Source: a virus
Reading direction: 5' to 3' (one strand)
Length of the DNA: 64,000 bases
Virus record (IMG/VR): IMGVR_UViG_3300009790_000004
Coordinates: 45,783 to 109,782 of that record
Part shown: positions 1 to 64,000 of the stretch, piece by piece
How positions within the stretch are numbered: the stretch's first letter is position 1
How the letters are laid out: the number at the start of each line of letters is the position of its first letter
Program-made: the position numbers and the translations under genes
The notes under the pieces: generated by a model
Database searches by the model: none
What the model was told of the DNA's origin: nothing
The model's input: only the letters and a program-made list of their open reading frames with translations

Positions 1-2
1 CT

Positions 3-131
3 TTCCTTAATGGTGCTAACTTAGTTACTATGCCACCAACAATATTCGATAAGATGTATAATCATGTTCTTACGGACAAAGGATTAGACTTGTTTGATGC
101 TGATTGGAAAGCAGTTAAGGCTAATGGATAA
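3..131 (+). CDS. talC: Transaldolase (TalC/FSA type), 3' end only; auxiliary metabolic gene
   Basis: Frame 3 reads FLNGANLVTMPPTIFDKMYNHVLTDKGLDLFDADWKAVKANG*, matching the TalC C-terminus (T-x-P-P ... HxLTDKGL..F..DW). Truncated by the window and absent from the ORF track. Confidence 0.9.
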   Translation, partial: FLNGANLVTMPPTIFDKMYNHVLTDKGLDLFDADWKAVKANG

Positions 132-306
132 AATAAAATCTAATCCTAAAGATAATCCCGAAGATTACTTTACTATCACAGCAGATGGATTTGTTTGGCC
201 ACTTCAAAATGGATGTGTAGGACCAGATGAACCAATATATCATAAAGATGATATAGATTTGATAATGAATAGGATGTATAAAACTGATAATAATGATGGA
301 CCCTAA
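124..306 (+). CDS. Hypothetical protein (60 aa)
   Basis: ATG at 124 overlaps the end of talC and the ORF overlaps the next gene, as in a tightly packed operon. Confidence 0.6.
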   Translation: MDKIKSNPKDNPEDYFTITADGFVWPLQNGCVGPDEPIYHKDDIDLIMNRMYKTDNNDGP

Positions 307-799
307 GGTCGTTGACAATTTTCTACCCAAGGAAGACCATGAAAGAGTAGTAGATTTACTCCAGAATGTTTTTCCTTGGTTTTATAATGATCTTGTTGTT
401 AGTCCGTTAGATCTTAAAGATCCTGACAAATATCAAATGGTGAGTCCTATATGGGCAGAGGGAAAATTTCATAATGAAGTTTGTCTTACTCCAGAAATTG
501 CTGATATTTTTGGACCTAGGTTAAAAGTACAATCTTGGGTTAGAATTAAAGCAAATTTTTCACCAAAGAATACAAGAATTATAGAACAAGATTTGCATCG
601 TGATGGAAGTTTTGGTGACTATACTGCTGTCTATTATATTAATGGTTGCAATGGTTATACATACTTCAAGGATGGTTATAAGGTGAAAAGTGTTGCTAAT
701 CGTATAGTAATTTTTCCTAGAGATACTATGCATAGTGGTACTACATCTTCTGACTCTTATAGGCAAGTTATTAACTTTAATTATTACGGCTATGATTAA
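293..799 (+). CDS. 2OG-Fe(II) oxygenase family protein
   Basis: HxD (LHRD), distal His (TMHSG), distal Arg (YRQVINFN) and the typical TAVYYIN..NGYT.F and NRIVIFP strands. Confidence 0.85.
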   Translation: MMDPKVVDNFLPKEDHERVVDLLQNVFPWFYNDLVVSPLDLKDPDKYQMVSPIWAEGKFHNEVCLTPEIADIFGPRLKVQSWVRIKANFSPKNTRIIEQDLHRDGSFGDYTAVYYINGCNGYTYFKDGYKVKSVANRIVIFPRDTMHSGTTSSDSYRQVINFNYYGYD

Positions 800-1658
800 A
801 TTCGGTGGTGCTCAAATTCCTGTAGGAATTAATATACAATCTAACAAAAAAGAAATTTTAAAAGCAATTGACTGGGCAAAAGAAAATGAAGTTGACCATC
901 TTTTGACACCAGAAGCTGCTTTATCAGGATGGGATCGTGAGTGGATTACCCATATAGATGAAATTAAAGATGCATTAAAAGAGATAGAAGATGCTCAAAA
1001 AGCAGCAGGAATATATTTACACTTAGGAACCAATTTTGTAGAACCAGAAGAGAAAGGTATAATCAATAGAAATGAAATCAGACATTATGATTCTGATGGT
1101 ATACTAAGAGGTGCTACATACAAGACTCTTTGCGTTGATATGGAAACTGCTCTTGGCAGAGATCCACAAATAGATTCATTTACTATTATTGATCTTGTTA
1201 AAGATGATGAGCAACAATGTCTTGGTGCTGGATTGATATGTAATGATATGTGGGGATATGCAGAGGCATCTACTAAACCTATTACTACACTATACAAAGA
1301 ACTAGGAATACTTGATGTAATATTACATGCAACTAATGGTGGAAAAACCGATCCAAGTAATCCATCATGGTTAGTATTTGAGAAATGGCATGATGCATAT
1401 TTAAGAATGGCAGCATGGAATTGTATGGTTCCTATATTTACTGTTGATGCTTGTACTGATTGGAGATGGGATGGAAATGAGGATGAAGTAGACAAATACA
1501 CTACATCTAGTGAGAGTGGATGGATCAATAGCCAGGGATGGCAGACTAAGGTTCCAAGAAGGGGTCGTCAGTATTTTACATATGAATTTGAACCACCAGT
1601 TAAGACAAAACTATCTGATGTTTATAATGACATAGGTGGTAGGTTGTATAGAAAATAA
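792..1658 (+). CDS. Carbon-nitrogen hydrolase (nitrilase superfamily)
   Basis: Likely start MIKFGGAQIP at 792. Glu-Lys-Cys triad motifs are present: LLTPEAALSG, TYKT, LICNDMW. Confidence 0.85.
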   Translation: MIKFGGAQIPVGINIQSNKKEILKAIDWAKENEVDHLLTPEAALSGWDREWITHIDEIKDALKEIEDAQKAAGIYLHLGTNFVEPEEKGIINRNEIRHYDSDGILRGATYKTLCVDMETALGRDPQIDSFTIIDLVKDDEQQCLGAGLICNDMWGYAEASTKPITTLYKELGILDVILHATNGGKTDPSNPSWLVFEKWHDAYLRMAAWNCMVPIFTVDACTDWRWDGNEDEVDKYTTSSESGWINSQGWQTKVPRRGRQYFTYEFEPPVKTKLSDVYNDIGGRLYRK

Positions 1659-1672
1659 CATAAGTAAAAATG

Positions 1673-1679
1673 CTAAATA
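1673..1679 (+). promoter_or_regulatory. Putative T4-type late promoter (CTAAATA variant)
   Basis: Variant of the TATAAATA late consensus, 26 nt upstream of ATG 1706. Confidence 0.55.
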
Positions 1680-1705
1680 GAGAGGCCAAGAAGTATCATT
1701 CTTAA

Positions 1706-2203
1706 ATGAAAAAACTTATACCTTTCCTGATGCTTGCGAGCCTTGGTGCTATTGCTAGTCCAGCAAAGGCAGACCTAACATCTAGATTTACTTCCAGTGT
1801 CCAACTGCAAGTCAATGCTGCTGCAACACAGATGCAGAGAGTAGGTAACTCTTATAGTATCTCTGGTACTAATGTAGACACAACTGATGGTACGACAGCT
1901 AACACAGTGTCAGCTGGTTCCATAGCATCGGGTGTCTATGGTCCTGGTACTATTAGTGCTGTTCAAGACGATCCAGGTGAGGCGTTCAGCTTCTCAACTG
2001 CGTTCACTCAAGGAGATGCTCTGGTAACATCTGCTCCTTCAGTAGGTGCTGTTAGTGCATTAAGTAACCAATTGTCTACTGGGGCTGGAACCGCAGGATC
2101 CCTGGCTGGGACTGTGACTTCGCAAGGTGCTCTGACCTTAACAGCTGGTGGGGCTGGTACTGTAGCTACGGGTCAGTTTGTATCTGAGCTTCAAATCGAC
2201 TAG
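1706..2203 (+). CDS. Exported beta-rich cyanophage protein
   Basis: Sec signal peptide (MKKLIPFLMLASLGAIASPAKA); Ser/Thr/Gly-rich mature part with motif DDPGEAFSFS. Confidence 0.8.
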   Translation: MKKLIPFLMLASLGAIASPAKADLTSRFTSSVQLQVNAAATQMQRVGNSYSISGTNVDTTDGTTANTVSAGSIASGVYGPGTISAVQDDPGEAFSFSTAFTQGDALVTSAPSVGAVSALSNQLSTGAGTAGSLAGTVTSQGALTLTAGGAGTVATGQFVSELQID

Positions 2204-2208
2204 GAGCC

Positions 2209-2676
2209 ATGAAAAGGCTTATAACTATATTACTATTACTAAGTAGTGCTGGTGCTGCAAGAGCAGTGCCAGTGGTCCCCAATTTTCAGCAGGGCTCAAT
2301 GACGAGCCATACCGAAACTGAATCTACAGTGACGGAAACCATAAATTCCATAGATTATCGTACAGGATGGGAATACTCAGTGACTGGGGTAGGCATCGAC
2401 AACAATGGCGAGGCTTTGAATCCCCCAACATCAACCTCAACAGTAACAATCAACCCAACAGTGGGGTCAGGAGAAGGAGCCATAACAGGGGCAGTAACTT
2501 CTTCGTTCGATGCTTTAGACATGTCAGCAACAAACAACTTCACGATTCACGAACCTGGCGGAGCCTTTCAATTCAGTCAGAGTTATCAAGGACCAGGTAT
2601 GACCAACCAGACCCTGATACAAAGAGTCACCACCATAAAAAGTGTGACAGACACAACAAGTACATTCACTCAATAA
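2209..2676 (+). CDS. Exported beta-rich cyanophage protein
   Basis: AGGAG RBS; signal peptide MKRLITILLLLSSAGAARA; motif HEPGGAFQFS resembles that of the upstream gene. Confidence 0.8.
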   Translation: MKRLITILLLLSSAGAARAVPVVPNFQQGSMTSHTETESTVTETINSIDYRTGWEYSVTGVGIDNNGEALNPPTSTSTVTINPTVGSGEGAITGAVTSSFDALDMSATNNFTIHEPGGAFQFSQSYQGPGMTNQTLIQRVTTIKSVTDTTSTFTQ

Positions 2677-3722
2677 GGAAGCTATGTCTACTCCTTGCTC
2701 TAAGTGCCAATGCAATCCCTGCGTATGCGGAAGGGGTAGGAGGAGTTAGTGCTACTGCAAATCCAATCGCCAATAGTTCTGGCTCAGTAACTAACCAGGC
2801 AATACAAGTTTTACAAGGTCCATATGTAACCAACACCTACGGTGGTGGTGTTAGCTGTCAAGGTACGACTCTTAACATGACACCGTATATTCAGTTTGCC
2901 GACTCTAGGAAGTGGCCATGGGAAGATTACTATAACGAACCACAATATAATCTAACAGATGTAGAAGGAAGGACAGTTAAACAGACAGTAACAGTAAAGA
3001 ACTATCCTTGGGAGTCATGGTACGATGATCGTACTAAGGCAGATGGTAGTAGATGGTTTGAAGATGGAGATGATATACAAATAGAAATAGATGTACCAAC
3101 TGCTGATGGTGTACCTGATATTGTAGGTAGTGGTGGGGAAATGACCCCGACATGGTACAAACCAGTGCGTACTGATATGAGAGCAAACCAGTCCTTTAAC
3201 ATGGGTCTCTCTGCTACTCTCTCAATACCATTGAATAGAGGTATGCAAAGGAGATGTAAGGAGGCAGCAACAGCACAGATTAATCATCAAATACAGTTGA
3301 CATCTAATAAGCGACTTGATTTTGAAATCGCAAGATTGAAAAATTGTGGTGAGTTAAAAAAAGCTGGAATATTTTTCCACCCTGCATCGCCGTATCATAG
3401 TATATGTGCTGATGTTGTAGTAACTGCACCAGGTGGTCAGATCATGCCACACGAGCATCAGATACCACAACCTAATTGGACGGTTCCTTCTTCAGAGTCT
3501 TCTTCTTCTTCCCAAAGTTCAGAGGTAACATCCCCTTCTTCTCTCGATAACGGTTCGTCATCTGTTCAGACAAATTCGGACGGTGAGGGGTCTGACCAAG
3601 CATCGTCTTCACCTTCGTCATCACTTTCTTCACAATCGGCTTCACAACTTTCAAAAGAAGATCAGCTAGGGGTTTTGCAAGTAGGGCAGATGTCGTTGCC
3701 ACAGCAGCAATCGATGCCGTAG
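2673..3722 (+). CDS. Exported Cys-containing cyanophage protein; probable non-canonical ATA start
   Basis: Signal peptide (I/M)RKLCLLLALSANAIPAYA begins at ATA 2673, overlapping the upstream TAA. The track start at 2367 lies deep inside the previous gene. Four conserved-looking Cys are present. Confidence 0.7.
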   Translation: MRKLCLLLALSANAIPAYAEGVGGVSATANPIANSSGSVTNQAIQVLQGPYVTNTYGGGVSCQGTTLNMTPYIQFADSRKWPWEDYYNEPQYNLTDVEGRTVKQTVTVKNYPWESWYDDRTKADGSRWFEDGDDIQIEIDVPTADGVPDIVGSGGEMTPTWYKPVRTDMRANQSFNMGLSATLSIPLNRGMQRRCKEAATAQINHQIQLTSNKRLDFEIARLKNCGELKKAGIFFHPASPYHSICADVVVTAPGGQIMPHEHQIPQPNWTVPSSESSSSSQSSEVTSPSSLDNGSSSVQTNSDGEGSDQASSSPSSSLSSQSASQLSKEDQLGVLQVGQMSLPQQQSMP

Positions 3723-4398
3723 TCGTTACAGTACCTACAGTTGGTAGAAATTGTTCTATTGCTGGAACAGGTTCCCATATTGTTTCGCATATCTTACCGT
3801 CAGGAGTCAATTTATATTCTTTAACTTTTTCTGTACCTGCTTGATTCATATCTCCTATTCTTTTAGCATTTAGTGGAGGACATTCTACATCTTCTGCTGT
3901 ATCTCCTCCAGTTGGAGGAGGATCTGGAGTGTCTAGATCAGGAGCTGGTGGTGTACCAGTGTCTACTCCATCTGCTTGTGGTTGTTCTTGAGTAATAGTT
4001 TGCCAAGTTAGTTCTCTATAATCATAGTCAGGTGGTTCATAGTATGGAGCACCAGCATCACACAATACTACATTTCCTTTGGGGTCATCATTGACCAGCA
4101 TTTTATTTTTATTTCCTTCAAACTTAGTATTATTCTCCTTACTTACCTTAACACAACCAGGCATATTAACAATAGGAGTTCCAACTCTTTCAGTAACAGG
4201 AACTACTACTGGTATTGCTTGAGATGGTTCTACTAACCATATGCGAGCATTAGCAATATTATTAACACCAACTCTTTGTATATTTGTATTACCAATTCTT
4301 CTAGATCCAATAAATTGGATACCAGCATTGTCAACTCGTATCAGGGGAATACCAGTACCGTTAACTTCTACCTTAGGTATATTGTTAATTTCGCTCAT
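3472..4398 (-). CDS. Cyanophage hypothetical protein with Pro-rich linker, hydrophobic segment and basic C-tail
   Basis: 308-aa ORF with paired Cys, PPAPDLDTPDPPP and hydrophobic TTTASIAAVATTSALLA; coupled to the upstream minus-strand gene. Confidence 0.8.
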   Translation of the reverse strand: MSEINNIPKVEVNGTGIPLIRVDNAGIQFIGSRRIGNTNIQRVGVNNIANARIWLVEPSQAIPVVVPVTERVGTPIVNMPGCVKVSKENNTKFEGNKNKMLVNDDPKGNVVLCDAGAPYYEPPDYDYRELTWQTITQEQPQADGVDTGTPPAPDLDTPDPPPTGGDTAEDVECPPLNAKRIGDMNQAGTEKVKEYKLTPDGKICETIWEPVPAIEQFLPTVGTVTTTASIAAVATTSALLAKPLADLLLKVVKPIVKKVMTKVKTMLGQTPHRPNLSEQMTNRYREKKGMLPLNFGKKKKTLKKEPSN

Positions 4399-4651
4399 TT
4401 GGTACTACTTGCTTATAATTTTTATCAGGGATTTGTAATCCTTTAACAGGACCAGATGATTTTGGCCAAGCATTCACTAATTGTAGATATACTTCTTCTC
4501 TAACAACTTTCCTAATTTTTTCTATTTGAGCATCTTCTCGTTTTTGAGGACCACCAGTTTGCTGGTCAATGACATGGTTACCACCAACTAATGCACCAGT
4601 ACCAACTACTGCTACTGCTGTTCCTGTGGATGCTATCTTTTGTAAATCCAT
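4385..4651 (-). CDS. Hypothetical protein with N-terminal hydrophobic anchor
   Basis: 88-aa ORF downstream of a minus-strand late promoter; overlaps the start of the next gene. Confidence 0.75.
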   Translation of the reverse strand: MDLQKIASTGTAVAVVGTGALVGGNHVIDQQTGGPQKREDAQIEKIRKVVREEVYLQLVNAWPKSSGPVKGLQIPDKNYKQVVPNERN

Positions 4652-4670
4652 CTATTTAGCGTTACCGATG

Positions 4671-4690
4671 TATTTATCGTTGACTAAATA
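4671..4690. promoter_or_regulatory. Back-to-back late promoters
   Basis: TATTTATC (4671-4678) is GATAAATA on the minus strand; ACTAAATA (4683-4690) is on the plus strand; both lie between divergent genes. Confidence 0.65.
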
Positions 4691-4722
4691 ACAGGAGCAA
4701 GTACTTTCTTGAACCTGAAGAG

Positions 4723-7700
4723 ATGCCACTTAATAAGTTAGAGAATTTTATCAAGAATACTGAGGGTAAGATTCTCTATGTAAATCCAAATGATTTGGAT
4801 GCAACAGACAGTATTACTAATCAGGGTAATTCCCTGACGAAACCCTTTAGGACTATTCAGAGAGCACTACTAGAGTCTGCTCGGTTCTCCTATCAGACTG
4901 GATTCGATAACGATATAAACGATAAGACTACTATACTATTATTTCCTGGTGATCACTATGTAGATAACAGACCAGGATTTGCTATTAAGAAAGATCCAAG
5001 CGATCCTACAAGGGCAGTTGGCATATCTCCCTTAGGTTCTCAGACACTTGCTACTGCTGAATTTGGATTAGATTTATCTTCAGAATTTGATCTTACTGTA
5101 GAAAATAATATACTTTATAGATTCAACTCAGTACATGGTGGAATTATAGTACCTCGTGGTACTTCTATTGTAGGTCTGGACTTAAGAAAGACTAAGGTAT
5201 ATCCTTTATATGTACCTAACCCTACAGATGAGGATGTTCCTAATACATCTCTGTTTAGAATAACTGGTAACTGCTATTTCTGGCAGTTCTCTATGTTTGA
5301 TGGTAAGGGTGATCGTTTAGTATATACTGATCATCAACAATTTAATGATGATAACAGATCATTCCCAATATTCTCTCACCACAAATTAACATGCTTTGAG
5401 TATGCTGATGGTATTAATGATGTTAAGGGATATGAGGCTACTGACCTTAGCATGTATTACTATAAGCTAAGTTATGCTTATCAGGAACCAACAGGTCGTG
5501 CTGTTACATATGAATGGCCAGACAATGAAGGAGATTTTGATACAGTTCGTCCAGAGTATGAGATTGTTGGTGCTTTAGGAAGTGATCCTTTAGAAATTGC
5601 AAGTATTATCTCTGGTGATGGTAACACTGCTACATCTCAAGTTACTGTAACTACTCAGCAACCACATAAGTTGAGTGAAGGTACTCCAATTAAGATTAGT
5701 GGAGTTAATGTATCACAATATAATATTTCTACTATTGTACAGTCTATTGTAAATGCTACTACATTTACATACACACTATCAACATTCCCTAATAATTTAC
5801 CAGCTACACCATCTAATATTGCCAATGCAGTAGCAACAATTGAATCTGATACTGTTACTGGTGCATCTCCTTATATCTTTAACTGTTCATTGAGATCAGT
5901 ATATGGTATGCAGGGTATGATTTGTGACGGTTCAGTAGCTACTGGTTTCCGTTCAATGGTTGTTGCCCAGTTTACTGGTATCTCACTACAGAAAGATGAC
6001 AGGGCATTTGTTAAGTATAATCCAGAATCGAGATTGTATGAAGGAATTACATATCAAAAAGTTACTGGTGCAGATTTAAGTGCTCAGTCTTCTTCTACTA
6101 ATGCTGCAACTGTTTATCACTTAGATTCTGGTGCAGTTTATAGACAAGGGTGGGAACAAACTCATGTTACTATCAGAGATAATGCTGTTGTACAGATAGT
6201 TTCTGTGTTCGCTATTGGTTATAATGCTCATTTCTTAGGTTTAAGTGGTGCTGACGCATCTATTACTAACTCTAACTCCAACTTCGGACAATTTGCTTTA
6301 GTTGGTGATGGATTTAGACCTGATGCATTCCCAAGAGATGACCAAGGATATATTACACATATTACTACTCCTCAATCTGTAGATACATCTGCTGCAAAAA
6401 TTGATAGTGTCAGTTTCTATCAGTTAGATGTTGATAAGACTAAACAAGTAGGATTATCAAGTCACTTATACATCTTCTCCTTTGATAAGGAAGATGATCC
6501 CCCTCTAAGTTTATCTCAGGGATTCAGAGTTGGTGCTAGGCACGATGAAAAATTATATGTTTCTATTGGAACAACAGATTATACTGCTAATGTCTTAATG
6601 CTTGAGAACAAGCTAGAGACTTCTGGTATTAATACTGCTGCTCTTGGTAGCCAAAATGCTGTTAAGAAGAGTAAGGCAACAACACCTAATACATTATTCC
6701 AGATGACCGTTGATACTATCGGTCTAGTTACTGGTGAAAAGATAAGAATCTTTAGTGATGATGGTGACTTACCTGAGAACATTGAATTTAATAAGATATA
6801 CTATGCTATTGTAGTATCTGCTACTAATATTAAGATTGCGTCAACATTCTCCAACGCTATTAATGATGTTCCTATTGAAATATATGGTGGTACTAAACTT
6901 AGAGTTGAAAGTAGAGTATCTGATAAGGAAAGTAATGATATTGGACATCCTATTCAGTGGGATGCTACGCAAAGTAGGTGGTTTATTCATGTTGACACAA
7001 ACAATGGAGTATATCCACAGATACAATCTAATGCTAATTTGATTGGTGTTACTGGTACAAACATAGCACAAATCAAGAGGTATGAAGATAAGAGATCTAT
7101 TGAGGATAAACTCTATAAGATCCGTTATGTTATTCCTAAGGAAGCAACTAACTCAAGAGATCCTGTTGATGGATTCATATTACAGAGTTCTTCATTAGCA
7201 GGATATGCTAAGACTTCTGATCCTTCTGCTACAACTATTACTGTTGGTGATAATAACTTCTCTAGAAATCCTGGATTTATTGCATTTGTTAGTGAGTCCT
7301 CTAGTGTAGTAACTGTTAGAACTGAGCAGAAGCATAATGTAGAAGTTGGTGACATTGTTAGGGTACAGGATGTTAAGGATTCTAATAATACTTCTGGTGC
7401 TGATGGTGTAGGATACAATGGATTCTTTGAGGTAACTGCTCTTATTGATGCTTATCAATTTGCACATGGAACCACTGATATTAATGGCGTTGAAAGAAAC
7501 ACTGGTACATTTGTAGATACTACTAATAGTAGAAATCTATTCCAACCAAGATTCTCTATCAATGACAATAAGAAGAACTTTAATGTTTATCGTGTTAATG
7601 TAGTAGAACCTTATGTTTCTGGTGCAAATGATGGTGTCTATGTCTTAGATTTATTGAGTTGTGATTATGCACCACCTCAAGAGTTTACTAGTAAGAAGTA

Positions 7701-9969
7701 TAAGCAGAATGTTACTTATCTGTATCCACAACAGGATAGAGATAATATTGTAGAGAATTCTCCTGCTGCTGTATCATTTGCTCGTAGAGAACCATTAGGA
7801 AAAGTTGATCTTAATGCTTTAAGTAATTCTCTAACCAGAGAAACACTTGATAAGTTTAATAAGACATTTAATATTGGTTATGGTATTTCAGCAGTCAGTG
7901 AAGTATCTGCTGGTGTATGTACGATTACATTTGATAATCAGCATGACTTTAATGGACTTGCTACTCATGAGAATCTAGTAACTAGTGTTGGATATGCTGT
8001 AACTACAGAGTATAATACTAGGTTACTTAATGGTGGTAATTGGGATGGTGCAACTGCAACTGTAACAGTTGGTGTTGGATCTACTACTATCACTGGATTT
8101 GAAGTATTCTCACCTGGATCTGGATTCCAAGGTGGTGAGACATTAACTCTTGAAGGATTCTCTGGAGCAAGTATTGGAGTTCCTACATCTGGTATTTCTA
8201 ATGCTGTTGGTGATGTTGTTGCTATTACTGGAATTGGAACTACATCTGATGGATTGTTTAGAATAACATCTGTACCTAATAAGAATAGTATTGCTATTGC
8301 TGTAACTGCTGGTGATCCTATTGCTATTGAAGGACAATATCTATTCAGAAGTGGTCCTTCTGTTTCTATTGCTTCTACTCATTTTGATATTACAACTGGT
8401 ATAACAACTATTACTACATCTACTCCTCATGGTTTGAGGAAGGGATCTAAGTTTAGGGTTGTTGATACTAATAGTAATAAGATAGGTGAATATCTAGTAT
8501 CAACTATTGCAGGAATTAATACATTCACTACTACAACTGTTAGTGATATTAATTATGCTGCTGGTCACAAACTATATCAACAGACATATGCTGCACACAA
8601 TCAATCAGTAGAAATTAGTGAAGCTATTGGTTCAAGATACCAAAACTTATATGCAGGTGAGACCGCAACACTTAAAGAAGCAGTTACTAACCTTTCTACT
8701 ACAATTAGGGTTCAAGTTCCTAATTCTGGTATTGGTACTGATCTAAGATTTAAATTAGGTGAGTACATTGAAATAGACAAGGAGATTGTAAGGGTTTCAG
8801 AGCAAGGACTCGTAGGTGCTGGTAACGACTCTCTTAATGTTATTAGAGGTGTTCTTGGTACATTACCTGCTCCTCATGTTAGTGGTGCATTAATTAGAAA
8901 AGTAAATGCTCTCGCTGTTGAGATGCGTAGACCATCTATTCTTCGTGCATCTGGTCACACATTTGAATATCTTGGTTATGGTCCAGGTAACTATTCAACT
9001 GGTTTACCTCAGGTACAAAACAGAACTCTATCAGATGATGAAGAGTATCTAGCACAGGCACAAGAAAGATCTGCTGGTGTTGTTGTTTATACTGGTTTGA
9101 ATAACGAGGGTGATTTCTACATTGGTAATAAGAGGATCTCTTCTTCCAGTGGTAAAGAAACATCATTTGGTATTCCTATTCCTAGTGTTACTGGTGAGGC
9201 AGTATCTACCAACTCTGTAGTATTTGATGAAGTTATTGTTCGTCAAAGAATCATTGTTGAAGGTGGTCCTCAGCAAAATATATTATCTCAGTTTGATGGT
9301 CCTGTAGCATTCTCTAATGATGTTAGTTTCACTGATGATATGGTCACAAGTGGTACTGTAGAATTAGGTGGAACTATTGATATTACTGGTACATTCCCTA
9401 GCGGTGCTAAGTTGAACTGTGTTATTGTTGGTGTTGGTACTAATAAATCTGAAATTACTACTGATCCTGCATGTTCATCTGATCTTGTACTTAATGCTGC
9501 TCCTGGTTTCTCTGTTGCTATTGCAACTGATACAAGATATACTGCTGATGTAGTATTTGATAATCAGGTTACATTTAATGGATTTACATCATTCACTCAG
9601 AATGTTTACTCAACTGCTGGATTCGTCACATTCTGTGGTGGTCCTCTACATTGCTGTGATGATATTGTCGCATTCTATGGTCAATCATCTGATGCTACAT
9701 TAAAAGATAATATTGCTACATTAGATAATCCACTTGAAAAAGTAATGCAGATTCGTGGTACTGAGTTTGATTGGAAGGATGGTAATCCTAACTATCAAGG
9801 ACATGACATTGGAGTTATCGCTCAAGATGTCGAATCAGTGTTACCTGATGCAGTATCTACAAAACCAGACGGAACTAAAGGCGTTCATTACAACAAATTA
9901 ATTCCTCTACTTATTGAAGCAGTCAAGGATCTTTCCAAACAGGTGGATGATCTGAGCTCAGATAAATAA
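4723..9969 (+). CDS. Large virion/tail-fibre protein with C-terminal intramolecular chaperone (peptidase S74-type) domain
   Basis: Cyanophage fibre N-terminus (MPLNKLENFIKN..ILYVNPNDLDATD, beta-helix-like VPRGTSIVG). C-terminal SSDATLKDNI...GVIAQDVE..LPDAV...VHYNKLIPLLIEAVK is the S74 signature. Confidence 0.85.
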   Translation: MPLNKLENFIKNTEGKILYVNPNDLDATDSITNQGNSLTKPFRTIQRALLESARFSYQTGFDNDINDKTTILLFPGDHYVDNRPGFAIKKDPSDPTRAVGISPLGSQTLATAEFGLDLSSEFDLTVENNILYRFNSVHGGIIVPRGTSIVGLDLRKTKVYPLYVPNPTDEDVPNTSLFRITGNCYFWQFSMFDGKGDRLVYTDHQQFNDDNRSFPIFSHHKLTCFEYADGINDVKGYEATDLSMYYYKLSYAYQEPTGRAVTYEWPDNEGDFDTVRPEYEIVGALGSDPLEIASIISGDGNTATSQVTVTTQQPHKLSEGTPIKISGVNVSQYNISTIVQSIVNATTFTYTLSTFPNNLPATPSNIANAVATIESDTVTGASPYIFNCSLRSVYGMQGMICDGSVATGFRSMVVAQFTGISLQKDDRAFVKYNPESRLYEGITYQKVTGADLSAQSSSTNAATVYHLDSGAVYRQGWEQTHVTIRDNAVVQIVSVFAIGYNAHFLGLSGADASITNSNSNFGQFALVGDGFRPDAFPRDDQGYITHITTPQSVDTSAAKIDSVSFYQLDVDKTKQVGLSSHLYIFSFDKEDDPPLSLSQGFRVGARHDEKLYVSIGTTDYTANVLMLENKLETSGINTAALGSQNAVKKSKATTPNTLFQMTVDTIGLVTGEKIRIFSDDGDLPENIEFNKIYYAIVVSATNIKIASTFSNAINDVPIEIYGGTKLRVESRVSDKESNDIGHPIQWDATQSRWFIHVDTNNGVYPQIQSNANLIGVTGTNIAQIKRYEDKRSIEDKLYKIRYVIPKEATNSRDPVDGFILQSSSLAGYAKTSDPSATTITVGDNNFSRNPGFIAFVSESSSVVTVRTEQKHNVEVGDIVRVQDVKDSNNTSGADGVGYNGFFEVTALIDAYQFAHGTTDINGVERNTGTFVDTTNSRNLFQPRFSINDNKKNFNVYRVNVVEPYVSGANDGVYVLDLLSCDYAPPQEFTSKKYKQNVTYLYPQQDRDNIVENSPAAVSFARREPLGKVDLNALSNSLTRETLDKFNKTFNIGYGISAVSEVSAGVCTITFDNQHDFNGLATHENLVTSVGYAVTTEYNTRLLNGGNWDGATATVTVGVGSTTITGFEVFSPGSGFQGGETLTLEGFSGASIGVPTSGISNAVGDVVAITGIGTTSDGLFRITSVPNKNSIAIAVTAGDPIAIEGQYLFRSGPSVSIASTHFDITTGITTITTSTPHGLRKGSKFRVVDTNSNKIGEYLVSTIAGINTFTTTTVSDINYAAGHKLYQQTYAAHNQSVEISEAIGSRYQNLYAGETATLKEAVTNLSTTIRVQVPNSGIGTDLRFKLGEYIEIDKEIVRVSEQGLVGAGNDSLNVIRGVLGTLPAPHVSGALIRKVNALAVEMRRPSILRASGHTFEYLGYGPGNYSTGLPQVQNRTLSDDEEYLAQAQERSAGVVVYTGLNNEGDFYIGNKRISSSSGKETSFGIPIPSVTGEAVSTNSVVFDEVIVRQRIIVEGGPQQNILSQFDGPVAFSNDVSFTDDMVTSGTVELGGTIDITGTFPSGAKLNCVIVGVGTNKSEITTDPACSSDLVLNAAPGFSVAIATDTRYTADVVFDNQVTFNGFTSFTQNVYSTAGFVTFCGGPLHCCDDIVAFYGQSSDATLKDNIATLDNPLEKVMQIRGTEFDWKDGNPNYQGHDIGVIAQDVESVLPDAVSTKPDGTKGVHYNKLIPLLIEAVKDLSKQVDDLSSDK
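9961..9968 (+). promoter_or_regulatory. Late promoter GATAAATA
   Basis: Late consensus match just upstream of ATG 9996. Confidence 0.65.
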
Positions 9970-9995
9970 TAAAAAGGTCTCCTTAGCATAAGATA

Positions 9996-12797
9996 ATGCC
10001 TACCAATTATAAGACTATCATTAACTTTAGAGATGGTATCCAGGTCGATGCCAATGATCTGATCTCTAACAATGGACTGGTAGGTATCGGGACCACCATT
10101 CCAAGACAAGAACTTGATGTCCGAGGATCAATGATCGTTGAAGATCAAACTGATCTCAGACATTTGAATGTTGTTGGACAATCTACATTTTATGGTAATG
10201 TTAATCTTGGTGTTGGATACTCGGTAGGTATAGGAACTACAATTCCTGAAGCAACATTCCAAGTTGGTGTAGGAACTACAGGATTTACGGTTGATTCTAA
10301 TGGTAATGTAACTGCTGTATTATTCACTGGTTCTGGTGCTAATTTAACTGATCTTCCTACTGCTGTATGGAGTAATCCTGATCCTGGTGTTGGTAGTACG
10401 ATTAATGCTTTCAGACCTGTTGGAATTTACACTACATTACCTCAAGCAGACTTTACTGTTGGTGATGTAATTGCATTTGATGCTATTAGTGGTGTAGGTA
10501 CATTTGAACAAGTATCTGCTAAGAAATTGAACCTGACTGGTAATGCCATGCAGGGTAATATTGATATGGTTGGATCTATTGTAGGTCTTCAATCAATTAC
10601 TAATGCTAGTGGTATATGTCAATTTGCTGGTGTTGGTTCGTTTAATGGATTAAATGTTGCATCTGGTGTTATAACTGCAACTGCTGATCGTATGGTAATT
10701 AAAGGAGATAGTAAGACTATTGACTTTAATCAAGATTTTGTAAATGCTGATAAGAGAGTTGGTGTAAGATTTATTGAGACTTCTACTGGTTCAGGTATTG
10801 ATGATAAGGTTGTTAGTCAGATATTATATAATGGTGGAGTAACTGGTACTGGTGGTACTGAGAGTGGACAGATAGAAATATGGGGTGATAATGGTACTGA
10901 TAATGTTCCCAGAGTAATAATAACAAGGGAAGCAAATGTAGGTATTGGTACATCAAGATCAAGAGGATTTAATTTAGATGTAGTTGGAACTGGTACAGTC
11001 ACAGGTACTCTTGGTGCTGCTGGTGGATTCCTTGGTAATCTAGTTGGTGATATTGATGGAGTTGCTACAGTAGCAGCAGGATTAACGAACAGTCCAGATA
11101 TTACGATAGATGAGTTAAATTCTCTTGGTATTAATAGTATATTCATTAGAAATACTGGTGTATCTACATTTGGTGGAGAACTTAAGGTAGGTAATTTCCT
11201 TGGTGTTGGTGATACTACATCTACTCTTAATAAGGGTATGGGTGTTATTGGTGGTGCTGATTTCTCAGGTGGTGGTTCATTTGGTGGTGACTTAACAGTT
11301 CAAGGAGATTTATCTATTGGTGGTACATTTGGTGGATCTGTAAGTATTCAGGATGTTACTGCTGGTGAGATTATTGCTACAGGTATTATTTCAGGTACTA
11401 CATCATCTAGTGCTGTACTACATGATACAACAATAACAGGTAATGTAACTCAGGTAGCAGGTAAGAATTTCGCAGTTGGTCAGAATCTTGCCATTGGTGG
11501 AACAACTACATTTGGACCTCAAATAAACTTTGGTGATGCAACTACTGTAGTATCTGCTGCTGGAACACTTAATGCTAATTTGAGTGGTATTATTACAACG
11601 ACTAAGATTGATGTTGGTGATATTACTATTACTGGTGACTTATCATATACTGGTGGAAGTATAGCAACATTTGGACAGATATTATTAGATGGTCCTGCTG
11701 GATTTGTATCTTGCAAATCTCTTGACGCATCTACAGGTATTATTAGTTGTACAGGATTAGACGCTAGAACTGGTCAGATTACTGGTGGTGGAATGAACCT
11801 AACAGGTCCAACCACATCAAATAACTACTTTAGATCAACTGCTGGTGTATCATCATTCTTTGATGTTGATATAACTGGAGGTACTAATAGTAATCTTAGG
11901 TTAACAAGACTAGGATTCAATACTGCTTTATCTGATCTAGGTATTACTGAAGGTATTGCTCTCTGGGATAATGCTGAGATATTTGTTAAGGATTCTCCTG
12001 CTGGTGGTATTGGAATTGGAACTACAGCAGGTAAGAGATCTACTAATGTTGGATTATATGTTGGATATGGAAGAGATGCTTCAGGTAACTTTATCAATGG
12101 AGAAGCAGTATTTGAAGGTGGTGTAGGTATTGGTACTAAGGTTGGATGTGATAATGGCAACCAATTAGAAATATACAAAGAGACTACATTCCATTCATGG
12201 CATACAGGTCTAGGTGGTACTGATGCTGGTCCTGCTCGTATTGGAATTGAGACTAACAGACCACGCACAACTCTTGACTTAGGATTTGTTACTAGTGGAT
12301 TCTTGAGACTACCATCATATTACAATGGTGATCCTGGATCTACAATGCCAAGTACCACACTTGAAGATCGTGGTTGTATATTCTATGATACAAATAGCAA
12401 TACACTTCAGGTTCGTGAGAATAATGGTAATTGGGTTGGACTTGCAACTGTATTATCATTCATTAATGATCCAGGAATATATGTTGAGGAACTTGGATTC
12501 TTGGGTGGTGTGCTAACTGACTCTACACGATCTAATGCTGAAGCAAATGTACATAATATTATTCAACCTTGGGATGAAGTAGGTAACCAGTCAATTGGTT
12601 GGGGTACTGCTCATATGTGGTACAACAAAGATTATAATAAGCACCAGTATAAGACTAATCAAGGAAGTAATAACTCCTACTATAGATCATATGTTTCTAC
12701 AGGAACATCTGCTATAGATATTGAACTAGATAGTGGTGGAACTAAAGTTTATATTACTGTTCCTGGAATCGGTTCATGTACATTTACTCTCGTTTGA
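9996..12797 (+). CDS. Tail-fibre-like structural protein
   Basis: Repeated VGIGTTxP motifs and Gly/Thr-rich beta repeats typical of phage fibres. Confidence 0.8.
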   Translation: MPTNYKTIINFRDGIQVDANDLISNNGLVGIGTTIPRQELDVRGSMIVEDQTDLRHLNVVGQSTFYGNVNLGVGYSVGIGTTIPEATFQVGVGTTGFTVDSNGNVTAVLFTGSGANLTDLPTAVWSNPDPGVGSTINAFRPVGIYTTLPQADFTVGDVIAFDAISGVGTFEQVSAKKLNLTGNAMQGNIDMVGSIVGLQSITNASGICQFAGVGSFNGLNVASGVITATADRMVIKGDSKTIDFNQDFVNADKRVGVRFIETSTGSGIDDKVVSQILYNGGVTGTGGTESGQIEIWGDNGTDNVPRVIITREANVGIGTSRSRGFNLDVVGTGTVTGTLGAAGGFLGNLVGDIDGVATVAAGLTNSPDITIDELNSLGINSIFIRNTGVSTFGGELKVGNFLGVGDTTSTLNKGMGVIGGADFSGGGSFGGDLTVQGDLSIGGTFGGSVSIQDVTAGEIIATGIISGTTSSSAVLHDTTITGNVTQVAGKNFAVGQNLAIGGTTTFGPQINFGDATTVVSAAGTLNANLSGIITTTKIDVGDITITGDLSYTGGSIATFGQILLDGPAGFVSCKSLDASTGIISCTGLDARTGQITGGGMNLTGPTTSNNYFRSTAGVSSFFDVDITGGTNSNLRLTRLGFNTALSDLGITEGIALWDNAEIFVKDSPAGGIGIGTTAGKRSTNVGLYVGYGRDASGNFINGEAVFEGGVGIGTKVGCDNGNQLEIYKETTFHSWHTGLGGTDAGPARIGIETNRPRTTLDLGFVTSGFLRLPSYYNGDPGSTMPSTTLEDRGCIFYDTNSNTLQVRENNGNWVGLATVLSFINDPGIYVEELGFLGGVLTDSTRSNAEANVHNIIQPWDEVGNQSIGWGTAHMWYNKDYNKHQYKTNQGSNNSYYRSYVSTGTSAIDIELDSGGTKVYITVPGIGSCTFTLV

Positions 12798-12803
12798 TAG
12801 ACA

Positions 12804-14510
12804 ATGGCAGCAAATAATTGGAGCAAGACAACTCAACAGTTATTAACTGGTACACCAGGCACACAGATTTCATTTGGTGAGATTCGTGCTGCTATAGGTG
12901 ATACTAGCAAACCTCTGTCTGCTTCTGAATTACATAGACAGACGGATCTTGATGCACCATATGATTTTAGTCAAGGTAAATACCCATCATCAACACCAAC
13001 TCCACATTTACCTTATGTTTTAGATTCTACTGAAAATGCTAATGTTCCTACTAGTGGTGCAATAACACCACAAGATGTTAGAGGGGTTATTAAAGAATAT
13101 GTTATTGAACAGGATGCGATGTCAGAGGAGGAGAATTTTAATGTTACTTCTCTTAGTAGTCCTACAACTCCTAGCGTTAATGCTAATTGGAACTCAAATT
13201 TAAATAAGAATATAACAAAGTATCTTAAGATCAAGGGTAGACTTGTTAGTAATTCAATATCAACTCCTGCTGGTACTGCTGATGCACCATCGTCTAACTT
13301 AAATGTATATGTAAAAAATGCTCCTGCATCTTATGGTGTATATGGTGCTGGTGGTGCTATCAATCAACCAGGCGGACATGCTCTTTCTATTAGTCAACCA
13401 GCAGGTCCAGCAATTAGGAAAGTATTTGTAGAGTGTGAAGGGTCAGATGCTAGGATATATGGCGGTGGAGGAGGTGGTAAGCATGGTGTTGATGGATCGG
13501 ATGGTTCGCCTGGTAGTGGAGCAACATCGGGGTCTCCTGGGTCTCCTGGCGGTGGTGGATCAAACGGTAGTCCTGGATCCAATGGATCATCAGGATCTGG
13601 TGGAGGCAATGGTTCGCCTGGATCTCCTGGATCATGGGGATCTCCTGGTATGCAGAGGAGTACATTCCAGCAAAGACAGACTGTACAGAACAGAACAACT
13701 AATCAGAGTAGACGAACTCGTCGTAAGAGATATGGTGGTTGGCCCCGTAGTCGTCGTGGAGGTAAGCAAGAGAGACTATCAACACAAGCAACAAGTAGTG
13801 GACAATCAAGAACAACATCACAATATAAAGTAGCATGTTTCGGTGGATCTGGTGGTTCAGGTGGTAGCGGTGGATCAGGAGGATCTGGCGGTGGCGGTGG
13901 ATCAGGAGGATCTGGTGGATCAGGTGGTGGAGGAGGTTCAGGAGGATCTGGTGGTCCTGGTGGATACTCTGGAACTGGTGGAGTAAAAGGATATGCTGGT
14001 GTTGCTGCTCCTGGTCGTGGTTGGAATTATAAAACTGGTAACATAGCAGGAACATCTGGAACTCCAGGAACCCCAGGCACTCCTGGCGGTGGTGGTGGAC
14101 CTGGCACACCTGGAACTCCTGGAGGTGGAGGACAACCTGGAACTCCAGGCACTCCTGGAGGTGGAGGAGGATCTGGTGGTTCTGGAACTCCTGGAACTCC
14201 TGGCGGTTCAGCGAGTTGTGGTGCAGCATCGCCTGGAACTCCTGGCACACCTGGAACTCCTGGAGGTGGTGGATCAAGTGGATCTGATGGGCAACCTGGG
14301 CAACCTGGCGGTGGTGGATCTCCTGGAACACCTGGAACTCCAGGTAATGCAGGAACTCCTGGGCAACCTGGCGGACCTGGGCAACCTGGCGGACCTGGCG
14401 GTGACTGGGGTGAAGCAGGTGGTAACAGTGGTGGTGCTGCTGGTCGTGCAGTTAGTGGTAGTAAATATCAAGTCATACCAAACAACGGAGATATTAAGAT
14501 CATCTACTAA
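12804..14510 (+). CDS. Gly-X-X repeat fibre-tip/adhesin-like protein
   Basis: Four long G-X-X tracts (GSP, GGS, GTP, GQP). Motifs GVYGAGG, RIYGGGGGG and GGAAGRAV recall T-even gp38-type polyglycine adhesins. Central Arg-rich loop. Confidence 0.75.
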   Translation: MAANNWSKTTQQLLTGTPGTQISFGEIRAAIGDTSKPLSASELHRQTDLDAPYDFSQGKYPSSTPTPHLPYVLDSTENANVPTSGAITPQDVRGVIKEYVIEQDAMSEEENFNVTSLSSPTTPSVNANWNSNLNKNITKYLKIKGRLVSNSISTPAGTADAPSSNLNVYVKNAPASYGVYGAGGAINQPGGHALSISQPAGPAIRKVFVECEGSDARIYGGGGGGKHGVDGSDGSPGSGATSGSPGSPGGGGSNGSPGSNGSSGSGGGNGSPGSPGSWGSPGMQRSTFQQRQTVQNRTTNQSRRTRRKRYGGWPRSRRGGKQERLSTQATSSGQSRTTSQYKVACFGGSGGSGGSGGSGGSGGGGGSGGSGGSGGGGGSGGSGGPGGYSGTGGVKGYAGVAAPGRGWNYKTGNIAGTSGTPGTPGTPGGGGGPGTPGTPGGGGQPGTPGTPGGGGGSGGSGTPGTPGGSASCGAASPGTPGTPGTPGGGGSSGSDGQPGQPGGGGSPGTPGTPGNAGTPGQPGGPGQPGGPGGDWGEAGGNSGGAAGRAVSGSKYQVIPNNGDIKIIY

Positions 14511-14518
14511 ATTTCGTT

Positions 14519-15118
14519 ATGTCAATTTATTCTTTGAGTCCTTCTCCTAATTTTCATGGAGAGACAACATATCAGACATGGGAAGATGGATTCACCTCAG
14601 ATGAATGTGATCGTATCATTAAATATGGTGAATCTCTTAATCCAAGACCTGCTACTGTTGGTAATGATAGTGATACCAATGTAGTTGATAATATTCGTAC
14701 ATCTAAAACTTCTTGGATAGACTGTAATAATGACACAAAATGGTTGTATGAGCGTCTAGGTAATATACTAAGAGTAGTTAATGGTATGTTCTGGAAGTTT
14801 GATATCCGTGGATTTCATGAACATATACAATATACTGTGTATGAAGGAGATTCTAAAGGATTTTATAGGTGGCATGTAGATAATAATATGCAGTCTGATG
14901 TACCACCAAGAAAGTTGAGTATGACTGTACAATTATCTGATCCTAGTGACTATACTGGTGGAGAATTGCAATTACATAGTGGTGAAGTACAAACAGCAGT
15001 AAATAATAGAGGACATATTATATTATTTCCTAGCTATGTTCTACATAGGGTACAACCTGTCACTTCTGGTATACGCAGAAGTTTGGTAGTCTGGGCAAAT
15101 GGTCCTGGATTCAAGTGA
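14519..15118 (+). CDS. 2OG-Fe(II) hydroxylase (PKHD/prolyl-4-hydroxylase-like)
   Basis: WHVD, RKLSMTVQLSDPSDYTGGEL and FPSYVLHRVQPVTSGIRRSLV motifs. Confidence 0.9.
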   Translation: MSIYSLSPSPNFHGETTYQTWEDGFTSDECDRIIKYGESLNPRPATVGNDSDTNVVDNIRTSKTSWIDCNNDTKWLYERLGNILRVVNGMFWKFDIRGFHEHIQYTVYEGDSKGFYRWHVDNNMQSDVPPRKLSMTVQLSDPSDYTGGELQLHSGEVQTAVNNRGHIILFPSYVLHRVQPVTSGIRRSLVVWANGPGFK

Positions 15119-15120
15119 CA

Positions 15121-15175
15121 GACAGTGAAATAAGTGTCCATTCCACCCCATTCTGAGGTCAAGATCGTGTATAAT
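15121..15175 (+). promoter_or_regulatory. Early promoter with 18-bp dyad
   Basis: GACAGT-N6-AGTGTC (15121-15138), then TATAAT at 15170-15175; ATG follows at 15182. Confidence 0.75.
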
Positions 15176-15181
15176 AGAAGT

Positions 15182-16345
15182 ATGAAGAACACACATCTTG
15201 AGCATCTTGAAGACGACATCCTCAACAGTGGTGCTGTTGGTGGATTTAATGTAGTTTCGGTACTTCGCTCATTTGGTAACATGTTGACAGGCACTCAGTC
15301 TGAACTAAGTGTTACAACTAAATGGGATGGAGCACCTGCTATAGTATGTGGTACTGATCCTGTAACTGGTAGGTTCTTTGTTGGTACTAAATCTGTATTC
15401 AATAAGGTCACACCTAAAGTATGTTATGATGATGTTGATGTTGATCGTTTCTATCAAGCAGAGATACTTCGTAGGAAATTAAAGGATTGTCTTAAATATC
15501 TCTCACAATTAAACATTAAAGGTATTATTCAGGGAGACTTACTTTTCTCTTCAGGTGATAAGAAATATGCTAAGATTGGTGGACATAGAGTTATTACTTT
15601 CAATCCTAATACTATTACATATGCTGTTTCATGTAAATCTGCTCAAGGAATTGCAGTAGAAAAAGCACAAATTGGTATTGTATTTCATACAGTATATGAG
15701 GGAAATACTATACAATCTTGTAAGGCAGTATATAAAGCACCTCTATTTGTAGGAACTGAAGATATATTCATTCCTAACGCTAATTATAATGATGCTAAGG
15801 GTATTAGTCGCTTCAATAATACTGAGAGAATGAAGTATGTTGCTACTATTAATCGTGCTGAAGGATCACTTAAGAGAGCATCAAAGTTTCTTGATATTAT
15901 GCACCGTCAAGGACAATCTAGGTTCTTAATGCCATTATTATTCAAGCAATTCTTTAACACAACAATTCGTAATGGTAAGAGTATTCTTAACACTAGGAGA
16001 ACAGTTGCACAATTTGCTAAATTCTATTCTGATAAGTTAGATGCAGAAATTAATAAGAAAACAAGTGTTAAAGGTAAAGAAAGATATGAACAAATGAAAG
16101 CAGAAGGACTCAACTTTATTATTAAGTATGAGAATGAGATATACTTTACTTTCGCATCATATATTTCTATTCGTGATGCTAAGAGAATGGTAATTAAACA
16201 GTTAAATAAGGTTGGTCAAATCAGAACATATATAGGTTGCACACCAACAACTCCTGAAGGATATGTTGTTTCAACTAACAACTATGCAATGAAGTTTGTT
16301 GATGATGAATTTAGAAAAGCGAACATTCTCTTTGGCATACAATGA
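15182..16345 (+). CDS. Conserved T4-like phage protein with ligase-type nucleotidyltransferase motifs (DUF6267-like)
   Basis: MKNTHLEHLED start; TTKWDGAP (KxDG), IQGDLLF, EGYVV and MKFV resemble motifs I, III, IV and V of ATP-dependent ligases. Confidence 0.7.
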   Translation: MKNTHLEHLEDDILNSGAVGGFNVVSVLRSFGNMLTGTQSELSVTTKWDGAPAIVCGTDPVTGRFFVGTKSVFNKVTPKVCYDDVDVDRFYQAEILRRKLKDCLKYLSQLNIKGIIQGDLLFSSGDKKYAKIGGHRVITFNPNTITYAVSCKSAQGIAVEKAQIGIVFHTVYEGNTIQSCKAVYKAPLFVGTEDIFIPNANYNDAKGISRFNNTERMKYVATINRAEGSLKRASKFLDIMHRQGQSRFLMPLLFKQFFNTTIRNGKSILNTRRTVAQFAKFYSDKLDAEINKKTSVKGKERYEQMKAEGLNFIIKYENEIYFTFASYISIRDAKRMVIKQLNKVGQIRTYIGCTPTTPEGYVVSTNNYAMKFVDDEFRKANILFGIQ

Positions 16346-17649
16346 AAAAGATTGCTGTAATTGGTGCTGGTGTTATTGGTATTAATTCTGTCTTACAATT
16401 GATAGAAGAAAGAACTAAATCAGATGCAGAGAATGAATGTAAAATAGTATGGATATATGATACTTCAATAGATATATTTGGTATCGGAGAATCAACAACT
16501 CCATCATTATCAGGACAAATTGCAAGTCCACCTTCATACTTAAGATATGATTCTAAAGATTACTTTGATGCTACGATTAAGTTTGGAAATAGATTTATAG
16601 GATGGGGTAAAAATGGTGGAGATTTTACTAGATATTTTCCAATGTCTCGTGCTGCTATACATTTTGATACGAGATTGTTCAGTAGTTTCTTCATTGAGCA
16701 TTTAAATAGTGAGACTTGTTATAACTTTGAAGCAAGAGATACTAAGATAAAATCAATAATATTTGATGAAGATCCTATTGGTGGACATTGTTTTGGTGTT
16801 CATATTGATGGAGAATCTTATGATTTTGTATTAGATTGTAGTGGTGGTAAATCATTAGTTAATGATGATTATTATTTTGATTCACCATTTGATACATGTA
16901 ATACTGTCCTTGCTACTAGACTACCAGAACCAGCAGATTGGGGTTATACATTAACACAAACCACTCGAAATGGTTGGATGTTTGGTATTCCATTACAGTC
17001 AAGAAGAACCTACGGTTATGCTTACAATTCAAGTGTTACTTCAGAAGAAGAAGCACAACAAGAGTTTAGAAGTTTAGTTCCACAAGAAGGATATCAGTAT
17101 AAGAAATTAACATGGAAACCACGATTCTCTAACTATGTTTTACACCATAGTGGTAGATATGCTCGTAATGGTAATGCACTAGGATTTCTTGATCCATTAG
17201 AAGCATTAGCGGGAATGTATTATGATAAGGTAACAGATAAGACTGCAAAATATGCTCTTGGCGATACATACAATAGTATAGATCTCATCAATAGTATTAA
17301 CAATTGGTATTATCAGGAGATTGTTGGTGATTGGTTATTAAATTCTGCATGGATGTATCATTTTGGATCTGAACATGACACACCATTTTGGCAACAAGTC
17401 TCAAAAAATGCTAAAGATATATTAAACAATAAGGAGATAAATCCTTGTCGATTAATAAGTGATGAACAGACATTTACAGATGATTTGTTTAATATTATTG
17501 GTGACAATCCTGAAATGAAAAAGTTATTTGTACATGATCTTCTTGATGTTGAGTTTACTTTCGATTTCTGTCGAGATTATTATAATTTTATATCATTTAC
17601 TACTGGTATGGGTGCTGAGTATGCTAACAAATTTCCAACATTTACCTAA
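16342..17649 (+). CDS. Flavin-dependent (tryptophan) halogenase family protein
   Basis: GAGVIG FAD motif, GIGESTTP, DATIKFG (catalytic Lys position), GWMFGIPL (WxWxIP variant), GNALGFLDPLEA. Confidence 0.85.
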   Translation: MKKIAVIGAGVIGINSVLQLIEERTKSDAENECKIVWIYDTSIDIFGIGESTTPSLSGQIASPPSYLRYDSKDYFDATIKFGNRFIGWGKNGGDFTRYFPMSRAAIHFDTRLFSSFFIEHLNSETCYNFEARDTKIKSIIFDEDPIGGHCFGVHIDGESYDFVLDCSGGKSLVNDDYYFDSPFDTCNTVLATRLPEPADWGYTLTQTTRNGWMFGIPLQSRRTYGYAYNSSVTSEEEAQQEFRSLVPQEGYQYKKLTWKPRFSNYVLHHSGRYARNGNALGFLDPLEALAGMYYDKVTDKTAKYALGDTYNSIDLINSINNWYYQEIVGDWLLNSAWMYHFGSEHDTPFWQQVSKNAKDILNNKEINPCRLISDEQTFTDDLFNIIGDNPEMKKLFVHDLLDVEFTFDFCRDYYNFISFTTGMGAEYANKFPTFT

Positions 17650-17672
17650 ATATTCTTACTTAAATTATAACT

Positions 17673-19058
17673 ATGACTAGAAAGATTGCTATTATTGGTG
17701 GTGGTGCTGATGCAATATCAGCAGTAATAAATTGTGTATCTAATAGAGATACAATTGATAGTGTATATCAAGATGATGAAATAGTTTGGATCAGAGATTG
17801 TAGTCATGTTATTGATAACAATTGCATACAAGTTGAGTCTGAATGGACAGAAATAGTAGGAGAAAATACAACATTAAATACTATTCATTTCTCACAATTA
17901 CTAGATGGTAAACAGAAATGGGGTAAGAAGTTTATTGGATTTGGTAATAATACTCCTCACAATTTCATGGTAATGTATGAACCAACACATGTAGGTTGGC
18001 ATTTAGATGAGAAGAAACTTGTTGAATTGTTCTGGAATAATTATACTAACACTGCAAGAAATGTTAGACTAATTGATGCTAATGTACCTAATATTGATGT
18101 CACTGATGATTATGTTAAAGTCCTTGATGAACAATATGATTTTGTAATTGACTGCACTAGAGGTTCAATTTGGGATCATAATTCTTATAGTCAAGCATTA
18201 TATAATCCAACAAATGCAACACTAAGTATTACTGTAGAGAAAGAAGCAGAGTTTAATTATACTGCTCATATTGCTGCAAAGAATGGTTATATAACTGGTA
18301 TTCCTACTAAAGATAGACAAACATGGATATATTCATACGATAAAGATATAACAACTAAGGAAGATGCTACACATGATTTTAATCAATATTGTGAGGTTAG
18401 TAACTATGGGTTGCTAAAATTCAATGAATATGATAAACTGTTATCAGATTATTGTATTCACTCTAACAACAGATATGCTAGATGTGGTCGTGCTTTAGGA
18501 TTTAATGATGAATTAAACAACTTTAAGAATTATCTTGAAGGTGATATTGCGGAAGCAATAGCAATATATTTATTTGAAGATCCAGAGAGACAACAAACAG
18601 AATATCAGAGATTAGATGTTGAAGAAAGATATGATGATGGCAAAACAGATTATGCTTCATCACTTGGATTTTATCTACAGTTCGGTTCACAACACAAGAC
18701 AAAATTCTGGGAACAAACTAGAATAAATGCTTGTCATACTTTGGAGAACAGAAAATACTTTGATATATCTGAGAATCTTATACAACATGATTATCTTAAA
18801 ATGAATGAACTTATTCCATTACATGAGAATATTCGTTTAGATTATTTTAGGAGATTAGCAGAAGATGAACAGCGTATGAGGCAAAAGATGACTGCAAACT
18901 CTGATGAACCTTACAGATTGTTAGGTAGTTATCAGATATTTACAGAGACTATTAATGGATTAGGTGCTCCATATGCACATAAATTTCCATTAATGACTGA
19001 ACTTATCCCACCAAAAGAACCATTTGGAGAGATTAATTTAGACCCTATTATATTATGA
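17673..19058 (+). CDS. Divergent halogenase-family paralogue
   Basis: Colinear with the upstream gene but with degenerate motifs: GGGADA, DGKQKWG, GYITGIPT, GRALGFNDEL. Confidence 0.75.
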   Translation: MTRKIAIIGGGADAISAVINCVSNRDTIDSVYQDDEIVWIRDCSHVIDNNCIQVESEWTEIVGENTTLNTIHFSQLLDGKQKWGKKFIGFGNNTPHNFMVMYEPTHVGWHLDEKKLVELFWNNYTNTARNVRLIDANVPNIDVTDDYVKVLDEQYDFVIDCTRGSIWDHNSYSQALYNPTNATLSITVEKEAEFNYTAHIAAKNGYITGIPTKDRQTWIYSYDKDITTKEDATHDFNQYCEVSNYGLLKFNEYDKLLSDYCIHSNNRYARCGRALGFNDELNNFKNYLEGDIAEAIAIYLFEDPERQQTEYQRLDVEERYDDGKTDYASSLGFYLQFGSQHKTKFWEQTRINACHTLENRKYFDISENLIQHDYLKMNELIPLHENIRLDYFRRLAEDEQRMRQKMTANSDEPYRLLGSYQIFTETINGLGAPYAHKFPLMTELIPPKEPFGEINLDPIIL

Positions 19059-19393
19059 CTCCCGATAGACATGATTTTCCTATTATAGGAGATTTCTATA
19101 CTAAAGCAGAAGTGGATCAAATGATTGCTGATGCACTGGCAGAAGCAAGAGCAATAGATGAAGAATCTATGCGTAAACATAACAGAACTGCAACTATTAT
19201 TAGTATGATATTAGGGTTTATATGTTTAGCATTATTTGTAGATGGATTGTTAAGAATATTAGGTATTATTCCACCATTTATGGATTTAGATGTTAATGTT
19301 ATTGATGATATTATAGATAAGGTGGAGAGTGATATTATGCCACTCGTTCAAGATACAGCAACAAAAGCACAACGGTACATTCCAGGAAGATGA
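19055..19393 (+). CDS. Small cyanobacterial-like membrane protein
   Basis: Helical N-part followed by a TM segment (IISMILGFICLALFVDGLLRILGIIPPF); ATGA coupling. Confidence 0.75.
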   Translation: MTPDRHDFPIIGDFYTKAEVDQMIADALAEARAIDEESMRKHNRTATIISMILGFICLALFVDGLLRILGIIPPFMDLDVNVIDDIIDKVESDIMPLVQDTATKAQRYIPGR

Positions 19394-19674
19394 CTTTTCT
19401 AATCGCTATTATGTCATTCGCAAACTTTGTATTCTATCCTTTAGTGGTAGGTTCAATTATTGCTGTTATTATCGAACAGATATTGAGAGCAAGAGGTGAT
19501 GATGATAACCCACAAGATGTGAGAAATGTAGTCATATCAATGGGTATCAGGAAATATCTTATTAGACAAGCATGGTTATTTAATATAATATGGTTTGTTG
19601 GTTATTTTATTCTTATGTTTACAATAGGTAGACAAGGACAACAACCAATGCCTGATCTTATTTGGCAAGGATAA
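19390..19674 (+). CDS. Two-TM membrane protein
   Basis: Two hydrophobic helices; ATGA overlap with the previous gene. Confidence 0.75.
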   Translation: MTFLIAIMSFANFVFYPLVVGSIIAVIIEQILRARGDDDNPQDVRNVVISMGIRKYLIRQAWLFNIIWFVGYFILMFTIGRQGQQPMPDLIWQG

Positions 19675-19826
19675 TGATTTTAGTTATTATAATAGTATCA
19701 TTATTACTCTTATTAGTTGTTGGTGGACTTTACCTTACATTTGGTAGTGGTAGTAAACAATTAAGAGATCCTATTGATGAACATGCTAAAATGCACGAGT
19801 TAGGTATAGCACATAAACATGATTAA
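19674..19826 (+). CDS. psbN: PsbN-like photosystem assembly factor (50 aa)
   Basis: Hand translation: MILVIIIVSLLLLLVVGGLYLTFGSGSKQLRDPIDEHAKMHELGIAHKHD. A TM helix followed by Y..FG..SK.LRDP..EH is the PsbN signature. Not in the ORF track. Confidence 0.8.
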   Translation: MILVIIIVSLLLLLVVGGLYLTFGSGSKQLRDPIDEHAKMHELGIAHKHD

Positions 19827-19947
19827 CTTATCTCCTGATTCATTAAGAATACTCGCTATAATGATATTAGGGTTAATATGGTTTTATTTGGTTATAGAAC
19901 AAATTGCAGTTAATTCAACTCAGAAAGATGACAATGAACCCAGATAA
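19819..19947 (+). CDS. Small single-TM protein (42 aa)
   Basis: MINLSPDSLRILAIMILGLIWFYLVIEQ...; overlaps both neighbours. Confidence 0.6.
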   Translation: MINLSPDSLRILAIMILGLIWFYLVIEQIAVNSTQKDDNEPR

Positions 19948-20149
19948 TATTCCATTAAGGAATACATCACAAGAATTTGAATATGAGAAAATATCAAGAG
20001 AAATAGATCGTTGTAATGATGTGAAAGAATTGCAGACAATGTGTAAGTTTTTAGTTAAATTAGAGATGAAAACTAGAGAGAATTATAGTATTATGATTGC
20101 TGATACTCTTGACGCAATGAATTTAGATCTACCACAGGACACTTTATAA
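19934..20149 (+). CDS. nblA: NblA-like phycobilisome degradation adaptor
   Basis: 71 aa, two-helix pattern: L...SQEFEYEKISREIDRCNDVKELQTMCKFLVKLEMKTREN, resembling the NblA L.LEQQF ... L...M...N pattern. Confidence 0.6.
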   Translation: MNPDNIPLRNTSQEFEYEKISREIDRCNDVKELQTMCKFLVKLEMKTRENYSIMIADTLDAMNLDLPQDTL

Positions 20150-20213
20150 ACTGTCTGTTTTATGTAAAGAGTTGTTACAATACCATTTCTTGTCAACCAT
20201 TGTCCTTTATAAT
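20138..20213 (+). promoter_or_regulatory. Dyad plus -10 element
   Basis: GACACT-TTATAA-ACTGTC (20138-20155); TATAAT at 20208-20213, further away than in the other copies. Confidence 0.55.
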
Positions 20214-20242
20214 ATGGGAGTACAAGCGAATTTTAACTACCT

Positions 20243-20689
20243 ATGCCAACTGCATCTACAGCGAAAACAACAACAACTCGCAAAAGACGCACACGCAAAA
20301 CTACCACTCCAAAATCAACTGCTAAGGTTATTAAGGAGATTCAAGCAGTTTTAGATGCACCAACACCTAAATCTCTTGATAAGGTACAACCAACAGTTAA
20401 AAAGACACCTGTAAAGAGAACTCCTAAAGCAAAAGTTTCCACTCCTAAATATCAGCAACCTGTTGAGATTAAGAAAGTGACTGAAACTAAAGCAACTAAA
20501 GTTCGTCCTGCTAAACCAAATCTAACCATTGCAGATTACACTGCTGATATTAAAGTTAGATGGGAAATTCATCAGTGGGAAACACAAGAACTTTGGAATG
20601 ATGTAGTTAAAGGTTATAACAATGCTAAACCATTTGTTATTAAATCTGTTGATTATGTCAAGGAGTCCTACAACAGAGCATTTAACTAG
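20243..20689 (+). CDS. Basic Lys/Thr/Pro-rich early protein
   Basis: Histone-H1-like low-complexity N-half (TTRKRRTRKTTTPK) and a helical C-terminal domain. Confidence 0.75.
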   Translation: MPTASTAKTTTTRKRRTRKTTTPKSTAKVIKEIQAVLDAPTPKSLDKVQPTVKKTPVKRTPKAKVSTPKYQQPVEIKKVTETKATKVRPAKPNLTIADYTADIKVRWEIHQWETQELWNDVVKGYNNAKPFVIKSVDYVKESYNRAFN

Positions 20690-20745
20690 ACCAGTTAACA
20701 AAGTGTCACCCAACCCCTTCACAGGGGTTTTTTTATTGCTATAAT
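20690..20745 (+). promoter_or_regulatory. Early promoter with dyad and stem-loop
   Basis: ACCAGT-N6-AGTGTC (20690-20707), hairpin, extended -10 TGCTATAAT ending at 20745. Confidence 0.8.
20712..20734 (+). terminator. Rho-independent terminator embedded in the promoter
   Basis: AACCCCT-tcac-AGGGGTT followed by a T run. Confidence 0.7.
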
Positions 20746-20751
20746 AAGAAT

Positions 20752-20964
20752 GTTGAGGGATATGTGGTTCCTATGCCCGAAAACTCACCTGACGGTAACT
20801 GATTCGCTCATCCGCAGTAATTGAGTTAGTAGGGGTTCAGGTGTAAGCGATTCCCATAGGGTAAATTTGGGCATAGTAGGTGAAACCTCTGTTGATGCCC
20901 CACTCCCTCAACTGCTGCATGTCCCTTTGGTGGTTTCAGACATGGAGGCGATAGGAAACCACCA
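20752..20964 (+). ncRNA. Candidate highly structured non-coding RNA (~210 nt)
   Basis: GC-richer island with no credible ORF, starting 7 nt after TATAAT; several long complementary helices and pseudoknots (detailed in findings). Confidence 0.75.
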
Positions 20965-20985
20965 CAATATTGTACACAATTCCAC

Positions 20986-21690
20986 ATGAATTCCACACTC
21001 GCTGGCAAAAAAGCAAAAGCAGATGGACACAAATATGAGGTGGATTGTGTTGCAATGTTAAATAAACTCTTCGGTGGCGATCATGCTACTGATGGGAGAC
21101 CACAGACTAAAGTAGATGTATATGATAAGGAAGGAGTTAACACTTATTCAGTCAAAAATGTATCAAAAAACCACACTCAAGTGGCATTATTGTCCAGTCA
21201 AAAGTTTATAGATCATTTCAATCTTACTGATTCTGGATGTGAACGATTCATCAATATGTTCTTTGGATATTATAACAAAGAACTACAATCTATTGTTGAA
21301 AGTAAGCATCCAGAATTGTCTCTAAGTGATGCTGAGATAAGACAAAATAGGGTCTATAAGAATAACATATCAGATAGTATTATAGATGAGTTCTTAACAT
21401 TTATGAACTCAAATAAGATAGAGATATTTGATATTATTGTGAGGCGAGGGTTCAATGGTGATGCAGTTAATCATATAATATGGAGGAATAAAATAACAAC
21501 TTCTGTTAATATTATAGATGTTGAATCCCTTGCTTCATTGGTAGAAAATGGTATTTGGAAAATAAATAATACTACATTAGAGTTTAGAACTGCTGATAAC
21601 ATTAAACTATTTCATTTACAAATGAAAGGAAGTGGCAAGAAATATAATAGTGGTTATCATGGTATGATGTTTCACATGTATTGGAGTTAA
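20986..21690 (+). CDS. PD-(D/E)XK endonuclease, type II restriction enzyme-like (MspI/HinP1I-like)
   Basis: GKKAKADGHKYE, TKVDV, YSVKN, HTQV and LFHLQMKGSG parallel the G..E / KTD / SxK / QV / LQxKG motif series. No methyltransferase in the window. Confidence 0.65.
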   Translation: MNSTLAGKKAKADGHKYEVDCVAMLNKLFGGDHATDGRPQTKVDVYDKEGVNTYSVKNVSKNHTQVALLSSQKFIDHFNLTDSGCERFINMFFGYYNKELQSIVESKHPELSLSDAEIRQNRVYKNNISDSIIDEFLTFMNSNKIEIFDIIVRRGFNGDAVNHIIWRNKITTSVNIIDVESLASLVENGIWKINNTTLEFRTADNIKLFHLQMKGSGKKYNSGYHGMMFHMYWS

Positions 21691-21693
21691 TTA

Positions 21694-21852
21694 ATGCTAA
21701 CAACTACTAATACTGATTATCACTCTGAGTATTGGATTATGAATCAACATATACATCCAAATGCTAGACTAGATAATAAAGAAGACATTAAATCTATAGA
21801 TAATAATATTAGTAACCCAAACCGTAATTTATTAATTAAGTATGTCAATTAA
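21694..21852 (+). CDS. Hypothetical protein (52 aa)
   Basis: Hand-translated ORF filling the gap after the nuclease. Confidence 0.5.
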   Translation: MLTTTNTDYHSEYWIMNQHIHPNARLDNKEDIKSIDNNISNPNRNLLIKYVN

Positions 21853-22012
21853 GGGTACACACGACATTTATCACGAAGAAATAGAGATATGGAAGAGTAG
21901 ATTTTACTCTCTATATCATTGGGTAGAGCAACAAGAATTTAGCGAAGAGTTCCCATTATCTGAGGTAGTGGACACTCAAGAAACTGTCTATACATCATCA
22001 AAATACAAATAA
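21842..22012 (+). CDS. Hypothetical protein (56 aa)
   Basis: Hand-translated ORF overlapping the previous stop. Confidence 0.5.
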   Translation: MSIKGTHDIYHEEIEIWKSRFYSLYHWVEQQEFSEEFPLSEVVDTQETVYTSSKYK

Positions 22013-22026
22013 CATAATGCTATACT
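21971..22026 (+). promoter_or_regulatory. Early promoter with dyad
   Basis: GACACT-N6-ACTGTC (21971-21988); extended -10 TGCTATACT ending at 22026. Confidence 0.75.
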
Positions 22027-22049
22027 GACTATATGGTCAGGAAAACAAT

Positions 22050-23321
22050 TTGATTAAACTTCGGTCTCATCAGTCTCGTGCTTTAGACAAACTAAAGTCA
22101 AGAGATAAGGGTTGTGTCTATGTTCCTACTGGTGGTGGCAAGACTATCATCATGTTAGAGGATTTAGTACAACGATTACAGAGTGCTCATTCACCACAAA
22201 CAGTGGTAATCGTAGCACCTAGAATATTACTTGCTGGTCAATTATGTTCTGAATTCTTAGAATATATTGATGGCAATTCTGATTTCGATTATGATAACAA
22301 CTATAACATATTACATGTTCATAGTGGTGAAACTGTTTACGATTCATCTACTAAATCAGATTATATAAGAGAATGGGTGATAGATAGAAACTTTCTAATT
22401 CAACATTCAATTATATTTTCCACTTATCATTCTTTGGGTAGAATTGTTGACTCTGAAATAGATGTTGATGTATTATATTGTGATGAAGCACATAACGCAA
22501 CACAAAAACATCATTTTGTGGGAGTTGCTGCTACATCAACAAATGCAACTAACAGTTATTTCTTTACAGCAACACCCAAATATACTAGAGGTGGATGTAA
22601 TCGTGGCATGAACAATGTTGATGTGTTTGGTAATACTTTAATTAGTGTACCTGCACCTGAACTTGTTAACAATGGGAGTATAATACCACCCAAATTAGTA
22701 GTACATGAAACTGAACATGTACGCACTAAGTATAACGCACATGATGTAGATCGTGAGATGGTATTAGAAATCATTGATGATTTACAAGAAGAAGAATCAG
22801 CAAAAGTGTTAGTTGCTGCCCCTAATACTAAAGTATTATGGAATATGCTATCACAAACTGATATTTTGCATATTTTAAAATGTAAGGGGTATGATATACT
22901 TCATATCACATCTAAGCATGGTGCATATATTAATAGAAAGAAAGTTGGTAGGGATAAATTCTTTCAAACTCTAACAGATTGGGGTAAGGATGATGATAAA
23001 AAGTTTATCGTATTTCATTACTCAATATTATCTGAAGGGATCAATGTTCCAGGATTAACTCATACTATTCTATTAAGAAATCTACCTGTTATTGAAATGG
23101 CACAGACAATAGGTAGAGTTATTCGCCTACATAAAGATGACGCAAAAGATATTGCCAACGGTAATATTGCTGCTGGTAATTATCAATTATATCGTAAATC
23201 TCATGGAGTCGTAACTGTGCCATTATGCGGTAAAGCATCTCTGGCAACTAGGAATAGACTACAAAAGATAATTGAATTAATCTTTGAAGATGGTCTCCCT
23301 GCTCACTCATTCGCATATTAA
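22050..23321 (+). CDS. Superfamily 2 helicase (DEAH box, ResIII-like)
   Basis: PTGGGKT, DEAH, TATP, EGINVP and QTIGRVIR motifs; TTG start. Confidence 0.9.
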   Translation: MIKLRSHQSRALDKLKSRDKGCVYVPTGGGKTIIMLEDLVQRLQSAHSPQTVVIVAPRILLAGQLCSEFLEYIDGNSDFDYDNNYNILHVHSGETVYDSSTKSDYIREWVIDRNFLIQHSIIFSTYHSLGRIVDSEIDVDVLYCDEAHNATQKHHFVGVAATSTNATNSYFFTATPKYTRGGCNRGMNNVDVFGNTLISVPAPELVNNGSIIPPKLVVHETEHVRTKYNAHDVDREMVLEIIDDLQEEESAKVLVAAPNTKVLWNMLSQTDILHILKCKGYDILHITSKHGAYINRKKVGRDKFFQTLTDWGKDDDKKFIVFHYSILSEGINVPGLTHTILLRNLPVIEMAQTIGRVIRLHKDDAKDIANGNIAAGNYQLYRKSHGVVTVPLCGKASLATRNRLQKIIELIFEDGLPAHSFAY

Positions 23322-23323
23322 CA

Positions 23324-23485
23324 ATGGCAAAGTATTTACACACAATTTATTATAAGAATAACGGTGGTTCTACATTAGAATCTACTATTATTGCTGAAAC
23401 ACCAGATGATGCTAAATCATCATTTATTGCAAGCAATCCAAATGCTTCAATAGACAAAATCCTAACAACTGTACCTGCTAAGTAA
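23324..23485 (+). CDS. Hypothetical protein (53 aa)
   Basis: Hand-translated; similar pattern to the next ORF. Confidence 0.6.
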   Translation: MAKYLHTIYYKNNGGSTLESTIIAETPDDAKSSFIASNPNASIDKILTTVPAK

Positions 23486-23489
23486 CATC

Positions 23490-23645
23490 ATGTTTTTTGA
23501 AATTCGCAAACAAGAAGTAGTATTTTATCACCCTAATCATGGATTACAAAGTGTTATTGTAAACTCTAATAATCCTGATGGTGCTAAACAATTAATACTA
23601 GAACAGTATGGCAATGTTGACATCAAGAGGGTGAATTCCCTCTAG
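23490..23645 (+). CDS. Hypothetical protein (51 aa)
   Basis: Hand-translated; SVIVNSNNPDGAKQLI resembles STIIAETPDDAKSSF of the previous ORF. Confidence 0.6.
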   Translation: MFFEIRKQEVVFYHPNHGLQSVIVNSNNPDGAKQLILEQYGNVDIKRVNSL

Positions 23646-23654
23646 GAGGATAAC

Positions 23655-23852
23655 ATGAATGTACCAAATTGGCAACACCACAGTAAAAAAGAACAGAAAA
23701 GGACTTTAAGACCACAGGCACTAAGAAGTGCCAAGGCAAGAGTCAAACAGTTTAAGAAGTGTCACATGACCCCTTACAAAAACACTTGTAAGGGGTTATA
23801 CTATGTAAGTACACAACAAAAGGTGATTAATGCCAAACACTCCACCCATTGA
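23655..23852 (+). CDS. Small basic cyanophage protein
   Basis: AGGAGG RBS; MNVPNWQHHSKKEQKRTLRPQALR. Confidence 0.7.
   Translation: MNVPNWQHHSKKEQKRTLRPQALRSAKARVKQFKKCHMTPYKNTCKGLYYVSTQQKVINAKHSTH
23746..23802 (+). promoter_or_regulatory. Early promoter with dyad and stem-loop
   Basis: AACAGT-N6-AGTGTC (23746-23763); 12-bp hairpin 23768-23797; TATACT at 23797-23802. Confidence 0.75.
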
Positions 23853-24204
23853 GTTAGATCAACGAGGTGTTAGAACTGCCCCAACTGATGTCAAAGCACA
23901 ACAAGCGGATGTTCTTAATTATACCAAGTTTCTAACACAAATACTTGAGCAACATTACATTCAACAGTATCCAAATTCAGGCAACAAGTTAACATTTACT
24001 ATTGAAACTGGTAGAAGATATTTAAAGATAATTCAAGACAATTCAGTACACGCATTTGTTGATAAAACTACAGGTGATGTATACAAACCAGCAGGTTGGA
24101 AATCACCAGCAAAGATAGTAAGATATAATTTATTAGATGAACAATCACGCATTAAGTGTTATCAATGTGCTGATTGGGCAGGTGGTTATCTATATTTAAG
24201 ATAG
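23830..24204 (+). CDS. Conserved phage hypothetical protein
   Basis: AAGGTG RBS; GRRYLKI..SVHAFVDKTTGDVYKPAGWKSPAK motif. Confidence 0.8.
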   Translation: MPNTPPIELDQRGVRTAPTDVKAQQADVLNYTKFLTQILEQHYIQQYPNSGNKLTFTIETGRRYLKIIQDNSVHAFVDKTTGDVYKPAGWKSPAKIVRYNLLDEQSRIKCYQCADWAGGYLYLR

Positions 24205-24216
24205 GGGGATTATAAT

Positions 24217-24402
24217 ATGTCAGCATTTAATCAACTTGATTTGTTATCAGATTGTTTAGAAGATTTCTGCACTAAGTACAACTTAGAGTTTATGAGTGCA
24301 GATGATATTTTATACGGTGATTCTGATGGTAAATTAACAAGTTACCAGAGAGATTGGTTGAGAAACTATATCTCAGTCTGGGACACTATTGTAAACCTAT
24401 GA
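24217..24402 (+). CDS. Hypothetical early protein
   Basis: GGGGA RBS; tightly packed ORF. Confidence 0.7.
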   Translation: MSAFNQLDLLSDCLEDFCTKYNLEFMSADDILYGDSDGKLTSYQRDWLRNYISVWDTIVNL

Positions 24403-24412
24403 GGATTTAATC

Positions 24413-24640
24413 ATGTATCAAAGTGAATTTTTTGGAAGACATTTCTGGGTTGATGATGATTTAGAGTTGAAATCTGCACCGTCATATATTGATGGTACTG
24501 CTGATTTTGAACTCGAAGATTATGTTTCAAACTGGGAAGATTGGGAGGGAGTTAATGTTAGTTTACTCTTAGACATTTACAAGTGTGAAATATTAAATAA
24601 GAAAGATTATTCAGGTTCATTATCACACAAAGGAGCGTAA
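24413..24640 (+). CDS. Hypothetical acidic early protein
   Basis: GAGGA RBS; tightly packed ORF. Confidence 0.7.
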   Translation: MYQSEFFGRHFWVDDDLELKSAPSYIDGTADFELEDYVSNWEDWEGVNVSLLLDIYKCEILNKKDYSGSLSHKGA

Positions 24641-24646
24641 CTAACA

Positions 24647-24865
24647 ATGAACGGACTCAAATCAACACCAGCACAGTTACAAAGAAGGAAGGAAGTTGTT
24701 AGAGATTTGTATGAAATAGTGAAGGAAGAATTTGAGGAGTATAAACTTAGAGATGAGAATGATTCACTCTTAGGTTATATTTTAGATGAATACATTTACA
24801 AATGTACTGAACTCGAAATTAATGAACTTGAGGACATTATTGTTAATCATTATGGGATAGATTAA
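24647..24865 (+). CDS. Hypothetical acidic early protein
   Basis: AGGAG RBS; tightly packed ORF. Confidence 0.7.
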   Translation: MNGLKSTPAQLQRRKEVVRDLYEIVKEEFEEYKLRDENDSLLGYILDEYIYKCTELEINELEDIIVNHYGID

Positions 24866-25053
24866 TGGCACTAAAAGTATGTAAAGACCTTAGAAAATTG
24901 ATGAAAAAGTATAATTACAAACTCGAAAGAGTCGGTAAACATTATACTTGGCATGGTCAAAATGGTGCTATAATAGTAACATCTAAGACTCCAGGAAAAG
25001 CACGATATTTAAAAGAAATAGAGTGCAACATTCGCAAACAAATCAATGACTAA
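24865..25053 (+). CDS. HicA-like small basic protein
   Basis: 62 aa with an alpha-beta-beta-beta-alpha pattern: KDLRKLMKKYNYKLERVGKHYTW....IIVTSKTP, with His at the HicA catalytic position. Confidence 0.55.
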   Translation: MALKVCKDLRKLMKKYNYKLERVGKHYTWHGQNGAIIVTSKTPGKARYLKEIECNIRKQIND

Positions 25054-25207
25054 TGTGAACAAATACACTCGTGCTGGTGTTAATGGGAAGCAAATAGTTT
25101 GCCCACTATGTAACAACGAAGCACGAGTATTTCACTTCTCTTGGAGTGCATTAACCTGCCAAACTTGCAGGTCTTCAGTAAACAAAACATCATGGAGATT
25201 AGCATGA
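25046..25207 (+). CDS. Zn-ribbon protein (53 aa)
   Basis: Hand translation contains CPLC ... CQTC; not in the ORF track. Confidence 0.7.
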   Translation: MTNVNKYTRAGVNGKQIVCPLCNNEARVFHFSWSALTCQTCRSSVNKTSWRLA

Positions 25208-25443
25208 CTATCTATCAACAATCAGCAAATCCTAATGCCACTAATAGTGAATTAGATGCGAAAGTTATCATAGAACATGATAACGAAGTAGGACACATGA
25301 CCTACCTTGATTTACTAACAGAATTACAATCTTTAGATGAAGATGTACTGTTAGAACCAGTTACAGTTTATGATAGTCTAGATCAGGTATTTCTGCCAGT
25401 TGGTAGAATAATTAGTAACAAATCTACATATTTGGAGGTATAG
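25204..25443 (+). CDS. Hypothetical early protein
   Basis: ATGA coupling at 25204 with GGAG upstream; more plausible than the TTG at 25141. Confidence 0.65.
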   Translation: MTIYQQSANPNATNSELDAKVIIEHDNEVGHMTYLDLLTELQSLDEDVLLEPVTVYDSLDQVFLPVGRIISNKSTYLEV

Positions 25444-25444
25444 T

Positions 25445-25504
25445 GACAGTTACACAAGTTGCACACAATAGGATGACAAATAGCATGTTTTCAATTATTA
25501 TAAT
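25445..25504 (+). promoter_or_regulatory. Early promoter with dyad
   Basis: GACAGT-N6-AGTTGC (25445-25462); TATAAT at 25499-25504. Confidence 0.65.
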
Positions 25505-25519
25505 AGAGGTTAAATAGTT

Positions 25520-25705
25520 ATGTCGTTTCTTTCATCTCAAACTCAAATGTCTAATGACACTTTAAGATCACAATTTGTCGAAATAAATCATCATCAAGCA
25601 GACTTATTGCTTTGGTGTTATGAACAAATGGCAATAGACTTGAGTGATAACGAAATGGCAGAATTGCAACCATTAATTACACAATTGGAGGAAATTGCCA
25701 ACTAA
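25520..25705 (+). CDS. Hypothetical early protein
   Basis: GAGGT RBS immediately downstream of the promoter. Confidence 0.65.
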   Translation: MSFLSSQTQMSNDTLRSQFVEINHHQADLLLWCYEQMAIDLSDNEMAELQPLITQLEEIAN

Positions 25706-25781
25706 TGACATCATTTATTGTATGGGTATGTATCAGCATACTTTTATACATTGCAATCAAAAACTTTGGAGGTTATGGTAG

Positions 25782-26057
25782 ATGACTCAACTCAATTCTT
25801 CTCAGAAAGATGAACTAATTGAACAATATGTTGACCTCTTAGTTGATAGTATGAGCATGAAAGATTTAATCTCTTATGTATCAGAAGATCTAACTAATTT
25901 CTGTGAGAAACTAACAGATAGTGAATTAAAAGATGAAATTAGTTTAACACTAGATGATGAAATATATGATGAGTTAGTTGATAATGTAACCTCAGAGATT
26001 ACCGTTGTTAATTATAATTCAGTACATGACCAAATTCACAAGGAGGCAGTCACTTGA
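25782..26057 (+). CDS. Hypothetical acidic early protein
   Basis: GGAGG RBS; helical acidic ORF. Confidence 0.7.
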   Translation: MTQLNSSQKDELIEQYVDLLVDSMSMKDLISYVSEDLTNFCEKLTDSELKDEISLTLDDEIYDELVDNVTSEITVVNYNSVHDQIHKEAVT

Positions 26058-26105
26058 CAAACTGGCACAAGATCGCTTGATTTTTGCCCTATTCTGTGTC
26101 ATACT
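26049..26105 (+). promoter_or_regulatory. Early promoter with dyad
   Basis: GTCACT-N6-ACTGGC (26049-26066); TTGATT-17 nt-CATACT. Confidence 0.7.
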
Positions 26106-26111
26106 ATAGGT

Positions 26112-26426
26112 ATGAATAATTCAATTACTAAATCTCTTTTTTCACAGTCCATCAACCTATGTGACGATTACCTAGGTTTTGAGTGGTCTTTAGGTGTCCG
26201 CACCTCTATGTTTGACTCTTACCGTAGATCAAACGATCTAGATCCAAATCTAGCAATCTATCACTACGGTGGCGATACTTTCAAAGTTCGTACTATGATT
26301 TATGACGATTCAAAAGGTTGTATCGTTGGAGATCAGGTTGATCTCGGTTCTTTTGATAACATTTATGATGCACAAGATTGTGCTGAAGATTATCTAAAAG
26401 ATCTACTATTAGACCTCGGAGTTTAA
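26112..26426 (+). CDS. Hypothetical early protein (probably leaderless mRNA)
   Basis: ATG lies 7 nt after the -10 hexamer. Confidence 0.7.
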   Translation: MNNSITKSLFSQSINLCDDYLGFEWSLGVRTSMFDSYRRSNDLDPNLAIYHYGGDTFKVRTMIYDDSKGCIVGDQVDLGSFDNIYDAQDCAEDYLKDLLLDLGV

Positions 26427-26428
26427 CA

Positions 26429-26557
26429 ATGAGCACTCTACATCATGAATCAATTCTTGAAACTTTGTTTGAAGAAGTACTCGAAGAGTTTCCAACATTT
26501 AGTGAGGAACAATGCGAGACTATTGCTAAACGAAGATTTGAAGATATGTGTCAATAA
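26429..26557 (+). CDS. Small acidic cyanophage protein (42 aa)
   Basis: GGAG RBS; MSTLHHESILETLFEEVLEEFP...RFEDMCQ. Confidence 0.7.
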   Translation: MSTLHHESILETLFEEVLEEFPTFSEEQCETIAKRRFEDMCQ

Positions 26558-26572
26558 TTGATACAAACTCTT

Positions 26573-26602
26573 AGTCCTTAAGTATGACTCTAAACTGCTT
26601 AA
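26573..26602 (+). promoter_or_regulatory. Candidate intergenic H-type RNA pseudoknot
   Basis: S1 AGTC/GACT; S2 TTAAGTA/TGCTTAA (7 bp, one G-U). Confidence 0.45.
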
Positions 26603-26626
26603 AATGCCAAATCCTAATTAACACAA

Positions 26627-26743
26627 ATGACTCTACAATCTGTTCCTTTCGCTAACATTGACATTGAATCATTCTTTTATGATTGTAAAACAGGCAACGA
26701 AGTCTTAGCAGTATTGCAAGAACTCGTTGAGAGTGCAGAGTAA
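26627..26743 (+). CDS. Hypothetical protein (38 aa)
   Basis: Hand-translated ORF between the pseudoknot and the next promoter. Confidence 0.5.
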   Translation: MTLQSVPFANIDIESFFYDCKTGNEVLAVLQELVESAE

Positions 26744-26744
26744 G

Positions 26745-26803
26745 ACCAGTCAACAAAGTGTCACATCAAACCCCCATTAGGGGGTTTTTTCATGTATTAT
26801 AAT
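26745..26803 (+). promoter_or_regulatory. Early promoter with dyad and terminator-like stem-loop
   Basis: ACCAGT-N6-AGTGTC (26745-26762); AAACCCCC-atta-GGGGGTTTTTT (26768-26790); TATAAT at 26798-26803. Confidence 0.8.
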
Positions 26804-26825
26804 AGAGTAGTCAACCAAACAACCT

Positions 26826-27173
26826 ATGAGAAAACTTGAAAAGCAAATGAATTTCGCTCTTTCCAACAAGTCAAACTGGGCAGGATCTAACACTTCAGTT
26901 AGTTACAACGAAAACACAAATTGCTCTTCTGTTTATCTACATGGTCATCAAATTGCTACTCTAGATCATAACACAAATGCTGTCAAATTGTCATCATGTG
27001 GTTATGAAACAGTAACGACAAAATCACGACTAAATGCTATTTTAGACGAGGTTAAGTACGGTTGCAGAGTATTTCAAAAGAAATTTGAGTGGTTCGTTAG
27101 TTATAACGGACAAACTGAAGATTTCGTTGATGGTATGATCTTAGTAGATGCAGATTCTCTACAAATTGCATAA
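26826..27173 (+). CDS. Conserved phage hypothetical protein
   Basis: VYLHGHQIA ... GYETVTTKSRLNAIL motif; first gene after the promoter. Confidence 0.8.
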   Translation: MRKLEKQMNFALSNKSNWAGSNTSVSYNENTNCSSVYLHGHQIATLDHNTNAVKLSSCGYETVTTKSRLNAILDEVKYGCRVFQKKFEWFVSYNGQTEDFVDGMILVDADSLQIA

Positions 27174-27386
27174 AACTACAATACGATTACACCTCAAAAG
27201 TGTAATCGTTTTTATTATGATTTCACTCTCTATGTTATTTTCTTTCTTTTCCAATCATGCAGACAAATTCTCAACAAGTGCCACCCCCAAACAAACACAA
27301 AGGGAGACCACTTTCAGAGATAAAATGAATACTTATTCATCTAATCTGTATCAAGAACTATTCACTTATCAGGAGAACTTCCCACT

Positions 27387-27614
27387 ATGAACAAACAATT
27401 AATGGCACAATTAGAAAGAGACATTGCATATTGCATTGATATTCTCGAACTAACTAACAATCAAATTGGTGATTTGCTTCGTGCTTGTGAAGAGTTAGGA
27501 GGCATATCTGTAGAGTATTTCTGTGAAGAATTCATCTTTGAATGTGAAGATAAAGATGAACTTAACAGACTACATGATGATGACTATTTAACAATTAACT
27601 GGGGGTTATCCTAA
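27387..27614 (+). CDS. Hypothetical acidic early protein
   Basis: AGGAG upstream; ISVEYFCEEF motif. Confidence 0.7.
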   Translation: MNKQLMAQLERDIAYCIDILELTNNQIGDLLRACEELGGISVEYFCEEFIFECEDKDELNRLHDDDYLTINWGLS

Positions 27615-27714
27615 TGGTTTATGTGTTATTTTGGTCTTACAATGTGTTCGCTTGGTTAACAATGATCTACCTACAATCAACCAAGACAAAACAACAACCT
27701 ATTATGGAGATTAA

Positions 27715-27870
27715 ATGATGTTCGTTGTATTCAAATCACCAGTATTCTTCACTAAAAGTTATAATGAAGCATGTCAAATTGCCGATGCTCATTATCAACA
27801 AACTGGTGAAATCGTGGCAGTTGAAAATGTAAACCAAGAAGGAGGATTTTATTATGGAAATAACAAGTAA
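27715..27870 (+). CDS. Hypothetical protein (51 aa)
   Basis: GGAG RBS; hand-translated. Confidence 0.55.
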   Translation: MMFVVFKSPVFFTKSYNEACQIADAHYQQTGEIVAVENVNQEGGFYYGNNK

Positions 27871-28093
27871 GGACGGCAATATGGTCGTTGATTTCTATCC
27901 TGTTAAAACATGGGATAACAAATTGATAAGCAATCGTATGCTTAAAGTATTATCATTCAGAGGTGATAAGCAGAAGAAAATGTTAATATCTCGTGATGAG
28001 TTTTATTATCAAGTAAGAGAGTATATTAAGGACTGTGGTTATAAAGTAACCTCAGAGTATATGCCCGCCCAATTTATCACACAGGAGGACTAA
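27854..28093 (+). CDS. Hypothetical early protein
   Basis: GGAGGA RBS. Confidence 0.75.
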   Translation: MEITSKDGNMVVDFYPVKTWDNKLISNRMLKVLSFRGDKQKKMLISRDEFYYQVREYIKDCGYKVTSEYMPAQFITQED

Positions 28094-28095
28094 TC

Positions 28096-28410
28096 ATGCC
28101 AAGAAAGAGTACAAAACTGTCTATTGCTAAGTTGCAAGAAGGCATCACAATGTTCAATGGAGTTAGTGCTATTTTAGAGGTCGTATTTGACAACAATTTC
28201 AATCAATATTCAGTGGTTAATTTCATCACTAAATATGAAGATGAGTTGGGAATATCACTCATAGAAGATAAAGAATATACAGAACAATTTGACGGTTGGT
28301 TGTTACATTGTGAAGCAAGTTCAAGAAAGGAAATTACAAGAATATGTGGTATAATAGAGGAGGATATTGATATTGAGGAGTGTAATGTAGTAAGAGTAAG
28401 TAACAACTAA
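28096..28410 (+). CDS. Hypothetical early protein
   Basis: AGGAGG RBS. Confidence 0.75.
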   Translation: MPRKSTKLSIAKLQEGITMFNGVSAILEVVFDNNFNQYSVVNFITKYEDELGISLIEDKEYTEQFDGWLLHCEASSRKEITRICGIIEEDIDIEECNVVRVSNN

Positions 28411-28447
28411 TCATGAGCGATTTCGCCCCTAAAAATAACACAATCTA

Positions 28448-28660
28448 ATGGACAATCAACTCTACAATGTACAACTTAGTCATGCACAGTTGTCATTACT
28501 TAAGGTGCTAATCATCAATTATAAGAGTGCATGGACAAAAGATAATGCAACTCTTCCTTCACACATAGTGGATTTATTAGACTCTACTGATTATCAATTA
28601 CAATGCAACAATTCACACGAGGTCAAAGAGTCAAACTCCCCGACAATCTCGAAGGAATAG
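28448..28660 (+). CDS. Hypothetical protein
   Basis: 70-aa ORF in the packed array. Confidence 0.55.
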   Translation: MDNQLYNVQLSHAQLSLLKVLIINYKSAWTKDNATLPSHIVDLLDSTDYQLQCNNSHEVKESNSPTISKE

Positions 28661-28860
28661 TTGAATTTATCTGTGACGATTACATCACAGTTTGTATTAG
28701 TCTAAGAAAGAATGATTGCCCCCATTCTTTACATGAATTCACTAAATGTTGTCTCTTAGTTTATCCTAAAGAGCAAGAACAGTTAGTGTTAGTTAGTGAC
28801 GAAATTACATACGCTGATATGTACAAAGCACAAGAGAATAGGTACAGTGATATACAATAA
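28603..28860 (+). CDS. Hypothetical protein (SH3/KOW-like N-terminus)
   Basis: FTRGQRVKL...EGIVEFICDDYITVC pattern. Confidence 0.65.
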   Translation: MQQFTRGQRVKLPDNLEGIVEFICDDYITVCISLRKNDCPHSLHEFTKCCLLVYPKEQEQLVLVSDEITYADMYKAQENRYSDIQ

Positions 28861-29058
28861 CCTAAGTGCTAATTACACCTCTCTGGATGTCATATAAGGG
28901 GCATACATGAGGGGTTAGTTAGTGTATGCGGAAAGTTATTAAATACCTTTATAAATGTATATCTGTGTTTTATTCTTCGAGTGATAAATGTTATTAACTG
29001 TGTGATTACTATGTGTTAATTAGCGTTATAAATGTGCGGAGTAAGTGTCACCTAAGCG

Positions 29059-29087
29059 AGCGTAACATGGAGTCGAGTTATTGTCAA
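29059..29087 (-). promoter_or_regulatory. Leftward sigma70-type promoter
   Basis: Minus strand reads TTGACA-17 nt-TACGCT with an extended TG. Confidence 0.6.
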
Positions 29088-29139
29088 CATACAGGTCACA
29101 ATATCCTGACAGTTCTTATAAACAATTCAGAGGCAATCA

Positions 29140-29168
29140 TTGACACCTGACTATCATCATGCTATAAT
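29140..29168 (+). promoter_or_regulatory. Perfect-consensus sigma70 promoter
   Basis: TTGACA-17 nt-TATAAT with an extended TG. Confidence 0.9.
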
Positions 29169-29199
29169 ACAGATAATAACACTGAAGGACTGCAATCAC

Positions 29200-29370
29200 A
29201 TGTCAGATTCTTATCATCATGGTATGGAAGATTGGCACTGCTCGATGATACATAGCGAGCACACAGTTACTAACAACAATTATGATGAATATGATGACCT
29301 TGATTGTTACTCACGCCCAGATAGATTAGAGGCACTATGTAACAAGCATTATGCATATTACACTCACTAA
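29200..29370 (+). CDS. His/Tyr/Asp-rich small protein (56 aa)
   Basis: AAGGA RBS; ATG at 29200 downstream of the strong promoter. The track start at 29140 is the -35 box. Confidence 0.55.
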   Translation: MSDSYHHGMEDWHCSMIHSEHTVTNNNYDEYDDLDCYSRPDRLEALCNKHYAYYTH

Positions 29371-29539
29371 TTAACACTAATTGACAGTATGTTCGCCCTT
29401 ATGTTATATCGTGGTGTGGCGTGATGCGGTTTAAATCGAAGGAACCTTTGTAAGCTATAAACGACCCAGATCGACCTTGCTATATCTCTCTAGAAAAAAA
29501 ATATCCAATATATAAAAACGACACACAGGTTTCGTTTGA

Positions 29540-29716
29540 GTGAAAAAAAATACCCATAATATAAAAGTTGCTATTAGGTTCGACCCTGTAGAAGATAAAC
29601 TTGTCTTAGATTTGCCTGAGAGCATATGCAACGACCTTGATTGGTATGAGGGTAGTACTATAACTATGTCCGTAGAGAGTGATGGTGTATTCCTCGAAGA
29701 AAAAGATGAGGATTGA
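29540..29716 (+). CDS. AbrB/MazE-like DNA-binding protein (58 aa)
   Basis: GTG start; LVLDLPESICNDLDWYEGSTITMSVESDGVFLE fits the AbrB swapped-hairpin pattern. Not in the ORF track. Confidence 0.7.
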   Translation: MKKNTHNIKVAIRFDPVEDKLVLDLPESICNDLDWYEGSTITMSVESDGVFLEEKDED

Positions 29717-29741
29717 CTATCATACATAATACTGTTATAAT
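29713..29741 (+). promoter_or_regulatory. sigma70-type promoter
   Basis: TTGACT-17 nt-TATAAT with an extended TG. Confidence 0.85.
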
Positions 29742-29762
29742 AACTGAAGTACATTAATCATT

Positions 29763-30518
29763 ATGGCTAAAGGATTTACTGTAAAGGCGAAAACGCCGAA
29801 AAAGTCTGCTGAACCCGAATGGGACTATGACGCAGCATGGGAGATGTTAAAAGGAAAGGCAATTGTATTCTGTATGCCTGGTCGTGGATGTTCCTTTCAG
29901 TTCTTAAAGAGTTTCGTACAACTCTGTTTTGATTTGGTACAACATGGTGCAAGTATTCAGATATCGCAAGATTACTCTAGTATGGTTAACTTTGCTAGAT
30001 GTAAGTGTCTTGGGGCAAATGTATTAAGGGGACCAGAGCAAGTACCCTGGGACGGTAAGTTAAACTACGACTACCAACTATGGATTGATAGTGATATCGT
30101 CTATGGAACAGAGAAGTTCTTACAACTTGTTCTTATGGACAAGGATATTGCTGCTGGTTGGTACATGACAGAAGATGGTCGTACTACTAGTGTTGCTCAT
30201 TGGTTAGATGAAGGCGACTTCCGTAATAATGGTGGAGTCATGAATCACGAAACTGGTGAGACAATGACTAAGCGTAAGAAGCCATTTACTGTAGACTACA
30301 CAGGTTTCGGATGGACATTAATTAAGAAGGGTGTATTTGAACATCCAGAGATGAAGTATCCTTGGTTCGCTCCTAAGATGCAAGTCTTTGAATCAGGTGA
30401 TGTTCAGGATATGTGTGGAGAAGATGTGAGTTTCTGTCTCGATGCTATAGAAGCAGGATTCGAGATATGGTGCGATCCTCGTGTCAGGGTTGGTCACGAG
30501 AAGATGAGAGTCATCTAA
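29763..30518 (+). CDS. Conserved cyanophage GT-A fold glycosyltransferase-like protein
   Basis: VNFARC, WIDSD (DxD), GFGWTLIK, GEDVSFC and VGHEK motifs. Confidence 0.8.
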   Translation: MAKGFTVKAKTPKKSAEPEWDYDAAWEMLKGKAIVFCMPGRGCSFQFLKSFVQLCFDLVQHGASIQISQDYSSMVNFARCKCLGANVLRGPEQVPWDGKLNYDYQLWIDSDIVYGTEKFLQLVLMDKDIAAGWYMTEDGRTTSVAHWLDEGDFRNNGGVMNHETGETMTKRKKPFTVDYTGFGWTLIKKGVFEHPEMKYPWFAPKMQVFESGDVQDMCGEDVSFCLDAIEAGFEIWCDPRVRVGHEKMRVI

Positions 30519-30686
30519 ATGTCAAAGACAGTTTACACAATCTATATCAAGGGCGTTGAGAAACACACCGATATAAGTGAAACTGTATTTTTGGATCTAA
30601 TGGGGGATTATGCTCAGGATTTCTATGAGTGTGGTTCCCCAGATCCGTCTACAATATCATACACTATGAAGGAGCTCAATGGCTAA
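30519..30686 (+). CDS. Hypothetical protein (55 aa)
   Basis: Hand-translated; ATG immediately after the previous stop. Confidence 0.7.
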   Translation: MSKTVYTIYIKGVEKHTDISETVFLDLMGDYAQDFYECGSPDPSTISYTMKELNG

Positions 30687-30822
30687 AGTATACACATCAT
30701 TGTCTGGTAGTTTTATTGAATCTAAACCCAAAAAGACTCGACAAGGACAAGGAAAGAACTCAAAATTTTCTAGCACCGCCCGAAACGCTGCTCGGAAACA
30801 GTATAAGGGGCAGGGCAAATGA
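30679..30822 (+). CDS. Small basic protein (47 aa)
   Basis: AAGGAG RBS; PKKTRQGQGKNSKFSSTARNAARKQYKGQGK. Confidence 0.75.
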   Translation: MAKVYTSLSGSFIESKPKKTRQGQGKNSKFSSTARNAARKQYKGQGK

Positions 30823-31100
30823 GTCGTAAATTAGAGTTAATTAGTGACAACACTAAATGGGAAGACTATGCTCTCTCTGCATTAGACGATGCTATCTTTG
30901 ATGTGATCAATTCGGAAGCATCTGAATACGACATATACAATACTATAATGAATAGTATTAGAGATAGGGGTAGGTATCATGAAGGTGCTTCTAATAGATG
31001 TCAAAAAGTACTTGATATGCTAGAAGGAGAGCCTTTTAAAAGTGATCCGATAGCGGGAAAAGTGGATATGGGTGGACCTTATAATGACGAGTCTGCTTAA
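30819..31100 (+). CDS. Hypothetical protein
   Basis: ATGA-coupled 93-aa ORF. Confidence 0.75.
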   Translation: MSRKLELISDNTKWEDYALSALDDAIFDVINSEASEYDIYNTIMNSIRDRGRYHEGASNRCQKVLDMLEGEPFKSDPIAGKVDMGGPYNDESA

Positions 31101-31105
31101 TCGGG

Positions 31106-31113
31106 TATAAATA
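31106..31113 (+). promoter_or_regulatory. T4 late promoter TATAAATA
   Basis: Exact consensus upstream of gp25. Confidence 0.85.
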
Positions 31114-31136
31114 ATCTCGATACCTAGAGCCAATGT

Positions 31137-31535
31137 ATGGCTGAGTCAAATTCCAAGGCATTTAAAGATATAGATCTTTCTTTTTTGCCACACCCTGTTT
31201 CTGGAGATGTGAGAGTCCTTAAAAATGAGGATGCGATAAAGAGAGCTGTAAGGAATTTGATTCAGACCATAGGTGGCGAAAGACCATTCTCGTCTAATCT
31301 TGGTACAGATGTGACTAGATCACTATTTGATTTTGTTGATTATGGTACTGCAAGTGTCATAACTCAGCAAATTTTTGATGTTTTAAAGGGGTTTGAAGGT
31401 CGGATTGATAATACTGCAGTGAAGGTTGAACCTAGACCCAACGATAACACATTTGAAGTGTTTATTACATACGATATTATAGGTCAAGACTTCCCAAGTC
31501 AAGAATTTGACTTTATGTTGGAATCATCTAGGTAA
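31137..31535 (+). CDS. gp25: Baseplate wedge subunit gp25
   Basis: FKDIDLSF..HP, AIKRAVRNLI.T..GERPF, FEGRI motifs; synteny. Confidence 0.92.
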   Translation: MAESNSKAFKDIDLSFLPHPVSGDVRVLKNEDAIKRAVRNLIQTIGGERPFSSNLGTDVTRSLFDFVDYGTASVITQQIFDVLKGFEGRIDNTAVKVEPRPNDNTFEVFITYDIIGQDFPSQEFDFMLESSR

Positions 31536-31540
31536 TAAGA

Positions 31541-33460
31541 ATGCCATTCACCAAATTTACTAATTTAAATTTTAATGAAATCAAGGAATCTGTTAAAGAT
31601 TACCTAAGAGCTAACTCTGATTTCAAAGATTATGACTTTGAAGGGTCGAATATGTCGATTATTGTCGATATATTAGCGTATAATTCGTATATAACGGCGT
31701 TTAATACCAATATGGTTGCTAATGAGTCCTTTCTGGATTCAGCGACACTCCGAGAGAATGTAGTTTCTTTAGCAAGGAATATAGGATATGTACCCAGATC
31801 ACGAAAATGTGCTCAAGCAGTAGTTAATTTTGATTATAAATTCACTGGAAATAGTAATACGGTCACTTTAAAGCAAGGTTTAGCGTTAGTTGGTGCTGTA
31901 AATAATACAAGTTATGTTTTTTCTGTCCCAGAAGATGTAACTGTTAATAGTCCTTTAGATGCTGGAGGCATAAGTGGAAATAATTCACCTAGAACAGCAT
32001 CATTTTCTGGTTTAAATGTCTATCAAGGTACACTTTTAACTAAAAAGTTTACTGTAAATGGTAGTTCTGACCAAAGATTCGTTCTTGAGAACTCATTTGT
32101 CGATTTAGACACTCTCAGAGTTACTGTTAAGAAGTCTGGATCCTCTGCAGGACTAGCATTTTCAAGAATTGATAATATTATTGATGTAACTTCTGTATCA
32201 AATGTGTATTTGGTACAAGAAGTCAAGAATGAGACCTATGAATTGCTCTTTGGAGATGGTCTTTTTGGTAAAAAACTCGAACTTGGCGATGAAATTAGTA
32301 TATCTTACATAGTAACAGATGGAAAAGAGGGAAATGAAGGAAAATTCTTCAGTTTTTCGGGAAATATTGTAGATGATGCTGGAAATTCTCTTTCATCGAC
32401 CAGTCTTGTTCAAATAACTGCTACTCAAACCGCTAGGAATGGGTCGGATATTGAACAAATTGACTCTATTCGGTATTTTGCCCCTAGAATGTACTCCGCA
32501 CAGAACAGGGCGGTTACACCTAGGGATTATGAGGCTATTATACAGTCTGTTTATCCAAATACGGAGTCCGTTTCCGTAGTTGGTGGTGAGGAATTGGATC
32601 CACCTGAATTTGGAACGGTTGTTTTAAGCATAAAACCTAAAAATGGTACATTTCTATCTGACTTTACCAAGCAGAACATCCTAAATGATCTTAAACAGTA
32701 TGCAATTGCAGGTATTAACCAAAGAATTGAAGATTTAAAGATTCTATATGTAGAATTAGACAGTTATGTCTATTACAATAACAGTATTATTGATGATAAA
32801 GACCAACTTAAGGCAGAAGTTACTACTTCTCTTACAGAGTATGGAAAATCTGCTAATTTGAATGCATTTGGGGGTAGATTTAAGTATTCTGAGAGTCAAA
32901 GAATCGTTGATGAGACAGATCCTGCAATTACTTCCAATATTACACGAGTTACTATTCGCAGAGACCTAAAAGCACTCTTAAATCAGTCGGCTCAGTATGA
33001 ATTATGCTTTGGTAACCAATTTAACATCAAAACTGGTGGTGGAACCATTAAATCTACTGGATTTAGCATTACAGATATTGATGGTGAGGTATATTTAACA
33101 GATATACCGAGAGGGGATGGTCGATATGGTGATATTGCCATATTTAAACCTGCTGCTTCTGCTGAAGATGATGCAGTTGTTGTTGTTAAGTCTGCAGGTA
33201 CTGTAGATTATACAAAAGGTGAAGTTTTGCTCAATACTGTTAATATATCATCAACAGTTAAGACAAATGATGTAGTTGAAATACAAGCATACCCCGAATC
33301 TAATGATATTATCGGATTAAAGGACATTTACCTAAGTTTAGACATGTCAAATACTACGATAAATATCGTCAGAGACACTATATCTTCTGGTCAGCAAATC
33401 TCTGGCATAGGATATAAAGTCACCTCTAGTTACTCTAACGGATCGCTAATTAGACAGTAG
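31541..33460 (+). CDS. gp6: Baseplate wedge subunit gp6
   Basis: DYDFEGS, FLDSATLRENVVSLARNIGY, YELLFGDG and QNRAVTPRDY motifs. Confidence 0.93.
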   Translation: MPFTKFTNLNFNEIKESVKDYLRANSDFKDYDFEGSNMSIIVDILAYNSYITAFNTNMVANESFLDSATLRENVVSLARNIGYVPRSRKCAQAVVNFDYKFTGNSNTVTLKQGLALVGAVNNTSYVFSVPEDVTVNSPLDAGGISGNNSPRTASFSGLNVYQGTLLTKKFTVNGSSDQRFVLENSFVDLDTLRVTVKKSGSSAGLAFSRIDNIIDVTSVSNVYLVQEVKNETYELLFGDGLFGKKLELGDEISISYIVTDGKEGNEGKFFSFSGNIVDDAGNSLSSTSLVQITATQTARNGSDIEQIDSIRYFAPRMYSAQNRAVTPRDYEAIIQSVYPNTESVSVVGGEELDPPEFGTVVLSIKPKNGTFLSDFTKQNILNDLKQYAIAGINQRIEDLKILYVELDSYVYYNNSIIDDKDQLKAEVTTSLTEYGKSANLNAFGGRFKYSESQRIVDETDPAITSNITRVTIRRDLKALLNQSAQYELCFGNQFNIKTGGGTIKSTGFSITDIDGEVYLTDIPRGDGRYGDIAIFKPAASAEDDAVVVVKSAGTVDYTKGEVLLNTVNISSTVKTNDVVEIQAYPESNDIIGLKDIYLSLDMSNTTINIVRDTISSGQQISGIGYKVTSSYSNGSLIRQ

Positions 33461-33461
33461 A

Positions 33462-36400
33462 ATGATCGAAACATATTCTCCCTTAAGTCCTAGGGTAAAA
33501 ACTTATCAGGTCGTTAGCGAACTAATACCTGAATTTGCCAAATCAGAGAATCCTCTGTTTTCCAAATTCTTAGAGCAGTATTATATTTCTCAAGACTTCC
33601 AAGGTGGACCTGCAGATATTGCGGAGAATATTGATGCGTATATTAAGGTAGATAATTTAACTACTGATGTAATAAGAGGTACAACTACTCTTGTTGGTAC
33701 TATTTCATCAACAGATACTACTATAACTGTTGATAGTACTGATGGATATCCACAAAAACACGGTCTTTTTAAGATTGATGATGAAATTTGCGGATATACT
33801 GGTTTAACCACTAATAGTTTTACTGGTGTTTGGCGTGGTTTTAGTGGAATTTCCACATTTACCAAACAAAATGATCCTTCTGCCCTAGTATGGGAACAAA
33901 CTGTTGCAGGAGTTCATACAACTGGTGCAAATGTAGTTAATTTAAGTTCTTTATTCTTAAAAGAATTTTATAAGAACTTGAAAGCGATGTATACTCCAGG
34001 ATTAGAAGGAGTAACGCTTTCACCCCAATTAGATGTTAATAATTTCATAAAAGAAGCAAGAAGTCTATATGAAGCAAAAGGAACTCGTGCATCCTTTAAG
34101 ATTCTCTTTAAAGCACTGTTTGGAGTTGACCCAAAGATCAACGATCTTGAGAAATACCTAATTAAACCATCTTTTGCCAATTATTTGCGTAGAAGAACGG
34201 TTTCTGTGCAATTAATATCGGGTGATCCCTCGAAATTAGTTGGTCAGACACTTTTTCAGGATAACGATCCAACAAACCCTCAATTTAACGAAGCTTCTGG
34301 TCCTATTTCTGAAGTATCCAATATTAGAGAAGATTATTATAAACTTTCGCTATTTACAGGATTTGAAGAACGAGGTTTGACTGATGGTACTTTCATAGTA
34401 CCTGGACGAAGTAATAATGTTGGAAAAATTGGAATTGGTGCGTCTGTTATCACTGTAGACTCTACAATTGGTTTTTCTAGCATTGGTAATATTAAAGTTG
34501 GTGAAATTGGAACATCATTTTACCAAACATTCACTTATGGATCCAAAAGTATCAATCAATTCTTTGATGTTACTCCTTCAGTAAGTATTGAAATTCCAAG
34601 TAACAGTACAGTATCTACTTTTAATGTTGTTCATGGTTTTGAGGACGGAGATTCTAGCAAAAAGGTAGAAATGCGTCTAACTGGCGTACTTTCTGATTTT
34701 ATCACTAGTAGATCTCTCCGTAACCTTAAATCTACTTCAGATATTAAGGTTAAGAACTTAGGAAGGTATATTTCCAACCCTAACATCAATAAGACTTATG
34801 ATGAGGTCTTTTTCAATAGTTGGATCTACAATACATCCTCTAGATATCAAATATCAAATTGGGGTGGATCTAATTTCACTCTTGTTGGTAATATTGAGAA
34901 AAGTAGTCTTAAAACTGGTGATAGAATTGAAATTTTGCGTAGAAATAGTGAAGTTGTTGTTGCACCTTCGCTAATTGTTGCATCAATCAACGCAAGTGCT
35001 AAATCTATTAGTTTAGATGGTACTATTCCTACTCTTGATATAAGTTTAGATTATGATATCCGAAGACTGCAAGATAAAGTAAAATCATCAATTGTACCAG
35101 TTAAAGGTGGACAAGATCAGTTATTAACTGATATTAATAACGCATATATTGTTGATGAGTCTAAATCTGAATCAGGAAAGAGGGAAGCGTATGTTGCTTC
35201 TAGTTCTCTTCCCAGTTATACTATTAAAGCAGATAGAATACATGCAGTTTTAAATAATCCTTCTCTTGGTGGGGGAAACTGGGATGGATATAATAGCGTA
35301 GAGAACAAATATAGTATTATTTCTTTTGCAACTGATGTTCCATTTGAAACTGGAGATGAAGTAATATATGCTCCAGATCCAGGAACTGAGGTTATTGGTG
35401 GATTATCTTCACCAAGTTATTTTGTAGAAGTTCTAGGTAGTCCTAATCAGATTAAATTATACGCATCTCGCTCATTTATTAAAGCAAATCTACCAACTTA
35501 CTTCACTGCTCCATCTACAACTGTAGGTAGACACGATTTTATTCTTGCAACTCAAGGAACTAGAAATATCTTCCCTGCAAGACCAATAAAGAGGTTTATT
35601 CTAGAGCAACAACTTAAGAGTGGTAAAGAAGGTCAAACTACCTCTGAAGTTACCGTAGATGGCAATACTGCAATGCTTATTAATGGTATTGAGGTATTAA
35701 ACTATAAAGGTGCTGATCAGATATTCTATGGACCTGTAGATAACTTAAATGTTATCAATAGTGGTATATTATATGATGTTCAAGCAGCTCCAAACATTAC
35801 TATTACTGATGCTGCGGTAAGTGTTGCAAATACTGCTGGAGCAGTTCCAGTTTTAAGTGGAATTGTATCGAGTATTGTTATCGATCCATCTGATTATGAC
35901 CTTGATAAAGTCATTAGTGTTGAGATATATGGTGGTAATGGAAGTGGTGCTGTAGGTAGAGCACTAATTGAAGAACGATTTAGACAAGTATATTTTAATG
36001 GTATTAGTACTAATCTCGGTGGAGATGTTAGTGCAACTTACAATACATTCAATTTAGATAAAGATCATAATTTCTTAACTGGAGATAGGATAGTATACAA
36101 TAATAATGGTGGATCTAATATTGGTATTGCTACAACTGGATCTTCTTCTGATTCATTAACATTATTCAGTGGTCAGGATTATTATATAAATGTTTGGAAT
36201 TCTAAGGTCTTTTCTCTTCATAATAGGAAGAGTGATGCAGTTATTGGTATTAATACAATATTAATTGATGAAAATGCTGCTCAATCTAATGCAGGTCTTC
36301 ATATTTTCCGTACTTTTGATAAAAACCGCACAATTAGTAGAGTTGCTGTAGAAGAAGTCGGATCAAATTACTCAAATAGAAATTTATTTGTTAAATCTGT

Positions 36401-39400
36401 CGGAATTAATACTTTTAATGATTCTATTGAATTTATTAATCATGGATTGACCGATGGAGATGTATTGGAGTATGATAATAATGTAAATCCGATCATAACA
36501 GGTCTTAGTACAACAAAACAGTATCAAGTACTAAAGATAGACAAAGATAAGTTCAGACTTGCGGAAGCAGGAAATAAAGGTGATCGTGAACCGACTGAAA
36601 CCAATTATATCAATCGTCAAAATATATTTTTAGATTCTACTGGTATTGGTACAGGATATCATCATTTCAAATATCCACCAATCGTATGTAAGGTTAAAGT
36701 ATTAACTAAAGATCAGCAAGAACGAGAACTTACTGCAACTCCAGTTGTTAGGGGTAACATTAAAGAGATTTTAATGTATGAGCAGGGTGCAAACTACGGA
36801 TCTACAATTTTAAACTTCCCAAATCCACCAATTATCAATATTCCTTTTGGTAGATTGGGGCAAATTGGTCTTATTATCTCAAATGGAACAATTACTGATG
36901 CTTATGTTGCTAATGGAGGAAGTGGTTATGTAGGACCACCTGATCTTAATGTAGTTAGTGCAGCAACAACATCGACTGGTGCAATTTTAAGATCTATTGT
37001 TAATGATGCTGGAAAGATTACGGATGTGAAGGTCATATCTGGTGGTGTTGGATACGCAGATACTAATACTAGTGTTAATGTCGTACCTGTTGGTTCTGAG
37101 TTTAGGGCAGAAGCGTCTGTAAGAGCTCTTACTGTTAATAAGGCGTATCGCTTAGATCAGTCCGAAATGGACTATCTACAACCCATTGGGGATGGTTTAG
37201 CGGTTAATGTTGTTGGATATGGTAATTCTGTTAGGTCATTCTTTGGAGATGATGGATCTGGACATTCTCCTATAATTGGATGGGCATATGACGGAAATCC
37301 CGTATATGGACCTTATGGATTAGTTGATACCAACAATATTCAGTCTAATGTCAAGAAAATGGAGTCCAGCTATGAAATTTCAGCTGCAAGTATTGAAAAT
37401 AGACCTCCATCATCACAATTCCCTTATGGATACTTTATAGATGATTATGTTTACACTGGAAATGGTGATTTAGATGAGCATAATGGTAGATACACTAAAA
37501 CTCCTGATTTTCCTCAAGGAGTGTATGGTTATTTCGCTACTGTAGATCTTTTAAATGATCCTCAGTTCCCATTCTTCATTGGTAACACTTATAGATCTCA
37601 AGCTATTGAAGAAAATACTGTTAAGGGTCAATTAATTGATCAAACTAATTTTGATTTTGCTGGATCTTCTCTTGTAAGAAATACGCAACCTTATGGTTTA
37701 TTTGGTGATGGTGTTTCTTATGATTATGTTTTCCAACCATATAACACTAATAACCAAGTCTCAAACCCAAGTAATTTACTAGAGGGTTCTATAGAAAGCA
37801 TTAATATTTTAACTGGTGGATCTGGTTATAGTATTGGTGATAAATTAATCTTTGATGAAACTGGTACTAATGGTGTTGGTGTAGATGCGGAAGTTCAGCA
37901 GCTTTATGGAGAACCAATTGATAATATCACTAGTTCTGTAACTACATTATCAGATCTTCCTATCAAACATACGAGACAGGGTGTTGTTTTTAAATCATCT
38001 CCGTATCATGAATTTACTGGGTCAGATACAGTAAGAATTACTGGTATTTCCACTTACATCAAGGGATTGGATGGATTCCATAAAATTGCTGTTGCATCTT
38101 ATGGATCATCATTAAGAGACAATGGATATACTGGTATTATTACAGATCTAAAGGTTGAATTTGTTCCACCTAATATTGCTGTAGGGGATTCTATTGGTAT
38201 TGGTACAGAGACTGCTCGTATTCTTAGTTTCTACCCTAATGAGAAAATTGTTAGAATTGAAAGATATGCTGGATTTACCACTGCTGCAACAGGAGCTGCG
38301 GTCACATTCTTTACTAGTGAATTTACAGTTCCTCTAGAAGTAAATCCTTTTGAATCTAAGTTCCAAAATTTAATATACTTTAACCCCAAAGAAGCAGTTG
38401 GTGTAGGAACTACAGTTGGAATTTCTACTAGTGTAAATGTATCTCTTAATGGAGTTACTAAAGAGAGATCAATTCTTGCACAGTCTATACATTTACCTAA
38501 TCATGGTTTCTTAGATAATGATAAGGTTACTTTTGATAAGCGAGGTAATACTGATCTATTTGTTACTGATTCTATAAGTCCGTATACTGCTCCAAGTGCT
38601 TTGAGTGGTGATTATTATGTTATTAATAAAACAGCAGATACTATTGGTCTTAAAACTAATACAAGTGGTCCAGATTTATTCTTTACTACAACAGGTGCTG
38701 ATAAAGCGAATTATTCGTTTGTTTCAAATTATAGGCAAGAATCTGCTACCGTTAGAAGAAGTCAAGTAACAGTTCAGACAACCAAGAATCATGGATTGGA
38801 AGAAAATGATAGATTTAATCTAATAGTTAATACTGGATTGACAACTGGTATTGGTACTTCTACAAGAGCTACTGTTAAACTTATTGATGGATATACAATT
38901 ATCAATCCTCTTGAGATACCTACAAGCGGAGTTAATAGCACAACTAGCATAATCACTATACAGGATCATGCTCTAGAGACAGGATTTAAGGTTCTGCTCT
39001 ATGGTGCTGGTGGAGATTCGTCTAAACTTCCTGGTGGATTAGAACAGAGACCATATTTCGTCTATAAAATTGATGATGACACATTCCAGTTATGTAACAC
39101 TGATAAACAGTTAAAAACAAATCCACCAGAAATTGTCGGATTTAATTCTACAGGATTTAGTGGACAAACTATTAATCCTATAAATCCACCAGTTTCAGTA
39201 TTCCGTAATAATAATATTATATTTGACCTCAATGATACCAGTCTTTCTGGAGCAAATCTCAAATTCTTCTATGATAAGAATACTTTCAACGAATATGTTG
39301 GAACAGGACTTACATCAAATCTAGAAGTTGTTGGTTTTGGTACTGTTGGTGTTGGAACCACCAATCCTGCTGATATGGCATATAAGCAGATTAATTATAG

Positions 39401-42400
39401 CGAAAATCTTAAAAATACTCTGTATTATGCTATAGAAAAGGGTGGATACATCACAACTAGTGAAACTGATGTATTATACGGAAATCAGATAAAATATACA
39501 AATAGTGGATATAATGGAAAGCAATATATTGCTACTGGGGTTGCTGGAACATCATTTACTGCTAATATTGTTGCGGAACCAGAAAAATCTCGATATACGC
39601 AATCTGATTGCGAGGATTTGTATTATACCCATATAGGTGTTGCAGCAACTGGTGGTGTATCAAAAATCAAGATTAATAATGCTGGATTTGGATATAAGAA
39701 GCTTCCTGCAGTAACTTCTATAGGATCTAGTGGTATTAGTGCGGAATTAGAGTTATTTGGGAATAATGTCAACCTATTGGAGGATGTTAGTGTTCCTACA
39801 GATGTTTATGGTTATCCTGCAGATAATACATTAAAACCAGATGCATTCTTGCCTAGGATTCTTCAAATTAAAAATGCAAGTAAGGTTCTCTCTGCAAGTG
39901 TAACTTTTGGTGGAAAATCATACCTTAATGCACCATCTCTTGCTGTATATGATAAAACAACTGGAGAAATAGTTAATAACGGTCTTCTTACTGCGGAATT
40001 AAGTGATTCTGCTGTGAATAAGGTTAATGTTGTTGTTGAACCTAGAGGATTAACAGGTAACGATTATGGTATTGCTCCTTTAAGAAATAGTAACGGAATT
40101 AGTGTTATTGAAGCATTTTCTGATGTAGGAATTCTTACATGTAAGATTACTACTCCTATTCTTGGATATGATACAGAACCCTTCACTGCTGGCGATATTG
40201 TTTATCTTGAGGGTATAGAATTTACTGCTGGATCTGGAGATGGATTCAACTCTGGTGATTATAAATTTGTTGACTTTGAAATTGCTGATTATAATAGTGC
40301 AACTAATCCAAGAGAAGTCACATTCGCTTATACTGGATTATCTACTAATCCTGGAATTGGAGCAACTGTTGTTCCTGGATTTGGTCAGATTGTAAAATCT
40401 GGTGATCTTGCAAGATTTAGTGCATTAAAGTCATTCTCTGAATTTAGAATCAATGAACCATTAAGAAGAAACAGTGATTTATATACAGATTTGGTAATGA
40501 CTGATCTTGATACCAATACTGGTATTATGGTTGTTAGTGGATCTCTAAACCTTGAAATTGATGATCAATTAACAGGAACTAATAGTGGTGATGTATGCGA
40601 AGTACAGGCTATAACAGAATTTGATGGATATTTTGATATTTCATCTACAATTGATACTAATGTAGGTTGGTCTGATAATATTGGACTAATTGGTGATAAT
40701 AATCAATTCCTACCAGATAATGATTATTATCAAAATATGTCTTATGCTATAGAAAGTGAAAAGACATATGCGGATTTAATAACTTATGTTAATGATATAG
40801 TACACCCTGCAGGATTTAAAAACTTTGCAAATACTCAGATTTTAACAAAAGGTGATGCTGGAGAATCATTTGTTCCTGCTGCTGATGCTGGTGGATTGGT
40901 TCTTGATTTTGTTAGTGATCCACTTAGAATTGACGCTATCTACAATTATGATATTTCTAGAGATGCCAATTCTGCAAATAATCTTTCTAAATTCTTAGAA
41001 TTGAAGCAGACAAGACTTGCTGACTTTATTCTATGTAAGACTAATAGAGTTCTTTTGCATGATGATATTAGTCCTCAATTCATTAGTAATGAATCTAATG
41101 ATTTGAGTGATAGTAGAGTTATTGCTGCTACTCTTGCTGGTAGATATTTCTCTAGGTATCTTGTACAAACAATACATGATGCACAGGATCCACTTAAAAA
41201 TCATTATCAGATGAATGAGTTGATTCTGATCACATCTGGTGGTGATACCTATTTGGTTCAGAAGAGTGCTCTTAACAATACAAACCAAGTTGGTTTAGCT
41301 ACTGGATACGGAGAATTCTTTGCTCAGTATAATGTTAATAATGGTCAAACTCAGGTAAGAATCAAACCTTACGAACCATTTGATACCAATTATGATATTA
41401 AAGCAATGCAGCAAGGTTTTGCTGATGCTACTGGTACTGGTCAAACATCATTGGGTAATGCAGAAGTTAGAAGTGTTAATATTAGTGTAGGAACTGCTAC
41501 AACTACTCAAATTGTTGGATTTAATACAGCCAATTTAGCTGGTTCTCATGGGCATATTGCTGTTATTAATAAATCTGAAAACAAAGTTGATTATCATGAG
41601 TTGATATTACAGCATGATGGCACTGACACATATATGACCGAAGTTGCCTCTTTCAATAATAGGCAAAGTCTTGGAGGAATATCTTCTCCACAATTTATGG
41701 GAACATTTACTTCCGAGATTGATAGTGGAGTAGTTAAACTCAATTATATTCATAGCGAATCACAGAGTATTGATCTTAGATGTAAGTTTATGTCCTTCAA
41801 TCCTGTTGGATATGGAACTACTTCTGTTAAGCACTTTAATATTCCATTTACTCCAGAAGGATCAGAAAGAAGTGGAAGAATTATTGTAGGATCTTCTGCA
41901 ACAACAGGAATTGCTACTATATGCGGAATCACTTCATTTACCGATTTATCATTTAAATCTACAGTTTCTGTATCTTATGGAAATACTCAAACATTCCATC
42001 AGATTTATGTTTTATCTGATCCACATAAAGTAGATACATTCTTATCTCAAGGGCCTATTGCTGCTGTTGGAACTACCACGGGTGTTGGTTCATTTGGTGC
42101 TGAATTTAGTGGTAAGAATGTTAATTTAGAGTTTTATCCAGATCCAGGAGTAACGGGTATTGTTAGTATCTTCTCTTATAGTGAAGTAATTTACAAACAA
42201 AATGATCCTAATGGACTTCTTGTTGGTATTGGTTCATTTGACTACGGACAAGTATTTGAGAATGTAACCCAAAATACTTATCTGGGTATAAACAATAGAA
42301 ATATTAGAAAATTTGGATTAAAGTATCAAAATACTCCAATTTATCAAAGAGCATTTAACCCTGAGAATGCTAATGAGATTGATAAAGGAACGGGACTTAT

Positions 42401-45400
42401 TACATTAAAGCACTTCTTCTCTAATACAGAAAAAGTATCATATCTCCCAGATTCTAATATTGTTGGACTTGCTGCTAGTTCTCTAGAGTATAGTACTGGA
42501 TACGGATCTACTGTACTTCCATCTACCTGTTATATTGTTAAATCTAATAATAATCAGTTCTATATCTCAACATCAATTACTGATGCTAGAGTAGGAAAGG
42601 CGGTTACTTTTGCAAGTGGAGTTGGTCAAGGTAATCTTCATAAGTTTACGATGGATAAGAGAGACTCTAAATCCATTATTGCTCTTAACGGATTGGTACA
42701 AAAACCACTTTCTCACACATCTATTACATATGATTTAGATGTTGCCGTTAATGGTTTTGTTACTTGTTTTGCTTTAAGTGGTTTAAGCACAATTACTTCT
42801 GGAGATTTATTAAAAATTGATGATGAGTATAGTATCGTTCAAACAGTTGGTTTTGGTAGTACCACTACTGGACCTATTACTGGTATTGGAACTTGGAGTC
42901 TTGTTGAAGTAGAAAGAGGAACAGTAGGTAGTTCCGCAACAGTACACTCTGCTGGATCAACTGCAAGGATCTATAGAGGTGCTTTCAATATAGTTGATAG
43001 TGACATATATTTCACAAATGCTCCTCTTGGTGGTGACTTGGGTATGATTGACCCAGGCAACCTACCTTATCCTAGAGCATCATTTGGTGGAAGAACTTAT
43101 TTAAGACAAGATTATTCAACTAACCAAATATTTGATGACAACTCAGATGGTTTTGATGGTTTAGAAAATATATTCCCACTAACATCTACAGGTGTTGCTG
43201 TAACTGGTATTGGTTCAACTGGTGGTAATGGAGTTCTGTTTATTAACAGTATGTTCCAAGCACCATTTGGTGAGAACAACGAAGGTGTTGCAAACTTCAA
43301 GATTATTGAGCAAAGTCTTGGTGGTATTGCTAGTGTTAACTATACAGGTATTACTTCGTTTGGATATACAGATTTAATAATTGATGTGGATGATGTCAAC
43401 CAGAACCAATTGCCTAGAGGTGGAATTATTGTTTCTGTTGCTTCTACTCCAGGACAAGGATATGCTCCATTTAAGGGTGCTAAGGTTCATGTAACCACTG
43501 GTGCAGCTGGTGCTATTACTGGTATTACTGGTATATCAACAACAGACGACTTCATAAATGTAGAAAGTGCTATTTACGATACTAGAACTGGATTTGTAAC
43601 GGTATCTACCGCACAGAATCATAGATTGGGTGTTGAAGATTTTGCTAAGTTGGTTGGTTTAGAATTTACATGTAATGGATATCAGCATACTTATATTTCT
43701 GATGCTGGTGCAGACTCTGCTTTAGAAGTAGGTGGTAATTATCCACACCAATGGGTAACAAGTTCATCAAACTCTGTTGAATTTGGTGGAAGTTATGCAC
43801 ATCAATGGGTAAGTGCTAATAGTAATGCAGTTAATGTACAGAGTGGTTCTCAATCAGGAACACAGAAGTCACCTAGCAGTGGAACATACGATCCTGCTAC
43901 TGGAGTATTGTCATTGACATTTGGTGGCAATCATAATATGTCTACAAGTGATACTATTACACTTGATAACAATTCATTATTCTTCAAGTGTGCTAGAGAC
44001 AATTATGCAACTACTCATTCATATCCTCGGTCTGGATCCGATTATATCTCTGGAATAACAACTGCTGTTACAGTAACTTCAACAACTTCATTTACAATTA
44101 ATGTCGGCACAACACCTTTACAGTACTTTACTCCTACTGCTGGTGATTATAATGGTGCTACTGGTAATCTTACATTAACTATTGGATCTGCTGGTGTTGC
44201 TGCTGCTGTAGCAAATAATCTTAAGGTTGGTATTATCACAAGTTCTTTAACCTTTAGATGTGCTAGAGATGGATATGCTACAGATCATGTATATCCTCGT
44301 ACAACTGACCCAATTAATAACACTGTAGTGACCATTGGATCGACTACAGCAACTACAATTACACTTCCCGTTGGAATATCCACTAATGTTCGTTATGGCG
44401 TTTATAGTGCTGACTACAGTGGAGCAACAGGAATTATAAGAATTAGTACAGGAAGTTCTGCTTCTCAGGATGCAAATCAACCATTCGCTGTTGGCGATCT
44501 TGTTGGTATCGGAACGAATACTCTTAAGTTTACATGTGCTAAGGACAATCACGCAACTATTCATACATATCCACGCTCATCAGATCCTGCACACAATGTA
44601 ATGTTGTCTGTTGCATCAACATCTCAAACTGAATTTACAGTTGATGTTGGTAAATCTGGTCTTGGTTATGGTAACACTATTGGTATAACATCATTTGTTT
44701 ATGACCATATCAGTGGCATTGCAACAGTACTTACTGTAACCCCTCACGGTTTCTCTGATCCAAGTATGGTCGGTATTGCAACTAATGCATTGACATTTAC
44801 TTGCGAAATGGATGGATATAAGTCCAACCATTTATATCCAAGATCATCTGATCCTATAAACAATAAGTTCTTAGAAATACGCAATGTAACTAGAGACGAA
44901 TTTGATGTTAATGTTGGAATATCAACTCAAGTAACATATACACCCACAAATGCTGTATATGATCCTATTGCTGGCATCATGACGATGACTGTTGGATCTC
45001 ACAACATTATGTCGGGTACTAATATTAAGATTGCTCAAGAATCACTTAACTTTAAGTGTGCTATGGATGGTCTTTCTACCACTAAGTCCTATCCTAGAGT
45101 AACTGATCCATATTTTGATACTGCTATTTCTGTTGCATCAACTACTGCAACAGGCATTGCAATAACTGTAGGAACATCACCTACTGTTAATTACAGCATT
45201 ACTACTGCAACTTACACTCCATCTACGGGTATTGTAACTGCTACGATTGGTCAACATGCACTTAAAGATGGAACTTCTATTAAGTTAAAAGACGGATCTT
45301 TAATCTTTAGATGTGCAACAGATGGTTATGCATCTACTTCAACATATCCTAGAAGCACTATTGACACTCAAACCATTAATGGTGCTACTTATGATGCCAA

Positions 45401-48400
45401 TGTAGGTATCATGACAGTCACAGTAATTCCTGGTGGTCGTTTAATACATGATGGAGACTTTGTAAGATTTGATAACGACTCTATTAGATTTACTTGTGAT
45501 ATGGATGGTGGAACATCTACTAAGTCTTATCCAAGATCTACTGATCCTTATAGTGGTAAGTGGATGCCTATTACAGGTATTGGAACTACTAGTTTTGCAG
45601 TTCAAGTAGGTAAGTCACCCATACAACCTTTTGGTATCACCAGTGCGATCTATGACCCCACTGCTGGTATTGTGACAGTTACTATACCTGATCATACTTT
45701 AATGACTGGTACTAGCATAAGATTGTCACCTGAATCATTTGCATTTAGATGTGGTCTTGATACTTATCAAAGTGTACACAGATATCCTAGAGCAACTGAT
45801 ACTGTTGGTTACAATACTGCAGTTTCAATTGCTTCTACTACTGCAAGCACTATTTCATTCCAGATACTTCCAAGTCAACCATCAAGTAATGTATCAACTC
45901 ATCATCATGTACCTAATGATAAGTTAAGTCCAATTGGTGCAAGTTATGATCCTGTTGTTGGTATCATGACTGTTACAGCTAACAATCATGGACTTTCAAA
46001 TGGTGATTATGTCAAGTTTGATGATGGATCAGTTAGCTTTACATGTACTAGAGATAATAATAAGTCTGTTCATGCATATCCTAGAACAAAGGATCCTTAT
46101 CACAATAACTGGATTAAAGTTTCTAATGTGACTACAAATACATTCAGAGTGAATGGTATGAGGTCATATGACAACGCCACACATACTTTTGTATCTGGTG
46201 TATCGGATAGTATTACAAGATCTGTAATCGTCAGTGGTGGTGCGTATAATCACACCTTCGCTAGTGCTGGTGTGGGTAGTATGGATCAGAAGCGTGATAG
46301 AACTTATGATCAACCAGTTAAGATTACTGCTGGATATACAGCAGATACTATTGAAAATGCTGATTATAATCCTGTAACGGGTAATATGACTGTTACAGCA
46401 ACTGGTCATGGAATGATGAATGGTGATTATGTATTATTTGAAAATAATTCTATTGCTCTTAAGTGTTCACAAGATAATTACGCTACTGTTCACACATATC
46501 CAAGAGCATCAGATCCAGTTAGCGGTGATTGGGTAGCAATTGGTAGCACAACTCTAAACACATTCGTAGTTGATGTTGGTAAGACAGCATCTGGTGATGT
46601 ATACGCTCATAGTTTTGTAAGTGCAGCAACAAGTGCTATTGAATTTGGTGGAGATTATCCACATCTATTTGTAAGTGCAAGTGAAGGTGCAGTAAATGTT
46701 AAGAGTGGTGCATCAAATGGACAAGAATTAACTCCTAATGCAGTTTCTTATGTTGCTTCTACTGGTGTTCTAACTCTAGGTTTTGCTACTTATCATGGAA
46801 TGACAACTGGGGATACTATTACACTTGATGATGACTCCTTGACTATGACATGTGCTAGGGATAATCATGGTAGTAATCATACATATCCTCGTTCAACTGA
46901 TCCTATCAGTGGTGTAACAACTGGTATTACTACTACATCAACAACACAGTTTACTCTTAATGTTGGTATTTCCACCCTAACTTGGGCAAATATTACTGGT
47001 GCAACTTATAACGGCACTACAGGTGATATGACCTTAACTATTGGATCTGCTGCTGTTGCCGTTGCCGTAGCAAATAATCTTAAGGTTGGTATTGTCACTG
47101 ATTCTATTACAATGACTTGTGATAGAGATGGTAATACTGCTCAGAAGACATATCCTCGTTTAACAGATCCTATCCACAGAAAAGTGGTATCTATTGGATC
47201 TACTGCTAATACTACAATTACTCTTAATGTTGGTAAGTCCAATTCAGGTGATCAGTATACTCATCAGTTTGCTGGTGCAGTAGCAAATTCTCTTAGAAAA
47301 CAGAATGGAACAATTACATTCCAAGCAGGAATTGCAACTGATACTAGTGAGCATCGTTTTGATATTATGGGTGGTCATCAAGCATTAAATGCAGTCATTA
47401 GTGGTGGAAATTATGCTCATACTTTCGTAAGTGCAGAAAGTGGTGCTGTTAAGACTGGTGGTGGATTCAACCATCGTTTTGTTAGTGGTATTGCTAGTGC
47501 TTTATATGTTGATGCTTGGTCTGGTGCTGCTCTAACTGTATCAAATGCAGTATACAATCCCGAAACTGGAATTGTAAGATTTACTGCTAAGGATCATGGA
47601 TTAGTTACTCCAGAGAATTTCAAATTTGAAGGTATTGGTGTTACATGTGCATATGGAGCTAAGACATATCCAAGTGGAGTTCAAGGTTATCATTATACAG
47701 TTAGATCAGTAGGAAATACTACATCATTTACCACATTCGTTGGATTCTCTACTGTACAGCATGATTACACTGGTGGTGGATCAGTACAGGTTGGAGTTAC
47801 TAGTAACAAATTCCCAAGTTTTGACGAAGCATATCCTGTTGCAGGAATTATTTCTGATAGATCATTTAAGGTGAATGTTGGACCTAACACTATTACACAT
47901 TCTTATGTTAGTGGTGGTCAAGTTGCTCAATGGCATCCACTTACATATGGTTCTGGGTATCAAACTGGACTAGGAACTATTGGTATTGCAGTATCTTCTC
48001 CAACTGGAGGAGTAGGTGCTCAAATTAATGCAGTTGTTGGTGCTGGTGGATCTTTAATATTCAGCATTGGTGCTGGTGGAACTGGATATACTGGTGAATA
48101 TGATTGTGTTCATGCTCCAGAACCAGATGGTGAGAATATGCCTATTCGTGGTTTATACAGAATAGGTGGTGGAACAGAAACTGGTGTGGGTTGTTCTATT
48201 AGTGTTCAAATTGCAGGTGTTTCCACTTCTACTGGTATTGGATCAACTTTAGCAGAAGTAACAGAATGGGAATTCACTAAGAAAGGTTATGGATTTAAGC
48301 GTGGTGATAAATTTACTGTTGCTGGTCTATCAACAGATCCTAATGCGGGTGATAATTATAAGGACTTTGAAATTGAAGTTATAGAAGTATTCACTGATCA

Positions 48401-49739
48401 AGTTGCTTCTTGGCAGTTTGGTAATATTGATTATCTTGATAATATCAAACCAAATCAAACTGGAAATCAGAAGAGATTCCCACTTTATTATCAATCTCAG
48501 TTAGTCAGTTTTGAAATTGATAGAAACGATCAAGATTCAAGAGAAATTGATCTCTCAACTGTTTTATTAGTATTCATCAACGGAGTAGTCCAAGAACCAA
48601 ATAAAAATTATATCTTTACTGGTGGTTCTGTTATAGAATTCTCTAGTGCTCCAACTGTAAATGATAATGTTGTTATTTTCTTCTATAGAGGAACAATAGG
48701 ACAAGATAGTTACATTTACGACATTAATGAAACTATCAAGGTTGGTGATACTTTAAGATTAGATAAGAGTGCTGAAATGCAACTCAACAAGGTTGTTAAA
48801 GATCAGTCAAACTTTGCTCAGATCGAAAATAGAATTATTAAGAGGATTGATAGTGCTGCTACTGTTGAAACTCCATTCTATCAAGGTCCAGGTATTAGTA
48901 ATGATAACTACAAACCACTTACTTGGACTAAGCAGAAGAAGGATCTATTTGTTGATGGTTCCTTAGTTTCTAAGGCAAGAGATTCATTTGAAGCTCAAAT
49001 CAATCCATTAGGTCATATTATTGGTGTTCTTACAACAACTGATAACTATGTCTTTGTTGACACTGTTGGTAACTTTAGAGATACTGATAATCAATTAGCA
49101 GAATCATTTGGATTACTTGCTATTGCTCCTGTTGGATTTGGTACAACAGCAGCTCCTGGAGTCAATTATGAAAATATATCTGGTGTTGAACCATTAGTTG
49201 CTGATGTTCAAGGATACATAGGTGTGGTTACTGGTATAGGAACCACTGCTGGTATAGGAACAGATCTAGCAATTGAACTCCTAATTGATAACCAAGATTA
49301 TGTTAATAGTGGAGGAGATGCTACTGGATTGTCAACCAACTATCCATTCAGATTATATGGAACGGGCATCAATACGGTAGGAACTGCTATAACAAGTATT
49401 GATTCACATGATACTGATATAGTTTCTATCAGTACACATTATGGAGATAATATTTACTATGCGAGTGCAATTAGTTTCCGTAATAATGGTCGTCAGGGCA
49501 TCATTACAGCAAACATAGCATCTTACTCAGATACCAGTGACATGGTTGGGGTAGGATCAACCGCATTCGCTTACGCTCACTTCACTTGGGGAAGATTTGG
49601 AAATGTCAGCAGAGCAGCTGCTCCAATCAGTCTTGATGTTAAGGGACTGTCTTATGACAACGAACTTAGCAATTTCCCTCTAGTTTTACGAAGGGGTGTC
49701 GGGCATAGAGGAACAGGAGCTCTGCCTAAACTTCTATAA
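33462..49739 (+). CDS. gp7: Giant baseplate wedge initiator gp7-like protein (5425 aa)
   Basis: Between gp6 and gp8; LYEAKGT..SFKILF, HSPIIGWAYDG (YHYH-like), DNDYYQNMSYAI and VHPAGF motifs; large repeat insertion. Confidence 0.85.
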   Translation: MIETYSPLSPRVKTYQVVSELIPEFAKSENPLFSKFLEQYYISQDFQGGPADIAENIDAYIKVDNLTTDVIRGTTTLVGTISSTDTTITVDSTDGYPQKHGLFKIDDEICGYTGLTTNSFTGVWRGFSGISTFTKQNDPSALVWEQTVAGVHTTGANVVNLSSLFLKEFYKNLKAMYTPGLEGVTLSPQLDVNNFIKEARSLYEAKGTRASFKILFKALFGVDPKINDLEKYLIKPSFANYLRRRTVSVQLISGDPSKLVGQTLFQDNDPTNPQFNEASGPISEVSNIREDYYKLSLFTGFEERGLTDGTFIVPGRSNNVGKIGIGASVITVDSTIGFSSIGNIKVGEIGTSFYQTFTYGSKSINQFFDVTPSVSIEIPSNSTVSTFNVVHGFEDGDSSKKVEMRLTGVLSDFITSRSLRNLKSTSDIKVKNLGRYISNPNINKTYDEVFFNSWIYNTSSRYQISNWGGSNFTLVGNIEKSSLKTGDRIEILRRNSEVVVAPSLIVASINASAKSISLDGTIPTLDISLDYDIRRLQDKVKSSIVPVKGGQDQLLTDINNAYIVDESKSESGKREAYVASSSLPSYTIKADRIHAVLNNPSLGGGNWDGYNSVENKYSIISFATDVPFETGDEVIYAPDPGTEVIGGLSSPSYFVEVLGSPNQIKLYASRSFIKANLPTYFTAPSTTVGRHDFILATQGTRNIFPARPIKRFILEQQLKSGKEGQTTSEVTVDGNTAMLINGIEVLNYKGADQIFYGPVDNLNVINSGILYDVQAAPNITITDAAVSVANTAGAVPVLSGIVSSIVIDPSDYDLDKVISVEIYGGNGSGAVGRALIEERFRQVYFNGISTNLGGDVSATYNTFNLDKDHNFLTGDRIVYNNNGGSNIGIATTGSSSDSLTLFSGQDYYINVWNSKVFSLHNRKSDAVIGINTILIDENAAQSNAGLHIFRTFDKNRTISRVAVEEVGSNYSNRNLFVKSVGINTFNDSIEFINHGLTDGDVLEYDNNVNPIITGLSTTKQYQVLKIDKDKFRLAEAGNKGDREPTETNYINRQNIFLDSTGIGTGYHHFKYPPIVCKVKVLTKDQQERELTATPVVRGNIKEILMYEQGANYGSTILNFPNPPIINIPFGRLGQIGLIISNGTITDAYVANGGSGYVGPPDLNVVSAATTSTGAILRSIVNDAGKITDVKVISGGVGYADTNTSVNVVPVGSEFRAEASVRALTVNKAYRLDQSEMDYLQPIGDGLAVNVVGYGNSVRSFFGDDGSGHSPIIGWAYDGNPVYGPYGLVDTNNIQSNVKKMESSYEISAASIENRPPSSQFPYGYFIDDYVYTGNGDLDEHNGRYTKTPDFPQGVYGYFATVDLLNDPQFPFFIGNTYRSQAIEENTVKGQLIDQTNFDFAGSSLVRNTQPYGLFGDGVSYDYVFQPYNTNNQVSNPSNLLEGSIESINILTGGSGYSIGDKLIFDETGTNGVGVDAEVQQLYGEPIDNITSSVTTLSDLPIKHTRQGVVFKSSPYHEFTGSDTVRITGISTYIKGLDGFHKIAVASYGSSLRDNGYTGIITDLKVEFVPPNIAVGDSIGIGTETARILSFYPNEKIVRIERYAGFTTAATGAAVTFFTSEFTVPLEVNPFESKFQNLIYFNPKEAVGVGTTVGISTSVNVSLNGVTKERSILAQSIHLPNHGFLDNDKVTFDKRGNTDLFVTDSISPYTAPSALSGDYYVINKTADTIGLKTNTSGPDLFFTTTGADKANYSFVSNYRQESATVRRSQVTVQTTKNHGLEENDRFNLIVNTGLTTGIGTSTRATVKLIDGYTIINPLEIPTSGVNSTTSIITIQDHALETGFKVLLYGAGGDSSKLPGGLEQRPYFVYKIDDDTFQLCNTDKQLKTNPPEIVGFNSTGFSGQTINPINPPVSVFRNNNIIFDLNDTSLSGANLKFFYDKNTFNEYVGTGLTSNLEVVGFGTVGVGTTNPADMAYKQINYSENLKNTLYYAIEKGGYITTSETDVLYGNQIKYTNSGYNGKQYIATGVAGTSFTANIVAEPEKSRYTQSDCEDLYYTHIGVAATGGVSKIKINNAGFGYKKLPAVTSIGSSGISAELELFGNNVNLLEDVSVPTDVYGYPADNTLKPDAFLPRILQIKNASKVLSASVTFGGKSYLNAPSLAVYDKTTGEIVNNGLLTAELSDSAVNKVNVVVEPRGLTGNDYGIAPLRNSNGISVIEAFSDVGILTCKITTPILGYDTEPFTAGDIVYLEGIEFTAGSGDGFNSGDYKFVDFEIADYNSATNPREVTFAYTGLSTNPGIGATVVPGFGQIVKSGDLARFSALKSFSEFRINEPLRRNSDLYTDLVMTDLDTNTGIMVVSGSLNLEIDDQLTGTNSGDVCEVQAITEFDGYFDISSTIDTNVGWSDNIGLIGDNNQFLPDNDYYQNMSYAIESEKTYADLITYVNDIVHPAGFKNFANTQILTKGDAGESFVPAADAGGLVLDFVSDPLRIDAIYNYDISRDANSANNLSKFLELKQTRLADFILCKTNRVLLHDDISPQFISNESNDLSDSRVIAATLAGRYFSRYLVQTIHDAQDPLKNHYQMNELILITSGGDTYLVQKSALNNTNQVGLATGYGEFFAQYNVNNGQTQVRIKPYEPFDTNYDIKAMQQGFADATGTGQTSLGNAEVRSVNISVGTATTTQIVGFNTANLAGSHGHIAVINKSENKVDYHELILQHDGTDTYMTEVASFNNRQSLGGISSPQFMGTFTSEIDSGVVKLNYIHSESQSIDLRCKFMSFNPVGYGTTSVKHFNIPFTPEGSERSGRIIVGSSATTGIATICGITSFTDLSFKSTVSVSYGNTQTFHQIYVLSDPHKVDTFLSQGPIAAVGTTTGVGSFGAEFSGKNVNLEFYPDPGVTGIVSIFSYSEVIYKQNDPNGLLVGIGSFDYGQVFENVTQNTYLGINNRNIRKFGLKYQNTPIYQRAFNPENANEIDKGTGLITLKHFFSNTEKVSYLPDSNIVGLAASSLEYSTGYGSTVLPSTCYIVKSNNNQFYISTSITDARVGKAVTFASGVGQGNLHKFTMDKRDSKSIIALNGLVQKPLSHTSITYDLDVAVNGFVTCFALSGLSTITSGDLLKIDDEYSIVQTVGFGSTTTGPITGIGTWSLVEVERGTVGSSATVHSAGSTARIYRGAFNIVDSDIYFTNAPLGGDLGMIDPGNLPYPRASFGGRTYLRQDYSTNQIFDDNSDGFDGLENIFPLTSTGVAVTGIGSTGGNGVLFINSMFQAPFGENNEGVANFKIIEQSLGGIASVNYTGITSFGYTDLIIDVDDVNQNQLPRGGIIVSVASTPGQGYAPFKGAKVHVTTGAAGAITGITGISTTDDFINVESAIYDTRTGFVTVSTAQNHRLGVEDFAKLVGLEFTCNGYQHTYISDAGADSALEVGGNYPHQWVTSSSNSVEFGGSYAHQWVSANSNAVNVQSGSQSGTQKSPSSGTYDPATGVLSLTFGGNHNMSTSDTITLDNNSLFFKCARDNYATTHSYPRSGSDYISGITTAVTVTSTTSFTINVGTTPLQYFTPTAGDYNGATGNLTLTIGSAGVAAAVANNLKVGIITSSLTFRCARDGYATDHVYPRTTDPINNTVVTIGSTTATTITLPVGISTNVRYGVYSADYSGATGIIRISTGSSASQDANQPFAVGDLVGIGTNTLKFTCAKDNHATIHTYPRSSDPAHNVMLSVASTSQTEFTVDVGKSGLGYGNTIGITSFVYDHISGIATVLTVTPHGFSDPSMVGIATNALTFTCEMDGYKSNHLYPRSSDPINNKFLEIRNVTRDEFDVNVGISTQVTYTPTNAVYDPIAGIMTMTVGSHNIMSGTNIKIAQESLNFKCAMDGLSTTKSYPRVTDPYFDTAISVASTTATGIAITVGTSPTVNYSITTATYTPSTGIVTATIGQHALKDGTSIKLKDGSLIFRCATDGYASTSTYPRSTIDTQTINGATYDANVGIMTVTVIPGGRLIHDGDFVRFDNDSIRFTCDMDGGTSTKSYPRSTDPYSGKWMPITGIGTTSFAVQVGKSPIQPFGITSAIYDPTAGIVTVTIPDHTLMTGTSIRLSPESFAFRCGLDTYQSVHRYPRATDTVGYNTAVSIASTTASTISFQILPSQPSSNVSTHHHVPNDKLSPIGASYDPVVGIMTVTANNHGLSNGDYVKFDDGSVSFTCTRDNNKSVHAYPRTKDPYHNNWIKVSNVTTNTFRVNGMRSYDNATHTFVSGVSDSITRSVIVSGGAYNHTFASAGVGSMDQKRDRTYDQPVKITAGYTADTIENADYNPVTGNMTVTATGHGMMNGDYVLFENNSIALKCSQDNYATVHTYPRASDPVSGDWVAIGSTTLNTFVVDVGKTASGDVYAHSFVSAATSAIEFGGDYPHLFVSASEGAVNVKSGASNGQELTPNAVSYVASTGVLTLGFATYHGMTTGDTITLDDDSLTMTCARDNHGSNHTYPRSTDPISGVTTGITTTSTTQFTLNVGISTLTWANITGATYNGTTGDMTLTIGSAAVAVAVANNLKVGIVTDSITMTCDRDGNTAQKTYPRLTDPIHRKVVSIGSTANTTITLNVGKSNSGDQYTHQFAGAVANSLRKQNGTITFQAGIATDTSEHRFDIMGGHQALNAVISGGNYAHTFVSAESGAVKTGGGFNHRFVSGIASALYVDAWSGAALTVSNAVYNPETGIVRFTAKDHGLVTPENFKFEGIGVTCAYGAKTYPSGVQGYHYTVRSVGNTTSFTTFVGFSTVQHDYTGGGSVQVGVTSNKFPSFDEAYPVAGIISDRSFKVNVGPNTITHSYVSGGQVAQWHPLTYGSGYQTGLGTIGIAVSSPTGGVGAQINAVVGAGGSLIFSIGAGGTGYTGEYDCVHAPEPDGENMPIRGLYRIGGGTETGVGCSISVQIAGVSTSTGIGSTLAEVTEWEFTKKGYGFKRGDKFTVAGLSTDPNAGDNYKDFEIEVIEVFTDQVASWQFGNIDYLDNIKPNQTGNQKRFPLYYQSQLVSFEIDRNDQDSREIDLSTVLLVFINGVVQEPNKNYIFTGGSVIEFSSAPTVNDNVVIFFYRGTIGQDSYIYDINETIKVGDTLRLDKSAEMQLNKVVKDQSNFAQIENRIIKRIDSAATVETPFYQGPGISNDNYKPLTWTKQKKDLFVDGSLVSKARDSFEAQINPLGHIIGVLTTTDNYVFVDTVGNFRDTDNQLAESFGLLAIAPVGFGTTAAPGVNYENISGVEPLVADVQGYIGVVTGIGTTAGIGTDLAIELLIDNQDYVNSGGDATGLSTNYPFRLYGTGINTVGTAITSIDSHDTDIVSISTHYGDNIYYASAISFRNNGRQGIITANIASYSDTSDMVGVGSTAFAYAHFTWGRFGNVSRAAAPISLDVKGLSYDNELSNFPLVLRRGVGHRGTGALPKLL
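43560..47920 (+). repeat. Array of ~100-aa C-x2-D-x7-YPR modules inside gp7
   Basis: Twelve copies of the F-x-C-x-x-D-x7-YPR-x-x-D-P-like motif counted in the translation, plus degenerate ones; 27 identical bp at 44208-44234 and 47067-47093. Confidence 0.85.
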
Positions 49740-49742
49740 ATA
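49735..49742 (+). promoter_or_regulatory. T4 late promoter TATAAATA
   Basis: Exact consensus overlapping the gp7 stop. Confidence 0.85.
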
Positions 49743-49775
49743 CAAAAAAGTTAGACCTTTAGTTCTACAGATGTA

Positions 49776-51347
49776 ATGGCTGCAATTATCACAGACCAAT
49801 TTAGGATCATTAATGCTAATAATTTCGTTGATTCGGTGATTAGCGGAAATAATTCCTATTATACTTTTTTAGGTCTGGCCAATCCAACAGAAACTGGATA
49901 TGGGCGAACAAGTACTTGGAACAGTACTACGGTTCAGCCACCATCCCCCACAGATAGTATTAGTTACATAAACCATGTATACGATACTATGTTGTTTGGA
50001 AGAAAAGTTCTTCCTGGAGATGTTCGTAGATTAGTCCGAAAGGTTCAATGGACAAAAGGTACATCATATGACATGTACCGTCATGATTATGATGTGAATA
50101 ATAGGTCACTAGTTTCTAACTCTAGTAGACTGTATTCTGCAAACTATTATGTAATCAATAAAGACTTTAGGGTTTATATTTGTATTGACAATGGATCTGC
50201 TGGTATTACATCTACAGCAGGTGCTTCTCTTGACGAACCCACATTTACTGATCTTGAACCATCTGCTGCTGGTGTTAGTGGTGATGGATATTTGTGGAAG
50301 TATCTATTTACAGTCCCTCCTGCTGATATTGTAAAATTCGATTCTACTGAGTATGTTGCTGTTCCTAACGAATGGACATCAAGTCTTGAGAATGAAATTA
50401 AAGTTGTTAGGGACAATGGTGATTCAACGGTAAATAATAACCAAATTAAGGTTGTTTCTATCGATGGTCAAGGTGAAGGTTATTCATTCCTTGCAACTCC
50501 TATTGAAGTTGATATATTAGGTGATGGAACTGGGGGTAAAGTCCGAGTTCAGACCAATACAAATGGTCAATTAACTTATGCAAAAGTGACTGCAGGAGGA
50601 CAAGGTTATAGTTATGGAAGGGTTGATCTTTCTTCTATTAATGGTAGTGCTACAAAGTTTGCTAAATTAACACCTATCATTCCACCTTCTAGAGGTCATG
50701 GATATGATCTTTATAAAGAGTTGGGAACTGATAAGGTTCTGATCTATACTAGATTTGATAGTTCTACATACGATTTCATTTCTGACACAACATTCTCTCA
50801 AGTTGGAGTTGTTAAAAATCCTGTCGCTGCTGGTGCTGGATCTACTGCTGTTCTTAATACATCAGAATATTCTGCGGCTAGTGCGTTGAAGTTTACAGGT
50901 GATCTCACACAGACTCTTGCAGTCGGTTCTGAGATTACACAAAATAGACCTGGATTTGGAACTGCAAGAGGTTATGTTGCTTCATATGATGTTACTACAA
51001 GAGTAATTAAATATTTCCAAGATAGAAATCTTTATCTTCATCCTACTATATTTGACCAAACTGATAATATTGGTGTTGGTGGAGATGCGAAAGTTCTCGA
51101 ATTTAATGCTGCTGGTGATGCTGTCATCTCTAGCGGATTTAGTGTAAACATAGATTCAGGTTTTTCTGGAATCTCAACAACTACTCCATCTGGTAAAGTT
51201 GTGGATCTTGGCGTACAGTTTACAAGTGGTCTTGCTGGACCTGAAATAAATAAAAGAACGGGTGAAATTATTTACCTTGATAATAGACCATCTATTACAA
51301 GAAATGAACGCCAAAAAGAAGACATCAAAATCGTATTAGAATTCTAA
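49776..51347 (+). CDS. gp8: Baseplate wedge subunit gp8
   Basis: MAAIITDQFRI, DGYLWKYLFT and GEIIYLDNRPSITR..QKEDIKIVLEF motifs. Confidence 0.92.
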   Translation: MAAIITDQFRIINANNFVDSVISGNNSYYTFLGLANPTETGYGRTSTWNSTTVQPPSPTDSISYINHVYDTMLFGRKVLPGDVRRLVRKVQWTKGTSYDMYRHDYDVNNRSLVSNSSRLYSANYYVINKDFRVYICIDNGSAGITSTAGASLDEPTFTDLEPSAAGVSGDGYLWKYLFTVPPADIVKFDSTEYVAVPNEWTSSLENEIKVVRDNGDSTVNNNQIKVVSIDGQGEGYSFLATPIEVDILGDGTGGKVRVQTNTNGQLTYAKVTAGGQGYSYGRVDLSSINGSATKFAKLTPIIPPSRGHGYDLYKELGTDKVLIYTRFDSSTYDFISDTTFSQVGVVKNPVAAGAGSTAVLNTSEYSAASALKFTGDLTQTLAVGSEITQNRPGFGTARGYVASYDVTTRVIKYFQDRNLYLHPTIFDQTDNIGVGGDAKVLEFNAAGDAVISSGFSVNIDSGFSGISTTTPSGKVVDLGVQFTSGLAGPEINKRTGEIIYLDNRPSITRNERQKEDIKIVLEF

Positions 51348-51351
51348 GAAG

Positions 51352-54300
51352 ATGCCACAACAGACTAACCTTAATGTAAGTCCTTATTACGACGATTTTG
51401 ACTCTGACAAGGGTTATCATCGAGTTTTATTTAAACCTGGGTATCCTGTCCAAGCACGGGAACTATCTACTCTGCAATCTATTATGCAGAATCAGGTAGA
51501 GACTTTTGGTAGTCATATGTTCAAAGAGGGTGCATTAGTCATCCCTGGTGCAGTAACATTTGACGGACAATATTATGCTGTTCAGGTAAATCCAACACAT
51601 TTGGGTACGGATGTTTCAGTATATGCTAAGAATGTAATAGGAAAAAGATTTAAAGGACAAACTAGTGGTGTTACAGCAAAGGTAGTTAATTATATTACTG
51701 CAACAACTTCAGATAGAGATTATGATACTTTTTATGTAAAATATGTAAATTCCGCTACTACTGGAGATTTTTCTTTCTTCCAAGATGGTGAGATATTAGT
51801 TGCTGAAGATTCAGTTACTTATGGCAATACTACAATTAATAAGGGTGGAACTCTTGCATCAACAATTTCATTAAATGCATGTACCACTGGTTCTGCAGCT
51901 TCAATCGATGATGGTGTATATTTTATTAGAGGGTCTTTTGTAAAAGTAACTAAACAAACAATTATACTTGATCAATATAATCAATCTCCATCAACTAGAG
52001 TTGGACTTCAGGTTATAGAATCAGCAATTAGTGCAAAAGCAGATGATAGTTTATATGATAATGCCAAAGGATTTTCAAACTTTGCTGCTCCAGGAGCAGA
52101 TAGATTGCAGATAAAACTTACATTATCTAAAAAAGATATCACTGACTTTGATGATACTGATTTTGTAGAAGTACTTAGAGTTAAGGAAGGTGCTATCTAT
52201 TCATTAAAGAGGGATACTGAATATAACAAGATTAGGGATTATTTTGCTAAGAGGACTTATCAGGAGTCTGGTAATTATGTTGTTAACCCATTTATGGTTA
52301 ACATTGCTGATTGCCTTAATGATCGTCTTGGAAATGATGGTGTATATTTCAAAGGTCAAACTACTTTCGATGGTAATACCCCAAGTGATAATATTGCATG
52401 TTTGAAAGTATCGTCTGGTTTAGCGTATGTTTATGGATATGATGTTGATAAAAATGCTCCATCTATAATTGATTTTGATAAACCAAGGGAAACTCAGAAG
52501 GTTACGGATAGTTCATTTAATTTTGAGATGGGGAATAGGTTCCTTGTCAATAATGTAACTGGTATTACTACACTTACAAATCGAATTGATTTGATGGGTG
52601 GTCCTCATAATAGTGCTACTAATGTTGCTGCTGGTACTGCTTCTAAGATTGGTGACGCAAAAGTATATGGTCTTTCATTGAGAGATGCTGCGTATGAGAA
52701 TAATGGAACAGATTGGAATTTATATCTCTATGATGTTCAGACATACACAACATTAAAATTAAATGATAATGTATCTGCAGGAGAACTTAACGAATCTGCA
52801 TTTATTGTAGGTAAAGAGAGTGGTGCTAATGGATTTGCAGTTTCCGCAGGTGCTGGATCTAGTACTATATCAGTTACTCAGACTTCTGGATTCTTTAGAC
52901 CTGGTGAAAAAATTAGTATTAATGGTGACGAAACTGTATCTAGAACTGTTGAGCAAGTAACTCCATACGGTATTAATGATGTTTATAATTTTGCTCAGAG
53001 TGGAAATAGTTTCACTGCTGGTAAGAAACTCAACCCAATAATTCCAGTTGGTTTTGGTGCTGGTAATTTTAAAATAGTTGCTAACGGTACAGTTACTTCA
53101 CCAAGAGCAGATAGCTTCTTAGTTTGGAAACCAGGTGATATTTTTGTATATGAGTCACCAGTCAATACTGCTGGTAGTGCTCTTAACTTCCCAACTTATA
53201 ATGTAGTTACAGAAATTGCTGCTGATGGTCAATCGATGAAAGTCGGTGCAATGACTACTGTTAGTGATGTGTTTGATGGTGGAGTAAAGGCATTTGATGG
53301 AACCTGCTATAGAGGTGTTCAGGATGTTTCAGTACAAGATTCATCTTTAATCTCTAGAATTCCTGATATTGGAATATCTAATGTAGATTTTGGTGATGCT
53401 ACCTTATATCTAAGTTCTCAAGTAACTAACGAAAGTACCAATGCTTTAGGTCAATTGGTTCTTCCAATTACTTCAGTTGGTCTGGATGATGTAACTTTTG
53501 TCGCTTTTGATCAGGAAAGATATTCTGTTGCTTATTCAAATGGAACGGTTCAGTCTCTTACTGAAGATCAAGTTGTAATATCTTCAACTAGTATTACAAT
53601 GTATGGATTGACTCCAGGTCAAAGTAATGTTAGGGTTAATGTAACAGTTCAGAAATCAAATATTAAGAACAAAGTTAAAGAATATAAGAGATGTCAGCAA
53701 ACTGAAATTACTAGATCAGCGAATAAGAGGTCTGGTACTAATGCAGGAACTAGTATAAACGACGGATTAAATCATAGTAATCTATATGGTATTAGAGTTC
53801 AGGATAGAGATATATGTTTAAATTATCCTGATGTTTCTGATATTGTTGCGATATATGAGTCATTAGATACAAATTCACCTGTTCTTGATAAATTAACATT
53901 CACATCTACTGATGATGTCTTTACAGAAGCAATCATTGGTGAGAAAATTATAGGAAAAGTAAGTAGAGCTATTGCTAGAGTAGTATCTGTTGATTCTGGC
54001 AACAGTCAAATTAGTATTGTTTATCTAACTGATAATAAATTCACATTATTAGAATCATTAGAATTTGAAGAATCATCTGCAGTTGCTACTGTCCAAGCAA
54101 CTACTCCTGGTAAATTTAAGGATATTACTAGTAGCTATCTGTTAGATAAAGGACAAAGAAATCAATATTATGACTATTCTAGAATTGTTAGAAATGCTGG
54201 AGCATTTGTTCCTCATAGAAAAATTCTAATTATCTACAACAGATATGATGTTCCTAGTGGTGACACTGGAGATATATTTACTGTTAACAGTTATGGTGCA

Positions 54301-57300
54301 GAAAGATATAAGAATGACATTCCATCAATTGGACCTACAAGGACTCCTGCACATGATGTATTAGATTTCAGACCACAAGTTTCTGCTTATAATCCAGCAT
54401 CTGCTACAGTATCTCCATTCTTCTATACTGCTAGAGACTTTAGTGGAAAACCAGATAGACTATTAACTCCTAATGAGTCTATTGTATTTGATTATGATTA
54501 TTATCTACCTAGAATTGATAAACTAGTCTTACATCAGAATGGTGAATTTATTGTCATAAGAGGTACACCTGCTAGACAGCCATTACCCCCAGAATCACAA
54601 GATAAGACTATTGAAATTGCTACTGTTCTTCTTCCTGCATATCTTAAGAATGCAGAAGATGCACGAGTATATTTAAAGCAGAATCGTAGATATACGATGA
54701 AGGATATTGGTCAGATTGCTGATAGAGTTAAAAATCTTGAAGAGGTAACTACTTTAAATCTTTTAGAAAAGAGTGCAGAAGCTCTTCAGATTAGAGACGC
54801 ACAAGGATATGATAGATTTAAATCTGGTTTCTTTGTAGATTCATTTAGTTCTTGGGATTTCATGTCTCCAAGTTCTCCTGCTGAGATTGATACCGATCTT
54901 AGAGAGCTTAGACCAATGAGGGAATTTGATTCCATCAATTTACAGGTTGCTCCTAAGACAGATATACCAGTACAGCAGTTAGATTATAGTACTGACTTTG
55001 AATTACTTGATAGTGAAAATACACGGAAAACTGGTAATCTTCTTACTCTGAATTATGAAGATGAATTATACATTGAGCAGAATTTTGCTACTAAAGTCAA
55101 TAACATAAACCCATTCCATGTTGTTGCATATACTGGTGAGATTCGTTTGACTCCTGCTGTTGATAATTGGATCAACACTAGAAGAACTCAGAATACTATT
55201 AGAAATACTATTGGTATTACTGTTTTCAACAATCAAGTCGCTGCTAACTTTACAGTAACTCGTGAAGGTAACGGTGGTGGATCTGCAACTGTAACTACTC
55301 AAGAGATTGGTAGAACTGTACAGAGAGATGATATTAGATCGGAAAATACATTTATTGCTGAAGAAAACTTTGATCCATTCTGTCGTTCTAGAAATGTAGA
55401 GTTTGCTGCCGTAGGTCTTAAACCATTTACTAATTTCTACCCATTCTTTGATAATGTTGGTGGTATTGATGTTATACCAAAACTTTTAGAAATATTCAAT
55501 GTTACTGGATCATTCCAGATTGGTGAAACTATTAGAGGAACAATTGGTGCAACTGCATTTGAATTTAGATTAGCTGCTCCTAACCATAAGAAAGGACCAT
55601 TTGCTAATCCTACAGACACATATGATGTTAATCCATATGACCCAAGTTCAACATTACCAAATGGATATTCTCAAGCATCAACAGTATTGAATATTGATAT
55701 TGTTGGACTTTGTGAGCAAGCACAGGGAGCTTTCTTTGGATTTGCTCCAACTAATATGGTTCTTAGAGGATTAACTAGTGGTGCTCAAGCAAGTGTAGCA
55801 AGAGTAAGACTTGTATCCGATAATTTTGGTGATCTAATTGGTGCTATGTGGATTAGAGATCCTAATGCAACTCCTACTCCTCAAGTAAGAATTAGATCTG
55901 GTACTAGAGATTTTAAATTAACTTCTAGCGAATCAAATGCTACTCCAGTACCAGGAAGCACCTTAATTTCTAGTGCTCTTGGTAGATACTTAGCAACAGG
56001 TACTACAAGGATTGTACAAACTGATATTAGAATTACAACCTTAGAGACTACTACGATTACGAATCTATCGACGATTGATATACAGAGATCTGACCCCTTA
56101 CCCCCTCCTCCTCCACCTCCACCACCTCCTGTTATTATCAATAATACAAGAGTTATTGATAGAACTAGAACTGTTGTTAATAACATCACAAATGTTATTG
56201 ATAGAACAGTAACAGTTGTTCGTGAGAGGAATAGAGACCCTCTTGCACAGTCTATTATTACTGGACCTGAGGGTGTATGGATTACTAAATTAGAAGTTTA
56301 CTTTGCAACAGTTACTTCTGGTACGACCCCAGTAAATATTCAAATAAGAACAGTTGAGTTAGGTTTACCTACACTTAATATTATTCATAGAGATGCGATG
56401 GTAACATTGCGTCCATCTGATATAACAACATCTGATGATGGAAGTGTAGCAACAACTATTACATTCCCATCACCTGTTTACTTAGATCCTAATGCTCAGT
56501 ATGCTATCGTTCTATTGTCCGATAGTGATGAGTATACAGTGTTCTGTGGTGAAATGGGACAGAAGGCTCTAAATGCACAGACTCTACCGTCTGCTCAAGG
56601 TAAGATTTACTCACAGCAATTTGCTATGGGTTCACTCTTCAAGTCTCAGAATGGATCTACTTGGACTCCATCTCAGTTTGAAGATATGACCTTCAAACTT
56701 TATAGAGCGAAATTTACTTCAAGTAGAGGATTATTAACATTCTATAATCCACCAATTGAACCCAATAATGGTCAATTACCACCATTAAACTTTAACCCTA
56801 TAATAGGTCTTCCTAAGAAAGCAAAGATTGGTATTACTACCACAACTAATGCTGGATTAATTGGAACGGTATTTACTCAGGGTAGAAAAATCAGTGAAAG
56901 TAATGAGACTTATCGTTACGCATATGTTGATGGACAAGGCGGACCTGTTGATGGTGCTCCTGGCATTCTTACTGGTGGTAAAGGATATGGAACTCCTAGT
57001 AACCCAGTAGGCACTTATAATATTACTGGAGATGGTTCTGGACTTACTTTAAATGTAACTGTTTCAGCTGGTCTATCTGCTATTACTGCTGCTACCGTGG
57101 CTGTTGATGGTAATGGATACAAAGTTGGTGATGTTGTTGGATTAGTTACTGCTGATGTAGGTGGTGCTGGTGCTGGTGCTCGTGTTGCTATTAGTACGAT
57201 TGCTGGTGTTGATACATTGTACTTGACAAATGTACAAGCACAGGAATTTGATGTAACTTCTAATGATCTAACTTATGTTCATAGTACTGGTACAGTTATT

Positions 57301-58686
57301 GACTCTGGAGTTGATATCTGGTCATATGATGCTACAGGAAGTGTATACACTGGTGAATACTTTAAGGTAGATCAGTGGAATCATGGAATGTATGGTGGAG
57401 GTAATAAAGTTATTATTTCTGATGCACAATCAGATGTTATTCCAACAGAATTAACTTCTGATGTTGCTTCTAATGAGACTACTATTTCTGTGGCATCAAC
57501 TAGTCAATTTAATATATTTGAAGGTGCTTTGGTTAGTGCTGCTAATACTGGATATGCTTTTGCTAATAGTGAGATTATCTCTTACACTAGTGTTGGAATT
57601 TCTAGTCTTGGTGGTGTAGTCAGAGGAGCAAATGGAAGTAATTCATTGAATCATATTAAAGGAGATGTTATCTCCAAGTATGAAATGAATGGCGTTTCTT
57701 TAACAAGAATCAATGCCGAGCATGATGTTGAAACTTCTCTTGTTGGAATTGATGAGTATTACATCAAGATTGATAGAGGAAGTAGTAGAGGATCTGACGA
57801 TACTTCTAATGATATTCCACAACTTTCCTTTGCTGAAGAAGCAGCAGGTGGTGGTAACTTCGTTCATGCTTCTAAAAACATTCAGTATGACGCTGTAAGA
57901 CCTTTGTTCAATGCGTCCACCTTTGGATCAACAGATTTCCTTTCTCTTCAATTGAGGAGCACTACGGGTTCATCTGTCAATGGTACTGAAGCATCATTTG
58001 TTGATGCTGGATTTGAGAATATTGGACTTAATAGAATCAATCAATTAGAAAGTACTAGAATTGTTGCTGCTCGAACTAATGAGTCAAGCAATTTAGGTTC
58101 TATTGATAGATCTAAGTCACATCAAATCACTATTGAATTAGATAATGGTGGAGATGATTATAATTCTCCAACTATTAATCTTGAGGGAGCTGCTGCACTA
58201 TTCTATGAAAATAGATTAAATGCACCAATTGAAGATTATTTGATCGATCCTAGAGCGAAGCAAAGATTTAACGATCCACATGCTTCATACTATATGTCAA
58301 ATCCAATCTATATTAAGAACGCTGCAACTTCGTTGAAGGTTCTATTTGATTCTCGTAGACCACCAAGTACTGATTTCAGAGTTCTTTATAGTACTCTAAG
58401 AGCAGATTCTAGTGAAGTTACGCCTGGATTTGAATTATTCCCTGGTTACAGGAACCTCCTAGATATTGATGGAGATGGCATTGGTGATAAGATCATCGAT
58501 GTTAAGAATAATAGTGGTCTACCAGATCTCTATATTCCACCTAATGATACTGTATATCGTGAATATCAGTATACAGTTGATGATCTACCTAGTTTCACTG
58601 GATTCCAAATTAAAATTGTATTCATCGGAACTAATCAGGCTCAATATCCTGTAATTAAAAATCTAAGGGCAATTGCTGTGGCATGA
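51352..58686 (+). CDS. Large virion structural protein (VrlC/DUF4815-like)
   Basis: NLNVSPYYDDFD, VQARELSTLQ, APGADRL, RTYQESGNY, RFKSGFFVDSF and DPLAQS motifs; follows gp8. Confidence 0.85.
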   Translation: MPQQTNLNVSPYYDDFDSDKGYHRVLFKPGYPVQARELSTLQSIMQNQVETFGSHMFKEGALVIPGAVTFDGQYYAVQVNPTHLGTDVSVYAKNVIGKRFKGQTSGVTAKVVNYITATTSDRDYDTFYVKYVNSATTGDFSFFQDGEILVAEDSVTYGNTTINKGGTLASTISLNACTTGSAASIDDGVYFIRGSFVKVTKQTIILDQYNQSPSTRVGLQVIESAISAKADDSLYDNAKGFSNFAAPGADRLQIKLTLSKKDITDFDDTDFVEVLRVKEGAIYSLKRDTEYNKIRDYFAKRTYQESGNYVVNPFMVNIADCLNDRLGNDGVYFKGQTTFDGNTPSDNIACLKVSSGLAYVYGYDVDKNAPSIIDFDKPRETQKVTDSSFNFEMGNRFLVNNVTGITTLTNRIDLMGGPHNSATNVAAGTASKIGDAKVYGLSLRDAAYENNGTDWNLYLYDVQTYTTLKLNDNVSAGELNESAFIVGKESGANGFAVSAGAGSSTISVTQTSGFFRPGEKISINGDETVSRTVEQVTPYGINDVYNFAQSGNSFTAGKKLNPIIPVGFGAGNFKIVANGTVTSPRADSFLVWKPGDIFVYESPVNTAGSALNFPTYNVVTEIAADGQSMKVGAMTTVSDVFDGGVKAFDGTCYRGVQDVSVQDSSLISRIPDIGISNVDFGDATLYLSSQVTNESTNALGQLVLPITSVGLDDVTFVAFDQERYSVAYSNGTVQSLTEDQVVISSTSITMYGLTPGQSNVRVNVTVQKSNIKNKVKEYKRCQQTEITRSANKRSGTNAGTSINDGLNHSNLYGIRVQDRDICLNYPDVSDIVAIYESLDTNSPVLDKLTFTSTDDVFTEAIIGEKIIGKVSRAIARVVSVDSGNSQISIVYLTDNKFTLLESLEFEESSAVATVQATTPGKFKDITSSYLLDKGQRNQYYDYSRIVRNAGAFVPHRKILIIYNRYDVPSGDTGDIFTVNSYGAERYKNDIPSIGPTRTPAHDVLDFRPQVSAYNPASATVSPFFYTARDFSGKPDRLLTPNESIVFDYDYYLPRIDKLVLHQNGEFIVIRGTPARQPLPPESQDKTIEIATVLLPAYLKNAEDARVYLKQNRRYTMKDIGQIADRVKNLEEVTTLNLLEKSAEALQIRDAQGYDRFKSGFFVDSFSSWDFMSPSSPAEIDTDLRELRPMREFDSINLQVAPKTDIPVQQLDYSTDFELLDSENTRKTGNLLTLNYEDELYIEQNFATKVNNINPFHVVAYTGEIRLTPAVDNWINTRRTQNTIRNTIGITVFNNQVAANFTVTREGNGGGSATVTTQEIGRTVQRDDIRSENTFIAEENFDPFCRSRNVEFAAVGLKPFTNFYPFFDNVGGIDVIPKLLEIFNVTGSFQIGETIRGTIGATAFEFRLAAPNHKKGPFANPTDTYDVNPYDPSSTLPNGYSQASTVLNIDIVGLCEQAQGAFFGFAPTNMVLRGLTSGAQASVARVRLVSDNFGDLIGAMWIRDPNATPTPQVRIRSGTRDFKLTSSESNATPVPGSTLISSALGRYLATGTTRIVQTDIRITTLETTTITNLSTIDIQRSDPLPPPPPPPPPPVIINNTRVIDRTRTVVNNITNVIDRTVTVVRERNRDPLAQSIITGPEGVWITKLEVYFATVTSGTTPVNIQIRTVELGLPTLNIIHRDAMVTLRPSDITTSDDGSVATTITFPSPVYLDPNAQYAIVLLSDSDEYTVFCGEMGQKALNAQTLPSAQGKIYSQQFAMGSLFKSQNGSTWTPSQFEDMTFKLYRAKFTSSRGLLTFYNPPIEPNNGQLPPLNFNPIIGLPKKAKIGITTTTNAGLIGTVFTQGRKISESNETYRYAYVDGQGGPVDGAPGILTGGKGYGTPSNPVGTYNITGDGSGLTLNVTVSAGLSAITAATVAVDGNGYKVGDVVGLVTADVGGAGAGARVAISTIAGVDTLYLTNVQAQEFDVTSNDLTYVHSTGTVIDSGVDIWSYDATGSVYTGEYFKVDQWNHGMYGGGNKVIISDAQSDVIPTELTSDVASNETTISVASTSQFNIFEGALVSAANTGYAFANSEIISYTSVGISSLGGVVRGANGSNSLNHIKGDVISKYEMNGVSLTRINAEHDVETSLVGIDEYYIKIDRGSSRGSDDTSNDIPQLSFAEEAAGGGNFVHASKNIQYDAVRPLFNASTFGSTDFLSLQLRSTTGSSVNGTEASFVDAGFENIGLNRINQLESTRIVAARTNESSNLGSIDRSKSHQITIELDNGGDDYNSPTINLEGAAALFYENRLNAPIEDYLIDPRAKQRFNDPHASYYMSNPIYIKNAATSLKVLFDSRRPPSTDFRVLYSTLRADSSEVTPGFELFPGYRNLLDIDGDGIGDKIIDVKNNSGLPDLYIPPNDTVYREYQYTVDDLPSFTGFQIKIVFIGTNQAQYPVIKNLRAIAVA

Positions 58687-58892
58687 CGAATTCATTGATA
58701 CCCGTTGAGGGACATCCTAATATGGCTAGAGATAAGAATACTGGAGCTATCATAAACACTGATAGCTCCGCTTATGCTTCTTATCACCAAAGACAATCTC
58801 AAAGGAAAATGGAGAGACAAGAAATTGATGAAATGAAAAAGGATATAAACGAAATTAAGGGTATGCTCTTAAAGATTGCTGAAAAATTATGA
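58683..58892 (+). CDS. Small coiled-coil virion-region protein
   Basis: PVEGHPNMARDKNTGAIIN plus a C-terminal heptad repeat. Confidence 0.8.
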   Translation: MTNSLIPVEGHPNMARDKNTGAIINTDSSAYASYHQRQSQRKMERQEIDEMKKDINEIKGMLLKIAEKL

Positions 58893-59053
58893 GTAAGAAT
58901 CCACATTCAGAATTTTTAAAATATCATGGTTTTACTGAGGTTCAAGCACCAGTTAAATCAGAAACTGACATGGCAGCATTGAAATCTGAGATGGCAGAAA
59001 TTAAGATGACCATGCTTCAAGTATTGCAGGAGTTGAGGAAACTAAATACATAA
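58889..59053 (+). CDS. Small coiled-coil protein (54 aa)
   Basis: ATGA-coupled; hand-translated, heptads MAALKSEMAEIKMTMLQVLQEL. Confidence 0.65.
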   Translation: MSKNPHSEFLKYHGFTEVQAPVKSETDMAALKSEMAEIKMTMLQVLQELRKLNT

Positions 59054-59077
59054 TAGGATAATCCGTGTTGATAACAG

Positions 59078-59416
59078 ATGGCAGTCTACATAGCTAACCT
59101 TCAAATTGAGGCAGGTGTAGATTTCCAGCATGCTTTCAGTTTGGGTGACAGTGATACAGGTACATTTTTGAACCTTAATAATTATACCGTTACCTCCCAA
59201 ATGAGAAAGTGGGCTGGATCAAGTTCAGCTGTTTCTTTTGCATCCACAGTTAGCGACGCTGATAATGGTCAACTCCAAATTTCTTTGGGTTCGACTGTAA
59301 CTGTTGATATAAAACCTGGGCGTTATGTATATGATGTTCTTTTGGAAGACGCTGGAGGTTATAAGTATAAAGTCGTTGAAGGAATGATCCTAGTCAGAGT
59401 AGGAGTCACAAGGTAA
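59078..59416 (+). CDS. Small Ig-like virion structural protein
   Basis: ACTAAATA late promoter at 59041-59048; PGRYVYDVLL...KVVEG motif. Confidence 0.8.
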   Translation: MAVYIANLQIEAGVDFQHAFSLGDSDTGTFLNLNNYTVTSQMRKWAGSSSAVSFASTVSDADNGQLQISLGSTVTVDIKPGRYVYDVLLEDAGGYKYKVVEGMILVRVGVTR

Positions 59417-59419
59417 ATC

Positions 59420-59632
59420 ATGCCATCTCTAAGAATAGGCACAGGTAATCAAGTAAAAGTAATCGCTAGTGGATCTCTTGGTGGAGGTTCTGGTGGTCGC
59501 TTGTCTTTATTATCTGATGTTAATGCAAGCAATCTTCAAGACGGAAGTTTGCTGGTTTACGATGCTGCTACAAGTAACTTCGTAACAACAAAAGAATTTC
59601 CCTCTGCAATAATTGATGGAGGTCTCTACTAA
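59420..59632 (+). CDS. Short fibre-associated protein
   Basis: LSLLSDVN....DGSLLVYD and IDGG motifs. Confidence 0.75.
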   Translation: MPSLRIGTGNQVKVIASGSLGGGSGGRLSLLSDVNASNLQDGSLLVYDAATSNFVTTKEFPSAIIDGGLY

Positions 59633-62600
59633 TGGCAGCTACCCTATTATTAAAACGAACTTTAGGAACTTCACCTCCAAATATAGCACCAGTTGGTACT
59701 GGTGTATCTTTTGGTGAGCTCGTTTATACTTACGATACCAGCAATGTTGGTGCAGGTAAGTCGTACAAGAAACTTTATATTGGTAACCCAGCTGGTCCTA
59801 CAGCGACTCCTATTGTAATTGGTGGTGAATATTATACTAGCTTAATTCCAGAAAGTCCTGCTAATTTTGGTAACCCAGAAGCATCCAAGGCAGTTATTTT
59901 GGATGCTAATGCTAAGGTTAAGTCATGGGCTGTTGCTGATGATTTCCACAATGCTGGTGTAGGTACTAATGTAGGCGATTTCTATGTTGGTGGTAACTTA
60001 AATGTTACTGGAGATTTAGTATATGACGAAGTAACTGGTAGAAATATTAATATTACAGGTGTTGGTACAATTGCCACCATCTTCAATACTAAAGCAACCA
60101 TTGTTGATGGTGCAATTGACAATCTGTTTACTGTATCAGGACTTGTTACCACTCTGACTGGTACAAGTGCTAATTACACTCAGGTTAATGTAGGACATGC
60201 TCTTACTGCTAATAATGTAGAGATTAGTGGCATAGCTACGCTTTCTAATAATCTTGACTTTTCTAGAAATCTAATTAAGATTGGTCGTGAGACCGCATCT
60301 GGTATCAGTAGTGCTGATGGATCAATATTCATTGGTGACTATGTTGCTGCTGGTATGGGTCAATCGACTGCAAACAGACGCAATATTGCTATTGGTGCTA
60401 GTGCATTACAATTTGGTGGACAGGGAAATAATGCTGATGAGTTAGAGTCTACTATTGCAATTGGTAATTTTGCAGGATGGAGACTTCAGGGTAAACATAA
60501 CTTGATGATCGGTGATAAAGTAGGTTATGCTTTATCATCTAGTGGTAACGATGAGAACATTGCTCTTGGTAATCAAGCAATGTATGGTGACACCTATCCT
60601 GTTGTGGATGGTGTTACATTAAGTATTGCAGTTGGTGATCAAACTGCTATTGCTAACCACGACGAATCTACTGGAGTAACAGAAACTAGTGGATCAGGTG
60701 ATGGTTTAATTGTTAGACTTCAGACTGATGGAACTGGTAAAGTTTCAGGAATTTCAGTAGTATCTCCTGGCGATGGATATGTTTTAAATGACACCTTCAC
60801 TATACCATTTGGATTCCAAACTCTTACTGGTACTGTAAGTAGTATTAATGGTCACTGGTTAAGTGGTGGTACTGGAACTAGACAGCAAAGTAAAAACATT
60901 GCTATAGGTCCATATGCACTATTCAGTGTAGATGGTAGTAAGAATATTGCAATTGGTTATTCTGCTGGTGATACTACAACTGGCGATGGTAATGTCATAA
61001 TTGGTTATGAGCAAGAACCTGCTCTACCTGATCAGAATAATCAGTTAGTTATTGGTACACAGAACCTTAAATGGATTTCTGGTAACAGCGATGGCTGGGT
61101 TGGTATTGGAACTACAACGCCAACAGCTCTCCTCGATGTAGATGGTGATGTTAATATTACTGGTGTTGCTACTGTTCCTCAGTTAGATGTTAACGATTTA
61201 GGTATTGAAGATATCAAAGTCACTGCTGGTTTAGCAACAGACTTTGCAATTACTAATGCTAAGATCCAATCTGGTATTATCACAGATACAGTTGGTACTT
61301 GTGCTACCATCACGAATATTGATGTAGATAATTTTGATGCATTAACATTTAAATTAACTGCTGGTATCATTACATCTCAAGTTGGTACTTATGCTACCAT
61401 TACTGTATTTGATACAGAAACAGCAGACCTAGAAGATGTAAAGATTACCTCTGGTATTATTACATCTCAAGTTGGTACTTATGGTACTATCACTACCTTT
61501 GATAGTGATGACGCAGATATCAATGTACTGAAGACTGTAACTGGTGTTGTAACATCTCTTGCTGGTTTTGGTGTAACTTATAATACAGCAGACTTTGAGT
61601 TTCTTGATGCTTCTGATATCAAGATTACTACTGGTTTAGTAACATCTTTAGTTGGTACATATGTAACTTTCCAAGATGCTGACTTCCAAGACGATGTTCG
61701 TGTTGGTGGTGCTCTTACTGTTGTAGGAGATCTTACTGTTCAGGGTAATACTAGTTTTGTTCAGTCTCAAGTAATTCAGGTTACTGATAAGAATATTGAA
61801 CTAGGTTTTAGTTCAACAGGTAATCATGCCAATGCTTCTGCCGATAACGGTGGTATAATCCTTAAAGGAACTACAGATAAAACTATCCTGTATGATCAAT
61901 CAAGAGAATCATGGGAGTCAAATCTTAAGTTCAATCCTTCTGCTGATGATACTCTTGACATAGGTGAACCAAATGTACAGTGGAGAGATATTTACATTGA
62001 TGGTACTGCACATTTAGATGCTGCGGACATTTTAGACGCTAAGATAACTGCTGGTGTTGTAACTGATATTGTTGGTACTCATGCAACTATTACTGTTGCT
62101 GATTTTGAACAAGCAGATATAGTTACTGCCACCATTCAATCTGGTATAGTAACTGATATTAATGTTTCTACTGCTGCTACTATTAACACATCTGATCTGG
62201 CTGATGCAGATATTAAGAGTGCTAAAATTACAGCTGGTATTATCACATCGATAGTTGGTACTTATGGTACTATCACAACTCTTGATGTAGAGACATTAGA
62301 TGCTCAAAATATAAACATTACTGGAGTTGCTGTAACTGACATTGTTGGTAGTGCAGCGACTATAACAACTATTGATACAGATAATCTTGATGCAGTTAAT
62401 GCTAAGATTACTGTTGGTATCATTACTGATATTATCGGTGTTGCTGCTACATTTACTGATGTTAATATTACTAGTGATTTCAGAGTTGGTGGTGCATCTA
62501 CTTTCGTTGGTAATGTCACTTTCCAAGGTGGAGTAATTGGTCTTGGTGATTCTACTAGCGATGCTATTGTATTCAATGCTGACATCGATTCTAGTTTCAT

Positions 62601-64000
62601 TCCTGATGATGACGATACTTATAACCTTGGTGCTCCTACTCAAGAATGGAAGGATCTTTACATTGATGGTACAGCACATTTAGATGCTGCTGATATTTTA
62701 GATGCTAAAGTCACTGCTGGTGTCATAACTTCACTGGTTGGTACTTATGCTACTATTACAACTGCACATGTCAATACTTTAAGTGCTGATAGTTTAGCCT
62801 TGACTGGGTTAGCAGTTACTGATGTCGTTGTCGCTACTGCAGCAACCTTCACAGGTGTCATTGATGTTAATAATGCAGATATTGTAAACATTAAGATTGG
62901 TGCTGGTTATGTAACTTCACTATATGACTCCACTGGAGTTGTTGGTGTTAATACTCAGCATATGTTGAGTACTAATAATGCTGGAGAACTAGTATGGAAG
63001 GAACCTGCACAGATTGGTATATCAACATTAAACCCTGCAGATGATGTATGGTTTGTTGACACTCATGGTGTTGATGATAATGAAGTTTCTCGTGGTCGTA
63101 GTGCTGATAGACCATTTAGATCCGTTCGTTATGCATTACAAAGAATTTCTAATAGGTATGACCATACCTACAATGGTGGTACTGCTTTAAACGCAGTTAA
63201 TATTCAGAGTGGTTCTTTTGCTGGTAATCAATGGTCTCCTAATGCAGCAGAATATGATGCTCAATACGGTAGATTAACTCTAACAGGTGCTGCTAACCAC
63301 CAGTTGACAACTGGTGATACTATCACCCTTGATAATAATTCATTATCATTCACCTGTAATATGGATAACAATGCGACTTCGCATACTTATCCTCGTGCTA
63401 CTGATCCTATTGCTGGTGTAACAACTGCTGTTACTGTACTAAGCACTCAATCATTCTACATTAATGTCAATGTTGCTGCTAATGCTATAGGAGTTAATGA
63501 GACATTGAATATTGGTGGTGGTGTTTATGAAGAGACATTCCCACTATATGTTCCTGAAGGTGTTACTGTTAAGGGTAATGGTCTTCGTGCTACTAAGGTT
63601 AAACCAACTTCTGCTACTAAGCAAAAGGATGCATTCTTATTAAACGATAGATCAGTTGTTGAAGACTTAACTATTGCTGATATGTTCTTCAACACATCAG
63701 CTAACGAAGGTTTTGCATTCAAGTATCAACCTGGTATTGCTATTACTAGCAGATCTCCATATGTTCAGCGTGTAACTGTATACAACAAAGGAAGTAATAT
63801 TACTGCAGGTGATCCATATGGTTATGGTTCTGCAGATTCTAACCCATCATCCTACATTGCTGGTGGTGGTGCTTATATAGATGGTTCTCAGGTGGCATCA
63901 GGATCGCTTGAGGCAGCGATGTTGTTCAATGAGGTTACATTCATTGTTCCTAACAGTCAGGGTGTTGTAATGACCAACGGTGCTCGTGTAGAGTACCTAA
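59632..64000 (+). CDS. Long tail fibre protein, 3'-truncated by the window
   Basis: Open frame from ATG 59632 (MAATLLLKRTLG) to the window end. Contains NIAIG..A YadA-head-like repeats, KITAGIIT..VGT repeats, one YPR module and a beta-helix start (GGGVYEETFPLYVPEGVTVKG). Missing from the track because it has no stop. Confidence 0.85.
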   Translation, partial: MAATLLLKRTLGTSPPNIAPVGTGVSFGELVYTYDTSNVGAGKSYKKLYIGNPAGPTATPIVIGGEYYTSLIPESPANFGNPEASKAVILDANAKVKSWAVADDFHNAGVGTNVGDFYVGGNLNVTGDLVYDEVTGRNINITGVGTIATIFNTKATIVDGAIDNLFTVSGLVTTLTGTSANYTQVNVGHALTANNVEISGIATLSNNLDFSRNLIKIGRETASGISSADGSIFIGDYVAAGMGQSTANRRNIAIGASALQFGGQGNNADELESTIAIGNFAGWRLQGKHNLMIGDKVGYALSSSGNDENIALGNQAMYGDTYPVVDGVTLSIAVGDQTAIANHDESTGVTETSGSGDGLIVRLQTDGTGKVSGISVVSPGDGYVLNDTFTIPFGFQTLTGTVSSINGHWLSGGTGTRQQSKNIAIGPYALFSVDGSKNIAIGYSAGDTTTGDGNVIIGYEQEPALPDQNNQLVIGTQNLKWISGNSDGWVGIGTTTPTALLDVDGDVNITGVATVPQLDVNDLGIEDIKVTAGLATDFAITNAKIQSGIITDTVGTCATITNIDVDNFDALTFKLTAGIITSQVGTYATITVFDTETADLEDVKITSGIITSQVGTYGTITTFDSDDADINVLKTVTGVVTSLAGFGVTYNTADFEFLDASDIKITTGLVTSLVGTYVTFQDADFQDDVRVGGALTVVGDLTVQGNTSFVQSQVIQVTDKNIELGFSSTGNHANASADNGGIILKGTTDKTILYDQSRESWESNLKFNPSADDTLDIGEPNVQWRDIYIDGTAHLDAADILDAKITAGVVTDIVGTHATITVADFEQADIVTATIQSGIVTDINVSTAATINTSDLADADIKSAKITAGIITSIVGTYGTITTLDVETLDAQNINITGVAVTDIVGSAATITTIDTDNLDAVNAKITVGIITDIIGVAATFTDVNITSDFRVGGASTFVGNVTFQGGVIGLGDSTSDAIVFNADIDSSFIPDDDDTYNLGAPTQEWKDLYIDGTAHLDAADILDAKVTAGVITSLVGTYATITTAHVNTLSADSLALTGLAVTDVVVATAATFTGVIDVNNADIVNIKIGAGYVTSLYDSTGVVGVNTQHMLSTNNAGELVWKEPAQIGISTLNPADDVWFVDTHGVDDNEVSRGRSADRPFRSVRYALQRISNRYDHTYNGGTALNAVNIQSGSFAGNQWSPNAAEYDAQYGRLTLTGAANHQLTTGDTITLDNNSLSFTCNMDNNATSHTYPRATDPIAGVTTAVTVLSTQSFYINVNVAANAIGVNETLNIGGGVYEETFPLYVPEGVTVKGNGLRATKVKPTSATKQKDAFLLNDRSVVEDLTIADMFFNTSANEGFAFKYQPGIAITSRSPYVQRVTVYNKGSNITAGDPYGYGSADSNPSSYIAGGGAYIDGSQVASGSLEAAMLFNEVTFIVPNSQGVVMTNGARVEYL

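Follow-up and report, generated by a model that had tools for sequence, protein, structure and literature searches.

A stretch of 64,000 nucleotides from a virus (IMG/VR record IMGVR_UViG_3300009790_000004, positions 45,783 to 109,782; here called the window) encodes a 568-aa protein rich in Gly-X-Pro triplets and, directly downstream, a 2OG/Fe(II) oxygenase. The locus raises the question of what kind of protein bears these triplets and whether its prolines are hydroxylated by the adjoining enzyme. The source is an uncultured marine T4-like (Kyanoviridae-like) phage, and a megablast search with 9 kb of the locus found no match among cultured phages. The features on which the analysis rests are as follows.

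9996 to 12797, plus strand: distal tail fiber protein, 933 aa (phrog_3269, “tail protein,” E value 7e-12)
12804 to 14510, plus strand: adhesin ORF, 568 aa, stop codon included in the coordinates
12804 to 13466, plus strand: attachment region and beta-helix body, residues 1 to 221 (AF2 model, VIA-align to gp38, and S-SRM01 gp053)
13467 to 13655, plus strand: strand 1, G-X-Y, residues 222 to 284; 6 + 14 triplets, mostly GSP/GSN
13656 to 13841, plus strand: Arg/Gln-rich insert of ~62 residues, residues 285 to 346, with a conserved RRKRYGGWPRSRRG core
13842 to 14006, plus strand: strand 2, (GGS)n, residues 347 to 401; 18 triplets, each containing two Gly
14007 to 14048, plus strand: basal turn APGRGWNYKTGNIA, residues 402 to 415, nearly invariant in the alignment
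14049 to 14210, plus strand: strand 3, residues 416 to 469; 18 triplets, of which 11 have Pro at Y (GTP/GQP/GGP)
14211 to 14234, plus strand: short distal turn ASCGAASP, residues 470 to 477
14235 to 14405, plus strand: strand 4, residues 478 to 534; 19 triplets, of which 13 have Pro at Y
14406 to 14510, plus strand: conserved C-terminal piece W-G..GG.AGRAV.GS.Y.V...GDIK.IY and stop, returning to the body
14519 to 15118, plus strand: prolyl-hydroxylase-type 2OG/Fe(II) oxygenase, 199 aa (PF13640, motif residues, and fold)
15121 to 15175, plus strand: dyad GACAGTGAAATAAGTGTC (GACAGT-N6-AAGTGTC, 15121 to 15138) with TATAAT 31 nt later (15170 to 15175), read from the sequence

A preliminary description had reported Gly-X-Pro triplets with Pro just before Gly, and the counts bear this out. 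Glycine makes up 27% of the 568-aa protein, 36 of its 53 prolines are directly followed by Gly, and there are 33 overlapping G-x-P-G sites (16 GTP, 8 GSP, 5 GQP, and 4 GGP). The uninterrupted Gly-X-Y runs comprise 14, 18, 18, and 19 triplets, in which Pro occupies Y 31 or 32 times and X no more than once. The same bias is found in the 34 unique homologs (1,013 triplet prolines at Y versus 21 at X), and Lys at Y is rare in this set (82 of ~2,650 triplets).

Fold comparison points to the identity of the protein. The AF2 model matched S16 gp38 (6f45_D) in VIA-align with a Z score of 15.7 (25% identity; alignment of 213 of 248 residues) and PP01 gp38 (9v85_C) with a Z score of 15.3 (rmsd, 3.5), and the next-best chain reached a Z score of 7.7. 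The top three matches in Foldseek, the sole noteworthy ones, were also to gp38. S-SRM01 gp053, a distant homolog with 36% identity to the attachment region and body of the adhesin, is annotated as a gp37-gp38 “adhesin tip complex,” and precomputed PF05268 matches exist for 27 of 33 adhesin homologs. The likeness is one of fold: hmmscan of the 568-aa protein returned no Pfam family even at an E value of 10 (PF05268 and PF01391 included), and neither sequence nor profile searches of the PDB, one of them with an N-terminal-domain profile, returned a gp38 chain; fold comparison alone reached it. The pLDDT of the model is 80 to 94 for residues 100 to 240, 88 to 94 at residues 390 to 420 (the basal turn), and 83 to 91 in the C-terminal piece. 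Within the strand region, confidence is limited to the junctions of strand ends and body (residues 222 to 240, 385 to 430, and 510 to 560); mid-strand values are below 50 and the packing is not directly visible. The Arg/Gln-rich insert is modeled, at low confidence, as a beta-hairpin.

The lengths of the strands provide a second line of evidence. Across 34 unique proteins in 11 length classes, the four G-X-X segments rise and fall by equal numbers of triplets (r of 0.96 to 0.99), an equality kept through at least 10 length changes, while the lengths of the N-terminal, insert, and C-terminal parts do not track those of the strands. Homologs of intermediate length (314 to 425 aa) were rejected as fragments, as two have tails resembling sequencing-adapter read-through and two end in out-of-pattern residues. 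Because the four segments change length in step, the data indicate a four-stranded polyproline/polyglycine-II (PPII/PGII) needle about 17 to 28 nm long, and from this co-variation together with the gp38-like fold we infer that the strands pack side by side within one chain. The insert is kept in all long forms in the alignment, and its length of 62 to 76 residues across relatives is independent of strand length. It is presumed to be the distal tip loop, the counterpart of the hypervariable receptor-binding loops of gp38, and by that analogy it may bind the receptor; strand 2 is presumed to be the inner strand. The C-terminal piece is common to the short forms and S-SRM01 gp053. What had been described as a Gly-X-Pro fiber does have the repeats but is, judged by its modeled fold, a gp38-type adhesin with four co-varying G-X-X strands rather than a collagen-type fiber.

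As in T-even phages, in which the gene for gp38 (S16/T2/PP01 type; 6f45 and 9v85; PF05268) directly follows the distal fiber gene, the adhesin ORF begins after a 6-nt gap 3' of the gene for the 933-aa tail protein, which is likely the gp37 counterpart capped by the adhesin. A homolog of this tail protein is encoded upstream of the adhesin in all 37 long-form loci and directly upstream in 8 of 43 short-form loci, with a halogenase-like gene between in 4 more. In both proteins, Gly-rich strands leave and re-enter a beta-helix body that has loops at its distal end. However, the sandwich of gp38 comprises 73 residues that form ten short PGII helices (PMC6851490), whereas the adhesin would have four strands of 54 to 57 residues, up to ~90 in relatives. 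Three of these strands are G-X-Pro where those of gp38 are poly-Gly, and the 62-residue basic tip loop also sets the adhesin apart. Other antiparallel PPII/PGII bundles, such as the snow-flea antifreeze protein, are single chains of side-by-side left-handed helices with an inward Gly at every third residue, but they have ~13 residues per strand; the strands of the adhesin exceed this length 4- to 7-fold and are joined to the body of a phage adhesin.

The oxygenase ATG lies 8 nt beyond the adhesin stop (14511 to 14518), and the intact HxD..H..R set described earlier was confirmed. The enzyme matches PF13640 (E value, 4e-15; 56.9 bits against a cutoff of 27), and H119, D121, H176, R186, and S188 (HxD..H..RxS) are invariant in 20 sequences, homologs and paralogs together. 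The top Foldseek matches of its AF2 model (pLDDT, 83) are PPHD (4iw3/4j25), PHD2, Dictyostelium PHD, PiuC, and PBCV-1 vCPH (5c5t), with E values of 1e-11 to 3e-9, and the best single match is the PPHD:EF-Tu complex (4iw3). Family, catalytic residues, and modeled fold support a prolyl-hydroxylase-like enzyme with predicted hydroxylase activity. Ten residues beyond H176, 20 of 20 sequences have Arg186, and an Arg at this 2OG-binding position resembles that of PHD, PPHD, and PiuC. In collagen-type P4Hs, a Lys binds the 2OG C5 carboxylate, and by this residue the oxygenase would fall outside the collagen-type subgroup as commonly defined. We know of no oxygenase linked to gp38 in T-even phages.

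The preliminary description also placed the next promoter after the enzyme, consistent with the dyad and TATAAT, a promoter-like element that may mark the end of a fiber-adhesin-oxygenase unit. The next gene, encoding a DUF6267 protein, most likely starts at the ATG at 15182, because its homologs begin at MKNTHLEHLED. A consensus promoter and terminator scan was uninformative (24 sites versus 29.8 expected; no terminators), as was a search for T4 late promoters (TATAAATA). Among the 37 long-form loci, 36 have the oxygenase 4 to 10 nt downstream of the adhesin, and 1 has a 201-aa ORF inserted. The module is collinear throughout the clade (fiber, 900-aa protein, adhesin, oxygenase, DUF6267, and halogenase-like genes), so the adjacency of adhesin and oxygenase within it amounts to a single evolutionary event. 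The adhesin-oxygenase spacing stays while other parts of the module gather insertions.

The clade of this oxygenase lies inside a larger group, clade A (SH-aLRT, 99; support of 98 in a FastTree phylogeny of 121 rows), which also contains oxygenases encoded 0 to 2 genes downstream of unrelated collagen-like fiber genes. The idea that Gly-X-Pro genes generally attract this oxygenase family was dropped, as the broad family was no more frequent in loci selected by codon patterns for (GTP)3 (6 of 106) or (GPT)3 (9 of 120) than in random IMG/VR loci chosen by a random 14-mer (8 of 120, or ~7%), and in none of the latter 8 did it lie beside a collagen-like gene. The reverse test, from oxygenase subclade to collagen-like neighbor, found a collagen-like ORF in 41 of 80 loci picked solely by a sister-subclade oxygenase versus 4 of 120 random viral loci, and 17 of these 41 also contain a PLOD/GT25 collagen-lysine enzyme. 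In three collagen-lysine modification cassettes (L242, L282, and L285), a clade-A oxygenase lies between a collagen-like fiber gene and a PLOD-like gene; the latter encodes a GT25 + PLOD-GT protein that ends in a 2OG domain in L242 and L285 and is cut by the contig end in L282. Strong enrichment of the subfamily beside collagen-like genes in other phage lineages, in some cases within collagen-modification cassettes, is thus supported. The cassettes and the window share a logic of a fiber gene followed by modifying enzymes, but the window has no PLOD/GT25 gene, and its oxygenase is accompanied by a gp38-like adhesin that has Pro at Y, whereas the partner in the cassettes is a long GPx/GxK collagen. 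Collagen-like partners in the sister clade have Pro at X and not at Y, and Pro at Y recurs independently at one further locus (L123).

The linkage has limits. The complete genomes of P-SSM7, S-MbCM100, and S-RSM4 contain no run of at least 8 GXY despite a clade-A oxygenase (P-SSM7_033, S-MbCM100_026, and S-RSM4_140), and their 2OG genes of this kind lie in clusters near, not adjoining, fiber genes. The nearest outgroups (L440 and L496) also have no run of at least 8 GXY. Synteny of the oxygenase clade with GXP genes, which had been put forward as a check, holds in all 37 long-form loci but not in the three cultured genomes. An apparently perfect restriction of the oxygenase to long forms was weakened as well: a narrow oxygenase profile found nothing in the 43 short-form loci (0 to 4 GxPG), whereas a broader profile found 2OG ORFs 300 to 450 nt downstream in 12 of them, all falling in other, distant clades.

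We propose that the 568-aa gp38-type adhesin would cap the distal tail fiber of a T4-like phage and that two excursions from its beta-helix body would extend as four antiparallel left-handed PPII/PGII strands, with 18 to 19 triplets each here and 15 to 27 in relatives. The (GGS)n strand would probably be inside and the three G-X-Y strands, carrying Pro at Y, outside, with the 62-residue Arg/Gln-rich loop at the far tip. Taking the PPII/PGII rise as ~3.1 Å per residue, the needle would measure ~17 nm here and up to ~28 nm in relatives. The oxygenase gene closes this transcription unit, and the most likely activity of the enzyme is hydroxylation of the exposed prolines at Y (X-Pro-Gly), which would stiffen the PPII strands, stabilize them, or provide sites for further decoration. 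That the adhesin prolines are its substrate is probable rather than provable. As a whole, we consider this explanation evenly poised between right and wrong; its most specific form, a single-chain four-stranded receptor-binding needle of 17 to 28 nm whose outward Y-prolines are hydroxylated by the phage's own prolyl hydroxylase, is put forward more tentatively.

Each part of this proposal has a competitor. The Gly-X-Pro tracts of three identical chains could instead assemble into an ordinary parallel collagen triple helix, like those of bacterial and prophage collagen-like tail fibers, an arrangement that would suit the uninterrupted runs of 14 to 19 triplets, in which every third residue is Gly, and the phmmer alignment of strands 3 and 4 with collagen chains and the collagen-like fibril chain 8zxl. 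However, the fold is that of gp38, itself a monomer on a trimeric fiber (PMC6851490), and the four segments, which short turns separate, stay equal through their length changes, as tandem collagen domains need not. Furthermore, strand 2 has no imino acids, GGG recurs at every fourth or fifth triplet, and PF01391, absent here, scored 15.7 bits on one relative against a cutoff of 27.2, all of which make a collagen helix improbable.

The oxygenase could also be unrelated to the adhesin, its position reflecting inherited synteny in a hypervariable fiber region and its target being a host or other phage component, such as a translation factor, or a small molecule. Pseudomonas PPHD reportedly acts on EF-Tu, and it is the PPHD complex with EF-Tu that gives the best structural match; the collinear module, the presence of the family in random viral loci without collagen-like neighbors, and the cultured cyanophages whose clade-A genes cluster near fiber genes without collagen-like runs would be explained in the same way. 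We regard this as possible but unlikely, given a 4- to 10-nt spacing held in 36 of 37 relatives despite insertions elsewhere, collagen-like genes in 51% of sister-subclade loci versus 3% of random ones, the PLOD/GT25 cassettes, and the near-exclusive placement of Pro at Y, the classical P4H site. Modification of the adhesin or fiber at another residue (Asn, Asp, Lys, or Arg of the tip loop, or the beta-helix body) would accommodate the 2OG ORFs near short forms that are nearly free of GxP and the inclusion of lysyl hydroxylase domains in PF13640, but those ORFs belong to distant clades, the nearest folds are without exception prolyl hydroxylases, and Lys at Y is rare, so we give this reading little weight. 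The enzyme-substrate pair originally suggested thus keeps its prolyl-hydroxylase fold, its downstream linkage in 37 of 37 loci, and its subfamily enrichment, and it is tempered by the collinear module, the commonness of the broad family without GXP, and the cultured clade members.

Hydroxylation of the adhesin by its neighbor would have parallels elsewhere. PBCV-1 vCPH (5c5t), also virus encoded, has the same fold as the oxygenase (TM of 0.68 to 0.74; 18% identity), and it and the mimivirus L230 enzymes are presumed to hydroxylate their virus's own PPII-forming repeat proteins. However, these are giant viruses of eukaryotes with substrates other than tail fiber adhesins, and their collagen-modifying enzymes have Lys at the 2OG-binding residue, where the oxygenase has Arg. 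Bacillus anthracis likewise combines a P4H-like enzyme (5hv0/5iav) with a surface protein of Gly-Pro-Thr-type repeats, BclA (GPT repeats); the sequence match of the oxygenase to this P4H is weak (E value, 0.035) and confined to the N-terminal 65 residues. BclA forms a trimeric collagen helix with Pro at X, and the BclA and P4H genes are not adjacent. A prolyl-type enzyme coupled to an adhesin of the gp38 kind represents a new variation on such systems.

Many 2OG/Fe(II) oxygenase genes are carried by T4-like cyanophages and other marine phages, and this locus, with the clade-wide collagen-like association, offers a concrete candidate substrate. If the proposal is true, the adhesin would become the first phage virion protein to bear hydroxyproline, and a large clade of marine-phage 2OG oxygenases would gain a role in the maturation of fibers such as that tipped by this adhesin. 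Its strands would, moreover, represent the rare gp38 polyglycine-II sandwich stretched into a long rod. The in-step lengthening and shortening of the four adhesin strands provides an unusually clean natural experiment on bundle construction, and the variation in strand length may show tuning of the reach of the receptor-binding tip.

The large protein of the gene pair carries 33 G-x-P-G sites (16 GTP, 8 GSP, 5 GQP, and 4 GGP), bearing out the preliminary description of Gly-x-Pro triplets in which Pro precedes Gly. Within its G-X-Y runs, Pro is confined to Y, and across 34 unique homologues Pro occurs 1013 times at Y versus 21 times at X. The smaller protein, a 2OG/Fe(II) oxygenase, begins 8 nt past the stop of the large one, matches PF13640 well over the cut-off, and retains the proposed HxD..H..R set, with H119, D121, H176, R186, and S188 invariant in 20 homologues and paralogues. 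A dyad and a TATAAT directly after its stop appear to mark the start of the next unit, in agreement with the earlier placing of the next promoter beyond the enzyme.

12804-14510 (+): adhesin (large protein), 568 aa
14519-15118 (+): oxygenase (smaller protein), 199 aa
15121-15138: dyad GACAGT-N6-AAGTGTC, 18 bp
15170-15175: TATAAT, 31 nt after the dyad
31541-33460: gp6 baseplate gene (phrog_219)
49776-51347: gp8 baseplate gene (phrog_438)

The source record is 109.8 kb long and rated 51% complete; a DNA-level comparison of 9 kb with cultured phages gave no match. The two baseplate genes, and the 56% identity of gp6 to that of Synechococcus myoviruses, identify the source as an uncultured T4-like, Kyanoviridae-like phage. 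Giant ORFs lie around gp6 and gp8 (33462-49739, 5425 aa; 51352-58686, 2444 aa; 4723-9969, 1748 aa). ORF 293-799 is assigned to phrog_274 and also weakly matches 2OG oxygenase phrogs; its label, "DNA endonuclease V," may be misleading.

The large protein had been called a fibre; its Gly-X-Pro character stands, but its fold is that of a gp38-type adhesin. The only cultured-phage match to its N-terminal 220 residues is S-SRM01 gp053, annotated "gp37-gp38 adhesin tip complex." An AlphaFold2 model built from 25 homologues (mean pLDDT 61) is confident at residues 100-240, 385-430, and 510-560, and in an all-against-representatives structure search it matched gp38 of S16 (Z 15.7) and PP01 (Z 15.3), no other chain exceeding Z 7.7; the same two entries were the only Foldseek matches of note. 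Precomputed PF05268 (GP38) matches occur on 27 of 33 homologues in a large protein collection; neither hmmscan of the adhesin nor sequence searches of the PDB led to gp38. The adhesin gene starts 6 nt after that of a 933-residue tail protein, an order that parallels gp38 after gp37 in T-even phages. In S16, a single gp38 chain sits on the trimeric fibre; two turns of the gp38 beta-helix are drawn out as ten short polyglycine-II helices, and the receptor-binding loops lie at their distal end (PMC6851490). In S-RSM4, genes 144 and 131 (L003:5162-6214 and 13117-14196) flank a cluster of 2OG oxygenase genes; their products are Gly-rich (26-32% Gly) without GXY periodicity and end in G..G.v.i.Y, as does the window adhesin.

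Four G-X-X segments make up the repetitive part of the adhesin, the second of them composed of (GGS)n.

Residues 222-284: first segment, followed by a 62-residue Arg/Gln-rich insert
Residues 347-401: second segment, followed by the nearly invariant turn APGRGWNYKTGNIA
Residues 416-469: third segment, followed by the short turn ASCGAASP
Residues 478-534: fourth segment

Among 34 unique homologues in 11 length classes, the four segments lengthen and shorten in step (pairwise r 0.96-0.99), usually by equal numbers of triplets (-3, -2, +1, +7, or +8 relative to the window) where segment boundaries can be parsed; no such tracking is seen in the length of the N-terminal part, the insert, or the C-terminal part. 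Such joint change requires repeated compensating indels at four places, and side-by-side packing explains it best. The gp38 fold, the composition of strand 2, and model confidence exactly where strand ends meet the body favour the same packing. Taken together, these features speak for antiparallel PPII/PGII strands bundled within one chain rather than for a parallel collagen trimer; we infer the packing itself, as mid-strand residues have pLDDT <50 in the model. As the PPII rise is ~3.1 Å per residue, the predicted needle measures about 17 nm in the window, and the longest relatives would reach as much as about 28 nm. Overall, the reading as a gp38-type adhesin whose four strands extend into a PPII/PGII needle has good support and is probable.

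The oxygenase model (pLDDT 83) lies closest to Pseudomonas PPHD (4iw3/4j25), PHD2, the PKHD-type Sbal_3634 and PiuC, Dictyostelium PHD, and the PBCV-1 collagen prolyl hydroxylase (5c5t). These neighbours indicate a prolyl-hydroxylase-like enzyme, a fold that cannot tell which prolines are acted on. Collagen-type P4Hs bind 2OG with Lys, whereas the window oxygenase has Arg at this position.

The proposed synteny in relatives holds in part. At each of the 37 long-form adhesin loci in IMG/VR (546-658 aa, 25-46 GxPG), the oxygenase lies downstream of the adhesin; the gap is 4-10 nt at 36 loci, and at the remaining one a 201-aa ORF lies between. Oxygenase identity drops to 51%. However, the whole module (fibre, 900-aa protein, adhesin, oxygenase, DUF6267, and halogenase-like genes) is collinear throughout the clade, so this linkage amounts to one evolutionary event. 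The window-type oxygenase is absent from the 43 short-form loci (354-463 aa, 0-4 GxPG), 12 of which have distant 2OG ORFs nearby that fall in other clades. Some of the longest-adhesin relatives carry further oxygenases, compared with one in the window: a second paralogue right after the first (L047:8536-9084, L048:8476-9036, L052:9415-9966, and L061:8520-9068) and a third, more distant PF13640 gene ahead of the halogenase-like genes (L047:10557-11093). The DUF6267 gene (15134-16345; PF19782, E 4e-111) is conserved behind the oxygenase at 36/37 long-form loci, and at 17/43 short-form loci it sits within 2-5 kb; its listed ORF begins at a GTG within the promoter-like element, and the true start is likely 15182. 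Genes for tryptophan-halogenase-like FAD proteins (PF04820; window 16342-17649 and 17673-19058) occur alongside those of gp38-like adhesins at 34-35/37 long-form and 10/43 short-form loci, and also in S-SRM01, where gp052 (L025:5355-6812) lies between fibre and adhesin; these proteins may have a further fibre-modifying or fibre-associated function.

As a whole, the oxygenase family is widespread and mostly shows no linkage to Gly-X-Pro genes, because loci chosen by (GTP)3 (6/106) or (GPT)3 (9/120) codon patterns were not enriched in it over random-14-mer loci (8/120), and the random-locus members are mostly from low-GC marine phages without collagen-like neighbours. The trees modify this view. 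The window's clade falls within the well-supported clade A (SH-aLRT 99, FastTree 98), some of whose other oxygenase genes follow unrelated collagen-like fibre genes at a distance of 0-2 genes (L236, L242, L246, L250, L282, L285, and L292); clade A also holds L123, partnered with a Pro-at-Y protein, P-SSM7_033, S-MbCM100_026, S-RSM4_140, L440, and L496. Among 80 loci fetched solely by similarity to an oxygenase of the collagen-associated sister subclade, 41 have a collagen-like ORF (at least 8 uninterrupted GXY triplets) within 5 kb, versus 4/120 random loci (Fisher p 6e-16, loci counted regardless of relatedness). The separate clade B (GC ~0.5; L150, L166, L179, L183, and L293), with oxygenases among several collagen-like tail-fibre genes mixing GxP and GPx (one a 265-aa protein with 34 GxPG), is an independent instance of this theme.

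Some clade A contigs run from collagen-like fibre through P4H-like oxygenase to a PLOD-like protein, also found in 17 of the 80 sister-subclade loci (L467-L546); in the partner collagens, Lys occupies Y.

L242:2798-4621 (-): GT25 + PLOD-GT, C-terminal 2OG domain
L285:3-1757 (-): GT25 + PLOD-GT, C-terminal 2OG domain
L282:6227-7309 (+): GT25 + PLOD-GT, cut by the contig end

This is the domain architecture of collagen lysyl hydroxylase/glycosyltransferases, and the cassette looks like a complete collagen hydroxylation/glycosylation set. The literature descriptions of viral collagen-modification chemistry that we found concern giant viruses only, none bacteriophages.

The proposed enzyme-substrate pair is favoured by the prolyl-hydroxylase-like fold, the linkage in every long-form locus, and the sister-subclade association. 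The chief alternative is a different target for the oxygenase, which would then merely be carried along in the fibre module. Weighing against the pair are the three cultured cyanophage genomes with clade A members (P-SSM7, S-MbCM100, and S-RSM4), which have no run of at least 8 GXY triplets, and the sister-clade partners, which have Pro at X instead of Y. Given the needle structure, action of the oxygenase on the adhesin prolines is plausible but unproven, with independent comparative support, and we consider it slightly favoured. The gp38 adhesin and the viral prolyl hydroxylase are each of a known kind, and their pairing at this locus is a variant of both.

Follow-up and report, generated by a model that had tools for sequence, protein, structure and literature searches.

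The stretch of DNA analyzed here, a 64-kb window that forms part of a 109.8-kb IMG/VR viral contig whose nearest named relatives by BLAST are the Prochlorococcus myoviruses P-SSM2 and P-SSM5, contains between a sigma-70-type promoter and a predicted nuclease gene an interval (20752-20964) with a GC content of 0.43 to 0.49, set in flanks of 0.25 to 0.37, and the question raised by this locus is what that interval encodes and whether it has anything to do with the nuclease. An earlier note had read it as a single multi-pseudoknot RNA. Comparison with related phage loci indicates instead that it is a genuine structured RNA, folded from the plus strand and present in no RNA catalogue that we searched, made up of two independent modules, A and B, the second of which occurs mostly without the first. 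The locus is laid out as follows.

20243-20689, plus strand: upstream gene of 148 aa, Lys/Thr-rich, ending before the terminator-like hairpin.
20712-20736, plus strand: intrinsic-terminator-like hairpin (7-pair stem, 20712-20729) followed by a T-run; ends the upstream gene.
20718-20745, plus strand: sigma-70-type promoter, with -35 TTCACA (20718-20723), a 16-nt spacer, TG, and -10 TATAAT (20740-20745).
20752-20912, plus strand: module A, a three-way-junction RNA supported by covariation, RNAalifold, and a covariance model.
20913-20964, plus strand: module B, an H-type pseudoknot, with 18 distinct copies compared.
20986-21690, plus strand: HinP1I/MspI-like gene of 234 aa, with a predicted PD-(D/E)XK type II restriction endonuclease fold.

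The RNA had been credited with a promoter of its own, and this is readily recognized: TTCACA-16-TATAAT has 11 of 12 consensus matches and a TG ahead of the -10 box, which ends at 20745, and the interval under study begins 7 nt further on, with the predicted +1 at about 20752. The terminator-like hairpin overlaps the -35 box, a layout resembling the PeSL cassettes considered below. Module A usually begins 6 to 7 nt behind a -10 box, so that its closing helix starts at the predicted +1, as had been proposed, and this helix covaries among relatives. The arrangement is common in the family: in 74 of 105 module A elements, a -10-like hexamer ends 4 to 10 nt (mode, 6) 5' of the first paired base, compared with 5% of control positions; in the remaining 31 elements (about 30%), other folded RNA modules precede module A, which is then not at +1. 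No terminator was found in the window between the folded RNA and the next gene, and the leader is, as far as can be read from the DNA, the untranslated folded head of an early transcript that runs on into that gene. Each of three studies contributed an RNA library with contigs that cover modules A and B, for example, 20832-20964 and 20832-20910, and one contig bridges 20945-21125, into the nuclease gene. This material consists of contigs only, which carry no starts, ends, strand, or levels and may include DNA, and stretches devoid of such cover, such as most of the nuclease gene, carry no meaning; the contigs are compatible with transcription and cotranscription and prove neither. Just 5' of the terminator hairpin, at 20701-20709 and about 30 nt upstream of the -10 box of module A promoters, lies a word of the form (A/T)GTGTCAC, CTGTCAC, or CTGGCAC that is conserved in the same place in most related loci and might act on these early promoters as an activator site or in the manner of an UP element.

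The conserved elements of module A, from its first base to its last, are the following.

20752-20760/20904-20912, plus strand: helix P1a, 9 bp, from the first to the last base of module A.
20761-20763, plus strand: 3-nt bulge between P1a and P1b.
20764-20767/20900-20903, plus strand: helix P1b, 4 bp, GUGG/CCAC, covarying as part of the closing helix.
20770-20775/20855-20860, plus strand: helix P2, 6 bp, enclosing hairpin P3 and strand J3/2.
20776-20778/20832-20834, plus strand: P3, which carries a variable insert.
20835-20854, plus strand: J3/2, the nearly invariant 20-nt core strand.
20861-20869, plus strand: J2/4, a 9-nt joining strand (GUAAAUUUG), with alignment columns 71 to 78 invariant or nearly so.
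20870-20872/20897-20899, plus strand: P4, with an inner hairpin (20878-20880/20886-20888) and the loop UGAAA.

In a seed alignment of 29 short forms of module A, for which the structure was written by hand, 97.8% of cells were paired and 12 pairs were changed on both sides, compared with at most three two-sided pairs when partners were slid, and none of 500 shuffles reached the observed values. In P2, every cell of this seed was paired and four of the six pairs covaried. RNAalifold, unaided, returned the helices of the written structure. A covariance model built from this alignment and run over the loci matched 98 elements, the window copy scoring 110 bits (E = 1e-27). Among 93 distinct sequences, 95.7% of 2,393 cells were paired and two-sided changes were found in 22 of 30 pairs, giving a covariation score of 0.308 against 0.04 to 0.09 for slid partners, with none of 500 shuffles as high. 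G-U cells exceeded A-C cells by 79 to 19, an excess that identifies the plus strand as the folded one, and all syntenic genes lie on that same strand. The test of covariation among homologues that the earlier note had proposed therefore speaks for a real RNA, and the AGG-UGAAA-CCU hairpin that it had picked out is the inner hairpin of P4.

The core strand J3/2 varies at only two or three positions among elements found via P4 alone. It has a candidate hairpin of its own, P3b (GG/CC plus GU/AU, loop AAGCG), which is predicted and whose pairs never vary. Folding of the single sequence gave an MFE z-score of only -2.26, and the MFE fold was rejected, as it uses a window-specific 11-bp pairing that the comparison contradicts. 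Two further contacts were considered and discarded: a loop-junction contact, UUCA/UGAA, from J3/2 to the P4 loop, for which U-to-A/G variants in J3/2 are uncompensated, and pairing of "UUCGCU" loops with the AGCGA of J3/2 in trans or in cis, for which both matches in the phage's own genome lie inside coding regions.

The least constrained part of module A is the insert in P3, which spans 13 to 230 nt across members, some relatives carrying a loop of 10 to 12 nt in its place. In the window, it has the following form.

20779-20831, plus strand: variable insert in P3, a 53-nt two-stem hairpin entered via a GAA/AGUA internal loop.
20782-20787/20822-20827, plus strand: outer stem of the insert, covarying, with CAUCA/UGAUG in relatives.
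20789-20795/20812-20817, plus strand: inner stem of the insert, CUGaCGG/CCGCAG with a bulged A, covarying, with a 16-nt loop.

The internal loop is loop-E-like by sequence. This insert type is common to six loci, in which both stems covary, and the outer stem is the AACTCA/TGAGTT helix already recognized from the single sequence. Other helices proposed on that basis did not survive comparison. The 11-bp helix 20771-20781/20866-20876 had a covariation of 0.004 against a shuffle mean of 0.015; CATAG occurs twice by chance here, and the copy that covaries in relatives is 20856-20860, paired with 20771-20775. A proposed ACTG/CAGT pairing (20799-20802/20815-20818) gives way to the inner stem CUGaCGG/CCGCAG, and the two cross-pairings that had suggested pseudoknots within this region, CACCTGA/TCAGGTG and TCGCT/AGCGA, fall in the variable insert and are not conserved, each being kept in two of the six loci with the window's insert type and absent from all other insert types and from all short forms.

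The pseudoknot proposed for the 3' end (20918-20923/20939-20944 and 20928-20937/20955-20964) had both of its stems right, the second with one covarying pair, and it constitutes module B.

20915-20916 plus 20918-20923/20939-20944 plus 20946-20947, plus strand: stem 1, covarying strongly.
20928-20937/20955-20964, plus strand: stem 2, with one covarying pair.
Loop 3, plus strand: GCGAUAG, conserved.

Across 18 distinct copies, 98.4% of cells were paired. Stem 1 had 99% of cells paired and two-sided changes in six of eight pairs; in stem 2, the figure was 98%, and one of the 10 pairs showed a two-sided change, the others being invariant or wobble. With partners slid, the paired fraction was 30 to 50%, with at most one two-sided pair, and G-U cells outnumbered A-C cells by 13 to 0. 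The strands follow one another in the order a-b-a'-b' and both stems are supported across homologues, as befits an H-type pseudoknot.

A pattern scan found module B in at least 119 viral contigs, and module A was present in only 28 of 100 distinct module B contexts, which makes the two modules independent of each other. What does not change is that, in every module B context displayed, a helix precedes the module, and its 3' strand ends directly against stem 1. This helix takes one of three forms: a hairpin of 16 to 25 nt right behind the promoter, the P1 of module A itself capped with a 4-nt loop, or P1 holding module A. The existence of bare-hairpin forms ahead of module B implies that module A is an insertion into a 5'-terminal hairpin, and the same is seen directly in a contig from a DNA run that fuses 20746 to 20911, with 28 different bases replacing module A. 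Among contexts with a long ATG frame behind module B, the distance to that frame was 10 to 29 nt in 50; in the window, module B ends 21 nt before the start codon.

None of this corresponds to an RNA family known to us from the sources searched. Among the 4,227 models of Rfam 15, none matched anywhere in the whole 64-kb window at its gathering score, and at E values up to 10 the only matches were RMST_2 (16 bits, gathering score 45) and DicF (12 bits, gathering score 48), both at the level of chance; the P-SSM2 leader gave no Rfam match at E values up to 10. The comparison with Rfam that had been suggested as a check thus leaves the novelty of the RNA standing. ARAGORN found no tRNA or tmRNA gene in the window, and together these searches bear out the earlier opinion that the RNA is not a tRNA, tmRNA, RNase P RNA, or manA RNA. 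The exact module A core is absent from 185,579 prokaryote genomes, and the RNA appears to be confined to phages. The core sequences were not found in the papers that could be searched, and papers on cyanophage genomes and on Prochlorococcus noncoding RNAs make no mention of the modules. The single copy of module A, its conserved helicase/DUF7717 neighborhood, its insertion into a 5'-terminal hairpin, and the quantified refutation of a link to the nuclease, all detailed here, are new.

The position of the RNA 21 nt ahead of a nuclease gene had raised the idea that it is an RNA partner of the nuclease, which could mean an antitoxin, a guide, or a regulator. Sequence-level searches with the 234-aa protein gave no Pfam family and no PDB sequence match, and PHROGs placed it in an unknown family; a model built with 32 homologues (pLDDT, 92) matched HinP1I in Foldseek with an E value of 2e-10 and a TM score of 0.72, and MspI with an E value of 1.6e-4. 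The designation as nuclease therefore holds at the level of the predicted fold. The partnership does not: among 78 viral loci with a homologue of the nuclease, module A is missing from the surrounding 2 kb in 71, follows the nuclease gene in 6 of the other 7, and lies directly upstream in only one. The nearest homologues (76 to 81% identity) follow unrelated upstream DNA, some with a promoter directly at the gene. Viewed from the RNA, three loci in addition to the window have a homologous gene directly behind module A (L151/L211 at 53% identity and L153 and L062 at about 26%), and these four amount to about 3% of copies; module A does not consistently precede nucleases, and the first frames downstream of it fall into 34 clusters. 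Adjacency in the window and in those three loci is what can be said for a functional pairing, which we regard as hardly credible; the nuclease gene is, on this comparative evidence, a neighbor of the RNA and not its partner. The orphan nuclease belongs to a family of at least 118 protein clusters, whose genes turn up in widely differing surroundings in contigs of marine phages, in the manner of a mobile cassette.

Type III toxin-antitoxin loci (ToxIN type), in which a pseudoknot-forming RNA made of tandem repeats of about 36 nt lies upstream of the ToxN nuclease gene, had been offered as a parallel. The likeness ends with a pseudoknot RNA upstream of a nuclease gene. Here, the modules are single, are free of tandem repeats, and occur in one copy in the genome; the gene product has a HinP1I-type DNA endonuclease fold and not one of the ToxN/AbiEii type, a difference that had itself been noted; and the pair is not conserved (1 of 78). 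The resemblance therefore fails on every defining feature.

Both modules are widespread among marine T4-like cyanophages, each being found in well over 100 contigs. BLAST matched the middle of the stretch in nine phage records, and the exact 22-nt core word is present in at least 120 IMG/VR contigs. The P-SSM2 copy of module A (AY939844, 56,698-56,818) lies in an unannotated gap between PSSM2_070 and PSSM2_071; no module B was found in P-SSM2. The covariance model located module A exactly once in each of six long records, namely, the contig that contains the window, P-SSM2 (252 kb), a 100%-complete contig of 202 kb, and three contigs of 95 to 116 kb; one contig of 25.7 kb carries two copies. 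Motif scans of the 110-kb source contig gave one module A and one module B, and BLAST matches of the flanks elsewhere in it proved to be protein-coding homologies. Of the 52 module A loci with at least 3 kb of downstream sequence, 44 encode a DNA helicase (phrog_16) or a DUF7717 protein on the same strand no more than 6 kb downstream; the block often includes a zinc-ribbon, DUF6267, or DUF7326 gene, in shuffled order. Given its single copy and conserved neighborhood, module A behaves as an element that heads a conserved early block, with the nuclease among the mobile genes that have entered it. Homologues of the upstream 148-aa gene lie directly downstream of module A or B in loci L114, L094, and L251, a relocation indicative of cassette shuffling around the RNA.

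Such shuffling brings to mind that the modules may be selfish, mobile structured cassettes without a phage function, spread by recombination between early-promoter cassettes and put up with wherever they land in a loop or a leader. Swaps occur exactly at helix boundaries, the modules nest in each other's loops, and the early region is hyperplastic, with terminator-promoter cassettes like the PeSLs of T4-type phages (PMC2839356). We consider this quite unlikely in view of strong purifying selection, evident in compensatory changes in 22 of 30 pairs and in a core that is invariant over at least 120 contigs, of the strand-specific tolerance of G-U, which points to RNA, and of a copy number of one, not many. 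PeSLs are defined as DNA-level cassettes of a promoter and a terminator stem-loop in T4-type phages (Arbiol et al. 2010, PMC2839356). The locus shares with them a terminator hairpin fused to a strong sigma-70-type promoter directly ahead of the RNA, its setting in the hyperplastic early region, and cassette-wise exchange between relatives; this definition takes in 20712-20745 only, and the transcribed, covarying folded RNA downstream falls outside it.

The explanation that best accommodates these observations, to which we assign a probability of roughly 35 to 40%, is one of 5'-end shielding combined with a docking site. The helix would start at the first transcribed base of an early transcript in a P-SSM2-like T4-type cyanophage. 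In this phage, it would carry module A as a large insertion, with a further hairpin plugged into one of the stems of module A, and its 3' strand would run straight into the pseudoknot of module B, 21 nt short of the start codon. Stacked on the pseudoknot, the 5'-terminal helix would hide the 5' end and the leader from host RNases that depend on a 5' end (RNase E and RNase J) and in so doing would set the stability of the early message, and the conserved core of module A would offer an extra place for a partner to dock, either a protein of the host or the phage or a small molecule. A helix at +1 followed by a pseudoknot near the gene is the common denominator of the related loci, which fits sequestration against 5'-end-dependent decay; work by Bouvet and Belasco in 1992 is said to have shown for the ompA leader that 5'-terminal base pairing protects bacterial mRNAs from RNase E.

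Several observations sit less easily with shielding. It leaves the invariant 20-nt core of module A unexplained, since a simple hairpin would suffice, and with one copy per genome, module A is no general device of early transcripts. Relatives that lack module A at the same place show that it is dispensable there. The roughly 30% of loci in which module A is not at +1 also argue against shielding, as does the location of module B ahead of tRNA genes, where shielding of an mRNA makes no sense. From the invariant core and the single copy, we infer that module A calls for a specific partner, be it a ligand, a protein, or catalysis.

Were that partner sensed by the RNA, module A could serve as aptamer in a new riboswitch, or as operator in a leader bound by a protein, responding to some metabolite or other factor in the infected cell and thereby tuning the early helicase/DUF7717 block. 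Its anatomy is that of an aptamer, with a multistem junction, near-invariant joining strands, covarying stems, and a stem of variable length, and it lies in a 5' untranslated region, in one copy per genome, ahead of a conserved neighborhood; the orphan cyanophage motifs manA and wcaG are riboswitch candidates from the same habitat (PMC2864571). Thus, module A has the covarying stems around conserved joining strands that are expected of a riboswitch's aptamer. The expression platform was not found: there is no terminator after P1 or module B in the window and no sequestered ribosome-binding site after P1, and the sole candidate for an alternative pairing does not covary. In addition, the directly adjoining gene varies widely, and related phages swap module A for a bare hairpin while keeping the promoter and module B. 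We therefore view a riboswitch or operator as possible but doubtful, and we are similarly hesitant about the broader proposal that P-SSM2-like phages keep in module A a previously unseen class of RNA, one that senses a ligand or protein or acts as a ribozyme, in one copy at the head of their early helicase/DUF7717 block. If the sensing reading were true, the virus would be reading the state of the infected Prochlorococcus cell and timing its early replication genes accordingly, and the nesting modules would be a natural "plug-in" RNA architecture.

Under a catalytic reading, module A or B would be a ribozyme trimming the leader by self-cleavage. Ribozymes of this kind are common in the DNA of phages, and the modules are compact, pseudoknotted or junctioned, and endowed with a highly conserved core; no Rfam ribozyme family was matched, however, at E values up to 10, and no conserved cleavage-site signature was recognized, and we hold this to be very improbable. 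Alternatively, the modules could be cut from the leader, for example, by RNase E or, where a tRNA follows, by RNase P, and act in trans as stable small RNAs that bind a factor of the host or the phage or act as a sponge for it. The tRNA cluster of T4 itself gives rise to two stable RNAs, C and D, to which no function is assigned. In the leaders compared here, every module has a terminal helix that closes it, and modules turn up in new places or inside one another without change; single copies are gene-like, and short RNA-library contigs cover the modules alone, a weak hint. Module B lies directly 5' of tRNA genes in loci L267, L326, L250, and L295, in the first of these between two tRNA genes and with a promoter, and processing by RNase P at these positions would release it as a small RNA. 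Set against this, the RNA and the gene that follows it in the window have no terminator between them, no processing sites are known, the contigs show neither ends nor levels, and a complementary target was not found; action in trans seems unlikely to us.

The preferred reading, 5'-end shielding with a docking site in the core of module A, has precedents in part. Simple 5' stem-loops, such as that of the ompA leader, stabilize bacterial mRNAs, and 5' stabilizers act against RNase J in Bacillus. The leader described here resembles them in heading an mRNA with a helix that begins at the first (here predicted) transcribed nucleotide and leaves no single-stranded 5' tail. Whereas those stabilizers are simple hairpins, the hairpin of this leader holds a conserved domain of 120 nt and has a pseudoknot behind it. 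Compact viral junction or pseudoknot folds that lie ahead of the RNA to be preserved are also found among the exoribonuclease-resistant RNAs of RNA viruses, such as the flavivirus xrRNA and coremin, where the nuclease is the eukaryotic Xrn1, whereas here it would be the bacterial RNase J or E. The coremin/xrRNA-C consensus consists of a 4-bp hairpin with a YGAD (or YGNNAD) loop, an 8- to 10-nt spacer, and a second hairpin (PMC10520033); compared by eye, this pattern is absent from modules A and B, and no ring topology is evident.

Closer in habitat are manA (RF01745) and wcaG (RF01761), orphan structured RNAs found almost exclusively in marine metagenomes and T4-like cyanophages (Weinberg et al. 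2010, PMC2864571). Like modules A and B, they lie in the 5' untranslated regions of varied genes, are supported by covariation, and have no assigned function. In contrast to these motifs, to which there was no Rfam match at E values up to 10, the RNA described here combines a three-way junction containing a 20-nt invariant strand with a separate H-type pseudoknot, and its modules nest and swap.

Each day, T4-like cyanophages account for the death of a large share of the main photosynthetic cells in the ocean, and the control of their early genes is poorly known. This study provides a strongly conserved, phage-only RNA domain with a precise consensus structure and a cultured model, P-SSM2. Should the core bind a metabolite or a host enzyme, it would represent a new regulatory RNA class from a very abundant group of viruses, and it is unusual that independent RNA modules nest in one another, an architecture that may be of use in designing RNAs. 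There is also a practical consequence for gene calling. The two largest of the 34 clusters of first frames behind module A are spurious, being made up of open frames of 75 to 121 codons that lie over other RNA modules, for example, at 7739-7966 in L055 and at 4552-4917 in L105. In cyanophage genomes, gene callers probably translate the modules into false small proteins of this kind.

Further conserved RNA modules are present in related leaders, at 2385-2470 and 2592-2690 of the P-SSM2 locus (L001) and in many other loci, and they occur 5' of, 3' of, or inside module A. Among them are hairpins that end in GUAAGUCC, a domain that begins UAGAAGCAG, and a long hairpin in which an AGUA/GAA motif resembles loop E (GUGGUAUGACUUAGUACC ... 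GAGCAUACCAC). The word AGGUG recurs at conserved positions in the modules, namely, in J3/2 (20839-20843), in the P4 hairpin (20878-20883), in module C, and in the GGAGGUGUAAGUCC hairpins; it is part of the extended Shine-Dalgarno complement of the 3' end of 16S rRNA, and its recurrence may reflect either chance or a feature for docking of the 30S subunit.

Follow-up and report, generated by a model that had tools for sequence, protein, structure and literature searches.

Loss of ACGT from the DNA of marine T4-like cyanophages accompanies an orphan nuclease gene of the HinP1I/MspI type

A type II restriction enzyme that stands alone normally kills its carrier. The stretch of viral DNA analysed in this work (64,000 nucleotides, in the following the window) carries a gene for what appears to be such an enzyme, and raises the question how a phage can keep it and which sequence the enzyme would cut. 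The window is part of a 109,782-bp contig of a T4-like cyanomyovirus, estimated by CheckV to be about 51% complete. Solitary restriction endonucleases have been found in phages only rarely (12 in 831 phages), and would be lethal if their site is available (PMC4176335, where Ershova et al. 2012 is cited on palindrome avoidance and solitary restriction endonucleases). The gene in question is the following.

20986..21690, plus strand: orphan restriction endonuclease gene, intact ORF starting with ATG, 234 amino acids, predicted HinP1I/MspI fold

The original prediction, made from the sequence, was an MspI/HinP1I-like endonuclease, and this was borne out by structure prediction. The AF2 model of the protein (pLDDT 92.4) matched HinP1I (E 4e-10), MspI (E 1e-4) and R.HhaI (E 2e-4) in Foldseek, and was aligned by VIA-align with HinP1I at Z 19.4 and an rmsd of 2.6 Å over 209 of the 234 residues, followed by MspI (Z 12.7), the next fold (Z 7.4) and HhaI (Z 6.7). 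The two-sheet alpha/beta fold common to HinP1I and MspI spans the whole model. HinP1I was also the sole match of the family profile in the PDB (E 0.0018), and the nearest named cluster in the atlas was PF11463 (R-HinP1I). A PDB search with the single sequence was empty, Pfam yielded no family at E <= 1, with the PF11463 and PF09208 (Endonuc-MspI) models unmatched, NCBIfam contained no family for the protein, and the sole PHROG match, PHROG 25220, is of 'unknown function'. Judged by its sequence, the nuclease is a remote relative of HinP1I and MspI that forms a family of its own, and by predicted fold and residues it is a PD-(D/E)XK type II endonuclease of the HinP1I/MspI type; it is small and probably monomeric.

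The putative catalytic residues are E18, D44 and S55-x-K57, and T64-Q65, L68 and the loop H210-L-Q-M-K214-G-S-G are the putative base-recognition residues. D44 was assigned as the catalytic Asp from its position alone (D-X10-S-x-K), and Ser replaces the Q/N of the (Q/N/E)-x-K motif. The nuclease has 118 homologues in marine metagenomes. E18, D44, S55 and K57 are invariant in 45 sequences and in all family branches. In the HMMER alignment with HinP1I, E18 corresponds to E18, S55/K57 to Q81/K83, Q65 to Q93 and L68 to K96. According to the R.HhaI paper (PMC7026639), Q93 of HinP1I reads CG and K96 reads the outer G. Q65 and L68 are both invariant, and the retention of Q93 as Q65 together with the replacement of K96 by Leu is compatible with a site that keeps the CG core and differs in the outer base pair.

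R.HinP1I (type IIP, G^CGC; PDB 1YNM, 2FKC) thus matches the predicted fold at full length, is of similar size, and shares with the phage protein the N-terminal G-x6-G-x3-E helix and an x-K catalytic strand with, after it, a recognition strand that carries a Q. As with HinP1I, the likely target is a CG-centred 4-bp palindrome, here presumably ACGT rather than GCGC (see below). The differences are the identity of only 14-16%, the motif D-X10-S-x-K instead of SD-X18-Q-x-K, the Leu in place of K96, and the location of the gene in a phage contig without a methyltransferase. R.MspI (C^CGG; PDB 1SA3) and R.HhaI (GCG^C; PDB 6UKE), which were grouped structurally with HinP1I (PMC7026639), have the same two-sheet monomeric architecture, but a sequence-level match was obtained with neither, and the third domain of HhaI is missing here. 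Pfam found no LAGLIDADG, HNH or GIY-YIG homing-type domain in the nuclease, and I-Ssp6803I, a homing endonuclease with PD-(D/E)XK fold, was aligned only at Z 7.4 and only over the catalytic core; a homing function is disfavoured because the genome-wide loss of a 4-bp word described below misfits a long homing site. Homology to GIY-YIG EndoII or to EndoIV was found neither in Pfam nor in PHROG, the fold being PD-(D/E)XK.

The orphan nuclease genes are under strong purifying selection (median dN/dS 0.14). Searching one genome each of 185,579 prokaryotic species with the nuclease profile gave only one match; the family is virus-borne and essentially absent from prokaryotic genomes. The absence of a methyltransferase, noted originally for the window, holds for the whole 109.8-kb contig, in which six-frame searches detected no PF00145, PF01555, PF02086 or PF05869 methyltransferase; none was found in a Pfam scan of 20 mid-sized ORFs of the contig either. 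In the available sequence the nuclease is an orphan, and the contig, being about half of the genome, leaves room for a distant methylase.

The original prediction connected the nuclease with two words, CCGG and GCGC, which it reported as absent, and noted that GGCC and GATC do occur. The counts agree: GGCC occurs 8 times and GATC 295 times in the window, whereas CCGG and GCGC are missing (both expected 66.6 times from base composition, and 19.6 and 22.6 times, respectively, under a 2nd-order Markov model). The list of absent words was nevertheless incomplete, as ACGT (expected 210 from composition, 74 under the Markov model) and CGCG (67 and 10) are missing from the window as well. All four words have zero counts across the whole contig, also where a codon-aware null, which preserves every protein and the codon usage, predicts many sites:

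ACGT: expected 184 +/- 12, observed 0
CCGG: expected 62 +/- 7, observed 0
CGCG: expected 27 +/- 4, observed 0
GCGC: expected 41 +/- 6, observed 0

AGCT (133 observed, 422 expected) and TCGA (109 observed, 244 expected) are also depleted under this null. The ACGT-free region can be described as follows.

1..64000, both strands: ACGT-free DNA, the proposed 'immunity' part, extending over the whole 109.8-kb contig

The loss of ACGT is achieved by frame-specific and complete synonymous recoding. Asn, Asp, Tyr and His codons preceding Val end in T in 437 of 437 cases, whereas elsewhere 23% end in C; the Arg codon CGT never follows an A-ending codon (0/312, as against 23% elsewhere), and the Thr codon ACG never stands before T (0/544, as against 4.6% elsewhere).

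To find the word that follows the gene, all 136 strand-symmetrised tetranucleotides were compared without bias between loci carrying the orphan nuclease and related loci lacking it. A helicase gene served as synteny anchor, and non-carriers are defined by the lack of the nuclease up to a distance of about 10 kb from the helicase, and not genome-wide.

22050..23321, plus strand: UvsW-like DNA helicase, synteny anchor rather than part of the proposed system

ACGT separated carriers from non-carriers far better than any other word. The observed and expected numbers were as follows:

Orphan nuclease, 44 loci: ACGT 4 observed / 2661 expected; zero ACGT in 41/44
No nuclease, 81 related phage loci: ACGT 2282 observed / 4262 expected; zero ACGT in 0/81
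Methylase-linked nuclease, 15 loci: ACGT 126 observed / 753 expected; zero ACGT in 4/14
CCGG observed/expected: 0.10 in the 44 orphan carriers, 0.05 in the 81 non-carriers
GCGC observed/expected: 0.35 in the 44 orphan carriers, 0.36 in the 81 non-carriers
CGCG observed/expected: 0.30 in the 44 orphan carriers, 0.27 in the 81 non-carriers

The broader idea, that the phage protects itself by avoiding a site, agrees very well with these numbers. Its connection with CCGG and GCGC had to be given up, because these words are about equally depleted in the relatives without the gene, an outcome that had been named beforehand as speaking against it. In the near-complete carrier G001 (179.8 kb, 93% complete), ACGT is the only one of the 256 tetranucleotides with a zero count (expected 631 from composition, 267 under the Markov model), and CCGG, CGCG and GCGC occur 128, 65 and 75 times. 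Other carriers also retain such sites (29 GCGC in L013, 28 CCGG in L030). Taken together with the residues at the recognition strand, the most likely recognition site, as far as sequence comparison can tell, is the 4-bp palindrome ACGT.

Some observations fit this assignment less well. One orphan clade is incompletely purged: G003 keeps 8 ACGT sites in 126 kb, and L048, L062 and L066 keep 1-2. The residual sites in G003 have no common flanking context, thus a longer recognition site is not indicated. In a divergent branch (L078 and L079, 24-25% identity) the conserved residues are kept and ACGT is present (14 observed/45 expected and 40/70), and no methylase of the four families was found in these contigs (4% and 28% complete), which counts against the ACGT reading. 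So does a D12-class (Dam-like) methylase located 80 kb from the nuclease in G001, where PF01555, PF00145 and PF05869 methylases are all absent. Three apparent ACGT-poor non-carriers were dismissed: L102 and L114 are carrier fragments that end just downstream of the nuclease, and L094, a recombinant or chimera, has its two ACGT sites in a non-homologous 1.76-kb segment.

In most carriers the nuclease gene, or a nuclease-methylase gene pair, is located in a variable stretch directly upstream of the UvsW-like helicase gene, and the region shows cassette-like gains, losses and swaps. On the helicase tree (built with FastTree only; the nuclease tree was a quick IQ-TREE run) the orphan-nuclease label changes at least 5-6 times, and the pattern of orphan nuclease and ACGT loss recurs in at least five independent contrasts. 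Carrier L060, for example, has 0 ACGT sites against 61 expected, and its sister L151 has 34 against 76; likewise, the ACGT-free carriers L047 and L048 (the latter with the 1-2 sites mentioned above) contrast with the ACGT-keeping non-carriers L191 and L187. In these non-carriers, 12 and 16 ACGT sites were compared with the homologous DNA of the carrier, and every one of them is non-ACGT there. Cultured phages can be compared on a single host: Sf-CH11 and Sf-CH1b were both isolated on Synechococcus WH8102, and Sf-CH11, which has no nuclease, contains 103 ACGT sites (Markov expectation 109) and no CCGG, whereas Sf-CH1b, which has a nuclease-methylase pair, contains 3 ACGT sites (expectation 66). 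Non-carrier cyanophages from the same waters have approximately 1.5-3 ACGT sites per kb, about half of the composition-based expectation.

The methylase-paired relatives S-CAM22, S-RIM12 and Sf-CH1b have nucleases of the same family (25% identity, conserved motifs) at the same locus upstream of the UvsW-like helicase. These homologues are annotated as 'hypothetical protein' or not at all, and the neighbouring gene is annotated as 'DNA methyltransferase' (PF01555, N4/N6). In S-CAM22, Sf-CH1b and 11 metagenomic loci, all with the pair at one and the same place in the genome, the nuclease gene and the PF01555 methylase gene overlap by 4 nt (the PF01555-paired homologues are those of S-CAM22, Sf-CH1b, L063-L074 and L081), and in L075-77 a PF05869 methylase gene overlaps the end of the nuclease gene. 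ACGT is depleted in S-CAM22 (45 sites, Markov expectation 75) and Sf-CH1b too, but in the window it is completely gone and the methylase is missing. Most methylase-linked genomes keep ACGT, and L063 and L075-77 have none, thus the presence of a methylase does not predict retention of the sites. Two nuclease clades have PF01555 methylases with 88% identity but nucleases with only 26% identity, which we took to suggest that both clades share one specificity.

The association between the orphan nuclease and ACGT-free DNA is strict and repeated. In our view it is probably explained by a methylase-free restriction enzyme that cuts ACGT, to which the phage is immune through total loss of the site, and which is directed against the DNA of the host and/or of rival phages. 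Within this reading, the ACGT specificity, the position of the cut, the timing of expression, the targets and the order of evolutionary events are inferred. The nuclease would be produced without a partner methyltransferase, and selection would have purged every ACGT from the phage genome, mostly by synonymous recoding, leaving the phage immune. Any ACGT-containing DNA could then be a substrate, including that of the non-carrier cyanophages that co-occur with the phage, and presumably also the chromosome of the host. The phage would probably gain from breaking down host DNA (shut-off, nucleotide supply) and/or from keeping out phages that infect the same cell. A likely history would start with a phage-borne R-M pair, continue with progressive loss of ACGT, and end with the loss of the now useless methylase. 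The causality could also be the reverse, as a genome already free of ACGT could tolerate the gain of the nuclease gene.

Avoidance of ACGT might have been imposed from outside, by host restriction or by nucleases of other phages, in which case the site of the nuclease itself need not be ACGT, and the gene would co-occur incidentally or be tolerated only by ACGT-free genomes. Host-driven avoidance is the classical explanation for palindromes missing from phages, the loss of CCGG, CGCG and GCGC independently of the nuclease implies that outside pressures on 4-mers exist, and several methylase-linked homologues likewise lie in ACGT-free loci. We nevertheless regard an external origin as quite unlikely, since ACGT-free DNA was found in none of the 81 non-carriers as opposed to 41 of the 44 orphan carriers, the contrasts on the helicase tree are independent, two phages from one host strain differ (103 versus 3 sites), and the nuclease family is essentially absent from prokaryotic genomes; moreover, an orphan enzyme with another site of 4-6 bp would need the absence of that site, and G001 misses no other tetranucleotide. 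Still less can be said for a protein that is catalytically dead or is a sequence-specific binding or nicking factor (a regulator, or a repair/recombination nuclease), which we consider very unlikely. S55 indeed stands where the (D/E/Q)-x-K motif has an acidic or amide residue, and one clade tolerates a few residual ACGT sites, but the residue at this position is non-acidic also in MspI (N) and in HinP1I (Q, aligned as Q81), and E18, D44 and K57 are invariant. HinP1I-type monomers cut the two strands singly, one after the other (PMC7026639), which would suit a nicking factor; on the other hand, a protein that merely binds DNA would leave no need to lose every site, and the genes of homologues overlap with methylase genes in operon-like fashion, the arrangement of true restriction enzymes.

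We regard it as extremely unlikely that the phage avoids CCGG or GCGC because its own nuclease cuts there in the manner of MspI or HinP1I, respectively. Both words are missing from the focal contig and the nearest solved structures belong to enzymes cutting G^CGC and C^CGG, but carriers often hold these words near expectation (G001, L013 and L030, see above), the depletion is equal or stronger in the non-carriers, CCGG is absent also from the nuclease-less Sf-CH11, and an invariant Leu stands in place of K96, the HinP1I residue that reads the outer G (PMC7026639). A closer relative of the preferred reading keeps both the enzyme and the ACGT site, and sees in the nuclease chiefly a weapon for use on phages that co-infect the cell, or else what selfishly remains of a mobile R-M cassette in a hypervariable locus, rather than a degrader of the host chromosome. 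The non-carriers of the same waters, with ACGT at about half of the composition-based expectation, would be vulnerable, the gene sits in a region of cassette-like exchange, nuclease genes diverge strongly beside near-identical methylases, and the DNA of the host might carry methylation or some other protection. The present data do not separate host from rival-phage DNA as target, and the strong purifying selection and the loss of about 180 sites per 110 kb, a costly change, point to a real benefit rather than to pure selfishness; on balance we hold this narrower role to be rather unlikely, and prefer an ACGT-cutting enzyme whose targets may include the host.

Viral nucleases that attack cellular DNA and spare their own are known. 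The T4 endonucleases EndoII and EndoIV (denA/denB) destroy host DNA, with hydroxymethyl-C protecting the phage, and chloroviruses use R-M systems. The proposed logic is the same here, but T4 and the chloroviruses mark their own DNA chemically, whereas in the cyanophages the distinction would lie in the absence of the target word from the sequence. The predicted recognition word is that of MaeII and HpyCH4IV, which cut A^CGT, and of TaiI, which cuts ACGT^; these belong to bacterial R-M systems with methylases. A cut at A^CGT would parallel HinP1I (G^CGC) and MspI (C^CGG), both of which leave 5'-CG overhangs. Palindrome avoidance is normally ascribed to host enzymes, whereas here it tracks a gene of the phage itself, and our literature search found no report in which a restriction enzyme carried alone by a phage was linked with the complete disappearance of its own site.

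It is conceivable, and we propose it tentatively, that marine T4-like cyanophages in general wage such 'methylase-free restriction' with offensive restriction enzymes, their immunity residing in genome composition as the total loss of the target word. If so, a clade of abundant ocean viruses would appear to keep a lone restriction enzyme at the cost of about 180 rewritten sites per 110 kb, and would discriminate self from non-self without a modification enzyme, which as far as our literature searches show is undescribed for phages. Cyanomyoviruses lack denA, denB and ndd of T4, and have been proposed to degrade host DNA by a route not yet described (PMC2984593); the ACGT-directed family would be a concrete candidate for this missing activity, and would also suggest a mechanism of exclusion among co-infecting cyanophages. 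The many other purged 4-mers, which vary between lineages (CCGG, CGCG, GCGC, AGCT, TCGA), would then record an arms race in which the pressure comes from own and rival phage nucleases and not only from host restriction, and a k-mer missing from a viral genome could hint at what an unannotated nuclease recognises. The paired and orphan loci would form a traceable series from R-M pair through site depletion (Sf-CH1b, L063) to methylase loss. In practical terms, the nuclease is predicted to be a new ACGT-specific enzyme of HinP1I fold and might serve as a reagent, and its family would be a natural series for outer-base specificity (K96 to Leu).

The region upstream of the nuclease gene contains the following elements.

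20712..20729, plus strand: terminator-like hairpin with T-run, ends the upstream gene (20243..20689), overlaps the promoter -35
20718..20745, plus strand: sigma-70-type promoter-like site (TTCACA, 16 nt, TG, TATAAT), consensus match only
20746..20985, plus strand: long 5' leader of the nuclease gene, 47% GC versus 36% in the genome

The promoter-like site matches the consensus at 11 of 12 positions, has an extended -10 element and lies approximately 240 nt upstream of the nuclease ATG. This strong promoter-like site, together with the missing denA, denB and ndd, suggests that the original description of an 'early' nuclease degrading host or competitor DNA may be correct. The folding energy of the leader is not unusual (z = -0.29), Rfam contained no family for the leader at E <= 1 and none for the window at gathering thresholds, and no tRNAs were found. 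RNA-library contigs map mostly to the leader and two short ones reach the coding sequence, DNA carry-over being possible; one of the RNA-library contigs, X16, spans 20945-21125, from the leader into the coding sequence, which for the same reason is weak evidence of transcription. The core of the leader is a separately conserved element that occurs also outside nuclease loci and is probably not nuclease-specific, and in a megablast search of the region against cultured phages it was only this short leader element that was matched.

Word counts in the window gave no CCGG and no GCGC, with 8 GGCC and 295 GATC, just as the original prediction had stated; ACGT and CGCG, which it had overlooked, are missing as well. 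The window comes from one IMG/VR viral contig of 109,782 bp (51% complete by CheckV estimate) and makes up its 3' part; all four words are at zero in the whole contig, where CpG in general is under-represented (observed/expected 0.39). A codon-aware comparison, proposed with the original prediction, was made by shuffling synonymous codons with every protein kept.

Occurrence of the four words under the codon-aware null
ACGT: expected 184 ± 12, observed 0
CCGG: expected 62 ± 7, observed 0
CGCG: expected 27 ± 4, observed 0
GCGC: expected 41 ± 6, observed 0

Codon-context counts show that ACGT has been purged completely and in a frame-specific way: when Val follows, Asn/Asp/Tyr/His take a T-ending codon in 437/437 cases (C-ending 23% elsewhere), Arg CGT follows an A-ending codon in 0/312 (23% elsewhere), and Thr ACG stands before T in 0/544.

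The nuclease ORF (20986..21690, + strand) is intact and codes for 234 aa. Searches of Pfam (HinP1I and MspI models included), NCBIfam and, with the single sequence, PDB returned no match, and the only PHROGs match was one family of 'unknown function'; marine metagenomes contain 118 homologues. Invariant in a 45-sequence alignment are E18, T41-K42-x-D44, S55-x-K57, T64-Q65, L68, R122 and a C-terminal block H-L-Q-M-K-G-S-G...F-H. The family profile had R.HinP1I as its sole PDB match (E 0.0018), aligning E18 with E18, S55/K57 with Q81/K83, Q65 with Q93 and L68 with K96 of HinP1I. The confident AlphaFold model (pLDDT 92.4) gave a full-length match to HinP1I (Z 19.4, rmsd 2.6 Å, 209/234 residues) and one to MspI with Z 12.7, the next fold scoring 7.4; Foldseek concurred and added R.HhaI. 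Since profile, model and structure matches all point to HinP1I/MspI, the protein was rightly called an endonuclease of this type. It resembles these enzymes in fold and active site but differs in sequence, and is a separate, so far unnamed family outside their Pfam families. Q93 and K223 of HinP1I read the inner G:C pair, and its K96 reads the outer G (PMC7026639); a CG core flanked by another outer base pair would fit the kept Gln and the replacement of Lys by an invariant Leu. Purifying selection acts on the orphan genes, i.e. those without a partner methylase, with a median dN/dS of 0.14. Cellular genomes are nearly devoid of the family, the sole match among 185,579 species searched being a marine Methanobacteriota MAG contig (NZWD01000043.1, locus L113) with 5 ACGT vs 61 expected and TCGA over-represented (120/61), which may belong to a virus or provirus and have been binned with the archaeon.

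Viral loci were collected with the nuclease profile (78 loci) and with the neighbouring UvsW-like helicase (22050..23321, + strand), used as a single sequence and then as a profile (more than 110 loci), and regions of cultured phages were added; non-carriers were loci lacking the nuclease within about 10 kb of the helicase. Over 44 distinct orphan nucleases ACGT occurred 4 times vs 2661 expected and was at zero in 41/44 loci, whereas over 81 helicase-anchored non-carrier loci it occurred 2282 times vs 4262 expected and was at zero in none. Among all 136 strand-symmetrised tetranucleotides ACGT was by far the strongest discriminator between orphan carriers and non-carriers; CCGG, CGCG and GCGC showed no association with the nuclease.

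Observed/expected ratios in orphan carriers and non-carriers
CCGG: 0.10 in carriers, 0.05 in non-carriers
CGCG: 0.30 in carriers, 0.27 in non-carriers
GCGC: 0.35 in carriers, 0.36 in non-carriers

CCGG is at zero in 57/74 non-carriers. The nuclease accompanied by missing words is a confirmed observation, and its original interpretation was partly supported: the endonuclease type stood, but the link to CCGG/GCGC avoidance failed because non-carriers are equally depleted. In G001, a 93%-complete carrier of 179.8 kb, ACGT is the sole zero among 256 tetranucleotides (631 or 267 expected), with 128 CCGG, 65 CGCG and 75 GCGC, and a search for PF01555, PF00145 and PF05869 methylases found none. In G003, from an orphan clade purged to about 95-98% rather than 100%, 8 ACGT remain in 126 kb, and no common flanking context was found among them. 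From these sequence comparisons we infer that ACGT is probably the site of the nuclease.

An exception to ACGT loss is the very divergent L079/L078 branch (40/70 observed/expected in L079). Its nuclease (L079:9839-10579, 246 aa) has intact motifs and neighbours a NUMOD3-motif protein and a 5'-3' exonuclease; the contigs (G006, G007) contain ACGT, and methylases of four families were not found in them, at 4% and 28% completeness. As 95 kb make up 28% of the genome, the phage carrying it looks much larger. CGCG and GCGC are missing from many T4-like cyanophage loci (window, contig, L103-L191) and CCGG from most, with or without the nuclease; among the 81 non-carriers AGCT is at zero in 18 and TCGA in 5 (L103, L105, L126, L147, L158). 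Such lineage-specific purges of CCGG, CGCG, GCGC, AGCT and TCGA may come from other phage nucleases or host systems.

On the helicase tree the orphan-nuclease label changes at least 5-6 times, and each carrier is ACGT-free beside a non-carrier sister with ACGT.

Sister pairs on the helicase tree (ACGT, observed/expected)
Carrier L060, 0/61; non-carrier L151, 34/76
Carriers L047/L048, 0-2 observed; non-carriers L191/L187, 34/68 and 11/29
Carrier L051; non-carrier L190
Focal clade (carriers); non-carrier L115

In homologous DNA of two carrier/non-carrier pairs, 12/12 and 16/16 non-carrier ACGT sites are non-ACGT in the carrier, differing mostly by single bases. Avoidance could also be imposed by the host. 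This is argued against by two phages isolated on the same host strain, since Sf-CH11, which has no nuclease, contains 103 ACGT (Markov expectation 109) and Sf-CH1b, which has a homologue, 3 vs 66. L102 and L114 were rejected as non-carriers, both being carrier fragments. From a point some 145 bp past the nuclease gene, L094 matches carrier L095 at 97.6% identity for 7.3 kb; upstream, unrelated DNA (L094:1-1757) replaces the nuclease, and both of its only two ACGT lie in that 1.76 kb. L094 is either a cassette replacement (recombinant) or an assembly chimera.

In the cultured phages S-CAM22 and Sf-CH1b the corresponding position upstream of the helicase is occupied by a distant homologue (25% identity, with the motifs intact), whose gene overlaps an annotated PF01555 DNA methyltransferase (SPPY motif) by 4 nt. 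The nuclease is flanked by the same methylase (66-88% identity) in 11 metagenomic loci, and a Dam-type PF05869 methylase takes this place in L075-77. ACGT is mostly kept in methylase-linked loci (126 vs 753 expected overall) but lost in some (L063, L075-77, Sf-CH1b). Methylases 88% identical stand beside nuclease clades only 26% identical (S-CAM22 vs L068; L110:20528-21247, L068:10669-11388), which argues for a single specificity throughout the family; compared with its methylase, the restriction gene seems to change, or to be exchanged, at a much higher rate. The series suggests that the orphan state arose from R-M systems with sites through R-M systems with few or no sites to an orphan R with none.

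The nuclease system is an R-M derivative without M. T4 EndoII/EndoIV with hmC, and chlorovirus R-M systems, would serve an analogous purpose, whereas here the phage would be protected by having no target word in its DNA. Phages seldom carry solitary restriction enzymes, which would be lethal wherever sites are present (PMC4176335). The genes denA, denB and ndd are missing from cyanomyoviruses, whose route of host-DNA degradation may be an undescribed one (PMC2984593). A literature search found no publication describing a methylase-free phage restriction enzyme with self-protection by site loss; we regard the methylase-free nuclease in an ACGT-free genome as a real and interesting feature.

A terminator-like hairpin closes the gene upstream of the nuclease and is followed by a strong sigma-70-type promoter-like site (20718-20745, extended -10, 11/12 consensus positions) and a leader of about 240 nt before the ATG. 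Contigs from the RNA libraries of four studies lie mostly in the leader, with two short ones extending into the coding region, and are only weak evidence for transcription of the nuclease. Within the leader, an element of about 85-100 nt (20826-20925, + strand) is very highly conserved (51 invariant columns across 11 phages), with a hairpin backed by 4 compensatory pairs around a GAAA-type loop. It recurs at differing intergenic positions near the helicase in carriers and non-carriers (L037:12330-12428, L025:12718-12818, L178:9884-9982, L180:9165-9262, L147:11346-11446 and others) and in contigs from four marine RNA libraries, and matched no Rfam family; it may be a non-coding RNA or a regulatory leader of cyanophages.

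PHROG and Pfam matches identify the source as a T4-like cyanomyovirus (gp6/gp8-type baseplate wedge proteins, gp5, tail fibres, gp32, gp53, phoH, thyX, purM, purC; further, heme oxygenase, carbamoyltransferase and halogenase-like genes), and its helicase shares about 56% identity with the helicases of cultured Synechococcus and Prochlorococcus myoviruses. The window had been said to lack a methyltransferase; PF00145, PF01555, PF02086 and PF05869 were searched across the contig, about half a genome, and none was found. A second PD-(D/E)XK-superfamily nuclease (PDDEXK_1, E 1e-5) lies outside the window, directly 3' of phoH (G000:C1:28809-29486; L002:9809-10483). Other genes in the window are:

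4723-9969 (+), giant structural ORF, 1748 aa
16342-17649 and 17673-19058 (+), two tryptophan-halogenase-like genes in tandem
33462-49739 (+), giant structural ORF, 5425 aa, filling the gp7 position between gp6-like and gp8-like baseplate wedge genes
51352-58686 (+), giant structural ORF, 2444 aa
59632-63999 (+), giant structural ORF, >1456 aa, running off the window end

Upstream in the contig a Nol/NodU-type carbamoyltransferase (L001:13209-15020) is accompanied by a PfkB kinase and an NAD-dependent epimerase, and together with the halogenase genes these may form a small-molecule or glycan modification cluster.
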